Below are positions 1 to 32,000 of a stretch of DNA of 32,000 bases, in pieces. This DNA is from Candidatus Nanohalobium constans. GTDB taxonomy: Archaea > Nanohalarchaeota > Nanosalinia > Nanosalinales > Nanosalinaceae. Location of the stretch: assembly GCF_009617975.1 (NCBI RefSeq), contig NZ_CP040089.1, positions 750,001-782,000 on the forward strand, given 5' to 3'. Position 1 is the stretch's first letter. Every line of letters begins with the position of its first letter. The position numbers were made by a program, and so were the translations under genes. The notes under the pieces are model-generated. The model was not told where the DNA came from and did no database searches. It was given only the letters and a program-made list of their open reading frames with translations.

Positions 1-18
1 AGAACTTTGTAGTGAAGA

Positions 19-1323
19 ATGATGGAAAGTAGAAAAAAATCACTAGGCTTATTTTTTATCTTACTTACTTCTATTGCCTTGGCTGCAGGCTTCTCATATA
101 ATACTCCGTTAGATGGCGGTGAAAGTGGTTTAGAACTTATTCAAACATATTCAACCGAAACAATACCTGGAACGACGGATAACGAACTTCAGACATTGAA
201 GACACTATCAAGCTGCTACCTTCTGAATGATATTGAAACATTGGGAGATTGCATAGATAGTTACGAGGAAGACATGCCAGTGGGCGTGGAAGAGGTTTTG
301 GATATTGATAATGATGAGGAAGATTCTTCTGATCCAGGGGACGCTGAGGTTGATGATTACCTTCAGTTGGATGAGGGTGGTACCCGGATAGAGTCTTCTG
401 AGGTTGGGGATGGCAGCGACCTGGTTGTTGAGTTGGATGTTAGTATAGGTGATGAGGTTAGGGATTATGGTTCGAGACCGACTTTCAATCTTATGAGAGA
501 TGGTGAGGAGGTTTCTTCGATTTCTGTGAAGTGGGATGAAGGAACGGTTGAGTTTCCTTGGAGTGATATATGGAATGGAGAAAGGGAAGATGATGTGAAT
601 TTTGATTTAGAGATGGAGGGAAGCGAGAGTGGAGATGCCCATTGGAAGAGGCAGATAATCAATGATATAGGTACAGTAGATATCAGTCGTTGTGGCTCCG
701 ATCATGTTTACAGCAGTTTCCATGATAAGTATGGTATTACAGGGTTTGATGATTGTATTGAAGTTAACGAAGGTTTATCTGATTCAGTTGAGGATATTCA
801 TGATGAGACAGGATGGAGTTTGGAAGCAGAGCAGAGTGTGATCCATACTATTTCATCTGTCAGTAGTTCAGATGGTGATGAAGACAGAACACTTGAAATT
901 AACACCGGGGACTCGGGCTTCTGCGGCAGAATTTACTTTGAAAACAACTTTGACGGCGGGGAAGGAGAATACACCTTTGATGCCGAAATGGTTGAAATGG
1001 GAGGTAACCATGACCCGCAGGAATTTATTATAGAGGTTAACAAAGACGAGGTAAAATCTGCAAATATTGGCGGCGGAGGCTCAAATTCGTTCAATGTTGA
1101 ACTTGAGGATGGAGACCTGGTAAGAGTAGGGATCAACGGATATGGAGATAAGTCGTACGATGAGAGACCTCCTCTCGGATGTAACAGTTATCAGTCAAGA
1201 ACCCATGTGGCAGTCGATGTCCCAGGCAACTTCAAAAGTGGTGAGGACAGCTCATCATCAAACGACTGCACAATATACGAAGAGGGAAGCAGAAACAGAC
1301 AACAATGCGAAAGATACAGCTAA
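19..1323 (+). CDS. Secreted or anchored acidic protein, unknown function
   Basis: 434-aa ORF. The N-terminus MMESRKKSLGLFFILLTSIALAAG is basic then hydrophobic, like a signal sequence. The rest is D/E/G-rich with scattered Cys. I recognise no family motif. Confidence 0.6.
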   Translation: MMESRKKSLGLFFILLTSIALAAGFSYNTPLDGGESGLELIQTYSTETIPGTTDNELQTLKTLSSCYLLNDIETLGDCIDSYEEDMPVGVEEVLDIDNDEEDSSDPGDAEVDDYLQLDEGGTRIESSEVGDGSDLVVELDVSIGDEVRDYGSRPTFNLMRDGEEVSSISVKWDEGTVEFPWSDIWNGEREDDVNFDLEMEGSESGDAHWKRQIINDIGTVDISRCGSDHVYSSFHDKYGITGFDDCIEVNEGLSDSVEDIHDETGWSLEAEQSVIHTISSVSSSDGDEDRTLEINTGDSGFCGRIYFENNFDGGEGEYTFDAEMVEMGGNHDPQEFIIEVNKDEVKSANIGGGGSNSFNVELEDGDLVRVGINGYGDKSYDERPPLGCNSYQSRTHVAVDVPGNFKSGEDSSSSNDCTIYEEGSRNRQQCERYS

Positions 1324-1333
1324 ATAAAAAATT

Positions 1334-1363
1334 GAGGAGAAAAATTTGTTCTCCTCTCTTTTT
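1334..1363. terminator. Hairpin plus T-run between convergent genes (possible bidirectional terminator)
   Basis: GAGGAGAA (1334-1341) pairs perfectly with TTCTCCTC (1349-1356) across a 7-nt loop. An A-run lies upstream and a T-run downstream. It sits in the 38-bp gap between the convergent ORFs 19-1323 and 1362-3110. Confidence 0.4.
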
Positions 1364-3110
1364 ACCATTCTCTTACTAGGATGGCTGCTGTGATTACTAG
1401 TGCTAGTAGGATAGCTGCTGTTAGTTTGACTAGGTTGCCTGATGTTTGTAGGTTTCCTAGTGCTTGGCTGAATTGTCCTGTGATTCCGTTACTTAGTTGG
1501 TTGGAGTTGTCTTGGATTGCTTCTTCTATTTCTTTGCCTATGACTAGTTCTACTGTCTGACTTGTTGTGGTGTTGGTTCCTGTTGCTGTTGCTGTGATTT
1601 GGACGTTTCCTTCTTTCTTGAATGGGATTCCTGCGTACATGTAGGCAGTGCTTGTCTGTCCTGCGCCAACTGTCAGGTTGCTTGGTTTGATGTTGACCCA
1701 TTCTGGTCCTTCGTAGGCTAGTTCGTAGGTGTTTTCCTGTGTTCCTGTGTTTTCTAGTTGGACTTCGTAGACTACTGAACGGTTTTCTCCTGCGCTTGCT
1801 ACTTCAGGTACGACGTTCATTGATACATCCCAGCAGTTTTCTACATTTACTGTGGTTGTCCCTGTCTTGACTGGTTCTTCGTATGTTGATGCTGTTGCTG
1901 TTGTCTTTACTTTGTAGTTTCCTGTTTCTAGTGTTGTTGCGTCGACTAGCGTGGTTATTTCTGCGGTTTCTCCTGGTTGGATTTCTGCTTCCTGTGTCTG
2001 TAGTGTTCCTCTGTTGGTCTCGAGGTTGAATGTTTCTGTTGTTTCTCCTGTGTTTTCTATGTTTGTCTGTACTTCTGCTCTTTCGTTCTCACATACATTG
2101 ACGGACTGTGTTGGATATGTGATTTCCATGTCGTTGCCGTTGTATGCTTTGAGTGTTGCTGTTGTTGACGTGCTGCTTCTTCCTTTTGCTTCGATGTTGA
2201 TCTTGTTTTTGCCTAGTTCTTCAGGTGTTACTTCTAGTTGAACTGTTTCTGTTGTTTCTCCGTCTACTTCTACAGGGTTTTCTGTGAATTCTCCTGTGTT
2301 TGCTGATAGTGTGAATTCATCTTCCTGTGTTCCTGTGTTTCTGATTGTTACATCGAATTCTGCTGTTGTGCCTCCTGCTGTCTCCTGCTCTGTCGGCGTT
2401 ACCGATGTTTCTGATGAGTAGCAGGTTTCTACGTTGAATTGCATGTTTTCTATGTCTTGTGCGTAGCTTGTTGTGCTTGTTGCTCTTAGGTTGAAGTTTT
2501 GATTGGTTTCTGTGTCTGATTTTGTTGTTAGTGTTACTTGTTTGGTTTCTCCGTCTTCCAGAGTTACTGTGTTTTGTGATAGTGTTCCTTGGTCTGTGCT
2601 TAACTGGAATTCTTCTTGTTGGATTCCGTTGTTGGTTACTTCTACGTCGTAGGTTGCTGTTTGTCCTCTACAGACTGTTTGACTGTTTCTGTCTACTTCC
2701 ATTTCTACGTCGTGTTCTCTGATTACTGTTGCTACAATTTCTCCGTTGTATGTGCTGCCTGTTGCTCGGCTTTCAGCAGTTACAGAGAAACTATATGTTC
2801 CTTCTTCACGGTCTTGTGAAGGGTTGTACCATACATTGACTGTTTCTTCCTGTCCTGCTCCAAGTGTTACTCTCTGAGGTGCGATGTCTATTTCTTCGTT
2901 GTTAGAACTTGTGAACGTATATGTGTCTTCTACAGGACCTACGTTTTCAATTGTGGCTTCGTAAGATGTGAATGAGTCAATTCTCGTGCTTGACTCAGAA
3001 GGGAAAACTGTGATTTCTGCCTGTGAGGCGGCTGCTAGTGTCGTCGTTGCAAGTATCAAGGTTGCAAGTATTGTTAATTTTTGGAAATTCATTTGTGGAA
3101 TTGTCACCAT
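1362..3110 (-). CDS. Thr-rich cell-surface protein with repeated beta-sandwich (CARDB / COG1361 S-layer-like) modules and a C-terminal membrane anchor
   Basis: 582 aa. Signal peptide MNFQKLTILATLILATTTLAAASQA. At least five repeats share the motif x-N-x-G-xxxxx-(F/Y)-x-L: IENVGPVEDTYTFTS, VTNNGIQQEEFQLST, IRNTGTQEDEFTLSA, IENTGETTETFNLET, LENTGTQENTYELAY. The C-terminal hydrophobic helix is LVKLTAAILLALVITAAILV. Confidence 0.75.
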   Translation of the reverse strand: MVTIPQMNFQKLTILATLILATTTLAAASQAEITVFPSESSTRIDSFTSYEATIENVGPVEDTYTFTSSNNEEIDIAPQRVTLGAGQEETVNVWYNPSQDREEGTYSFSVTAESRATGSTYNGEIVATVIREHDVEMEVDRNSQTVCRGQTATYDVEVTNNGIQQEEFQLSTDQGTLSQNTVTLEDGETKQVTLTTKSDTETNQNFNLRATSTTSYAQDIENMQFNVETCYSSETSVTPTEQETAGGTTAEFDVTIRNTGTQEDEFTLSANTGEFTENPVEVDGETTETVQLEVTPEELGKNKINIEAKGRSSTSTTATLKAYNGNDMEITYPTQSVNVCENERAEVQTNIENTGETTETFNLETNRGTLQTQEAEIQPGETAEITTLVDATTLETGNYKVKTTATASTYEEPVKTGTTTVNVENCWDVSMNVVPEVASAGENRSVVYEVQLENTGTQENTYELAYEGPEWVNIKPSNLTVGAGQTSTAYMYAGIPFKKEGNVQITATATGTNTTTSQTVELVIGKEIEEAIQDNSNQLSNGITGQFSQALGNLQTSGNLVKLTAAILLALVITAAILVREW

Positions 3111-3130
3111 ACAATAACACTCGAAACAAC

Positions 3131-3140
3131 TTTTTTATAT
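3131..3140 (-). promoter_or_regulatory. Putative TATA box for the 582-aa surface protein gene
   Basis: The minus strand reads ATATAAAAAA. It is centred about 26 nt upstream of the start codon at 3110, which fits an archaeal leaderless or short-leader promoter. Confidence 0.35.
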
Positions 3141-3214
3141 TCGTCGATAGTTACAGACAAAGGTGAGTAAGAAGTAACAAAAATAAATGGAGAAAAAGGG
3201 TTTGAGGCGTTTAA

Positions 3215-6200
3215 TCAAAAGCCTAGGAAACCTGTAACTTTCTCAACGAACGAACTTGACCTAGGCTGGTTCTGTCCGCCGATTTCCAGGGTTATTTCTT
3301 TTCTGTAGACATCCTGGTTATCTGCGTCAACTACTAGTTCTGGCGTGTAAGTTCCTTCCTCTCTTGGGGTGAGGTAGAAGTAGACTGTCTTTCTCTCACC
3401 CGAGTCCAGGACTACTTGTTGGTTGCTCTGGCTTAGCCAAGTACTTGGAATGTCCTGTAGCTCAAGGTTGTAGCGTGTCTGTTCTTTCTGAGTGTTGTAA
3501 AGCTCTGCTTTTACCATTCCGTCCCCTGATTCTACTGATGCTACCTGGCTTGGGAACGAGGATACCTCTACATCTGTCTCCAAGACGTTGACTGTTGTCT
3601 TTGATGTGCTTGATTCTCCTCGAGTTATGGCTGTTACCTCGTATGTGTGTGTTCCTGGGTCGGAGGCTTGGATATCGAAGCATACTTTGCCTTTGTCGTT
3701 GGTTGATTGAACTACTTCGCCATCTCTGACAAGTATTACCTTGGCTTTGATCTGGGAGTTTACTTCCGAGCATATTTCGTAGCTTTCACCTTCGAATACC
3801 TTGCGAGGTGCATCTACATAGCCTACGTTGGCTGTAGGCAATACTTCTATTTCTCGGGAGGATGATGCGTCTCCTGAGGTAGCTGTCACTGTCTTCATGC
3901 CTATAGAGTCCATCCTGATGAACGTCTGGTAGTATCCGTCTGGCTGTGTGCTTACTTTAGCCTTTCTGTCACCGTTTACATCGATGGTTACCTGGCTTCT
4001 GCTGGTTACTCCGTCGACGAAACCTGATACCTTGACGGTGTCCCCTACTGAAGCCTTGTTCGGATCTAATGGGTAGGATAGCTTCATTGATAGGGAGGTT
4101 GGATCGGTTCTCGGTGGCTCTGTCGGAGCACAGTCTTCTACTGTGACAGTTCTTGATGCTCTATCTGTGGTGCCGTTCTGAACTCTTATGTCGAATCTCT
4201 CTGTTCCTGATCCTTGGACGTTTGTGAATCTGAGGGTTCCTGAAACAGTGTCTCCTTCCTCGACTACATACGTATTTGTGATTATGTTTGAGTCGAATCC
4301 TGAGGCTGTTGTCTGTGCAGATTCATCGTAGTCCTCGTTGTTTCTTACTGTGTAGTCTACTGAAAGCGTGTCGCCTCTGCAGACTGAGTCCGGGTAGTCG
4401 ACTGATGTGATTTCCAGTCCATCTTCCCTGTCGGTTAGTCTGAATGTTCTTCTCTCTACTTCGTCTTCATCTATGTAGACGGTTCCTGTTCTGCTTCTTG
4501 ATCTACCTCCAAGTTCTTCTACCTGGATGTCATAGCTTCCTTCTTCAAGCCTGAATCGTGTGAATCCACGTGAGTCAGTGAGCCTGGTCTGGTCTTCAGG
4601 TCCGTCAACTTCGACACGGGATTTAACCCAGTCCCCATCCTCGTCAAGCACTGTTACTTCTAACGTTCCGGTATCTCTGGATCTTCTCTTCTCGAGTGTG
4701 AATTCAAGTTGTTCCTGGTCGTCTTCGTAAAGCCTTATGTCTTCAGATTCTGTTCTGTAGTCGCTGTGCGAGACAGTTACCTCATAGTCTCCTGGTTCAA
4801 GACCGAATCCTGCGTTCCCTCCTCTGTCAGTGTACCTGGTTCTGTCTTCCGGACCTGATACTCTGATCTCAGCTCCTCTGATTGCGTCTCCGTATTCGTC
4901 TTCGACTTCTACGTCAAGGTTTGCGTCCTCTTCAGTGTCTTGAAGCACTACCAGTTGCTTGTTAAGCTGTGGGAAGGATAGGCTGCCACAAGGATCTCCC
5001 TCAGTGGAGACCTGAGCACGGATGAACGAGTCCTTATCCGGGCTAACTCTTTCAGTGACAGTCCGGGAATCATGGGATGATACCGTGACAGTTCGCTCAT
5101 CTACTACATTGTTGTCAACCTTGAACCTGACCTCAATATCCTGTGGCTGATCTGCCGAGTTGAATACACGGACCTCAGCGTCAGTCGATTCTCCTTCCGT
5201 TATAGTGTAGTCCTCCAGTGAAAGCGAGATATCTCTTTCACTTACACCGCACACTCTTTCAGGTCTATCAACATCCACATACCTGGTTCTGGAGTCGGTC
5301 TGACCTGAGTCATCCTCAACAGTCAAAGTCACAGGATAACTTCCTCTGCTGTCGAAACTATGTGTTACTTCTCTACCGGAGTTGGAGGAACCATCCCCAA
5401 ACTCCCAATCATAATCAACAATCCCCTCATCATCACTGCTTCTACCAGCATCAAAACTTACTTCCTCATCGACCTCAGGACTTGAAGGACTGTACGTGAA
5501 ATCCGCATCAGGATCACTGTCATAGTCATCTCTGGACTCTACGTAAAATGACTCCGTCTCAGAATCAGTGTCTTCACCATCATCAACCTCAACACCCCAG
5601 GTGTAGTCCTCACCTCTCTCAAGATCCCAACTGCTTGGAGGCTGGAAACGGATAAACTCATTCGCATCGCCCTCACTGTCATACTCATCAAAACTCCTGC
5701 TGTGAATAGGATTACTGAACGGATAACCATCATCATCCACAACAAGCCTAACATCCTCCATATCATGATCATCGTCATCATAAACAATCCACTTATACCG
5801 CGGAGACCGATCACTGATATCACCATCGGGACTACGAAGATCAACATTCGGAACATCATTCTCATCATCGCTGCTATCGGAATCATCATCGTCATTGTCT
5901 CCATTATCGCCGTCACCAGAATCAGAATCATCATCGTTACTATCTAGATTGACATTGAATGACATTTTTTCCTCATAGGTTTCTCCATCTTCCTCCACTT
6001 TGATGCCCCATGTATAATCACCCCTATCTTCAAGATTCCAATCGTTCGAAGGTTGATACTCAATCACTCTATTCACATCAGCCTCAGAATTATAGTCCTG
6101 AAAAGTCTCCTTATGTAAGGAACCATCAAAGGGAGAACTATCATCATCTACAGCCAATGTAACCTTGTCCACATTCGGTCTCTCATACTCAACCTCCCAA

Positions 6201-6661
6201 CTGTACTCCGGAGACTCATCATCGATACTGCCTTCAGGACTTTTCAAATCAATATCAACTTTAGGACTTGCTTTTGTGAATTCAACCTCTTTCATACTTG
6301 ATACATCAGTTAGTGTGTCTACTCCTTCTGCTTCTGCATAAACGTGGAGTTGCTTACTTCCCGAATGGTCCGGACTGTAGTCATCTACTCCGACATTACA
6401 GGTATTAGAGTTGTCACAACTTTCTGATTCTATAGGCTCCCATATTCCTGTTGGACCGTCTCTAACAGCTATTTCAATGTATGTGAGGCTGCTGCCTTCT
6501 GCAGCACCTTCAAGTGTAACTCCCTCATCCAATCCTATGGAATCAGGTATGCTGTCACTGTTCTCAAAATATACCTCAGATACTGCAGCCAGATCAGCTG
6601 AAACTGATCCTACAGCAACAACCATAAATACTGAAACCATCAGTAACTTGCAATGGTTCAT
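3215..6661 (-). CDS. Large secreted multidomain surface protein (PKD domain, two CarboxypepD_reg-like domains, CARDB-like domains)
   Basis: 1148 aa. Signal peptide MNHCKLLMVSVFMVVAVGSVSA. PKD-like segment DADFTYSPSSPEVDEEVSFDAGRSSDDEGIVDYDWEFGDGS...YPVTLTVEDDSGQTD (about nt 5264-5515). Two tandem carboxypeptidase-regulatory-like repeats, LDVEVEDEYGDAIRGAEIRVSGPEDRTRYTDRGGNAGFGLEPGDYEVTV and LEVTVLDEDGDWVKSRVEVDGPEDQTRLTDSRGFTRFRLEEGSYDIQV (about nt 4436-4924). The start overlaps the upstream stop in an ATGA at 6658-6661. Confidence 0.85.
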   Translation of the reverse strand: MNHCKLLMVSVFMVVAVGSVSADLAAVSEVYFENSDSIPDSIGLDEGVTLEGAAEGSSLTYIEIAVRDGPTGIWEPIESESCDNSNTCNVGVDDYSPDHSGSKQLHVYAEAEGVDTLTDVSSMKEVEFTKASPKVDIDLKSPEGSIDDESPEYSWEVEYERPNVDKVTLAVDDDSSPFDGSLHKETFQDYNSEADVNRVIEYQPSNDWNLEDRGDYTWGIKVEEDGETYEEKMSFNVNLDSNDDDSDSGDGDNGDNDDDDSDSSDDENDVPNVDLRSPDGDISDRSPRYKWIVYDDDDHDMEDVRLVVDDDGYPFSNPIHSRSFDEYDSEGDANEFIRFQPPSSWDLERGEDYTWGVEVDDGEDTDSETESFYVESRDDYDSDPDADFTYSPSSPEVDEEVSFDAGRSSDDEGIVDYDWEFGDGSSNSGREVTHSFDSRGSYPVTLTVEDDSGQTDSRTRYVDVDRPERVCGVSERDISLSLEDYTITEGESTDAEVRVFNSADQPQDIEVRFKVDNNVVDERTVTVSSHDSRTVTERVSPDKDSFIRAQVSTEGDPCGSLSFPQLNKQLVVLQDTEEDANLDVEVEDEYGDAIRGAEIRVSGPEDRTRYTDRGGNAGFGLEPGDYEVTVSHSDYRTESEDIRLYEDDQEQLEFTLEKRRSRDTGTLEVTVLDEDGDWVKSRVEVDGPEDQTRLTDSRGFTRFRLEEGSYDIQVEELGGRSRSRTGTVYIDEDEVERRTFRLTDREDGLEITSVDYPDSVCRGDTLSVDYTVRNNEDYDESAQTTASGFDSNIITNTYVVEEGDTVSGTLRFTNVQGSGTERFDIRVQNGTTDRASRTVTVEDCAPTEPPRTDPTSLSMKLSYPLDPNKASVGDTVKVSGFVDGVTSRSQVTIDVNGDRKAKVSTQPDGYYQTFIRMDSIGMKTVTATSGDASSSREIEVLPTANVGYVDAPRKVFEGESYEICSEVNSQIKAKVILVRDGEVVQSTNDKGKVCFDIQASDPGTHTYEVTAITRGESSTSKTTVNVLETDVEVSSFPSQVASVESGDGMVKAELYNTQKEQTRYNLELQDIPSTWLSQSNQQVVLDSGERKTVYFYLTPREEGTYTPELVVDADNQDVYRKEITLEIGGQNQPRSSSFVEKVTGFLGF
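5540..6259 (-). repeat. Intragenic tandem duplication of a ~100-aa module, separated by a poly-Asp/Ser linker
   Basis: Residues ~135-237 (VDIDLKSPEGSIDDESPEYSWEV...RGDYTWGIKVEEDGE...SFNV) and ~273-374 (VDLRSPDGDISDRSPRYKWIV...GEDYTWGVEVDDGED...SFYV) align along their whole length. The linker NLDSNDDDSDSGDGDNGDNDDDDSDSSDDENDV lies at nt 5846-5950. Confidence 0.8.
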
Positions 6662-7947
6662 TGTCCCACCTCACATCTAACTCCTTCATCGTAAAGCTGA
6701 CCTTCTTTTGTCCCACCATCATAAATGTTGATGACTTCACCAGATTCACTTTCACTGCTCTGTACAATTTCATAATTGAAGTTTTCAGGATCACCTAAAG
6801 TTTCTTCTATTCTGCCAGCCTGACTATCTGAAAGACAACTATCTACAAAATCCTGTCCCTCATATGTTTCACCATAAACGAAGTCTGGCTGAGTACCTGT
6901 CCCACTACCACCATTATCTCTATCATCTGTGTCACTATTCATATAGTCTAATCCAGAGAATAATGCAGCTAGCCCTGAAAGCCCAAACACACCTATTTTA
7001 GCGCCATCTCTGAGATACCCTCTTCTAGTTTTTTCTCCATCAAGAATATTGGCAAATCCTTTCCCGTAGGTATCCTCTCTATCTCCAACATGCTCAGCTA
7101 CAATGTTTTCTATCCTATCGTAGTCAGTATTGTCTACATCAACTACTTCTACCTCCAGACTTTCGTCAAGCATTCTCTGTATTCTATCGTACTCCACATC
7201 ACTTCCAAAGTCTATATCGGCTCCTTCAATTGCTGCCTCCAATGTATTTTGACCAACATTTACTGTGCCATTGAACCTTGTGTCCACCGTTATATGCTCT
7301 GCAATTTCTTCTTCATCTAGGTAGCTCGCAACTATTTCTTCATCTACATCCATTTCTGCCGCAATCCTGGACTCATCTACCCCTGGAACACCCAACTCAG
7401 CAGCAACCAGCGCAGCAAGCTCATTCGTATCAATATCAGCATCTAATCTATCATAATCTATGTTTTGCTCAAGATGCCGGGCAAAAGTACTGTAGTCAGG
7501 ATCAATATTTACAGGTCCACCCTCATAATTCTCGAATGCAGCAGCGACCTCATTTGAAACTACATCCCCGATATCTGCTACTACATTTTGATACATGCCA
7601 ACAGAATCAAAGAAATCAGCTGCGTATCTGACAGCTTCTTGAGTGTTAGACTGTAATGCTCTTGCGTAATCTTCTTGCTTGTCTTCGTCCATATTTAGGA
7701 TATGTTCAACCCTATAAGATCTGTCTTCTTCATCCCAGAGTTCTTCTTTAGCATTTTCCTTCTGTTCATGTAATGTCTTTACTCTTTCTCTCGTCTCATC
7801 ATCAATGAAACGGCTGTCCTCAAACAGGTCAAAGAGATTCTCCGTTATCTCCACCGTCCACCGGTTCGTATCAAAAGCCTCAATGACAGCTTTCTCACCG
7901 ATTATATTATTGACATCATCGTTATCATTTGGCATTTTCAAGTCCAC
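6658..7947 (-). CDS. Acidic bitopic membrane protein, unknown function (first gene of the surface-protein operon)
   Basis: 429-aa ORF from GTG 7947. A more likely start is ATG at 7935, preceded by AGGTGG with 8-nt spacing. About 300 aa of D/E-rich N-terminal region is followed by TRRGYLRDGAKIGVFGLSGLAALFSG (a TM helix) and a ~95-aa C-terminal tail containing 2 Cys. Confidence 0.65.
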   Translation of the reverse strand: MDLKMPNDNDDVNNIIGEKAVIEAFDTNRWTVEITENLFDLFEDSRFIDDETRERVKTLHEQKENAKEELWDEEDRSYRVEHILNMDEDKQEDYARALQSNTQEAVRYAADFFDSVGMYQNVVADIGDVVSNEVAAAFENYEGGPVNIDPDYSTFARHLEQNIDYDRLDADIDTNELAALVAAELGVPGVDESRIAAEMDVDEEIVASYLDEEEIAEHITVDTRFNGTVNVGQNTLEAAIEGADIDFGSDVEYDRIQRMLDESLEVEVVDVDNTDYDRIENIVAEHVGDREDTYGKGFANILDGEKTRRGYLRDGAKIGVFGLSGLAALFSGLDYMNSDTDDRDNGGSGTGTQPDFVYGETYEGQDFVDSCLSDSQAGRIEETLGDPENFNYEIVQSSESESGEVINIYDGGTKEGQLYDEGVRCEVGQ

Positions 7948-8030
7948 CTGTTGTTACTTATAGGTAAAAGTATTAAATATCTTTTGCTTTAGAATGTTGT
8001 CACTAAAACCACATCAATAAAAAGCTACAC

Positions 8031-8041
8031 ATCATATATAC
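8031..8041 (+). promoter_or_regulatory. Putative TATA box for the 8061 gene
   Basis: ATCATATATAC lies about 20-30 nt upstream of ATG 8061, inside a 113-bp divergent intergenic region. Confidence 0.3.
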
Positions 8042-8060
8042 ATTTGTGGTGTAACCAAAC

Positions 8061-9776
8061 ATGGACGAAAACCCCGAAGATGTAGGTCAAAGTACAGAAG
8101 ACATACTTAGCCAGAAACAAAATACAGAAGGTGGAGACACCGGTCAAAACCCAGAAAAATCTTCAGGCAGAGAACCTGGAGACTTGACAGACGATAATAT
8201 CAAATCTCAGAGAGATCCTTTGGATAGAGCGAGAACAGCAAATAGAAAAAGTGTTTCTTCTTTAGAAGAAGGAGTTGGGGCAGATGAGTCAGGAGAAGAA
8301 AGAGCTTGGAAGGTAGCTCAACAGGAATCTCAGATTAATCACATTAATCAAGAGGACTTTGATGAGAAGACAAAGGAAGAGATTAAAAAGGCGGAAAGAG
8401 TCAAAGAAGAAGTTGAGAAATCAGGTAACTACTGGAGAATTGACGATGAAACAGCTCTAGACTTCAACGCAGATATTGAAGAACGAGATCAAGAATGGAT
8501 TGATGATTTCTCAACCAAAACTGCTGGAACTGACCCTGTTTCGATGGCTGATTCTCTTGATCATATTGAGAGAACGGCAATGAGATGGGGTGCTGGAGCA
8601 GAGGATCAAGGACTGTATAAAGGAATATTCGATGCTCACTTCCAAGAGACGGGAGATAGGAACAAGTCCGCTGCTCAATCAGCTGACGCAATGAGTGACT
8701 TTAGAAGCACTTGGGAAAGCCATCATAGAGACGAGTTTGAACACCTGAGCGAAGATTTGACTCAGTTTTTCGATGAAGTTCACCTGACATCAAGAGATTC
8801 TGAAGAAGCTTCAGGAGATATCAGTCTTGTAGAAAACCTTTCAAGAAGAGTATCTCAGTATCAGGACATAAGAGACGAAGCAGAAGAAAGCATCAGAGAA
8901 TACGAAGAAGCTGATTCAGAGAAGAACCCTGACATCACGGAAAGAGGAGCTCAGCTGATCAGAGACCTGAAGGATGAGGCAGCAAGTCATTTAGAAGGTC
9001 AAGACAATAGAGATCCTGGTAAGTCGGAGTTCGAACATACAGAACAGGAGCGAGAAGTTAAGAAGACATGGACAGCAACAAAGATTGCAGCACTGGAGTC
9101 AGTAGAAGAAACATATGAATCAGCTAGAGAGCAGAAAGAAAATTATGAAGACTTGAAGGAAGATGTTTCAGAGCGCAAAGAAACTTACACGGACCTAATG
9201 GAAGACCTGGAATTGACTAACTTGGAAGGTGTAGATGAGGGAACTGAAGAGACTCTAGAAGAAATTGATACAGATATTAATACAGTTCTCGATCTAGCTT
9301 CATTGAGCGATGGAGAAGACATAACAAGCCAGTTGGACGATGGTCCTAGAGCTGAAAACCATCAGATTGGTCCTGCTAATGTTTCAGATGAAGACGCAGC
9401 AGATAGAATTGTCGAAGAAGCTAAAGAACAAGTTTACGGAGAAGAAGATGAAGATGGACTAGTGCATGAGTACGATCAGAAGTCACTAGATGACAAACTA
9501 ATCCAGGTAATGGATGAAGATGTCACAGAGAGTGAACTTCAACTGCTTCAACTTCAAGGAATGTATGCAAAAGCCACGGAAACAGCTCAAGTCCTTGGGG
9601 ACTACGAAGAAAGATTGGAATCTGAAATTCAAGCTTATGAAGAGACTCTGGAAGATATCGAGGACTCAATTAGCGACGAATATGACAGCCTAGATGACTT
9701 CACCGATGAAGAAAGAGAAGAAGCAATTGAGCAGTTGAACGAGTACCTTCCAGAAGAGGAAGAAGTCACGGCTTAA
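8061..9776 (+). CDS. Hyper-acidic cytoplasmic protein with long predicted helical/coiled-coil stretches, unknown function
   Basis: 571-aa ORF with no hydrophobic segment. It has long E/D/K heptad-like runs. Its 3' end overlaps the convergent trm5 3' end by 11 nt. Confidence 0.6.
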   Translation: MDENPEDVGQSTEDILSQKQNTEGGDTGQNPEKSSGREPGDLTDDNIKSQRDPLDRARTANRKSVSSLEEGVGADESGEERAWKVAQQESQINHINQEDFDEKTKEEIKKAERVKEEVEKSGNYWRIDDETALDFNADIEERDQEWIDDFSTKTAGTDPVSMADSLDHIERTAMRWGAGAEDQGLYKGIFDAHFQETGDRNKSAAQSADAMSDFRSTWESHHRDEFEHLSEDLTQFFDEVHLTSRDSEEASGDISLVENLSRRVSQYQDIRDEAEESIREYEEADSEKNPDITERGAQLIRDLKDEAASHLEGQDNRDPGKSEFEHTEQEREVKKTWTATKIAALESVEETYESAREQKENYEDLKEDVSERKETYTDLMEDLELTNLEGVDEGTEETLEEIDTDINTVLDLASLSDGEDITSQLDDGPRAENHQIGPANVSDEDAADRIVEEAKEQVYGEEDEDGLVHEYDQKSLDDKLIQVMDEDVTESELQLLQLQGMYAKATETAQVLGDYEERLESEIQAYEETLEDIEDSISDEYDSLDDFTDEEREEAIEQLNEYLPEEEEVTA

Positions 9777-10764
9777 AAACTAAGTCCAGACACACTCGAC
9801 TAACCTTGGGGTTCTTTTCCCCACATTTTTCTATCTTATCTGTTTCAAATTCTGCATATTCTGATTCTTCAATACCCAACCTAAACGTATAGAGATGTAC
9901 AGTACTCCCTCTATGAAGAATAGATTTAGTTGATCCTAAATAGTTATCCGCTTTCTCTGGAAGAGGCATTATCACTCTGTCAAATTCTTCGTCTAAATCT
10001 GGAACAATATCTTGCACATCACCTTCGTGGCCTTCCACCACATCGCCTACATCGTTCAGTTCGATGTTTTCTTTCAGATAATCGGCAGCTACAGGGTTTT
10101 TCTCGACCGCTACTACTTTCTCTGGGTTAGCTAGTTTTGCTGCCATGATGGCAAATGGTCCAACGCCAGAGAACATCACCAGGACTTTTTCTCCATCTTC
10201 TATCTGATCGACGACTCTCTTTCTTTCAGTTGAAAATCTTTCGGAGTAATATACTTTTGTCGGGTCGACTTTGAACCTACAGCCATGTTCTTTGTGAATA
10301 GTTTCGGTTTCCTCACCATAGAGCTCCCTGTATTCGCCGACCCTGAACTCTCCTTGAAGTGGCTCTTGTTTCACTAAAATGGTTTTGACCGACGGATGAT
10401 GTTCGAGTATCCCTTCTACTGCATCTTCTTCATCAACAGTTAGTTCATTGATAACTGCTATCTCTCCTATCAATTCATAAGAAGGTAAGTTGTACTCTGC
10501 TTCATCTTCCTGTTCTCTTATAACCGACACATCAGCATCTAGCTTTCCTTCCAGTTCTTCTAGCCCTTCATCTACGAAGACCTTCTCATCTTCCTCTGCT
10601 GATTCTCGTACTTCCTCTTCTGAATATTTGTCGGATGAGAAAGCTTTCAACACCAGTTCTTGGTCATCTTTCTCGGCGATTAATTTGTTGCCTTGTTTCT
10701 CTATTTCGAAGTCTTGCCGATGGAATAGTTCGGCTACTTTTTCTTCTAGTTTTTCTTGTTTCAC
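9766..10764 (-). CDS. trm5: tRNA (guanine37-N1)-methyltransferase, Trm5/Taw2 (Met-10+ like) family
   Basis: 332 aa with a GTG start. Motifs match archaeal Trm5: GEFRVGEY, TIHKEHGCRFKVDPTKVYYSERFSTERKRV, the SAM-binding motif LVMFSGVGPFAI, EKNPVAADYLKENIELN, and DRVIMPLP. Confidence 0.9.
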   Translation of the reverse strand: MKQEKLEEKVAELFHRQDFEIEKQGNKLIAEKDDQELVLKAFSSDKYSEEEVRESAEEDEKVFVDEGLEELEGKLDADVSVIREQEDEAEYNLPSYELIGEIAVINELTVDEEDAVEGILEHHPSVKTILVKQEPLQGEFRVGEYRELYGEETETIHKEHGCRFKVDPTKVYYSERFSTERKRVVDQIEDGEKVLVMFSGVGPFAIMAAKLANPEKVVAVEKNPVAADYLKENIELNDVGDVVEGHEGDVQDIVPDLDEEFDRVIMPLPEKADNYLGSTKSILHRGSTVHLYTFRLGIEESEYAEFETDKIEKCGEKNPKVSRVCLDLVFKP

Positions 10765-10810
10765 ATATACTGTTTCTGAACCGAGTTTTTTATTACGGAA
10801 GATTTAAGTG

Positions 10811-10830
10811 TATGTTTACACATAAACATA
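10811..10830. promoter_or_regulatory. Perfect 8-bp inverted repeat (candidate operator) 2 nt upstream of the vapB start
   Basis: TATGTTTA-CACA-TAAACATA. It lies downstream of a TTTTTTATTA TATA-like run at 10786-10795. Confidence 0.45.
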
Positions 10831-10832
10831 GT

Positions 10833-11063
10833 ATGGGTTCGAAGACTATCACCATCCGCGAGGAGGTTTACCAGAAGTTAAGCAGGATCAAGGAGGACAA
10901 GAGTTTTTCCGAGCTGTTGGAGGAGCTTGTTTCTGAGAAAGAAGTAGATTTGATGGGTTCTTTCGGAGCTTGGGATGAAGAAGAGGCAGAAGATGTAAGA
11001 GATAAAACCAAGAATTTCAGAGAGGATTTTGACAGTGATTTCAGTGAGAAAATGGAGTCTTGA
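10833..11063 (+). CDS. vapB: VapB-type antitoxin (archaeal COG1753/UPF0330-like)
   Basis: 76 aa from the internal ATG of the 10635 ORF. MGSKTITIREEVYQKLSRIKEDKSFSELLEELV matches the archaeal VapB antitoxin N-terminus. It overlaps the downstream PIN gene. The upstream part of the ORF would run antisense through trm5. Confidence 0.75.
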   Translation: MGSKTITIREEVYQKLSRIKEDKSFSELLEELVSEKEVDLMGSFGAWDEEEAEDVRDKTKNFREDFDSDFSEKMES

Positions 11064-11424
11064 CGCCAGCTTCATGATAGAGTTTCTCTCAGGAAACGAG
11101 AAAGCAGCGAAACTTCTAGAAAACCAGGAATACGATAAACTGGTAATTCCTTCAATAGCTTTAATGGAGGTTAAATGGAGCGACAAGGATATAGGTAAGT
11201 TCGATGAACTCGAAGTGAAGGAGTTTGGCAAGGAGGAAGTGGAAGAATTGCTGGAAATAAAGGAATATCTGGAGAAAAATAGCTCGATAATCAACAAGCT
11301 TGACATCATGATTGCCGCCCAAGCAGTCACATCAAACTCAACTGTAGTAACCCGGGACAATGACTTCCAGGAACTGGAAGACTACAAAGACTTCCAACAC
11401 ATAAACCTTGACACAGAAAACTGA
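11029..11424 (+). CDS. vapC: PIN-domain ribonuclease toxin VapC
   Basis: N-terminal LDASFMIEFL and C-terminal IMIAAQAVTSNSTVVTRDNDF are the typical PIN acidic motifs. There is no in-frame ATG before the first Asp, so the start is TTG 11029, GTG 11035 or GTG 11044. Confidence 0.8.
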   Translation: MTVISVRKWSLDASFMIEFLSGNEKAAKLLENQEYDKLVIPSIALMEVKWSDKDIGKFDELEVKEFGKEEVEELLEIKEYLEKNSSIINKLDIMIAAQAVTSNSTVVTRDNDFQELEDYKDFQHINLDTEN

Positions 11425-11427
11425 AAC

Positions 11428-12138
11428 ATGATACACTTAATCGGACTAGGACTAGACAACAAAGAAGCAACAGAAAAAGGCCTGGAAGCCATAAAATCAG
11501 CCGACAAAGCCTACGCAGAATTCTACACGAATACTGAGACAATTAATCTAGAAAGGATAGAAGAGAAAACAGATTCCAGCATCCAGAAACTTTCACGGAA
11601 AGAAGTCGAACAGGAAGACAAGATACTGGAAGAAGCAAAAGACTCAGATGTAGCGTTCCTAGTCTCTGGCGATGCATTGACCGCTACAACTCACTACGAC
11701 ATCAAACATCGAGCAGAAGAAAAGGAGATAGAGACGGAAGTAGTCCACGCTCCTTCAATCTTTACTTCAATCGCTGAGACTGGGTTAAATGTCTATAAGT
11801 TCGGTCGTACAGTTACCCTGCCAGAAAACGGAAAACCGGATTCCGTCATCAAATATGTTGAGAAGAACGATGAGATCGGACTGCACTCATTGATACTTCT
11901 AGATATCAACCTGGAAGCCAGCGAAGCAGCGGAAAAAATCCTGGAGATGAAACCAGAATTCTCAAAAAGAGAGGCTTTAGTACTGGAAAGAGCTAATCTG
12001 GAAACCCAAGAAATCTCCAGAATGACTCTTGAAGAAGTTTCTGAGAAAGAGTTCGGAGAACCACCTCACTGCCTGATTCTACCAGGAGAGAAAAGCCATA
12101 AGGAAGAAGAGTTTTTGACAAGATGGCGAGATTGGTAA
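11428..12138 (+). CDS. dphB: Diphthine synthase
   Basis: 236 aa. MIHLIGLGL...AYAEFYTN, VAFLVSGDALTATTH, VVHAPSIFTSI..TGLNVYKFGRTVTL, GLHSLILLDI and FGEPPHCLILPG all match archaeal Dph5/DphB. Confidence 0.92.
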   Translation: MIHLIGLGLDNKEATEKGLEAIKSADKAYAEFYTNTETINLERIEEKTDSSIQKLSRKEVEQEDKILEEAKDSDVAFLVSGDALTATTHYDIKHRAEEKEIETEVVHAPSIFTSIAETGLNVYKFGRTVTLPENGKPDSVIKYVEKNDEIGLHSLILLDINLEASEAAEKILEMKPEFSKREALVLERANLETQEISRMTLEEVSEKEFGEPPHCLILPGEKSHKEEEFLTRWRDW

Positions 12139-12170
12139 GATTTTTATCCATTTAACACTAATTTAAAGTT

Positions 12171-12482
12171 ATGTCGAAGCAGCGTGAGGCTTTCGAGGAG
12201 ATAGAGGAAACTGTGGCAGAAGAGTTAGGTGATTCGCTTAAGAAGTTAATTCTCTTCGGAAGTGTGGCGAGGGACGAGGAGGACGGAGATAGTGACCTGG
12301 ACCTATTTGTCGTTGTTGAAAATGAGAACCAGAAGCGGTGGGTAGAGCAGGAGGCGGCAGAAATAGGCGTAGAATACGGCGTAGTGGCATCAGCTATCGT
12401 AAAAACTGAAGACCAGTTTGAGAATATGAAGAACACATTATTTGGAAAGGAAGTATTGGAGACCGGAGAGACATATGTCTGA
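12171..12482 (+). CDS. Minimal nucleotidyltransferase (MNT-type antitoxin)
   Basis: 103 aa. The motif LILFGSVARDEEDGDSDLDLFVVV is the GS-x(n)-D-x-D nucleotidyltransferase signature. It overlaps the downstream HEPN gene by 8 nt. Confidence 0.85.
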   Translation: MSKQREAFEEIEETVAEELGDSLKKLILFGSVARDEEDGDSDLDLFVVVENENQKRWVEQEAAEIGVEYGVVASAIVKTEDQFENMKNTLFGKEVLETGETYV

Positions 12483-12852
12483 AGTTGAAAAGAATATTGA
12501 GCTGGCTGATAATGCTTTTGAAGATTTCGAAAAAGGAAGAAACGCTGGGTTAAGTATCAGAGCTTTATACAATCGACTATATTACGCTTGTTTCTATGCA
12601 GCCAGGGCAGCATTAATTTCTCAAGGAATAGAAGCTAAAACTCATTCAGGTATCGCAGACAGAGTATTTCTCGTCTTATACAAGGAGAAAAATCTGATAA
12701 GCAAAGAAACAGCAGCTACTTTATCTAGAGTGGAAACTAAGAGAAATCTATCTGACTATGAGCTTGAAATAGATGACACAGAAGAAGATCTAAAAGAGAT
12801 AGAACAAAAAGCCAGAAAGTTCGTCAAGGAAATGAACAAGCTACTAGACTAG
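12475..12852 (+). CDS. HEPN-domain protein (toxin partner of the MNT)
   Basis: Starts at ATG 12475 (the ORF-track start at 12442 is TTG). RLYYACFYAARAALISQGIEAKTHSGI and TKRNLSDYE match the HEPN (PF05168-like) pattern. Confidence 0.8.
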   Translation: MSEVEKNIELADNAFEDFEKGRNAGLSIRALYNRLYYACFYAARAALISQGIEAKTHSGIADRVFLVLYKEKNLISKETAATLSRVETKRNLSDYELEIDDTEEDLKEIEQKARKFVKEMNKLLD

Positions 12853-12881
12853 ATAACCTCAAATCTTAAATTTGTTTGACT

Positions 12882-12899
12882 TGCATTACATGTTATGCA
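12882..12899. promoter_or_regulatory. 18-bp near-perfect palindrome spanning the antitoxin start codon (candidate operator)
   Basis: TGCATTACATGTTATGCA matches its own reverse complement at 16 of 18 positions. ATG 12895 lies inside it. Confidence 0.4.
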
Positions 12900-13119
12900 G
12901 AAGACTGTGCGGAATGTGGACGAAGATATTTTCGAGGAGGCTAAGAAGCTAGCTTCCGAAAAAGGCTTGAATATGGGTGAAGCAGTGAACAGAGCTTTGC
13001 TTGACTGGATCAGCAGCGAGAAAGAACCTGAACTGGACATCATGGAGTTTGAGCCTGTTGAGATGAGCGACGAAGACGAGAATCTGAGTGAAAACTACAG
13101 GGAAGAACTCTATGGATAG
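12895..13119 (+). CDS. Ribbon-helix-helix (CopG/VapB-like) antitoxin
   Basis: 74 aa. KTVRNVDEDIFEEAKKLASEKGLNMGEAVNRALLDWI fits a strand-helix-helix pattern. It overlaps the downstream PIN gene by 8 nt. Confidence 0.7.
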   Translation: MQKTVRNVDEDIFEEAKKLASEKGLNMGEAVNRALLDWISSEKEPELDIMEFEPVEMSDEDENLSENYREELYG

Positions 13120-13507
13120 ATACTTCTTGGATACAAGTTTTCTCATCGCATTCTTCGATTCGGGTGACGAACATCACGAGAAGTCCAGAGAATTAATGAA
13201 AGAAATAAAATCAGAAGAGCTTGTAATATCCGATCAGATATTTTCCGAAACCGTGAATACTGCTTTCTCAAAAGTCGGATACAAGACAGCAAGAGATTGC
13301 TCAAGATACCTGAGGAAATCACAGATAAAAATAATGTATCTAAACGAACCGGGATTCCAGAAAGCATGCAAACTGTTTAGAGAAAACGAGATAAGTTTTA
13401 CAGATTGCAGTATAATCTCAGCCATGAATCTGCTTGGAATAGAAAAACTAGCAACATTCGACAACGACTTCGAAAAGTTTCAGAAAACAGAAATTATCCC
13501 TGAATAA
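13112..13507 (+). CDS. vapC: PIN-domain ribonuclease toxin VapC
   Basis: Starts at ATG 13112. MDRYFLDTSFLIAFFDSGDEHHEKS, ISDQIFSE, and C-terminal TDCSIISAM...LATFDNDF are PIN motifs. Confidence 0.85.
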   Translation: MDRYFLDTSFLIAFFDSGDEHHEKSRELMKEIKSEELVISDQIFSETVNTAFSKVGYKTARDCSRYLRKSQIKIMYLNEPGFQKACKLFRENEISFTDCSIISAMNLLGIEKLATFDNDFEKFQKTEIIPE

Positions 13508-13543
13508 GTAAATCTAAAAGCTTGTGATACACAATTACATTGT

Positions 13544-13852
13544 ATGAATGTTGATGAAAACACTCATAGAGAAGCATTTGAGAAGTATGCATCCAGGATA
13601 ATAGACCTAGATTCAGTTGAAAAAGTAATTTTATTCGGTTCTGTAGCTAGGAATAGTCACGGCATAAACTCCGATGTAGATGTTTTTGTCAAGGTGGAAG
13701 ATATGTCCGAAGCAGACAAAATTGAGGAAGCAGCGTTTGAAACAGCTGCAGACAAAGGAATATCTATAACACCCATAATAAAACAATATGAGGACGAAAG
13801 CAGCCTTATGAAAGATATTAAACAAGAGGGAGTTGAGTATGTCAGAGGTTAA
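13544..13852 (+). CDS. Minimal nucleotidyltransferase (MNT-type antitoxin), second copy
   Basis: 102 aa with the motif VILFGSVARNSHGINSDVDVFVKV. It is a divergent paralogue of 12171-12482. Confidence 0.85.
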   Translation: MNVDENTHREAFEKYASRIIDLDSVEKVILFGSVARNSHGINSDVDVFVKVEDMSEADKIEEAAFETAADKGISITPIIKQYEDESSLMKDIKQEGVEYVRG

Positions 13853-14207
13853 AGAAGAAATAGAACTAGCAGAAGAAGCTCTTAAAGACTACCAACACAT
13901 GGAAAAAATGTCCTTGAGAAGAAGATACAACACGCTCTACTACGCAGTTTACCACGCAGCAAGAGCCTCACTGCTGAAAAGAGAATACAGCCCAAAAACA
14001 CATTCAGGTCTCGACAGCCTGGTAAGAAACATCCTATGCAAAGATAAAGAGATACTAACAGAAGAAGAAGCAAGCAGCTTCTCAAAGCTGAAAACACGCC
14101 GTGAGCAAGCAGACTACGAGACCAGCTTCTTCGGATCAGAAGACGAACTAAAAGACCTAGAAACCAAAGCAAGAAAACTACTCACAAAACTCAAAGAATC
14201 AGTATGA
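13839..14207 (+). CDS. HEPN-domain protein, second copy
   Basis: Starts at ATG 13839 (the track start at 13833 is TTG). TLYYAVYHAARASLLKREYSPKTHSGL and TRREQADYE are present. It overlaps the MNT stop, and it is roughly 40% identical by eye to 12475-12852. Confidence 0.8.
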   Translation: MSEVKEEIELAEEALKDYQHMEKMSLRRRYNTLYYAVYHAARASLLKREYSPKTHSGLDSLVRNILCKDKEILTEEEASSFSKLKTRREQADYETSFFGSEDELKDLETKARKLLTKLKESV

Positions 14208-14443
14208 ACAAGACACAGGAAAAGTTGAAGGAAGAAACAGAGAAATGGCTGGAAAAACTGGATGACAGACTTGAAGGAAAAGACAAAGATGTCGAACAAA
14301 TGGAAAATGTCCTAGCATATAGAGACGACACTATCCACTTCTTAGAGGAAGAGGACTATATTCGGGCCTGGGAAGCAGTCATCTACGCATGGGGAATACT
14401 GGAGACACTGGAGAGATTAGGACGATTTGAGGAAACAGAATAA
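14204..14443 (+). CDS. DUF357 (COG1849) family small archaeal protein
   Basis: 79 aa. AYRDDTIHFLEEEDYIRAWEAVIYAWGILETLERLG matches the DUF357 pattern as I remember it. Its start overlaps the HEPN stop in an ATGA. Confidence 0.65.
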   Translation: MNKTQEKLKEETEKWLEKLDDRLEGKDKDVEQMENVLAYRDDTIHFLEEEDYIRAWEAVIYAWGILETLERLGRFEETE

Positions 14444-14469
14444 AAATAGCCGACAAATAATTCAACATT

Positions 14470-14739
14470 ATGAGAGATCCCTGGAAATTCGTAGCATTTG
14501 GACTAGCAGCAGTATCAGGATACATGTCATCAAGCATTGCTACTAGTATCGCGACTCAAAACTACGGGTTGCCAGAACTTCCAGGGAATGTACTGATTAT
14601 TGCCGGCATTGGACTATTTACTGGATTCTTGATCGATGAACTGATTCCAGCATACTACGAAAAAGTCAGAGGCAGCTCAGCAGGAGCAGGAGGAGACTTC
14701 GATGCAGGAAGCGGAGGCGATGACTTTGACTTCGACTAA
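14470..14739 (+). CDS. Small two-helix membrane protein with a Gly/Asp-rich tail
   Basis: 89 aa. Two hydrophobic segments and the tail GSSAGAGGDFDAGSGGDDFDFD. Confidence 0.55.
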   Translation: MRDPWKFVAFGLAAVSGYMSSSIATSIATQNYGLPELPGNVLIIAGIGLFTGFLIDELIPAYYEKVRGSSAGAGGDFDAGSGGDDFDFD

Positions 14740-15217
14740 AAAAATCCTGCTAATAACCCTACTACTAGCTGGATTTGTTTCCACCGTTTCAGCCGACTTC
14801 TACTATGGCAGCGGAGGCATCTCTACAAGTAGCGATTACTTCACAACCCCCGAATTTAGCTCACAACAAGAAATAGCTACAGAACTAGTCGCACCATTCA
14901 TATTCATCACAGTACTCCTGCACTTTGCACTAAGCAAAGCACTGAACTTCATCATGGCAGAAGATGTAGAAAAGGAGAACTACCACGCAATACCCTACGG
15001 AATACCTCTCAGAGAAAAAGAACACGGACATGACAGACTTCATCCAGATGCCAGAAAATACGCCATGATAATGTCCCTCACAATAACTGCCTCACTCGTA
15101 CCAACACCATACTGGGACATAATCAGAGGAGCAATGGGATTAATAGGAATAGGAACAGCGATTGCATTTGCGACCATTATAGGGTTTGTAATTTATTTGA
15201 TGGCCAAAGTACCATGA
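14720..15217 (+). CDS. Membrane protein with signal peptide, unknown function
   Basis: MTLTSTKKILLITLLLAGFVSTVSA, then the helix APFIFITVLLHFALSKALNFIMAED and two further C-terminal helices. ATG 14702 is an alternative start. Confidence 0.6.
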   Translation: MTLTSTKKILLITLLLAGFVSTVSADFYYGSGGISTSSDYFTTPEFSSQQEIATELVAPFIFITVLLHFALSKALNFIMAEDVEKENYHAIPYGIPLREKEHGHDRLHPDARKYAMIMSLTITASLVPTPYWDIIRGAMGLIGIGTAIAFATIIGFVIYLMAKVP

Positions 15218-15253
15218 AAGTATTTTTAACTATACTAGAATAAATGCGTCAGT

Positions 15254-16717
15254 ATGGATAATAAGAAGCGCATCTTGATGTTTCTCACATTATTTACAAT
15301 TTTCACAGTAAGCGTTTCTGCACAAACTGGATTTGCGGAATCCCAAAACCCGTTAGGGGATTTCTTCCAAGTATTCAATGACCAAATTAGTTGGTATGAT
15401 GGAGAGGGATTAGCACCATTTATTCTTTGGATACTTATACCTGCTCTAGGTCTATTCGCAATTTTTAACTTTGTGTACACCAAAGCCTTCGAATTCGCAG
15501 AACAAAACTTCAGCAATAATTCTGGTATTTCAAGAGATGGACTATCGGACATGGCAGATAGCATGTCTAAATTACTGGCAATTTCAACCAGCATAGTCAC
15601 ACTGGTATTCTGGGGGGGCCTATTAGGATGGGCAATGATTGTAGCAGGAGCCGGAGCAATAGTATGGTTTGCATGGGCAAATGCAGCTGGATTAAAAGGA
15701 ACAATAGCTCCCCTACCTTTCGGAGGAGACGATGAAGATGGTGAGGGCGCCTCCTCAGATATGGTAGAAAGTCTTCAAAATGAAATTGGTTCATTGCAGG
15801 ATGAAATAGGGGATCTGAGGTCAAGACTGGATGATGACAGCTCTGACGAGAATCCAGATGAATTACTAGGTGAGATTGATTTCGAAGTAAGTGAACTTGA
15901 GGATATTATAGGCAAGCTTGAAGGAATAGAATCTGACTTTGAAACCACTCTAAGTAGTGTAAAGGATGAGGAAGATTATATACTTAGAGAGATTGAGGAT
16001 GAGGAAAAATCCATTCAAAAAATGCAGCAGACAGTAGAAGACACTCAAAGTGTAATCAAAGCATTAGCACAAGTAAAGAGTCAAGGTGTAAATCCTAGTG
16101 AATTTGGTTATGAAAACTACGGTAGTTTAGCCAAAGCCTTCAGTGAATCTGCGGATCAAATGAGTAACTTCGAAGGAGTACTTGAAGAAGAAATGGATAT
16201 TATAGAGAGAGCAGGGAGTGTTAAAGCAGAACTTAAAGGGCTGGTTGCTGAAATATCAGAACTTGAACAGGAAGTTGAAGCTGTTGAGAGTCTTTCTGAA
16301 CAACTAGAAGGGGAAGAAATTCAGGCAGAAAAAATAGCGAAGAGATACAATGATGAAGCTGATTGGGAGAAGATTAAAGAAGAGGAGGAAGAAACAGCCG
16401 CAGCCATAGAAAAAATGGAGAAAGTCTTGAAAGAAAAAGATGAAATTAAGAAACAGATTCAGGCTGAACTGAGAGAACTTGAGGAAATAAAACAAGAAAA
16501 CAACGAAGAGATAAGTCAAATAAGGCAGATACTCCAAGAACTCAATGAAGAAGAACAGGAGATAGACATAATCGAAGACGAGATAGATTCTGCACAGAGT
16601 GGTGCAGGAAGGCTTAATGCTGCCACTAGAAACTATGTAGAACCCGCTCTAGAAGATCTAAGGAATACAATAGAAACTTTGGAAAGTGAGACCAGTCAGG
16701 TTTTAGAAAGATTATAA
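15254..16717 (+). CDS. Membrane protein with signal peptide, about 3 TM helices and a ~330-aa acidic coiled-coil domain
   Basis: 487 aa. MDNKKRILMFLTLFTIFTVSVSA, then DFFQVF, the helix APFILWILIPALGLFAIFNFVYTKAFEFAEQ, and the Gly/Asp linker PFGGDDEDGEGASSD. A long E/K/L/I heptad-rich region follows. Confidence 0.7.
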   Translation: MDNKKRILMFLTLFTIFTVSVSAQTGFAESQNPLGDFFQVFNDQISWYDGEGLAPFILWILIPALGLFAIFNFVYTKAFEFAEQNFSNNSGISRDGLSDMADSMSKLLAISTSIVTLVFWGGLLGWAMIVAGAGAIVWFAWANAAGLKGTIAPLPFGGDDEDGEGASSDMVESLQNEIGSLQDEIGDLRSRLDDDSSDENPDELLGEIDFEVSELEDIIGKLEGIESDFETTLSSVKDEEDYILREIEDEEKSIQKMQQTVEDTQSVIKALAQVKSQGVNPSEFGYENYGSLAKAFSESADQMSNFEGVLEEEMDIIERAGSVKAELKGLVAEISELEQEVEAVESLSEQLEGEEIQAEKIAKRYNDEADWEKIKEEEEETAAAIEKMEKVLKEKDEIKKQIQAELRELEEIKQENNEEISQIRQILQELNEEEQEIDIIEDEIDSAQSGAGRLNAATRNYVEPALEDLRNTIETLESETSQVLERL

Positions 16718-16755
16718 AAGAGAACAACAACAAAGTTTGAACAGGACGATATAAA

Positions 16756-16896
16756 ATGGCAGAAGAGGCAACACAGACTGCGACCATTATGGTTCGTATG
16801 ATGAACAACATTGATGTCGCTTTGATTGGAGCAGCGGCAGGCTTTGCAGTGTCAAAAATGACTGGAAGAAAGAAGCGTGGAATGGGAGGATTCTAG
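16756..16896 (+). CDS. Possible 46-aa single-helix membrane micro-protein
   Basis: ATG at 16756. MAEEATQTATIMVRMMNNIDVALIGAAAGFAVSKMTGRKKRGMGGF. It fills an otherwise empty gap in a tight operon and is below the ORF-track length cutoff. Confidence 0.35.
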   Translation: MAEEATQTATIMVRMMNNIDVALIGAAAGFAVSKMTGRKKRGMGGF

Positions 16897-16906
16897 GTGG
16901 TTAAAA

Positions 16907-17170
16907 ATGAATAAAGCACAGAACTTCAGAGATTTTGTTTACAAGGCAGAAAACATAATAGACGAACTCCTGATCGTGCTACTATCACTGGGAGCGATTA
17001 CAGTGACAGTTTACACGATGTTCTTCACTTCCCAGAGCTACGACTTCATCGAGTTCGGGCGTATAATCTTCCCATGGCTAACAATGCTCGGACTGATGAT
17101 TATCGGTCGAGAACTCTGGATAATGAACCGGAAAATAACAGCCTACCTTGAACAACAAGGTGAAGAATAA
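16907..17170 (+). CDS. Small two-helix membrane protein
   Basis: ATG 16907 is preceded by AGGTGG with 6-nt spacing (the ORF-track start at 16877 is GTG). Helices are LLIVLLSLGAITVTVYTMFF and IIFPWLTMLGLMIIG. Confidence 0.55.
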   Translation: MNKAQNFRDFVYKAENIIDELLIVLLSLGAITVTVYTMFFTSQSYDFIEFGRIIFPWLTMLGLMIIGRELWIMNRKITAYLEQQGEE

Positions 17171-17173
17171 GCA

Positions 17174-17758
17174 GTGGCTCCAGAAGTCTCCGGATTCTCC
17201 AATATTATTTCTCTTCTAACAGGCGCAGACGCGTTCAGCCTACTATTCCCATTCATACTCGCATGGATGCTATTCCTAGCAGCAATCGAGAAAGCAGAAA
17301 TATTTAAAGGAAGCGATAGCCTGAATAACGCTCCTCCAGTAATGGCTATGATACTAGCATTCTTCACCGCCAGATTCCTAGTAGCACAGCCAGCATACCA
17401 AGACTTCTTCCAGGTATTCTTCGGAAAAATAGTGATAGGACTGGCATCGATATTAGGTCTGCTAACACTGGGAGCATTCACAGGCTTTGATTACAGCGAT
17501 AAAGATATCTTCAAGAAGCCTTTATTCGGCATAGCTGTATTAATGGCAGTGGCTGCCTTCATTTGGGCAGGAGGATTTGGTCCTATAGCAAGCCAGACGA
17601 ATGTCGGCAGCACATTAGCAGCTATCGCTTCATACACTCTGGAAAGTGGAGCAATATGGCTCCTGGTGATAGGTGGAGCAATATGGGCTGTTATGAAGCC
17701 TGGTGGTAGCTCAGGCGGCGACACTGATACAGGAGATGATGGAGACTCAGATGGATAA
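17174..17758 (+). CDS. Polytopic membrane protein with a Gly/Asp tail, unknown function
   Basis: 194 aa with a GTG start. Helix FPFILAWMLFLAAIEKAEIF, DFFQVF peptide, and tail GGSSGGDTDTGDDGDSDG. Confidence 0.65.
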   Translation: MAPEVSGFSNIISLLTGADAFSLLFPFILAWMLFLAAIEKAEIFKGSDSLNNAPPVMAMILAFFTARFLVAQPAYQDFFQVFFGKIVIGLASILGLLTLGAFTGFDYSDKDIFKKPLFGIAVLMAVAAFIWAGGFGPIASQTNVGSTLAAIASYTLESGAIWLLVIGGAIWAVMKPGGSSGGDTDTGDDGDSDG

Positions 17759-17771
17759 AAAGTGATTAATC

Positions 17772-18290
17772 ATGGCAGTGTTTGAGAATATACTTCAGAT
17801 GATGGTGAGTTCGGGGGCATACTACATTTTTGTTTGGCTCCTTTTCGCAGGGCTTATCTATGGCATGCTTGAGAAATATGAAGTTTTAGGAGATTCCTCT
17901 GCTATCGCTGGAGTTGCTTTAGGCGGTTCTTTCCTTATCGTGCTTGGTATCGCCTTTGCTGGACCTGCCAATGCAGTGCTTCTTGATTTTGCTGGCGGTC
18001 TTGGTTTTATAGCAGTTGTCTTGTTCGGCACGGCTATCCTCTTAGGTATGAGCGGTATTGATGTCATGGATATGGGAGAGGATGGTGGCTTGGAGGGAAA
18101 TATTCTGGCTGGTGCTGGATTGATTTTTGTGGCAATAGCGTTGATAGGTGCTATTGGATTTAATGTGAATCTTGAAAGTGTTTTGTCTTTAGGTAGTGGA
18201 GATGTCTATCAAGATGTGGTATTTCCTATTGCGTTCCTAATATTCTTGTTACTGGCAATTGACGCCACTACAGGCGGTGGCGGAGACTAG
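17772..18290 (+). CDS. Polytopic membrane protein with a Gly tail, unknown function (paralogue-like to 17174)
   Basis: 172 aa. Helix YYIFVWLLFAGLIYGMLEKYEVL, several Gly-rich helices, and tail TTGGGGD. Confidence 0.65.
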   Translation: MAVFENILQMMVSSGAYYIFVWLLFAGLIYGMLEKYEVLGDSSAIAGVALGGSFLIVLGIAFAGPANAVLLDFAGGLGFIAVVLFGTAILLGMSGIDVMDMGEDGGLEGNILAGAGLIFVAIALIGAIGFNVNLESVLSLGSGDVYQDVVFPIAFLIFLLLAIDATTGGGGD

Positions 18291-18318
18291 CTAAAATTAG
18301 AGAAGAAAAAGAGTGTTT

Positions 18319-19185
18319 TTACCAGTCTTTTAGTTGTTCGTCGACTTGTTCCATGTCTTGGCTTGAGATGTTGGTCTCTGTTTGTATTCCTTTTTCTTGT
18401 TTCATTTCTTGTACCAGGCTGGTTAGGTCTCTGACATTGTCGACTAGGCTTGGTAGTACTTGTTGGAATGCTTTTTCTAGTCCTCCTATCCGTGATTGGT
18501 AGGAGTCGATGTGGTCTTCCATTTCGTCTACTTTCTGTACAAATTCTTCTTGGTCTTCATCGTCCCTAACTTCTAGGTCGTGGACCCGGTTTTCTAGGTC
18601 TTCTACTGCTTCTTCTATTGTGTCGAGTTCTTCGTACATGTTTTCGAACTCTGCTTTTACTCTTTGGAAGTTCTCTGCTACTATTGTTTCGATCAGTTCT
18701 TCCACTGCTGGATCAACTGATTGTCCTTGTCTTTCGTTTTTAGTTGGTTGATTCTGTGTTGGTTGCTGCATGTTGTTTGCCGACAGTTTCTGTTGCTGTG
18801 TATTGTTTTCCTGTTTTTGAGGCTCGTCGTTGTATCCTTCGTCCATTGGACTCACTGGTTCGTCGTCGCTTTGGTATGGTGTCATTGGTTGAGGTCCATC
18901 GTCTTGAGAAGTTGCTGAACTGGTTACTGCATTGTTCACTGCATTGCTGATTTCTTGTTCTGAGTATTGTCCTTGTAGTTCGTTTTTGATCTCGTCTTCG
19001 CTGTATCCTTGTTCGAACATCTGTTCTACTGTCCTATCGAGGCTTCCACCGCCTAGATCTGAGTTTGAGTCTAGGCCTCTGTCTCCTAGACCTGGGCTAC
19101 TGGTGTTGCCTCCTATTCCCTGTGTCTGGTTATCTGGGTTGCTTCCACCGTCGTCTCTGAGGCGTTCGAATAGTTTGAATTTCAT
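18319..19185 (-). CDS. Acidic protein with a disordered Q/N/G-rich N-half and a C-terminal coiled coil
   Basis: 288 aa. Low-complexity NNTQQQKLSANNMQQPTQNQPTKNERQ, then the helical region EELDTIEEAVEDLENRVHDLE...IGGLEKAFQQVLPSLVDNVRDLTSLV. Its ATG directly abuts the upstream TAA. Confidence 0.6.
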   Translation of the reverse strand: MKFKLFERLRDDGGSNPDNQTQGIGGNTSSPGLGDRGLDSNSDLGGGSLDRTVEQMFEQGYSEDEIKNELQGQYSEQEISNAVNNAVTSSATSQDDGPQPMTPYQSDDEPVSPMDEGYNDEPQKQENNTQQQKLSANNMQQPTQNQPTKNERQGQSVDPAVEELIETIVAENFQRVKAEFENMYEELDTIEEAVEDLENRVHDLEVRDDEDQEEFVQKVDEMEDHIDSYQSRIGGLEKAFQQVLPSLVDNVRDLTSLVQEMKQEKGIQTETNISSQDMEQVDEQLKDW

Positions 19186-19644
19186 TTAATTTTGAGCCTC
19201 TCTGAAGTCTTGTTCTTTTTCCAGGTTTTTTAGTTTTCTGTCTATAAGGTTTTCTACTTCGTTTTTCGACATCGCTTCCTGGTTGTTTTCTTCCAACATG
19301 TCTTGGGCTTCGCTTTTGGTTATGAAAGAACTGTTTATCGGGTTCATCAGGTCCATGTAGTTCTCCATCTCCTCAAGTTCCTGAGATGTCACGAATTTTC
19401 TTTTTTCCCTGTTGATTTCTTTGATGTCTACTTCCATATTGGCTAGTCTGTCCCTGATCTCTGACATGTCGTCTCTTAGGTCCTGCATATCGTCGGATAG
19501 GTCGCCGGTTTTATCCAGCAGTGTGTCGTCCAGTGTGTTGACCCGGGCGTTAAGGTTTCTGACTTTTTCTTCCAGGTCTCTGACTCTGCGGTTGAAGTCG
19601 TTTACCCTGTCGATTATCCTGTTTATCGTGTCGCCTTGGGCCAT
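19186..19644 (-). CDS. Coiled-coil protein, unknown function
   Basis: 152 aa. RRVRDLEEKVRNLNARVNTLDDTLL...MSEIRDRLANMEVDIKEINRE is heptad-like. It is divergent from the pilus ATPase across 48 bp. Confidence 0.6.
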   Translation of the reverse strand: MAQGDTINRIIDRVNDFNRRVRDLEEKVRNLNARVNTLDDTLLDKTGDLSDDMQDLRDDMSEIRDRLANMEVDIKEINREKRKFVTSQELEEMENYMDLMNPINSSFITKSEAQDMLEENNQEAMSKNEVENLIDRKLKNLEKEQDFREAQN

Positions 19645-19692
19645 GATGTTTTATTTTACCTTTACTTGAATAATAATGGTAAGGGGTAGCTG

Positions 19693-21951
19693 ATGGCTGT
19701 AAGAGACAAAAATGTTTTCGACTACGAATACGAGGAAGAAACCGGTACTGTCCGAGTAAACATGCTGGGCAGCATCTACGGAGCTTCAATAGAAGACTAC
19801 CCCGAGGTCATGTCTCGTGTAATAAATATTCTTCAAGAAGTACCGGGTGCTTCATCAGTCATACTTTCAGAATCCCGTGACTACGAGTACGGGGAAGAAG
19901 AGATCAGCCTGTTAAGAGGAGTAGCAAATGCTATACAGGAAATCTCCTCAGAAGGCTATCTTTCACAGAACATCAAGACAGATAACTGCGACCAACTCTA
20001 CAGCCAACATTTGCCGGAGGTTCAGCAAACTGTTTTCGACAAGATGAGGCGCGACCCTGTCGGCGCTTATGTCGAACTGCGTAGAAAAAAACGGCATATG
20101 CAGCAATCCAAAGAAGACTCAGAATATCCTCAGCAAAGCCGCTGCAGGAAATACTTCATACAAGATGTGATACAACCAGTACTGGACAGGATGGAGCAAT
20201 GTGAGATAATTCAAAGAGCAACGAACTACATAACCGGGCACCATGTAGGCGACAGAGAAGTCTACAGAGAATACTTCCATCCTCTAGTTAGACCGAACTT
20301 CATGCTTACCAAGTTCATGTCTTTGCCTCCTGAGAGAGGTGAAGAGATCGACAGGTACACGGTACGGAACGATATCGAGGTTACGACCTACCGGGTACCG
20401 GATAAGACCCGTCCTGTATACCATGTAGACCCGCCAGAGTTCAACCTTCCGGAAGAGAAGTACAACCTGTTGGACGCAGCAAGGAGATTCATGGCAAGTC
20501 ACGACCCCGAATCCGGAGAATTCGCCCGACCAGAAAGAATGCAGAATGTATTCCAAAACATCGGCAGGGACATGCTGAGAGACATATCCAACCAGATGAA
20601 TATCCAACTAGGACAAGAAGAACTAGAAAGCCTGACAGACATACTAAACAGGTACACCTCAGGTCTAGGCGTACTAGAACTACTACTAGCAGATCCGAAA
20701 ATCGAAGATGTATATGTCAACTCTCCTGTCGGCAGCAGCCCAATCTATGTCAAACACCAAGACTACGGAGAATGCGAAACCAACCTCATACCCACCAAAG
20801 AAGAAGCAGAAAGCTGGGCCACACGATTCAGAATACAAAGTGGACGCCCACTAGACGAAGCCAACCCAGTACTCGACACAGAAACAGAAGTAACAGGCGG
20901 AAGAGCAAGAGTAGCAGTAATACAAGAAAACCTTTCACCAGAAGGACTAGCATTCGCATTCAGACGCCACAGAAGCAAAGCATGGACACTACCACTCTTC
21001 ATCAAAAACAACATGATATCGCCGCTCGCCGCAGGACTCCTAAGCTTCATAGTAGAAGGCAACAGAAGCGTCCTCTTCTCAGGAACAAGAGGAGCAGGAA
21101 AATCCAGCCTTCTAAGTGCCTCAATGCTCGAGATAATGAAAAACCACCGAATCGTAACCGTAGAGGACACATTGGAGATACCAGTGCCTCAGATGAAGGA
21201 TTTAGGCTATAATATCGAAAGGATGAAGTCTAGATCCGTTATTACTCAAGTTGAGAATGAGATGAGTGCTGATAACGCTATCCGTACCTCTCTACGACTC
21301 GGCGATTCCGCATTGGTAATTGGAGAGGTTCGTTCGGATGAAGCTCAGGCATTGTATGAGGCTATGCGTGTCGGAGCAGTTGCTAACTTCGTAGGAGGTA
21401 CTATCCACGGTGAGGATGCTTACTCAGTATTCGACCGTGTTGTAAACGACCTGGATGTGCCTAAGACCTCTTTCAAGGCGACGGACATCATAGTTTCCGT
21501 CAACAAGATTAAGTCTCCTGACGGCATGGAGACATATCGACGAGTCACAGGTATCACCGAGGTTCGTAAAGAGTGGACAGATGATCCGGTTGAGGAGAAC
21601 GCGTTCGTAGACCTGATGAGATACGACAGCAGCAAGGACCGTTTAGTGCCGACAGATACATTGATCAATGGCGAATCGCTTATCCTGAACCGTATAGCAG
21701 AGAATATCAAGGAGTGGAAGAATGACTGGGATGCCGTCTGGAACAACATCCAGTTGAGGAAAGATATCAAGCAGAAGCTGGTTGAGAAAGCTGAGGAAGA
21801 AGATAGAGACGATCTGTTAGAGGCTGAGTTTGTTGTAAAGGCTAACCAGCAGTTCCATATACTTTCTGAAAAAGTTAACGAGGAGTATGGCGAGCAACAG
21901 CCAGAAAGAATAATGAACAGGTGGGAGGAATGGCTAGACCAGCAACTGTAG
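19693..21951 (+). CDS. Type II/IV secretion-family ATPase (archaeal PilB/FlaI-like, VirB11/GspE superfamily) with a long N-terminal extension
   Basis: 752 aa. Walker A GTRGAGKSS at nt 21082-21108, Asp box RIVTVEDTLEI, Walker B ALVIGEVRSDEA, His box GGTIHG. The catalytic core begins only after about 430 residues. Confidence 0.9.
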   Translation: MAVRDKNVFDYEYEEETGTVRVNMLGSIYGASIEDYPEVMSRVINILQEVPGASSVILSESRDYEYGEEEISLLRGVANAIQEISSEGYLSQNIKTDNCDQLYSQHLPEVQQTVFDKMRRDPVGAYVELRRKKRHMQQSKEDSEYPQQSRCRKYFIQDVIQPVLDRMEQCEIIQRATNYITGHHVGDREVYREYFHPLVRPNFMLTKFMSLPPERGEEIDRYTVRNDIEVTTYRVPDKTRPVYHVDPPEFNLPEEKYNLLDAARRFMASHDPESGEFARPERMQNVFQNIGRDMLRDISNQMNIQLGQEELESLTDILNRYTSGLGVLELLLADPKIEDVYVNSPVGSSPIYVKHQDYGECETNLIPTKEEAESWATRFRIQSGRPLDEANPVLDTETEVTGGRARVAVIQENLSPEGLAFAFRRHRSKAWTLPLFIKNNMISPLAAGLLSFIVEGNRSVLFSGTRGAGKSSLLSASMLEIMKNHRIVTVEDTLEIPVPQMKDLGYNIERMKSRSVITQVENEMSADNAIRTSLRLGDSALVIGEVRSDEAQALYEAMRVGAVANFVGGTIHGEDAYSVFDRVVNDLDVPKTSFKATDIIVSVNKIKSPDGMETYRRVTGITEVRKEWTDDPVEENAFVDLMRYDSSKDRLVPTDTLINGESLILNRIAENIKEWKNDWDAVWNNIQLRKDIKQKLVEKAEEEDRDDLLEAEFVVKANQQFHILSEKVNEEYGEQQPERIMNRWEEWLDQQL

Positions 21952-22003
21952 CAAAGCAGAGAAATATTCCCACCTCAATCCTTTTCTGGGAGGCAGCTAT
22001 CAC

Positions 22004-24136
22004 ATGAATGAAGAGGAGAAAGAAGACTTACAGGATATTATAGACGATATCAACAGAGATGTTCAGAACTCCTCTGTACAACCTGAGAACAGCAGGGAAA
22101 AATATTCCAAGAGCTATCAAAAATACAAGGAAGAGGAAAAAGAATCTAAAGAAACAAGCAGGTACGAAAGATTTTGCTACAAGTCAGCTTCCATCCTCAA
22201 TCTTAAAGCAGATCAGGGAACGAGAGAAAAATTAAACCCTGCAATCAAACTGGTTGGCTGGGAGATCACACCCGGAATGGTGCTTTCAGCATCCGTTATC
22301 ACCGGAGGAATAGCTTTCTTCGGATGGATGATGCTGTTTATCCTGAACTCAGCTTTCGGACTGTTCCCTAACTCACTTCTCTTCATCAGCCTGATCGGAG
22401 TGATAGGCTCAGGAGTCTACATGTACTACAAACCCATCTTCGAGGCTAAGAACAAGGTAATCAGAAGCTCAGGTGAGATGATACTCTCCATACTCTACAT
22501 GGTCATCTACATGCGTTCCTCACCAAACCTTGAGGGCGCAGTCCGTTTCGCAGCCCTAAACCTCGAAGGACCAATATCAGAGGACTTAAAAAGCGTTCTC
22601 TGGGATGTAGAAGTCGGCAAATTCAACCGCGTAGAAGAATCACTAGAAAACTATACCAAAGCATGGAAAGACTACAACGAAGACTACCTAGAATCCCTAC
22701 AACTACTGAAAGCTGCTGTCAACGAACCAAACAACGATAGAAGAGAAGACCTACTTCAAGACTCGATCGACAGGATTTTAGACGGGACACAGGAAAAGAT
22801 GAAGCACTACGCCCAAGGACTGAAGACACCAGTCATGATATTGAATGCTCTAGGCGCCTTACTCCCTGTACTAGCGATGATCATGCTGCCTCTTATCTCT
22901 GTTTTCATGGGTAGCGCAATCTCTCCCTTCCAACTCTTCCTTGCATTCAACGTCGTGCTGCCAGGAACTCTCTACTGGTTTATGCAGAAAATACTAAGCA
23001 GCAGACCGCCCACAGTCAACTCAAAGCCCAAGTCCGAGGAAGCAATGCCAGAAAGAGGAAAATACTCTCTCAATATCATGTCAAAAACAGTTAAAGTACC
23101 TTCCCGAATCATCGGCGGAGGAATATTCCTTCTAATCAGTTCATTTGGATTCCTAGGCTACCTAGCCTTCCCACACTTCTACCCTGTCCAAGAACTAGAG
23201 CAGTTAGCAGTGCCAGCCCTGTTCGGAACCTCAAACGGTTTAAGCCCATTCCCTATGCTGTTAAGAAGCCTTTCAATAACTGCAGGACTCGGCTTCGGCA
23301 TAGGCGCAACAAAAATACTTGGAAATATAGAAAGAAAGAAAGCTGAGAAGGAAATAGAAAAAATCGAGAAACAGCTCCCTTCCGCACTGTTCGAGCTAGG
23401 AAACGAGATATCAGGCGGCACACCGATAGAACTAGCCTTGAAAGATGCCGCAGACTCGACATCACAGCTAGAGATTTCAAAAATGTTCAGTAAAGCCTCA
23501 GACAACATCCAGACGATGGGCATGACCTTTGAACAGGCAATATTCGACGATAGAAACGGCGCACTCAAGGAATTCCCAAGCCAAATGCTTGATACCGTGA
23601 TGAGAGCAGTACTGTCCTCATCTGAGAAAGGCACAAAGATAGCGTCGATGGCGATGCTCACAGTCTCAAAATACTTAAAAAACGTGCACAAGACACAGGA
23701 GAGACTAAACGACCTGATGGAAGAATCTACAACTACTATCCAGATGCTTGCGTACATGCTCGCCCCTGTCGTCTCAGGAGTCGCAGTCGGAATGAGCCAA
23801 ACCATCATCTCCGCGATGTTCAACCTCGGACAGCAGTTTGCGGATACACGCCAAAGCCTGCCATCACAAGGTTCAGGAGCAGGATTCGGAGGAATACTTG
23901 GAAACCTGCAGACAGCAATCCCTCCAGAAGTACTTCAGTTCGTGGTCGGAATCTATCTCATCCAACTGTTATTTATTCTAGGAACATTTTACACTAAGAT
24001 AAAGCACGGAGAAAACAAGACGTACAAAAACATGTTCATCGGCAAAATCCTCATATCAGGCTTCATACTGTACAGCATAACAATGATCATCGTAGCACTA
24101 CTATTCGGAGGAATAATATCAAATGCAACAGCATAA
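22004..24136 (+). CDS. Polytopic platform membrane protein (FlaJ/TadC/PilC-like, two T2SS-F-like cytoplasmic domains)
   Basis: 710 aa, with GGGAGG about 10 nt upstream of the ATG. Two helical cytoplasmic domains (ISEDLKSVLWDVEVGKF... and LPSALFELGNEISGGTPIELALKDAA...) are each followed by TM helices. It sits immediately downstream of the ATPase. Confidence 0.8.
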   Translation: MNEEEKEDLQDIIDDINRDVQNSSVQPENSREKYSKSYQKYKEEEKESKETSRYERFCYKSASILNLKADQGTREKLNPAIKLVGWEITPGMVLSASVITGGIAFFGWMMLFILNSAFGLFPNSLLFISLIGVIGSGVYMYYKPIFEAKNKVIRSSGEMILSILYMVIYMRSSPNLEGAVRFAALNLEGPISEDLKSVLWDVEVGKFNRVEESLENYTKAWKDYNEDYLESLQLLKAAVNEPNNDRREDLLQDSIDRILDGTQEKMKHYAQGLKTPVMILNALGALLPVLAMIMLPLISVFMGSAISPFQLFLAFNVVLPGTLYWFMQKILSSRPPTVNSKPKSEEAMPERGKYSLNIMSKTVKVPSRIIGGGIFLLISSFGFLGYLAFPHFYPVQELEQLAVPALFGTSNGLSPFPMLLRSLSITAGLGFGIGATKILGNIERKKAEKEIEKIEKQLPSALFELGNEISGGTPIELALKDAADSTSQLEISKMFSKASDNIQTMGMTFEQAIFDDRNGALKEFPSQMLDTVMRAVLSSSEKGTKIASMAMLTVSKYLKNVHKTQERLNDLMEESTTTIQMLAYMLAPVVSGVAVGMSQTIISAMFNLGQQFADTRQSLPSQGSGAGFGGILGNLQTAIPPEVLQFVVGIYLIQLLFILGTFYTKIKHGENKTYKNMFIGKILISGFILYSITMIIVALLFGGIISNATA

Positions 24137-24152
24137 AGGAAGTAGATCAGAA

Positions 24153-24239
24153 ATGAAGGCTCTAATCGGAATAATAATAGGAATGGTGTCAATAGCAATT
24201 TTCCTATCAGTATGGAGCTCTTCACCAGCGATACCATGA
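24153..24239 (+). CDS. Possible 28-aa hydrophobic micro-protein
   Basis: MKALIGIIIGMVSIAIFLSVWSSSPAIP, with AAGGAAG upstream. Its stop overlaps the next start in an ATGA at 24236-24239. Confidence 0.35.
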   Translation: MKALIGIIIGMVSIAIFLSVWSSSPAIP

Positions 24240-24427
24240 AAAAACGCAAAGGCGATGTTAATGGAACTAGGTTCCTCGTAGAAGTCATACTAGCAATAGC
24301 TGCACTGACACTTGCCTTATATTTTATACCTGAATGGCTGCAAAACGCAAAGGAAGCGACGCAAGGTTGCACAATACTTCAATCAGTAGTCGCAGATGCA
24401 ACACAGGGCGCAATCAACTCATGCTGA
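24236..24427 (+). CDS. Small pilin-like protein with a class III-type signal
   Basis: 63 aa from ATG 24236. MKKRKG then DVNGTRFLVEVILAIAALTLALYF. Two Cys lie in the short C-terminal part. Confidence 0.55.
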   Translation: MKKRKGDVNGTRFLVEVILAIAALTLALYFIPEWLQNAKEATQGCTILQSVVADATQGAINSC

Positions 24428-24434
24428 CACAACC

Positions 24435-26546
24435 ATGGTAAACACACATTTCATCATCGGCATAACACTGACAATCCTAGTGACAGCCACAACGCTATCC
24501 GCATACAACTCAATAAGAATAAACACTCTCAACCCGCAAGCAGATAAACTAGATCAAGTAACCGGACACATAGGTCGCCCTGACATCAAAATATCTTCTA
24601 AGAACCAGCTGAAATCCACAGTACTGTTCAACATGCTGGCAGCAACCGACTGCAGAATATTAACAAGTTACGCCTATGCAGAACGACAAGGAGAAAATAT
24701 AGATATTAAAAGCAACGCCAACCAACTGAGCGACATCAATGATACAGCCTACTACTCGGAAGGACTTAGTCCTGCATTCAAACACGGTTTTTCAGGTGAA
24801 TGTGCAGGAGCCGGAGGACAAGCTTACGCAGTCGGTGAGTTAGTTGAAGAAAGCAGTAAGTCCGCAGTTGAGTCACTGCCCGGAGGGACAGCTTTAGCCA
24901 ACTTAAAGAATATTATAGGAGGTGCTGACAGAGAGTTTTTAGAGGAGCCAGGAAGAGACATGGAAGGAATGTTCGGCAAAATAAAGTTCAAAATAAATAA
25001 GACAGAGGACGAAGGAAAAATCCGGATTGGAACAAACCAAAACTCAAAGTTTATAGCAATGAAAGCAATTAACCCATCAGGAAACCTGCTCAACGACCAA
25101 GATTCAAGGATACCGGACTTCTTACTTGGTGAAAAAACTTCAGCATTTATCCCAGCAGGCGTGAGTTTAAACCAGTACTCAGAGATGAACAACGAGTGCC
25201 CGGATGGAAGCGGTTATGTTGAAAAACTTAAAGCCGTTACCAGCCCTAAAAAAGCAGTTCTGGAACTTTTGGACACCAGTTTTGATTATATAGAAGGCAA
25301 TTATCCATGTGAAGCACAGGATAAGGTTCTGATAGACTTGGTAAACAACCCTACCAAGATCCATGATGGTGAGGACCTGACTAATCCAGGAATTGATAGC
25401 CTTTACTCTTCAAGAGTTCGAATAGACACAGGAGAAACTAGAAGAATTATTGTGGAAGATGCTGGAGAGTTTAAGTACGAAACAGGAGGCAACCAGTACA
25501 GATCTTTCCTTAATCAGGCGAAATGGTACTTATGTGAAGGTGATGAGGGCTACATTCAGAGCAATGCAGGAACATACGATAACACTGGTGAGGCAGGTTC
25601 AGAGAATTTTGTAAGAGAGGATAGAGTATATCCCTTGATAAAACTCACTGAATCTACAAACTGTCTTGATAGAGGCGGTCCTGACGCACCAACCACCAAT
25701 TTCGGAGTGTATTCGACGTCAGAAGTACATCAGAAAGTAAGCTGCAGTGTTGAGGAGAGCATCGCAAAAGAGAAGAAGTTTACAGCCAGTATCCACGACA
25801 CCAGCACAGATTATTACTGTGGTTTGGTACCTCAGACTTTCCGTTTTGATGATTACAGTGGCGAAGTCGACTATTACAGAACCGGTTTGTTCGCCGAGCA
25901 AGATATGTGTCCGGAGTCCGGAATGCGGAAGAATATGCTGGATGAAGAAATACTCGAATTACAGGCGGAAGAGTACTCTTACGACTGGAAGGGAGATAGA
26001 CCTCGGAGCAGCTATGCATTCCTGGACAACGGAGACCTCAAGATGAGAGGAAACCACCAAGGAGGCGTACTAGGTTCAGATGGGAACGCAACTGCAGAAT
26101 GGAATGTCAAAGATTACGATAACTTTGCTCTCACAGGAGTTATAGACATCCTAAACCAAGGAAGCGAATTTACAGACACAAATACCAAGGAATCAAACGG
26201 ACAGCTGAAATTCAAAGTGAATAATGAAACAGTTATGGAGTACAAGAAGAGAAAAGGAGTATCAGGAATCTATTCAAGAGGAGAACTTAAGGCTGAGATC
26301 TCGGACGAATACGACGAGACAGAACTCAATTTTGTCATAAGAGAGAGCGGTACTATGACGCTAACCATGGTAGATGCAGGCAAACAAGTGCAAAGTTCAT
26401 TTGACGCAACCAGAAACTTCCACGAAGACCATCCAACAAACATAAAGATAGTGGTCAAAGGCGAAAAAGGAGGAGATAACTATAGACTCCCTATACAAAT
26501 GGAAAAAGCAATCCTAAAGAACTCTAAACCAGCAGGGTGTGAATAA
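24435..26546 (+). CDS. Large Cys-rich extracellular protein with an N-terminal pilin-like helix (candidate adhesin or minor pilin)
   Basis: 703 aa from ATG 24435. MVNTHFIIGITLTILVTATTLSAY is followed by a long hydrophilic region with more than 10 Cys. I recognise no domain. Confidence 0.7.
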   Translation: MVNTHFIIGITLTILVTATTLSAYNSIRINTLNPQADKLDQVTGHIGRPDIKISSKNQLKSTVLFNMLAATDCRILTSYAYAERQGENIDIKSNANQLSDINDTAYYSEGLSPAFKHGFSGECAGAGGQAYAVGELVEESSKSAVESLPGGTALANLKNIIGGADREFLEEPGRDMEGMFGKIKFKINKTEDEGKIRIGTNQNSKFIAMKAINPSGNLLNDQDSRIPDFLLGEKTSAFIPAGVSLNQYSEMNNECPDGSGYVEKLKAVTSPKKAVLELLDTSFDYIEGNYPCEAQDKVLIDLVNNPTKIHDGEDLTNPGIDSLYSSRVRIDTGETRRIIVEDAGEFKYETGGNQYRSFLNQAKWYLCEGDEGYIQSNAGTYDNTGEAGSENFVREDRVYPLIKLTESTNCLDRGGPDAPTTNFGVYSTSEVHQKVSCSVEESIAKEKKFTASIHDTSTDYYCGLVPQTFRFDDYSGEVDYYRTGLFAEQDMCPESGMRKNMLDEEILELQAEEYSYDWKGDRPRSSYAFLDNGDLKMRGNHQGGVLGSDGNATAEWNVKDYDNFALTGVIDILNQGSEFTDTNTKESNGQLKFKVNNETVMEYKKRKGVSGIYSRGELKAEISDEYDETELNFVIRESGTMTLTMVDAGKQVQSSFDATRNFHEDHPTNIKIVVKGEKGGDNYRLPIQMEKAILKNSKPAGCE

Positions 26547-26584
26547 TTAACAACTACATCAACAGAATAGCGGACGAAATCAGC

Positions 26585-26749
26585 TTGCAGACCAAAAAAG
26601 GATTCAACAGGATACCATTCGTAGTTGCCGGGTTTATTCTAGCTATTATGATAGTTGCCGCGTATTTCAGCGGTTTTGATAACGTTCTTACCTCGGTCCT
26701 AGGCGGATTTAATGAAACTGCTAACTCCCACACCGTGCCGAACCCTTGA
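26585..26749 (+). CDS. Possible 54-aa pilin-like protein with a TTG start
   Basis: The frame opens after TGA 26540-26542, and TTG 26585 is the only canonical start before the helix. (M)QTKKG then FNRIPFVVAGFILAIMIVAAYF. Below the ORF-track cutoff. Confidence 0.4.
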   Translation: MQTKKGFNRIPFVVAGFILAIMIVAAYFSGFDNVLTSVLGGFNETANSHTVPNP

Positions 26750-26759
26750 CCACAGATAG

Positions 26760-26773
26760 TTTATTGATTTAAA
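26760..26773 (+). promoter_or_regulatory. Possible internal TATA-like element ahead of the pilin sub-operon
   Basis: TTTATTGATTTAAA lies about 30 nt upstream of ATG 26798, in a 48-bp gap. Confidence 0.25.
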
Positions 26774-26797
26774 CGAAGAGTTGTTAATGTAGTATTA

Positions 26798-26926
26798 ATG
26801 GATATTGCGATCAAACTGGGTTTAAGTTTTATCGTATTCATGTTGCTAGCCGCCATATTAGGAAGTATGCTTAACTTCGGGCAAAACCAGGTTTTAGGAT
26901 TTGTTAACGGACTGTTATCCTTATGA
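26798..26926 (+). CDS. Possible 42-aa membrane micro-protein
   Basis: MDIAIKLGLSFIVFMLLAAILGSMLNFGQNQVLGFVNGLLSL. Its stop overlaps the next start in an ATGA at 26923-26926. Confidence 0.45.
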   Translation: MDIAIKLGLSFIVFMLLAAILGSMLNFGQNQVLGFVNGLLSL

Positions 26927-27138
26927 ACGGACAGGTAGCATTGGCAGTAGCATTCATAGTTGCTCTAGGCCTCATTGCCACAGGTTACAGCATCAATAGC
27001 GGAGGAATCGACATTTTTGAGAAAGGCTTCCTTGGGGATAGCGGTCTCCTTGATTCGGTAAACGACACAGGAGAAGAAAGTATTATCCAAAAGCCAAACC
27101 TATCAAACAAAAATGTGGAGCAAGGAGGTCAATCATGA
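26923..27138 (+). CDS. Pilin-like protein with a class III signal peptide
   Basis: 71 aa. MNG then QVALAVAFIVALGLIATGY, a G-Q junction typical of archaeal prepilin cleavage sites. Confidence 0.7.
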   Translation: MNGQVALAVAFIVALGLIATGYSINSGGIDIFEKGFLGDSGLLDSVNDTGEESIIQKPNLSNKNVEQGGQS

Positions 27139-27530
27139 AGGGTTTAGCCAGCATTGTAACCATATTACTGATGTTTGCAACAATTTCATCCTCAGGCATT
27201 GTAGTATTCAACGAAATATCGACTAACGTGCTTAATTCCGTATCTGAACTTAACGGACCAGTACAAAAACTAGTATCCGACATTAACGAAGTCTGCAACC
27301 ATAACAAAGACAACAAGGATGGAAGTAGGCGTGTAACCGGAAGCTTTAGACAACAAGATACTACTTTAGATATCACAGGAGCCCAACTCGAAATAAGCGG
27401 AGATGATGAGCCTAAGACCACGGAATTAGACTGCGAAATATCCGAAGACGTTGAAGGATGGCACGGCGGAAGATACGAGATAAGAACAGCCGGACCACAA
27501 GACCAGATGTTTAAATTCAACACCAGATAA
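27135..27530 (+). CDS. Pilin-like protein with a class III signal peptide
   Basis: 131 aa. MKG then LASIVTILLMFATISSSGIVVF. AGGAGGT lies 6 nt upstream, and the start overlaps the previous stop in an ATGA. Confidence 0.7.
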   Translation: MKGLASIVTILLMFATISSSGIVVFNEISTNVLNSVSELNGPVQKLVSDINEVCNHNKDNKDGSRRVTGSFRQQDTTLDITGAQLEISGDDEPKTTELDCEISEDVEGWHGGRYEIRTAGPQDQMFKFNTR

Positions 27531-27552
27531 CAGAAAAAAGAGAATAACATAT

Positions 27553-27987
27553 ATGAGGAACAAAGGTGCAATTGCTACACTTTCAATGCTAATACTCTCC
27601 TCAATACTCTCAGTAACAATAGCAGGAGTAGGCATTGACAGAATAAACACTCTTGAACAAACAATAAGAGCCGAAACTATAGATATCCCTGCCAACAGAA
27701 TACAAAACAATCTTATAATGGTTAGCTCACTGAAAGAAGGAAGTATAGAAATGGAGTTTACATCAGAATATAATATAACTCGCGAAGATGACAAAACATA
27801 CATAGCTTACGAGAGAGACAAACTTGAACTATCTAAAGGCAAGAAAACTTTCAAGAGCAGGATAAATGAAACAGAAAAATTCTCTGCAGAGACAGGGAAG
27901 GACGACAAAGTTTGCATAATGAAACAGAAAAACTCTATCCCTAAAATTACGCCAGGAGAGTGTGAAGAATGGAACTTAATCCAATAG
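27553..27987 (+). CDS. Pilin-like protein with a class III signal peptide
   Basis: 144 aa. MRNKG then AIATLSMLILSSILSVTIAGVGI. Confidence 0.7.
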   Translation: MRNKGAIATLSMLILSSILSVTIAGVGIDRINTLEQTIRAETIDIPANRIQNNLIMVSSLKEGSIEMEFTSEYNITREDDKTYIAYERDKLELSKGKKTFKSRINETEKFSAETGKDDKVCIMKQKNSIPKITPGECEEWNLIQ

Positions 27988-28340
27988 ATTCTTCACATAT
28001 GCTCATAGCTACAATTTTCCTACTCACCCTAGTAACAATACACTACCAATTCTCGTTAAATAATATTGAGGGCTTAGGAGAAGTTACAACCCAATGGACA
28101 CGAGGAGAAGGTTTAAAATCTGCCACAATGTTTAAAATATCAAACCAGGATGGCGAACTTGGAAGCATCTCCAAAGAAGACGCCTGCAGCTTAAATATAG
28201 GGAAAGAACTAGCTGCAGAGTACGATAAAAACAGTTGCGGAAACTCCCTAGTATCCAACCCTGTACACGGATCCACGATCAGAATTTCAGAAGACAAAAA
28301 ATCTACTTTATCAGCTTTCTGGGTGAGCGGTGCAAAATGA
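27969..28340 (+). CDS. N-terminally anchored small protein in the pilin operon
   Basis: 123 aa. The helix MLIATIFLLTLVTIHY lies near the N-terminus but has no clear K-G motif. ATG 27999 is an alternative start. Confidence 0.55.
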   Translation: MELNPIDSSHMLIATIFLLTLVTIHYQFSLNNIEGLGEVTTQWTRGEGLKSATMFKISNQDGELGSISKEDACSLNIGKELAAEYDKNSCGNSLVSNPVHGSTIRISEDKKSTLSAFWVSGAK

Positions 28341-28735
28341 AGAAAACAAAAGGATTTGTTTCACTAGCCCTAAGCATATACGTGCTCGTTTTCATCCTTC
28401 TCATGGCTACTCACTACCTCCAAAACCAGTCTGTATCAGCAGAGCTCTACGCAACAACAGATTTCGACAAAGAGCAGTTTGAAACAAACTTGGCAACTGC
28501 AGCACTACTTAACGAAACCACAAAACAGTACATCATAGAAGAAAAAGAGGATAAGATATCCCACATATTAGCTGAGATGTCAACTATAGACTTCAGATTC
28601 CAAATAAAATCAAATAACGGGATGAACATCGGAAGAATAACCGATACAGCAGGCTCGACAACAGTAACAATCGGCTCCCCATCAGAAGAACCATTAGAAG
28701 TAACTATGACACAAGGTGAAAAAGCAAATGAATAA
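28337..28735 (+). CDS. Pilin-like protein with a class III signal peptide
   Basis: 132 aa from ATG 28337, which overlaps the upstream stop in an ATGA. MKKTKG then FVSLALSIYVLVFILLMA. The 28235 extension in the ORF track is rejected. Confidence 0.7.
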   Translation: MKKTKGFVSLALSIYVLVFILLMATHYLQNQSVSAELYATTDFDKEQFETNLATAALLNETTKQYIIEEKEDKISHILAEMSTIDFRFQIKSNNGMNIGRITDTAGSTTVTIGSPSEEPLEVTMTQGEKANE

Positions 28736-29726
28736 AGGACTAGTAACAGTAATTATACCCATATTCACAGTAGTATTCATAGGTTCGGGAACGCTCTACA
28801 GCTCAGTTATGATAACAGACTCATTCAAGGAGACAATAGAGTACAACACCGGAGACCCAGCAAAGATGTCGGAAACCAAGCTCAAGGCAGACCTATATCC
28901 CGAAAAAATGCGGAAAGAGCTCAATTTTTCCATAAACAAGAAAGTAACAGATAACGATAGAACAGATATAACTGGGAGAGACAATTTGATACAGAAGCAT
29001 AAGTCCGAGGTTCTATCACATGTAAAAACACAGAACAGAGTTGAAGACTGCGGCAAGCCTCCAATTAATAGTTTAAATCTGAATAATGATGTTTACAGCC
29101 TAGTTTTTGAGGAAGAGTTTATTGACTGTTCTTCTTCCTCGGCTGAAGTACAGATACCATTTGATGCTTCGAATATACGTGTAGACAAGTCCAGAACACA
29201 CTACATAGATATGCTGATACACTCAACCAGCGTAAGAGATAATTTTATTGAGAAACTGCCGGACAAGCAACCAGAGTACAGTGGAGATAGCGGGGGAAAC
29301 TCCTGCCCCGAAGACCTAGATGATGAGAAAGAGGACGCACGTGAAGACGCTGAAAACAAATACGAAAACTCAGATCTAGCTGACAAACACTCAGACGCAT
29401 TAGAGGCAGCATCACTACCGCCAGAACCTGTTGAAGCAGATAGCAGCCAGGATGCGGATAAATCTTTCAGCACAACCCTCAAAGACGAGGAAACCTGCAG
29501 ATACAGAGACGGATGCAACAGCAGAGATAAAGACGGACGCTGCATCGAACCAGACTACTCCACAGGCAGAACATACGACGTATCAGCCACCCTTACAATC
29601 GAAGGCATAGATGGAAACTTCAAATTTGAGAACGAAGAAGTAGACCTGCTAACCGATGTGGACGAAAACGGGGACCTCCAGTACAAAAACCCTATCTACA
29701 GATTCCAAGCATCAAAAACCTACTAA
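28728..29726 (+). CDS. Larger pilin-like protein with a class III signal peptide and an acidic, Cys-containing C-terminal domain
   Basis: 332 aa from ATG 28728, with AGGTGA 8 nt upstream. MNKG then LVTVIIPIFTVVFIGSG. Confidence 0.7.
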   Translation: MNKGLVTVIIPIFTVVFIGSGTLYSSVMITDSFKETIEYNTGDPAKMSETKLKADLYPEKMRKELNFSINKKVTDNDRTDITGRDNLIQKHKSEVLSHVKTQNRVEDCGKPPINSLNLNNDVYSLVFEEEFIDCSSSSAEVQIPFDASNIRVDKSRTHYIDMLIHSTSVRDNFIEKLPDKQPEYSGDSGGNSCPEDLDDEKEDAREDAENKYENSDLADKHSDALEAASLPPEPVEADSSQDADKSFSTTLKDEETCRYRDGCNSRDKDGRCIEPDYSTGRTYDVSATLTIEGIDGNFKFENEEVDLLTDVDENGDLQYKNPIYRFQASKTY

Positions 29727-29735
29727 GAAAACAAG

Positions 29736-29747
29736 TTTATCAATATT
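29736..29747 (+). promoter_or_regulatory. Putative TATA box for alba
   Basis: TTTATCAATATT lies about 35-45 nt upstream of ATG 29780. Confidence 0.3.
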
Positions 29748-29779
29748 GACTCCAAACCTAAGATAGGTGACACAGTAGT

Positions 29780-30058
29780 ATGCCACAGGAAGATGACAAT
29801 ACAGTATATGTCGGTTCTAAACCAGCAATGAGCTATGTACTTGCAGTAGTAACCCAGTTCGACGAAGGACACGAACAAGTACATGTAAAAGCACGGGGAA
29901 AAGCAATCAGCCGAGCAGTAGATGTCGCAGAAATAGTAAAAAGCCGGTTCATCGAAGAAGCAACAGTAGAAGACATCAGCATCGGCACAGACCAAATCGA
30001 AACAGATGAAGGAGACGAAATCAATGTCTCAAGCATCCAAGTAGACCTAAGCCAATAA
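29780..30058 (+). CDS. albA: Alba DNA/RNA-binding chromatin protein
   Basis: 92 aa. [19 protein letters not shown]...[24 protein letters not shown] matches the Alba core. Confidence 0.92.
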
Positions 30059-30107
30059 AACCCAAACTCCACATTTTCTCACTCTTCTTTTTGCTTAAAC
30101 TGACATG

Positions 30108-30139
30108 TTTTTTATACCGGTGAAACAAAATAACCGGTA
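30108..30139 (+). promoter_or_regulatory. TATA-like run plus a 7-bp inverted repeat reaching the start codon
   Basis: TTTTTTATA at 30108-30116. TACCGGT (30115-30121) and ACCGGTA (30133-30139) are perfect inverted repeats with an 11-nt spacer. The second arm ends on the A of ATG 30139. Confidence 0.35.
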
Positions 30140-30417
30140 TGAATAAGGAGAAAGGTCTATCACAGGTACTAGTCCTAATTGTAGCAGCCGCCGTACTAAT
30201 GATGGTCGGACTAATGCTTGTGCAGATATTCTCAGGCAACATAAATGATACGAATCAAGGAGTAAAGCTTTCTGCATGCCAACAAAACGTCAATCAGATC
30301 TGCAGCAACCCTCCAGACGACAATCCCTCAGCGCCAGCCACATGCAACGGCTTTGATGGCGATGACGTAGAAGGACTATCTGACGACGGAGAGGAAGTAG
30401 TCTGCAGCGATACGTGA
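30139..30417 (+). CDS. Cys-containing pilin-like protein with a class III signal peptide
   Basis: 92 aa. MNKEKG then LSQVLVLIVAAAVLMMVGLMLV. Four Cys lie in the acidic C-terminal part. Confidence 0.65.
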   Translation: MNKEKGLSQVLVLIVAAAVLMMVGLMLVQIFSGNINDTNQGVKLSACQQNVNQICSNPPDDNPSAPATCNGFDGDDVEGLSDDGEEVVCSDT

Positions 30418-30423
30418 GGAAGC

Positions 30424-30789
30424 ATGGACATAAGCATTGAGGCAGTTGTCGTCCTGATGGTATCAGCAATTGTAGCATTCATAGTCATCGGGATGGCTAC
30501 GAGCGAAAGCGACAGCTTCAAAGGATTTCTTGGAAGCCAGACGGATGCTGCAAGCTGTGAACTAGGATACTCACAGTACAAATCAAGAGTAGACTGCGAC
30601 GCACAAGCCGGAGACGGCACAGACTTCGAACAGAAAGATAAATGGGAAAAATGCAATGCAGCAGACTCCCAAGACGGATGGTACGCAAGATACTGTGGAG
30701 ACTCAAACACAGAACAATCCTCAACCAACACAGAAGAATGCAACCTACCAAGACAAATGATCAACGGAGAGTGTCAGAGCCCCAGCTAG
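30424..30789 (+). CDS. Cys-rich small protein with a pilin-like N-terminal helix
   Basis: 121 aa. MDISIEAVVVLMVSAIVAFIVIG resembles the class III signal core (xISxE + hydrophobic run). Six Cys are present. Confidence 0.6.
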   Translation: MDISIEAVVVLMVSAIVAFIVIGMATSESDSFKGFLGSQTDAASCELGYSQYKSRVDCDAQAGDGTDFEQKDKWEKCNAADSQDGWYARYCGDSNTEQSSTNTEECNLPRQMINGECQSPS

Positions 30790-32000
30790 TCAAACAAAAA
30801 ACTCTCAACAAGACCACGAACATCTGCAATACTCTGACCCTCAACCTCAACAGAACCTACTCCCACCAACGGAACCAGATTCAAACTGTGTGAAGTATTA
30901 GGCGAGTCCTCTGAACCCATGTCCTCACAGTTCCCGTGATCAGCAGTAACCAACATATTAAATTCAGATTCTTCTACTGTGTCTACTAACCGTCCGATTT
31001 GTTCATCTACTGTTTCCACAGCAGTTATAGTTGCCTCCAAATCACCTGTATGACCTACCAGATCACAGTTTGCATAGTTCAGTAGGATGAAATCATAATC
31101 TTCGTTTTCAATAGCTTCAATCACTGTATCTGTTATTTCCTCAGCATGCATCCCCGGTTTTTTATCGTAGGACTTGATCTTGTCGCTTTCAACGAACTTT
31201 CTGTCCTCATGTTCGAATTCTAGCTCTCTTTGACCATTGAAGAAGTATGTTACATGCGGTTTCTTCTGGCTTTCCGCTACCCGGAGCTGTGAAAGACCTG
31301 CTTCCTCGATTTTCTCGCCTAAAGTGTTTTCCACTACCTGTTTCTCAAACAGAACAGGATTGTCGAAGTCTTTCCTGTATGAGAACATGGAGACAAAGTT
31401 AGGTTTTACAGGATTCTCAAATTGTCCAAAACCAGGTTTTAGCAAAGATTCTACTATCTGTCTTTCACGATCTGCTCTGAAGTTGTAGAAGATTAACTGA
31501 TCGTCGTCTTTCATTCCTTTGTAGTTTTCATCGACAGATGGTTGGATAAAGTAGTCGTAGTCTCCGTCATCGTATGTTTTCTGTACTGCTTCTCTTGGGT
31601 CTGAGAAATGGAATCCTTCTGCTTCTGCCATTGCCTGGTATGCTTTGTGTGTTCTTTCCCAGTTGTGGTCTCTGTCCATGCTGTAGTAGCGTCCCATTAA
31701 AGTAGCAATTTCACCTGTGTATTCTTCTGTCCATTCTTCGATCTGAGATATGAACTTTTCTGCTGATTTGGGTGCTACATCTCTTCCATCTGTAAAGCAG
31801 TGAACTTTGACTTCTACATCGTAGTTTGAGGCGATTTCCAGCAATGCTTTGAGATGGTCTATGTGACCGTGAATTCCGCCGTCTGATATTATCCCTGCTA
31901 AATGAACTGTAGTATTTTCTTGTTCTGCTGTTTCCAGCGCGTTTTTCAGCGCTTCTTTTTCTTTGAGTTCGTTGTTTTCTATTGACTGGTTGATTCTTGT
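30786..32000 (-). CDS. gpmI: 2,3-bisphosphoglycerate-independent phosphoglycerate mutase (bacterial GpmI type), 5'-truncated by the window edge
   Basis: Motifs NYANCDLVGHTGD, VTADHGNCE and VHCFTDGRDV. The frame stays open upstream of the ORF-track start (TTG 31844) to nt 32000 and reads ...RINQSIENNE...VHLAGIISDGGIHGHIDHLKAL, which is the conserved GpmI N-terminal region. Confidence 0.9.
   Translation of the reverse strand, partial: TRINQSIENNELKEKEALKNALETAEQENTTVHLAGIISDGGIHGHIDHLKALLEIASNYDVEVKVHCFTDGRDVAPKSAEKFISQIEEWTEEYTGEIATLMGRYYSMDRDHNWERTHKAYQAMAEAEGFHFSDPREAVQKTYDDGDYDYFIQPSVDENYKGMKDDDQLIFYNFRADRERQIVESLLKPGFGQFENPVKPNFVSMFSYRKDFDNPVLFEKQVVENTLGEKIEEAGLSQLRVAESQKKPHVTYFFNGQRELEFEHEDRKFVESDKIKSYDKKPGMHAEEITDTVIEAIENEDYDFILLNYANCDLVGHTGDLEATITAVETVDEQIGRLVDTVEESEFNMLVTADHGNCEDMGSEDSPNTSHSLNLVPLVGVGSVEVEGQSIADVRGLVESFLFD

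Follow-up and report, generated by a model that had tools for sequence, protein, structure and literature searches.

Tandem five-helix membrane proteins beside filament motor genes of Candidatus Nanohalobium constans: candidate components of the type IV filament machinery in DPANN archaea

Seven head-to-tail open reading frames on the + strand of Candidatus Nanohalobium constans (A to G, positions 14470-18290 of the 32,000-nucleotide stretch of DNA that was analysed, further called the window) are genuine genes; they lie closely packed in an operon that encodes small integral membrane proteins. The last two, F and G, belong to an unnamed and undescribed family, so far found only in DPANN archaea. 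Proteins of this family are probably previously unknown parts of the filament machine, and a functional link of the operon to the adjacent ATPase/platform pair is plausible. The wider reading, in which A-G serve a type IV filament machine of DPANN archaea as accessory or scaffold subunits in the membrane, is tentative, and we give it slightly less than an even chance. These tiny symbionts may use such a machine for host contact; filaments have been observed on N. constans cells (bioRxiv 10.1101/794461). The operon and its neighbours are as follows.

A, 14470..14739, + strand: 89 aa; two transmembrane (TM) helices, Gly-rich linker, C-terminal GGDDFDFD(Q).
B, 14702..15217, + strand: 171 aa; signal peptide and three TM helices.
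C, 15254..16717, + strand: 487 aa; signal peptide (..SA/Q, the slash marking cleavage), three TM helices, Gly/Asp linker, 322-aa acidic coiled coil.
D, 16756..16896, + strand: 46-aa peptide; one Gly-zipper-like hydrophobic helix, basic C-terminus.
E, 16907..17170, + strand: 87 aa; two TM helices.
F, 17174..17758, + strand: 194 aa; five TM helices, acidic low-complexity tail; first-position member of the F/G family.
G, 17772..18290, + strand: 172 aa; paralogue of F; last-position member of the array.
H, 18319..19185, - strand: 288-aa cytoplasmic protein, convergent with G.
I, 19186..19644, - strand: 152-aa coiled-coil protein; conserved Y..L.NP...F.T..E motif.
J, 19693..21951, + strand: 752-aa secretion ATPase of the VirB11/GspE/FlaI superfamily; T2SSE, E = 1.8e-15.
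K, 22004..24136, + strand: 710-aa polytopic platform protein of the FlaJ/TadC type; T2SSF, E = 8e-8.
Pilin-like genes and one large protein, 24212..30789, + strand: class III signal pattern in six; starts at 24212, 24396 (716 aa), 26585, 26923, 27135, 27553, 27969, 28235, 28716, 30139 and 30424.
Alba gene, 29780-30058, amid the pilin-like run.

The spacing between genes A-G varies from -38 to +38 nt. Orthologues stand in identical order in the related nanohaloarchaeal loci L001, L002 and L004-L007, and part of the set is present in L003 and L008-L011; identities are 21-89%. A preliminary description of this region had counted eight reading frames, having entered the one at 16756 twice, but the co-directional tight operon that it placed here is borne out by both the reading frames and the conserved gene order. 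It had also recognised no known family, and indeed no curated Pfam or NCBIfam family claims A-G, none of which reached threshold in profile searches. TM segments were predicted for A, B, C, E, F and G; D has one short Gly-rich hydrophobic stretch only.

The F/G family consists of five-helix membrane proteins of about 190 aa (160-240 aa), falling into at least 107 representative clusters at 50% identity. The named members come from Nanohaloarchaea, Nanoarchaeia, Woesearchaeota, Pacearchaeota and Aenigmarchaeota, all of them DPANN. F itself is 100% identical to a hypothetical protein of Ca. Nanohalobium constans. The term orphan, applied earlier to the whole cluster, is thus inappropriate for F and G, whose family is DPANN-wide, whereas A-E were found solely in Nanohalobium-like loci.

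F and G are true paralogues, homologous over the full length. Profiles of their orthologues align in hhalign with 91% over 124 columns, G aligns with the profile of 110 family sequences with 99.2% over 163 columns, and an HMM built from distant relatives only recovers both F (E = 6.5e-33) and G (E = 9.4e-16). An N-proximal helix had been proposed to be common to four members of the cluster. This holds for F and G, but C does not match the family profile in hhalign (1.3%), and in B the similarity is limited to a helix motif: its first TM helix contains the F/G-family motif APF..L..SKA, and the alignment with the family profile (49% probability) covers the 23 helix residues 61-83 only. B and C have a common architecture, a cleavable signal peptide and three TM segments; the alignment of B with the N-terminal module of C reaches 76% but spans just 21 columns. 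No likeness of A, D or E to any other member of the cluster was found. The hexapeptide DFFQVF, earlier thought meaningful, does occur in both C and F, yet is a chance match, since a shared 6-mer arises in 5-7% of shuffles and the stretch is not kept among C orthologues. The Gly/Asp tails or linkers are present, but conserved only in A (DDFDFD), those of F, G and C being variable low-complexity sequence.

Tandem arrays of two to five paralogues of the F/G family were observed in every long locus but two. Within the arrays the paralogues are position-specific, that is, they are reciprocal best matches by position across loci, and the best cross-locus match of G is the final gene of the array in L014. 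This suggests that the subunits are non-redundant and assemble into a hetero-oligomeric membrane complex. Among the 110 sequences, Pro26 alone is at least 90% conserved, and there is no conserved polar or catalytic residue, so that a structural role fits better than that of an enzyme or transporter. The AF2 model of F (pLDDT 86) has no fold match in PDB, and no PDB sequence relative was found either.

The adjacent motor is genuine, judging by the T2SSE and T2SSF matches and by the nearest solved relatives of J, which are Archaeoglobus GspE2 (2OAP), CpaF and FlaI. J has an N-terminal extension of ~290 aa; a 48-bp AT-rich spacer separates it from the divergent gene I. Orthologues of K, 56-68% identical, follow the ATPase in all related loci. 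In H, a low-complexity linker joins a small helical domain at the N-terminus to a C-terminal coiled coil, and the protein has a conserved ..DW end. No gene of the pilin-like run has a Pfam match, and the window shows no prepilin peptidase.

A fixed layout, with an F/G-type array, convergent H and I, and a divergent pair of long secretion ATPase and long platform genes, was found in three deeply diverged lineages in addition to the Nanohalobium clade. The distant carriers are L012 (a Ca. Nanoarchaeia MAG), a JGI contig and L019; their T2SSE ATPases are 758-794 aa and their platform proteins 709-750 aa long, and their F/G family members are only ~20-25% identical to F. Homologues of H, at the equivalent position, and of I occur in L012, L014 and L019, the homology in L012 and L019 being upheld by HMM and alignment; L014 combines the array, H and I with pilin-like genes. 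On the other hand, L015 (Aenigmarchaeota), L016 (Woesearchaeota), L017 and L018 contain the family with no T2SSE gene, H or I within ~9 kb. The link between F/G and the motor is therefore neither obligatory nor universal, as judged from only eight distant contexts sampled.

Alternatively, the F/G array may serve DPANN cells as a general membrane complex, for instance in membrane homeostasis, protein insertion or transport, not related to filaments; the adjacency to the motor would then be an inherited ancestral gene order without function, and A-E unrelated small membrane proteins that happen to share the unit. Such an explanation, which we consider unlikely, though the likeliest of the alternatives, is consistent with about half of the sampled distant loci, where the array or a lone copy is surrounded by housekeeping genes and lacks a motor in the vicinity, with position-specific orthology kept even in the motor-less L016, and with A-G forming a transcription unit that is separate from the motor and convergent with H and I. 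However, the orientation-specific layout is retained in at least four lineages at this low identity and with completely different other flanks, which is unexpected for unselected gene order in archaea. Adjacency of A-E has no independent weight here, as in the Nanohalobium clade the entire neighbourhood is collinear, including the DUF357 and diphthine synthase genes.

The general complex would also agree with a faint similarity to DUF2070 (PF09843), a predicted archaeal membrane protein with no reported pilus link. This domain aligns colinearly with 25 of the 110 F/G members over nearly their whole length (positions ~36-179 of the 561-position model), the best score, 20.7 bits, staying below the cut-off of 30; neither F nor G is among the matching members. 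No other Pfam family is matched by more than four of the 110 members. DUF2070 proteins exceed those of the F/G family about threefold in length and have no published function. We regard this sequence echo as weak but consistent.

If A-G do belong to the filament machine, the F/G-type subunits could surround the platform as a collar or scaffold embedded in the membrane, a structural role suggested by analogy only, given a model of no known fold and an unrelated platform. H and I, together with the membrane-anchored coiled coil of C, may form a cytoplasmic scaffold holding or positioning the ATPase, a role like that of FlaX or FlaC/D/E in archaella. A-E would be additions specific to the Nanohalobium clade, with B and C displaying short conserved peptides outside the cell, and the DDFDFD tail of A and the ..DW end of H would be possible docking peptides. 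The alignment and inner-membrane accessory subcomplexes of bacteria (PilM/N/O, and TadB with TadC) may serve as a functional analogy only, since in them the platform and ATPase are encircled and stabilised by small proteins of the membrane and cytoplasm; they have no sequence or fold similarity to the proteins considered here.

The earlier idea of a cell-contact or anchoring apparatus is speculation. Its sharpened form is a dedicated apparatus of host contact or exchange, by which the episymbiont would draw lipids or metabolites from the host; F/G oligomers would act as a pore or remodel the membrane, and the type IV filament motor would energise or position them. N. constans requires cell contact and distorts the membrane of its host (bioRxiv 10.1101/794461), cultivated DPANN are host-dependent, and the occurrence of the family so far in DPANN only, the conserved outside peptides of B and C, and the lack of known relatives of the F/G fold would all be in line with this possibility. 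However, F/G proteins have no conserved polar residues to line the putative pore, and the DPANN restriction could reflect search sensitivity; we find this version improbable.

It is very improbable that F/G (and B, C) are filament subunits, a diverged platform or a prepilin peptidase. The N-proximal hydrophobic helix superficially resembles pilin N-termini, and a few family members weakly match VirB2/TrbC-type pilin models, but F/G proteins have five TM helices, and the FlaFind-like class III signal-peptide pattern (M..KG/hydrophobic) is matched by none of A-G, compared to six genes of the downstream pilin-like run. As a diverged platform F/G was rejected in hhalign, where it is unrelated to the platform protein (0.2%), and as an A24 peptidase it was rejected by the absence of the required conserved Asp.

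Archaeal type IV pilus loci are known to include uncharacterised membrane and coiled-coil accessory proteins (Makarova, Koonin and Albers 2016, PMC4858521); examples of the membrane proteins are arCOG07264/07329 at the Sulfolobus bindosome locus, arCOG10497/10500 in Thermoproteales, and arCOG05557/13890 with 4-5 TM segments in subclade 4D. Like these, the proteins considered here are small, have several TM segments and are encoded by neighbours of the genes for a VirB11-family ATPase and a TadC/FlaJ platform, and their role in the machine is deduced from the neighbourhood alone. Unlike these, as far as their description goes, F/G proteins are DPANN-wide, form tandem position-specific paralogues, and are accompanied by two conserved coiled-coil genes. 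DPANN genomes were not part of the 2016 survey, which has 0 mentions of them (PMC4858521), and no such family is described in a preprint of 2026 on type IV filament systems of archaea.

C resembles FlaX (ArlX) as a membrane-anchored cytoplasmic coiled coil, and H and I resemble FlaC/D/E (ArlCDE) as cytoplasmic coiled-coil proteins encoded beside the ATPase; four of seven H orthologues match FlaC_arch below the Pfam cut-off (22.6 vs 27.8 bits). In contrast to the archaellum, no archaellin, FlaF, FlaG or FlaH was found in the window, and J is far under the cut-off of the NCBIfam FlaI model (145 bits vs 550). Another similar system is the halobacterial type IV pilus system of subclade 4F, where the secretion ATPase/TadC pair is accompanied by the intracellular coiled-coil protein arCOG07564; nanoarchaea, too, have ATPases of this clade (PMC4858521). 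H has sub-threshold matches to the haloarchaeal coiled-coil family DUF7310. Unlike the window, subclade 4F is described without an F/G-like membrane array.

One member of the cluster had been described as a fusion of a membrane module with a long coiled coil, and the composition of C agrees with this: its 322-aa tail has 29% Asp+Glu and 0.9% Pro, with SMC/Rad50-type matches that are all sub-threshold. C evolves fast, its orthologues being 21-30% identical. In L002 and L006, the slot of C between B and D is occupied by two genes, one for a membrane protein and one for a coiled-coil protein that lacks a leader. The absence of an export signal from the separate coiled-coil protein implies that the coiled coil of C is cytoplasmic, although the equivalence is positional only, as no sequence homology between the coiled-coil parts was detected. 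In B, a cleavable Sec-type signal peptide (..VSA/DF) is followed by a conserved aromatic outside segment of ~35 aa; the region 7983-8849 of L014 weakly matches the B HMM (E = 0.0075). A and E were absent from the distant loci. D has a sub-threshold Gly-zipper match and nine orthologues of 34-58 aa (45-89% identity). A and E are the most conserved members of the operon. Seven orthologues of A (73-88% identity) keep the C-terminal GGDDFDFD(Q). For E, the mechanical reading frame starts at the GTG at 16877, but ten orthologues (84-99 aa, 55-81% identity) favour the ATG at 16907, in agreement with the start initially assigned.

The seven membrane-protein genes A-G form a real operon. The ORFs, with hydrophobic segments counted by hydropathy, are:

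A: 14470-14739, + strand, 2 hydrophobic segments
B: 14702-15217, + strand, 3-4 hydrophobic segments
C: 15254-16717, + strand, 3-4 hydrophobic segments
D: 16756-16896, + strand, ~1 hydrophobic segment
E: 16877/16907-17170, + strand, 2 hydrophobic segments; start set by orthologues at ATG 16907 (87 aa)
F: 17174-17758, + strand, 5 hydrophobic segments
G: 17772-18290, + strand, 5 hydrophobic segments

Adjacent genes overlap by up to 38 nt or lie up to 38 nt apart. The preliminary description reported eight head-to-tail ORFs at 14470-18290. The tight co-directional run is indeed present, but it consists of seven ORFs; the start at 16907 proposed there for E is fixed by the orthologues. We compared the window proteins by BLASTP with all ORFs of 11 related nanohaloarchaeal loci. 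A-G were all found, in the same order, wherever the related contigs extend that far. Identity to the window protein is 73-88% for A, 55-81% for E, 45-89% for D, 47-70% for F, 48-70% for G, 26-59% for B and 21-30% for C. F has the same sequence (100% identity) as a Ca. Nanohalobium constans hypothetical protein. Pattern scans of genomes and metagenomes yielded close relatives only. Sec-type signal peptides were observed at the start of B (..VSA/DF) and C (..VSA/QT). None of A-G reached the cut-off of any Pfam or NCBIfam model; the matches of C were coiled-coil noise and the rest were sub-threshold. Homologues of A, the N-terminal part of C, D and E were absent from all distant loci read, and among the fetched loci A-E were found in the collinear Nanohalobium clade only.

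F and G have a much wider distribution. In a search of 1.84 billion representative proteins, a profile of F orthologues matched 107 clusters at E < 1e-3. The matches are 82-241 aa long (nearly all 145-241), and most are aligned over almost the full length. Distant members have in common the N-terminal signature xxFxxxIxxLxxxGxFxxxLPFLLxFAxxYGxLxKxKIFG, and for some of them the G model gives much higher scores than the F model does. The named sources are Nanohaloarchaea, Ca. Nanohalococcus, Ca. Nanoarchaeia, Woesearchaeota, Pacearchaeota and Aenigmarchaeota, all of them DPANN. Where annotation exists, it reads 'hypothetical protein'; a word-indexed search with the broad profile added few members, still named 'hypothetical'. 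Thus the earlier view of A-G as orphans of no recognised family holds at the level of Pfam and NCBIfam cut-offs, but not for F and G.

The relationship within the operon is not seen by pairwise comparison. All-against-all BLASTP among A-G gave no significant pair (the best were B-C, E = 0.07, and F-G, E = 6), and therefore profiles were required. In profile-profile comparison of the orthologue alignments, F matched G at 91% over 124 columns, confirming the suspected paralogy for this pair, and B matched F at 60% over 56 columns. The match of B to the N-terminal part of C, at 76%, covers 21 columns only; A, D and E had no match. An HMM built from distant members only recognised both F (E = 6.5e-33) and G (E = 9.4e-16), and hhalign aligned G with the 110-sequence profile of the F/G family at 99.2% over 163 columns. 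Given these matches, F and G are paralogues. B aligned with the same profile at 49%, over exactly the 23 residues singled out in the preliminary description (ELVAPFIFITVLLHFALSKALNF vs LPFLLxFAIxYxILxKxxIF), and not as a full-length member; plausibly, it carries the first helix of the F/G family behind a signal peptide. A B-like 288-aa protein heads the array (tandem run of F/G-family genes) in the distant locus L014. C matched the profile at 1.3% and is not demonstrably related to F/G. Hence, of the four proteins thought to share an N-proximal helix, F and G are homologous (91-99.2%), B has the 23-column motif only, and C falls out.

Two other shared features were largely lost. The hexapeptide DFFQVF is present in both C and F, but a shared hexapeptide arises in 5-7% of shuffles, and this one is not kept in C orthologues. 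The one Gly/Asp tail that is conserved is the terminal GGDDFDFD(Q) of A (14716-14739); those of F, G and C vary and are of low complexity. An acidic end, ..L.DW, is conserved in all Nanohalobium-clade orthologues of the neighbouring coiled-coil gene H (18319-18330, - strand). Acidic-aromatic C-terminal tips often serve as docking peptides.

By prediction, the F/G family consists of five-helix membrane proteins whose structure is modelled with confidence and has no solved relative. An AF2 model of F from the 110-sequence alignment had pLDDT 86, pTM 0.61 and eight helices; a model from a shallow 21-sequence alignment (pLDDT 58) was unusable. Foldseek comparison of the former with PDB gave a best E of 2.3 and TM-scores < 0.25, and a PDB sequence search with the family profile gave only a compositional match to Nqo10 (E = 0.0017). 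At the 90% level, Pro26 is the only position conserved over the 110 sequences (plus Gly134 in a smaller set), and no candidate catalytic or pore-lining residue was observed among them. Colinear, nearly full-length but sub-threshold matches to positions ~36-179 of DUF2070 (PF09843) were found in 25 of the 110 members, the best scoring 20.7 bits against a gathering threshold of 30. F and G themselves had no match, the family does not qualify as DUF2070, and any kinship suggested by these alignments would be remote at most. Each of the other Pfam families was matched by at most four of the 110 members. A literature search found no description of the F/G family, of H/I or of DUF2070 function.

Known components of filament machines were considered and rejected. 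The family profile aligned with FlaJ/TadC (T2SSF) platforms at 0.2% (hhalign), so F and G are not diverged platforms. An A24 prepilin peptidase should have two invariant catalytic Asp residues (GxGD-type), and the family has no conserved Asp. Finally, none of A-G fits the pattern of type IV pilins or archaellins, that is, a short charged N-terminus, a [KRDE][GA] site and a single hydrophobic helix; they have one to five transmembrane segments, B and C bear Sec-type signal peptides, and F and G were rejected as pilins.

C has an additional part. The fusion of a membrane module to a coiled coil of about 330 aa was correctly noted before: the coiled coil of C has 322 aa, with 29% Asp+Glu and 0.9% Pro. 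In two related loci, L002 (7660-9541) and L006 (7777-9517), the slot of C is occupied by two genes. The first encodes a protein with a signal peptide, a TM segment and a Cys-rich tail with paired CxxC motifs (zinc-ribbon-like), and the second an acidic coiled-coil protein that lacks a leader. An HMM of the coiled-coil part of C did not detect the split coiled-coil genes, and the equivalence of C to the gene pair is by position only. The leaderless state of the split gene is the best argument at hand, a positional one, that the coiled coil of C is cytoplasmic.

The operon converges with two coiled-coil genes, beyond which lie the motor genes:

H: 18319-19185, - strand, coiled-coil protein of 288 aa
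I: 19186-19644, - strand, coiled-coil protein of 152 aa
J: 19693-21951, + strand, secretion ATPase
K: 22004-24136, + strand, FlaJ/TadC-type platform

H and I have only sub-threshold matches to FlaC_arch and DUF7310; in H, FlaC_arch stays under its cut-off. Between I and the divergently transcribed J lies a 48-bp AT-rich spacer (19645-19692), by prediction a likely shared bidirectional promoter region through which H/I may share their regulation with the motor genes. J matches T2SSE (E = 1.8e-15) and K matches T2SSF (E = 8e-8), both above the gathering scores. The nearest solved relatives of J in PDB are Archaeoglobus GspE2, CpaF and FlaI; the NCBIfam FlaI model gave 145 bits on J vs 550 required. 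A VirB11/GspE/FlaI ATPase beside a FlaJ/TadC platform is one of the features expected of a type IV filament locus. Downstream of K there are about ten pilin-like ORFs, with no match to Pfam pilin models. Six of these downstream ORFs, and none of A-G, fit a home-made, FlaFind-like class III signal pattern (M..KG followed by a hydrophobic helix). The window has no Pfam match to archaellin (PF01917) or FlaF/G/H and does not qualify as an archaellum operon; no A24 prepilin peptidase was found among the window proteins scanned. The motor genes and class III-pattern ORFs, in a window lacking archaellin and FlaF/G/H, thus indicate a type IV filament system and not a canonical archaellum. N. constans bears long filaments by TEM (bioRxiv 10.1101/794461).

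Two further features concern this region. A gene for the chromatin protein Alba lies inside the pilin-like run (29780-30058). The orthologues of J (752 aa in the window) are longer in L001 (12521-16867, 1448 aa) and L004 (6632-12463, 1943 aa). The former contains Intein_splicing and LAGLIDADG_3 domains, J of the window being intein-free, and the latter aligns with J only to about residue 494.

The preliminary description suggested a possible link between the gene cluster and the adjacent pilus machinery. Within the Nanohalobium clade the whole region is collinear, including DUF357 and the diphthine synthase gene, and therefore synteny there proves little. The informative contexts are eight distant family members with readable contigs:

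L012 (Ca. Nanoarchaeia MAG): array of 3 paralogues; H-like (205 aa) and I-like (132 aa) genes in convergent orientation, then T2SSE ATPase (758 aa) and platform (750 aa)
JGI contig: 3 genes in tandem; three small genes in convergent orientation, followed by a 794-aa ATPase and a 709-aa protein
L019: 4 paralogues; homologues of H (E = 7.6e-13) and I (E = 1.5e-19), then a 777-aa ATPase
L014 (high-GC relative): 4 paralogues and a B-like gene; the neighbours are H, I and pilin-like genes
L015 (Aenigmarchaeota): 2 copies; ATPase, H and I absent within ~9 kb
L016 (Woesearchaeota): 3 copies; ATPase, H and I absent within ~9 kb
L017: 1 copy; ATPase, H and I absent within ~9 kb
L018: 1 copy; T2SSE gene absent within ~9 kb

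The remaining flanking genes are wholly different among these loci. An orientation-specific neighbourhood of array, H, I and a long ATPase/platform pair recurs: the motor is adjacent in L012, the JGI contig and L019, and H/I are present in L014. Best matches between loci pair genes at corresponding places in the array (first genes with first genes, last genes with last genes), and this extends to the motor-less L016. The paralogues must therefore be old and non-redundant, which is what subunits of a hetero-oligomer should show. F and G thus stand for an old family of membrane proteins that extends across DPANN and forms position-specific arrays.

The four loci with the motor and/or H/I agree with the suggested link, and we tentatively prefer, at somewhat less than even chances, the reading that the F/G proteins are accessory subunits of the filament machine. 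They would be subunits of a membrane collar or scaffold in a type IV filament machine, and the cytoplasmic scaffold would come from H, I and the coiled coil that C anchors to the membrane; A-E would be clade-specific additions. However, the other four loci have no motor nearby. They favour the main rival explanation, which we consider less likely: that the array makes up a DPANN membrane complex of its own, its adjacency to the motor being ancestral gene order only.

N. constans is a cultivated nanohaloarchaeal ectosymbiont of Halomicrobium. To our knowledge, every cultivated DPANN archaeon needs physical host contact, and the structures most often suspected of making it are type IV filaments. 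A host-contact or exchange device formed by the array is an improbable alternative. Equally doubtful is a reading in which the F/G arrays and H/I are the core of a DPANN-specific machine coupling the filament motor to a task other than ordinary pilus assembly. The DPANN symbionts concerned are lipid- and nucleotide-auxotrophic, and a candidate for such a machine would be a contact-site pore or membrane-remodelling device drawing material from the host. A-E, including the surface-exposed B/C peptides, might then be host-range-specific adaptors of the Nanohalobium clade.

Archaeal type IV pilus loci have been described with many uncharacterised accessory proteins, both membrane and coiled-coil (Makarova et al. 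2016, PMC4858521). There, halobacterial subclade 4F has a coiled-coil partner and its ATPase clade occurs also in nanoarchaea; DPANN genomes were outside that survey (PMC4858521). A preprint of 2026 that deals with type IV filament systems of archaea describes no F/G-like family. By these papers, and by Pfam and NCBIfam, the family is new, and so is the putative accessory module at this type IV filament locus; the system as such is of a known kind.

We know of essentially no parts of DPANN filament machines beyond the ATPase and platform. The interest lies mainly in the defined, conserved and testable parts list that DPANN filament biology gains in a cultivated organism: a DPANN-wide five-helix (by prediction) family in position-specific arrays, two conserved coiled-coil proteins and a long ATPase/platform pair. 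The genome of N. constans is closed and it is cultivated with Halomicrobium, making proteomics and cryo-ET feasible. Since the F/G structure is predicted with confidence and no relative of it has been solved, a structure or a map of interactions would bring a new class of component into the biology of archaeal type IV filaments. If the array is independent of the filament, it would instead be a conserved DPANN membrane complex.

Several other genes were observed near the arrays. In L019 a 367-aa, highly hydrophobic polytopic protein (15271-16374) is encoded between the ATPase and a 720-aa platform-like protein. Three loci (L012, 9684-9965; L013, 55-336; L018, 8719-8991), representing at least two lineages, have a small gene with a weak PRC-barrel match immediately before the first gene of the F/G family, with or without a nearby ATPase. 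In the window, a toxin-antitoxin island (12171-14207) separates the diphthine synthase gene (11428-12138) from DUF357 (14204-14443). It contains nucleotidyltransferase/HEPN pairs at 12171-12852 and 13544-14207 and a VapB-like/PIN pair at 12895-13507; related loci have fewer such modules at this spot. Further upstream, the minus strand of 1362-7947 encodes large surface-type proteins of 582 and 1148 aa with PKD, CarboxypepD_reg and Ig/fn3-like domains, followed by a 429-aa ORF without a Pfam match. In L001, too, the cluster is flanked by a PKD protein of this type (1415 aa).

Follow-up and report, generated by a model that had tools for sequence, protein, structure and literature searches.

A type IV pilus-like assembly locus with about thirteen fast-evolving pilin-like genes in Candidatus Nanohalobium constans LC1Nh

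What does a tiny symbiotic archaeon build with a secretion ATPase, a membrane platform protein and a long series of small proteins that each begin with one hydrophobic helix? The question is raised by a 32,000-nucleotide stretch of the genome of Ca. Nanohalobium constans LC1Nh (positions 750001-782000), here called the window, in which the ATPase LC1Nh_0941 and the TadC/FlaJ-like protein LC1Nh_0942 are followed by 11 co-directional helix-bearing genes, alba and 2 further genes. A preliminary description, made from the letters alone, had noticed a type IV pilus-like filament operon here; its observation is confirmed and its interpretation supported, and the region is a type IV pilus-like assembly system with about 13 fast-evolving pilin-like genes. 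This kind of locus has already been published for tiny symbiotic archaea, its core in earlier work (PMC11291902; PMC6393860), where Makarova et al. (2019) predicted such DPANN "dark-matter" genes to be pilins (PMC6393860), and its filament subunits were previously without annotation. The machinery consists of two genes:

19693-21951, forward strand: LC1Nh_0941, secretion ATPase of the GspE/FlaI/CpaF superfamily, 752 aa (Pfam T2SSE, E=1.8e-15)
22004-24136, forward strand: LC1Nh_0942, TadC/FlaJ-like platform protein, 710 aa (T2SSF in two stretches, E=8e-8)

The T2SSE match bears out the assignment of LC1Nh_0941 as a secretion ATPase, as do all four expected motifs: Walker A (GTRGAGKSS, residues 464-472), the Asp box (488-495), Walker B (540-548) and the His box (568-573). 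Among solved structures it is closest to A. fulgidus GspE 2OAP (2.8e-26), CpaF and FlaI. About 430 residues had been placed before the catalytic core, and the Pfam core does begin at residue 422, but homology to the N-terminal domains of GspE, FlaI and CpaF starts already at residue ~292-325, so that the lineage-specific extension is only about 290 aa. This N-terminal domain, whose family holds 248 representative clusters, had no match in a fold search. LC1Nh_0942 (arCOG01814) was rightly described as a two-domain polytopic protein, with its two T2SSF stretches and about eight hydrophobic (TM) segments.

Upstream of the ATPase lies a set of small membrane proteins and coiled-coil proteins that recur in related loci:

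14702-15217, forward strand: LC1Nh_0934, membrane protein with 3 hydrophobic segments, conserved upstream neighbour
15254-16717, forward strand: LC1Nh_0935, membrane-anchored long acidic coiled-coil protein with three N-terminal hydrophobic segments
16756-16896, forward strand: unannotated ORF, 46 aa, single TM helix, basic tail
16877-17170, forward strand: LC1Nh_0936, 2-TM protein, in 22 loci at 40-67% identity
17174-17758, forward strand: LC1Nh_0937, 5-TM protein with no assigned function, in 23 loci
17772-18290, forward strand: LC1Nh_0938, 5-TM protein with no assigned function, in 23 loci
18319-19185, reverse strand: LC1Nh_0939, coiled-coil protein of 288 aa, divergent from the ATPase, in 23 loci at 51-83% identity
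19186-19644, reverse strand: LC1Nh_0940, coiled-coil protein of 152 aa, in 24 loci at 61-72% identity

LC1Nh_0934 has homologues at E<=1e-5 in 16 related loci and no Pfam match. LC1Nh_0935, which the LC1Nh record calls an SbcC-like ATPase, gave only sub-threshold Pfam matches, mostly to coiled-coil-type families; large proteins stand upstream in other loci too, the best of its weak blastp matches being 181-746 aa long, and it is represented in the proteome by 14 biomass and 17 secretome peptides. The 46-aa ORF has positional orthologues of 45-47 aa in loci L001, L002 and L003, visibly similar in sequence in L003, and the true start of LC1Nh_0936 is probably the ATG at 16907. Neither LC1Nh_0937, which has no invariant D, E, H or S, nor LC1Nh_0938 matched anything in PDB or Pfam. 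LC1Nh_0939, detected with 20 biomass peptides, agrees in layout with the coiled-coil proteins described by Hamm et al. 2024, and LC1Nh_0940 is found also in a freshwater DPANN locus (L028); both lack a TM helix and a signal peptide, which suggests a cytoplasmic location.

The pilin-like series begins inside the end of the platform gene and resumes after alba; a slash is set after the glycine of the K-G motif:

24123-24239, forward strand: unannotated mini pilin-like ORF, 38 aa, MQQHKG/SRSEMKALIGIIIG..., with GGAGG 9 nt upstream of the start
24236-24427, forward strand: LC1Nh_0943, pilin-like, 63 aa, MKKRKG/D..., 2 Cys, ATGA overlap with the preceding ORF (annotated start 24212)
24435-26546, forward strand: LC1Nh_0944, N-terminally anchored, 703 aa, 10 Cys, candidate tip or adhesin subunit (alternative start 24396)
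26585-26749, forward strand: unannotated mini pilin-like ORF, 54 aa, TTG start, QTKKG/FNRIPF..., orthologues in L001, L002 and L003
26798-26926, forward strand: unannotated ORF, 42 aa, one helix without leader, orthologue in L003
26923-27138, forward strand: LC1Nh_0945, 71 aa, N-terminal helix, MNG start
27135-27530, forward strand: LC1Nh_0946, 131 aa, MKG/LASI, 2 Cys, same blastp component as LC1Nh_0947
27553-27987, forward strand: LC1Nh_0947, 144 aa, MRNKG/AIAT, invariant C-terminal Cys pair in family alignments
27969-28340, forward strand: LC1Nh_0948, 123 aa, N-terminal helix without K-G, 2 Cys
28337-28735, forward strand: LC1Nh_0949, 132 aa, MKKTKG/FVSL
28728-29726, forward strand: LC1Nh_0950, 332 aa, MNKG/LVTV, 6 Cys
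30139-30417, forward strand: LC1Nh_0952, 92 aa, MNKEKG/LSQVL..., downstream of alba, candidate major subunit
30424-30789, forward strand: LC1Nh_0953, 121 aa, N-terminal helix without K-G, 6 Cys, blastp component shared with LC1Nh_0952

The count of eleven ORFs before alba holds if the 38-aa ORF is included, which an ORF listing with a 40-aa minimum misses, and not otherwise; it is one of three unannotated small ORFs inside the cluster. All 13 proteins have the single N-terminal hydrophobic helix ascribed to them (Kyte-Doolittle window >=1.76), and the five reported overlaps, ATGA at 24236, 26923, 27135 and 28337 and 8 nt at 28728, are all real stop/start overlaps. The number of cysteines is even or zero in every pilin-like protein, and LC1Nh encodes DsbA-type oxidoreductases; together with the Cys pair of the LC1Nh_0947 family, these are signs of an extracytoplasmic location.

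How far do these proteins look like pilins? K-G stands just before the helix in eight of the 13. The seven motifs listed in the preliminary description, whose wording "six plus one" was inconsistent with its own list, are all present as written. Six of them are K-G, whereas MNG at 26923 has N-G instead and is missing from the orthologues of LC1Nh_0945, which begin MR... Beyond that list there are HKG at 24123 and EKG at 30139. Across 27 related nanohaloarchaeal loci, 138 of 237 proteins carry [KR]G directly before the helix, where 1000 shuffles of the same N-terminal residues gave 42±5 (maximum 58), a contrast that is not a strict probability because the proteins are related to one another; among the 138, K occupies position -1 in 130 and R position -2 in 66. 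K-G is also used by the pilins of another LC1Nh locus (KG/VSPVV). The proposed class III signal pattern therefore stands as an enrichment before the helix, but not in its strict form: a strict FlaFind-like core pattern fits only four motif-bearing proteins of the window and 27/237 overall, because the hydrophobic core starts 4-8 residues past the glycine.

Profile methods were silent. Pfam pilin models matched none of 147 proteins, and none of the small proteins reached threshold against Pfam or NCBIfam models of pilins, archaellins or class III signals; the canonical-looking pilins of another LC1Nh locus were likewise sub-threshold in the pilin HMM search. A profile search of PDB sequences matched no solved pilin, and neither did Foldseek with a single model, that of LC1Nh_0947. 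This AlphaFold 2 model, of moderate confidence (pLDDT 67), places a 55-residue helix at residues 4-58 before a 7-strand beta-sheet, and is pilin-like in topology only. As had been stated, a scan of 34 window ORFs, most of the large ones included, turned up no prepilin peptidase (Peptidase_A24), archaellin or KaiC/FlaH, and no A24 prepilin peptidase is named in the genome authors' LC1Nh annotation or proteome sheet.

The preliminary description had staked its reading on the small ORFs being conserved and expressed. In every nanohaloarchaeal locus that could be examined they keep both their place and their N-terminal motif, and mass spectrometry of the LC1Nh co-culture detected the products of 8 of the 10 annotated ones (bioRxiv 10.1101/794461, Supplementary Data 2), the exceptions being LC1Nh_0943 and LC1Nh_0948. 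Peptides numbered 22 in biomass and 21 in secretome for LC1Nh_0944, two for LC1Nh_0945, four for LC1Nh_0946, nine for LC1Nh_0947, seven for LC1Nh_0949, 6 and 2 (biomass and secretome) for LC1Nh_0950, 5 and 4 for LC1Nh_0953, and 14 for LC1Nh_0952, which nevertheless has a PAI value of 0. Filaments have been seen on LC1Nh cells (PMC7443923), but they are not assignable to the LC1Nh_0941-0953 locus because LC1Nh carries two other type IV pilus-like loci.

The same order of membrane genes, two coiled-coil genes, ATPase, TadC, 8-12 helix-bearing ORFs, alba and up to three more ORFs (2 in most) recurs in all 16 loci that hold both TadC and alba. A freshwater DPANN archaeon shares the layout, with an ATPase identity of 47%, and a distant relative in Methanolobus has the ATPase/TadC pair alone. 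The pilin set had been called unusually large, which is a relative matter: there are 13 here, and in the host Halomicrobium an ATPase/TadC locus is followed by seven genes annotated as pilin or flagellin. Identity falls from 78-83% in the ATPase through 59-63% in the platform protein, among three loci compared, to 35% or less, or undetectable, in the small ORFs; to judge from these sequences, gene order and motif are kept across nanohaloarchaeal genera and the ectodomains change fast.

Individual families follow suit. An ORF of 38-59 aa stands right after TadC in most related loci, and LC1Nh_0943 and the ORF at 26585-26749 belong to one blastp component of 61 proteins from 24 loci. The LC1Nh_0944 family, without match in Pfam or PDB, has 28 members of 309-835 aa in 23 loci, is duplicated in some, and bears an MLKG-type motif in most other genera; the LC1Nh_0950 family spans 16 loci (320-513 aa). 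At the position of 26798-26926, ORFs in other genera begin RKG/LEISLS or MKG/LELSLS. In LC1Nh_0952, pairwise identity between genera is 67% over residues 4-30, with K5, G6, S8 and Q9 invariant, and 24% over the remainder; the element TTTTTATA lies within 40 nt upstream of the start.

We propose that the K-G proteins would be inserted into the membrane and cut after the glycine by a class III signal peptidase encoded elsewhere, whereupon the ATPase and platform would pull them out of the membrane and polymerise them into a filament. LC1Nh_0952 would be the best candidate for the major subunit because of its conserved N-terminal helix, its variable Cys-containing head and the TATA-like upstream element. 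The mini-proteins (38-71 aa) and those of 123-144 aa may serve as minor subunits, priming or capping the fibre, with the large LC1Nh_0944 and LC1Nh_0950 as tip or adhesin subunits and the two coiled-coil proteins and conserved small upstream membrane proteins as accessory parts of a cytoplasmic or membrane base. Its most likely role would be contact with the haloarchaeal host or a surface, and host attachment is plausible.

Could the fibre instead be short? The order of the locus resembles that of comG and gsp operons, where ATPase and platform are followed by a series of pilin-like genes. A pseudopilus, either a type II secretion piston or a ComG-type uptake fibre, might export surface proteins, or import DNA or host material for a symbiont unable to make nucleotides or lipids; a wide variety of low-abundance "minor" subunits, the presence of three mini-proteins (38-54 aa) and the lack of a clearly dominant subunit within the cluster would suit it, and DNA uptake via pili has been proposed for DPANN (PMC9563170). 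We hold it unlikely, however, given the long filaments on LC1Nh cells and the conserved helix and variable head of LC1Nh_0952, a pattern typical of a major fibre subunit; moreover, the locus holds no recognised gene for a secreted substrate, a DNA receptor or a channel. It is quite improbable that the small ORFs encode ordinary surface or envelope proteins, inserted by Sec and anchored by their N-termini, that merely adjoin ATPase and TadC and do not polymerise. The strong enrichment of R-K-G directly before the helix, kept despite sequence divergence, the tight translational coupling and fixed order after ATPase/TadC across genera, and the recurrence of the layout in another DPANN lineage all oppose this, and it is not obvious what near-single-helix mini-proteins would do other than join a helical bundle or fibre. 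In its favour are the pilin HMM and fold searches without match, the five of 13 proteins without K-G, the prepilin peptidase absent from the authors' annotation and proteome sheet, and the solitary ATPase/TadC pair of the Methanolobus relative.

Hardly credible is an archaellum serving motility, as is implied when LC1Nh_0941 is counted among archaella genes. Homologues are named "FlaI" or "archaellum biosynthesis ATPase" (JGI, genome authors), the FlaI model is the best NCBIfam match of LC1Nh_0941, and LC1Nh_0939 has a sub-threshold FlaC_arch match (E=1.4e-4, 22.6 bits against a cut-off of 27.8). Yet LC1Nh_0941 scores 145 bits against the FlaI equivalog cut-off of 550, the genome authors place it in arCOG01818 and a separate gene, LC1Nh_0350, in arCOG01817 as FlaI, no archaellin, FlaF/FlaG or FlaH was found, and Hamm et al. 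2019 judged the nanohaloarchaeal gene set insufficient. Because the FlaI equivalog failed and archaellin and FlaH were not found, the earlier preference for a pilus over an archaellum is upheld, and the locus is likely a type IV filament system of the pilus kind, its layout agreeing with that published for "Locus 2" of cluster-2 DPANN.

With the archaellum (FlaB/FlaI/FlaJ/FlaH/FlaF/FlaG) this pilus-type system has in common a homologous ATPase and platform and subunits with class III signals; it differs in an ATPase that fails the FlaI equivalog and in that archaellin, FlaH, FlaF and FlaG were not found. Bacterial type II secretion, type IVa and ComG systems share the operon logic of ATPase, platform and pilin series, and have different minor subunits and a large tip subunit of the sort proposed here. 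Unlike them, the LC1Nh locus has no outer-membrane secretin or alignment complex, its leaders do not carry the G/F...E5 signature, and its ATPase belongs to the archaeal/Tad branch. The C-terminal Cys pair of the LC1Nh_0947 family resembles the disulphide-bonded D-region of bacterial pilins.

Locus 2 of Hamm et al. 2024 (PMC11291902), to which the window was assigned by layout, likewise joins a CpaF-like ATPase and TadC to two coiled-coil genes, is likewise conserved in Nanohaloarchaeota and other DPANN, and has expressed proteins. GroEL, GatE and Mpg, the neighbours of Locus 1 according to the same study, are not among the window ORFs scanned. That study gives filament proteins (FlaF, PilA) to Locus 1 only, whereas in the LC1Nh locus 13 pilin-like genes could be placed after the ATPase and TadC. 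It also compares the coiled-coil proteins with a viral attachment protein, whereas those of LC1Nh have neither signal peptide nor TM helix. A 243-aa protein of Ca. Nanohaloarchaeum antarcticus (PMC11291902 supplement), with a locus tag close to that of a Locus-2 coiled-coil gene, matches arCOG02911, "predicted pilin/flagellin".

Compared with euryarchaeal multi-pilin pili (Methanococcus maripaludis Epd; haloarchaeal PilB/PilC loci with arCOG02911 minor pilins; Makarova et al. 2016, PMC4858521), the LC1Nh subunits match no Pilin_N, Class_IIIsignal or other pilin model, the ATPase has an extra N-terminal domain of about 290 aa, the locus has no dedicated peptidase, and loci of this type have coiled-coil proteins and three to four small membrane proteins as constant neighbours. 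The euryarchaeal loci, that of Halomicrobium among them, likewise set an ATPase and TadC before proteins with class III signals, their processing sites are of the K-G type too (KGQV, KGQI, KGIS), and they combine one small major pilin, at least five minor pilins and large adhesin candidates, as is proposed here.

At the locus studied here, a secretion ATPase and platform pair is followed by a conserved and expressed series of genes whose products have an N-terminal hydrophobic helix, many with Lys-Gly (K-G) directly before it, and the series has accessory neighbours. The organism, Candidatus Nanohalobium constans LC1Nh, is a cultivated nanohaloarchaeal ectosymbiont of the host Halomicrobium (PMC7443923). 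The 752-aa ATPase encoded at 19693-21951 is 100% identical to a protein of this organism, and the supplementary genome table of La Cono et al. maps its gene, LC1Nh_0941, to genome positions 769693-771951 (bioRxiv 10.1101/794461), so that subtracting 750,000 from a genome coordinate gives the window coordinate. A preliminary description had read the locus as a type IV pilus-like operon spanning 19693-29726; that finding is real and its interpretation essentially correct, and the conserved unit is larger than this span.

Genes of the locus, with peptide counts from the published LC1Nh proteome (biomass / secretome)
16756-16896, unannotated ORF, 46 aa, one TM helix, upstream of the coiled-coil genes
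18319-19185 (-), coiled-coil gene LC1Nh_0939, divergent from the ATPase, 51-83% identical across loci; 20 / 8
19186-19644 (-), coiled-coil gene LC1Nh_0940, divergent from the ATPase, 61-72% identical across loci; 6 / 0
19693-21951 (+), ATPase LC1Nh_0941; 19 / 9
22004-24136 (+), platform protein LC1Nh_0942; 18 / 10
24123-24239, unannotated ORF, 38 aa, in the pilin-like cluster
24236-24427, LC1Nh_0943; undetected
24435-26546, LC1Nh_0944; 22 / 21
26585-26749, unannotated ORF, 54 aa, in the pilin-like cluster
26798-26926, unannotated ORF, 42 aa, in the pilin-like cluster
from 26923, LC1Nh_0945; 2 / 0
from 27135, LC1Nh_0946; 4 / 0
from 27553, LC1Nh_0947; 9 / 0
from 27969, LC1Nh_0948; undetected
from 28337, LC1Nh_0949; 7 / 0
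from 28728, LC1Nh_0950; 6 / 2
29780-30058, alba
from 30139, LC1Nh_0952; 14 / 0
from 30424, LC1Nh_0953; 5 / 4

LC1Nh_0941 is indeed a secretion ATPase: it matches Pfam T2SSE at E=1.8e-15, all four catalytic motifs are found (Walker A at residues 464-472, Asp box at 488-495, Walker B at 540-548 and His box at 568-573), and the best matches among solved structures are GspE of A. fulgidus (2OAP, 2.8e-26), CpaF of Caulobacter and FlaI of Sulfolobus. The protein encoded beside it has about eight hydrophobic or TM segments and matches T2SSF (PF00482) in two stretches of 22004-24136, with 32.7 bits against a cut-off of 25.2, as expected from its description as a two-domain polytopic platform protein. 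The N-terminal extension of the ATPase, which had been put at about 430 residues, is shorter than that: from around residue 292-325 onwards the protein already resembles the N-terminal domains of GspE, FlaI and CpaF, so the lineage-specific part measures about 290 aa. The family with this domain is small, with 248 representative clusters among 1.8 billion proteins; it comprises ATPases of about 720-800 aa as well as intein-containing forms, and extends weakly into Methanolobus, where the ATPase/TadC pair stands alone. The domain has no match in Pfam, in PDB sequences or in Foldseek with an AF2 model (pLDDT 64), which comprises an alpha/beta subdomain, a helical bundle and a small sheet. Within residues 1-300 (window 19693-20592), C99, C151, H135, H196, H244 and H270 are invariant among 65 sequences; this Cys/His set may be a metal site. 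Several nanohaloarchaeal orthologues of about 1245 aa (P0049, P0088, P0090, P0098, P0112 and P0117) carry intein and LAGLIDADG domains (PF14890, PF14528), and the related loci with an intein-bearing ATPase are L018 and L021-L024. The tblastn matches to these proteins are interrupted at query residue 494, within the Asp box, and still longer versions of about 1780 aa also occur (P0157, P0177).

Downstream of the platform gene, the count of eleven co-directional ORFs is correct provided that the 38-aa ORF at 24123-24239 is included, which a minimum ORF length of 40 aa misses and which has GGAGG 9 nt upstream of its start. The stop of this ORF overlaps the ATG at 24236, so that all five overlaps proposed for the series (24236, 26923, 27135, 28337 and 28728) are real. 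Two further genes of the same type lie 3′ of alba, at 30139 and 30424. The subunit signal, a short basic leader followed by K-G and a hydrophobic helix, is present in 8 of the 13 pilin-like proteins of the window, from which cleavage would be predicted; the MNG proposed earlier at 26923 is not kept in orthologues. Every window pilin-like protein has an even number of Cys residues or none, a C-terminal Cys pair is invariant in the LC1Nh_0947 family, and DsbA-type oxidoreductases are encoded in the LC1Nh genome, all of which would fit an extracytoplasmic location of these proteins.

Four small ORFs are missing from the LC1Nh gene list in the preprint supplement, each with one TM helix and with positional orthologues in other nanohaloarchaeal genera. 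Start codons are uncertain at 24212 or 24236, at 24396 or 24435, and at 16877 or 16907. In LC1Nh_0943, both the ATGA overlap and the MKKRKG leader speak for 24236 rather than the annotated 24212; for LC1Nh_0944 the annotation takes 24435; and orthologues of LC1Nh_0936 agree better with the ATG at 16907 than with the GTG at 16877. Alba is placed within the pilin-like series, and in the 16 non-redundant related loci where it was found its distance downstream of TadC is 4.9-7.1 kb, in most of them with pilin-like genes after it, a placement that is odd yet conserved for a chromatin/RNA-binding protein. No tRNA or Rfam family was found in the window.

The gene series was compared across 27 related nanohaloarchaeal loci, which include closed genomes of Nanohalovita and Nanosalina. 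In all 16 of the loci that contain both TadC and alba, 8-12 co-directional N-terminal-helix ORFs lie between the two, followed after alba by up to three more, two in most cases. All-against-all BLAST sorts the small proteins into positional families, each present in 15-24 loci. Among the nanohaloarchaeal relatives compared, ATPase identity is 76-87% (78-83% between genera); the platform is 59-63% identical between genera, and the small proteins are at most 35% identical or undetectable as relatives. Through this divergence the K-G-type motif survives: [KR]G stands immediately upstream of the helix in 138 of 237 proteins, as against 42±5 when N-terminal residues are shuffled. Since these proteins are interrelated, the contrast is to be read as an effect size and not a strict probability. 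Of the 138, 130 have K at -1 and 66 have R at -2. A lack of conservation or of expression had been named as grounds for dismissing the small ORFs, and neither applies. The positional families and the motif are kept across loci, and most of the annotated small ORFs are detected in the published proteome, LC1Nh_0943 and LC1Nh_0948 being the two that are undetected.

Sequence models of pilins fail to recognise these proteins. The Class_IIIsignal HMM (PF04021) matches no window protein at E<=1, nor do Pilin_N (PF07790) or Arch_flagellin (PF01917), and when 147 small proteins of the window and of 17 related loci were scanned, none of the three matched at E<=0.05. Little weight attaches to this negative result, since canonical-looking LC1Nh pilins also miss the Pilin_N cut-off: LC1Nh_0346 and LC1Nh_0347, from another locus and with KG|VSPVVATVLL, reach only E=0.31 and 0.006. 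A strict FlaFind-like core pattern is found in four motif-bearing window proteins and in 27 of 237 proteins overall, and the rest do not fit it. Here the Gly is followed by several polar residues before the hydrophobic core begins at +4 to +8. Experimentally studied archaeal pilins likewise have KGQV-, KGQI- and KGIS-type sites (PMC4371748). An AF2 model of LC1Nh_0947, built with 36 family members, has a helix at residues 4-58 (55 residues) followed by a seven-strand sheet, and at its moderate confidence (pLDDT 67) it would have the 'lollipop' topology of a pilin. Foldseek with this model against the PDB returned no solved pilin, the top matches being ribosomal proteins (best E=0.72), and profile searches against PDB sequences with the LC1Nh_0947, 0944, 0937 and 0938 families gave nothing meaningful. 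A single-sequence word-index search with LC1Nh_0947 returned only itself; a family profile is required to find its relatives.

LC1Nh_0952 is likely the major subunit, as its conserved N-terminus and variable remainder form the classic major-subunit pattern: residues 4-30 are 67% identical in pairwise comparison across genera, compared with 24% over the remaining residues, with K5, G6, S8 and Q9 invariant. A TTTTTATA element lies within 40 nt upstream of the start. The LC1Nh_0944 family has an MLKG-type motif in most other genera and no match in Pfam or PDB; its length range of 309-835 aa suggests a rapidly diversifying subunit. Genes of this type are tandemly duplicated in several genomes (loci L003, L006, L013, L020 and L022), with a mini pilin-like gene between the copies in L003 and L022.

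In agreement with the preliminary description, no A24 prepilin peptidase (PibD/FlaK/EppA) is present among the window ORFs scanned. The words 'A24' and 'prepilin' appear in the genome authors' tables for host entries only and for none of LC1Nh, and the enzymes of this kind that their text names for LC1Nh are limited to type I signal peptidases, SppA, rhomboids and an archaeosortase (bioRxiv 10.1101/794461). A text search for G[GA]D[VAIL]K among the LC1Nh proteins listed hit one unrelated NTPase only, and no fused peptidase motif was found in the TadC-like platform protein. We also considered two conserved upstream 5-TM proteins as a divergent prepilin peptidase and rejected the idea as unsupported, as they have no invariant Asp, Glu, His or Ser, no GxGD and no Pfam A24 match. 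Two nanoarchaea are noted to lack the enzyme (Makarova et al. 2016). The locus raises the question of the enzyme by which class III signal proteins would be matured where the genome annotation names no prepilin peptidase.

Upstream, the two coiled-coil genes stand beside ATPase/TadC in 23-24 nanohaloarchaeal loci and in a freshwater DPANN locus, L028, which has the same layout. There the ATPase is 47% identical over residues 32-752, and the downstream N-terminal-helix proteins are mostly larger (353-804 aa), except one of 50 aa. Hamm et al. 2024 (PMC11291902) compare coiled-coil proteins of this type with a protein by which a virus attaches. The two encoded at 18319-19644 have neither a TM helix nor a signal peptide, and a role as cytoplasmic scaffold seems at least as likely as an extracellular one. 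Next to these genes are encoded the 46-aa TM protein, a 2-TM protein and the two 5-TM proteins, the last three of which occur in 22-23 loci, and further upstream still a membrane-anchored coiled-coil protein.

Other genes of the window may be noted. Near its start are large acidic proteins, each with an N-terminal hydrophobic segment, at 1362-3110 (-) and 3215-6661 (-), and also at 19-1323 (+); the 582-aa protein has Ig- and fibronectin-like domains and the 1148-aa protein PKD and CarboxypepD_reg domains. They are candidate surface or adhesion proteins of the kind discussed in the genome paper. A toxin-antitoxin-type cluster (11029-11424, 12171-12852 and 13088-14207), with two PIN/VapC-like genes and two nucleotidyltransferase-HEPN pairs, separates a diphthine-synthase-like methylase from the pilus-like locus; for each type, only resemblance in sequence identifies the second member. 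L001 and L003, the two related loci that also have Trm5 and the methylase, have other genes at this position.

If the locus works as a type IV filament machine, its K-G proteins would be cleaved after the Gly, and the ATPase/platform motor would pull them from the membrane and assemble them via their N-terminal helices. LC1Nh_0952 would likely supply the major subunit, the mini and mid-size proteins minor subunits, and LC1Nh_0944 and LC1Nh_0950 perhaps the tip or adhesin, with the coiled-coil proteins as possible scaffold or regulatory parts in the cytoplasm. That the ectodomains evolve fast and are duplicated would fit exposure to host or environment. For nanohaloarchaea and other DPANN, direct contact with a host is indispensable; the locus is among the best-conserved surface-machinery loci of this group. 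A map of likely subunits offers concrete targets for antibodies, filament proteomics and cryo-ET, namely the candidate major subunit LC1Nh_0952 and LC1Nh_0944, which is large, secretome-detected, fast-evolving and sometimes duplicated. Since two further type IV pilus-like loci exist in LC1Nh, the filaments observed under the microscope may stem from one of those rather than from this one.

In the work of La Cono et al., LC1Nh_0941 is listed with the 'archaella' genes, and the genes downstream of it remain hypothetical (bioRxiv 10.1101/794461; PMC7443923). The earlier preference for a pilus over an archaellum is supported. LC1Nh_0941 scores 145.3 bits on the FlaI equivalog NF058587 against a cut-off of 550, and the genome authors assign it to arCOG01818, with a separate LC1Nh_0350 as FlaI in arCOG01817. 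Pfam and NCBIfam find no archaellin FlaA/FlaB, FlaF/FlaG or KaiC-like FlaH among the window ORFs scanned, and the nanohaloarchaeal 'Fla' set has been judged insufficient for an archaellum (Hamm et al. 2019, PMC6642349). As to FlaC/D/E or FlaX, the 288-aa coiled-coil protein has sub-threshold matches to FlaC_arch, at 22.6 bits against a cut-off of 27.8, and to Arch_fla_DE, at E=0.098; coiled-coil composition can yield such matches. The bacterial Tad/Flp pilus and the Sulfolobus bindosome (Bas) fare no better: the ATPase scores 128 bits on the TadA equivalog TIGR03819 (cut-off 373) and 73.5 bits on BasE NF053672 (cut-off 1000), and one chance-level Flp1_like match was the only sign of a Flp-type pilin among the 147 small proteins. 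A bolder reading would see a DPANN-specific class of type IV filament machine with a mechanism unlike that of known pili, in which an ATPase with a conserved ~290-aa N-terminal domain of no recognisable fold, cytoplasmic coiled-coil partners and dedicated small membrane proteins build, from subunits matured by an enzyme other than a canonical A24 peptidase or not at all, not a simple adhesive pilus but a structure with which to bridge or penetrate the host envelope. We think this improbable. The locus shares with the type IV filament superfamily a secretion ATPase with its four motifs, a platform with two T2SSF domains, and class III-like subunits.

Part of this arrangement has also been described before. 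Two conserved type IV pilus-like loci with coiled-coil proteins are known from cluster-2 DPANN (Hamm et al. 2024, PMC11291902), where filament proteins are assigned to Locus 1 only, which adjoins GroEL, GatE and Mpg. These three were not found among the window ORFs scanned, and a CpaF-like ATPase with TadC beside two coiled-coil genes is what the window contains, so that by layout its locus would be Locus 2. In the supplement to that work a 243-aa protein of Ca. Nanohaloarchaeum antarcticus, with a locus tag close to that of a Locus-2 coiled-coil gene, matches arCOG02911, 'predicted pilin/flagellin'; arCOG entries for the ATPase, TadC or a peptidase are absent from the supplements. Signal-peptide 'dark-matter' genes beside DPANN ATPase/TadC were already argued to be diverse pilins (Makarova et al. 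2019, PMC6393860). Of value here are the subunit inventory, the uncharacterised ATPase domain, the maturation question and four unannotated genes, conserved and small, which are added to the genome annotation. The locus is a new and better-resolved example of a known, partly published kind of system and not a new kind.
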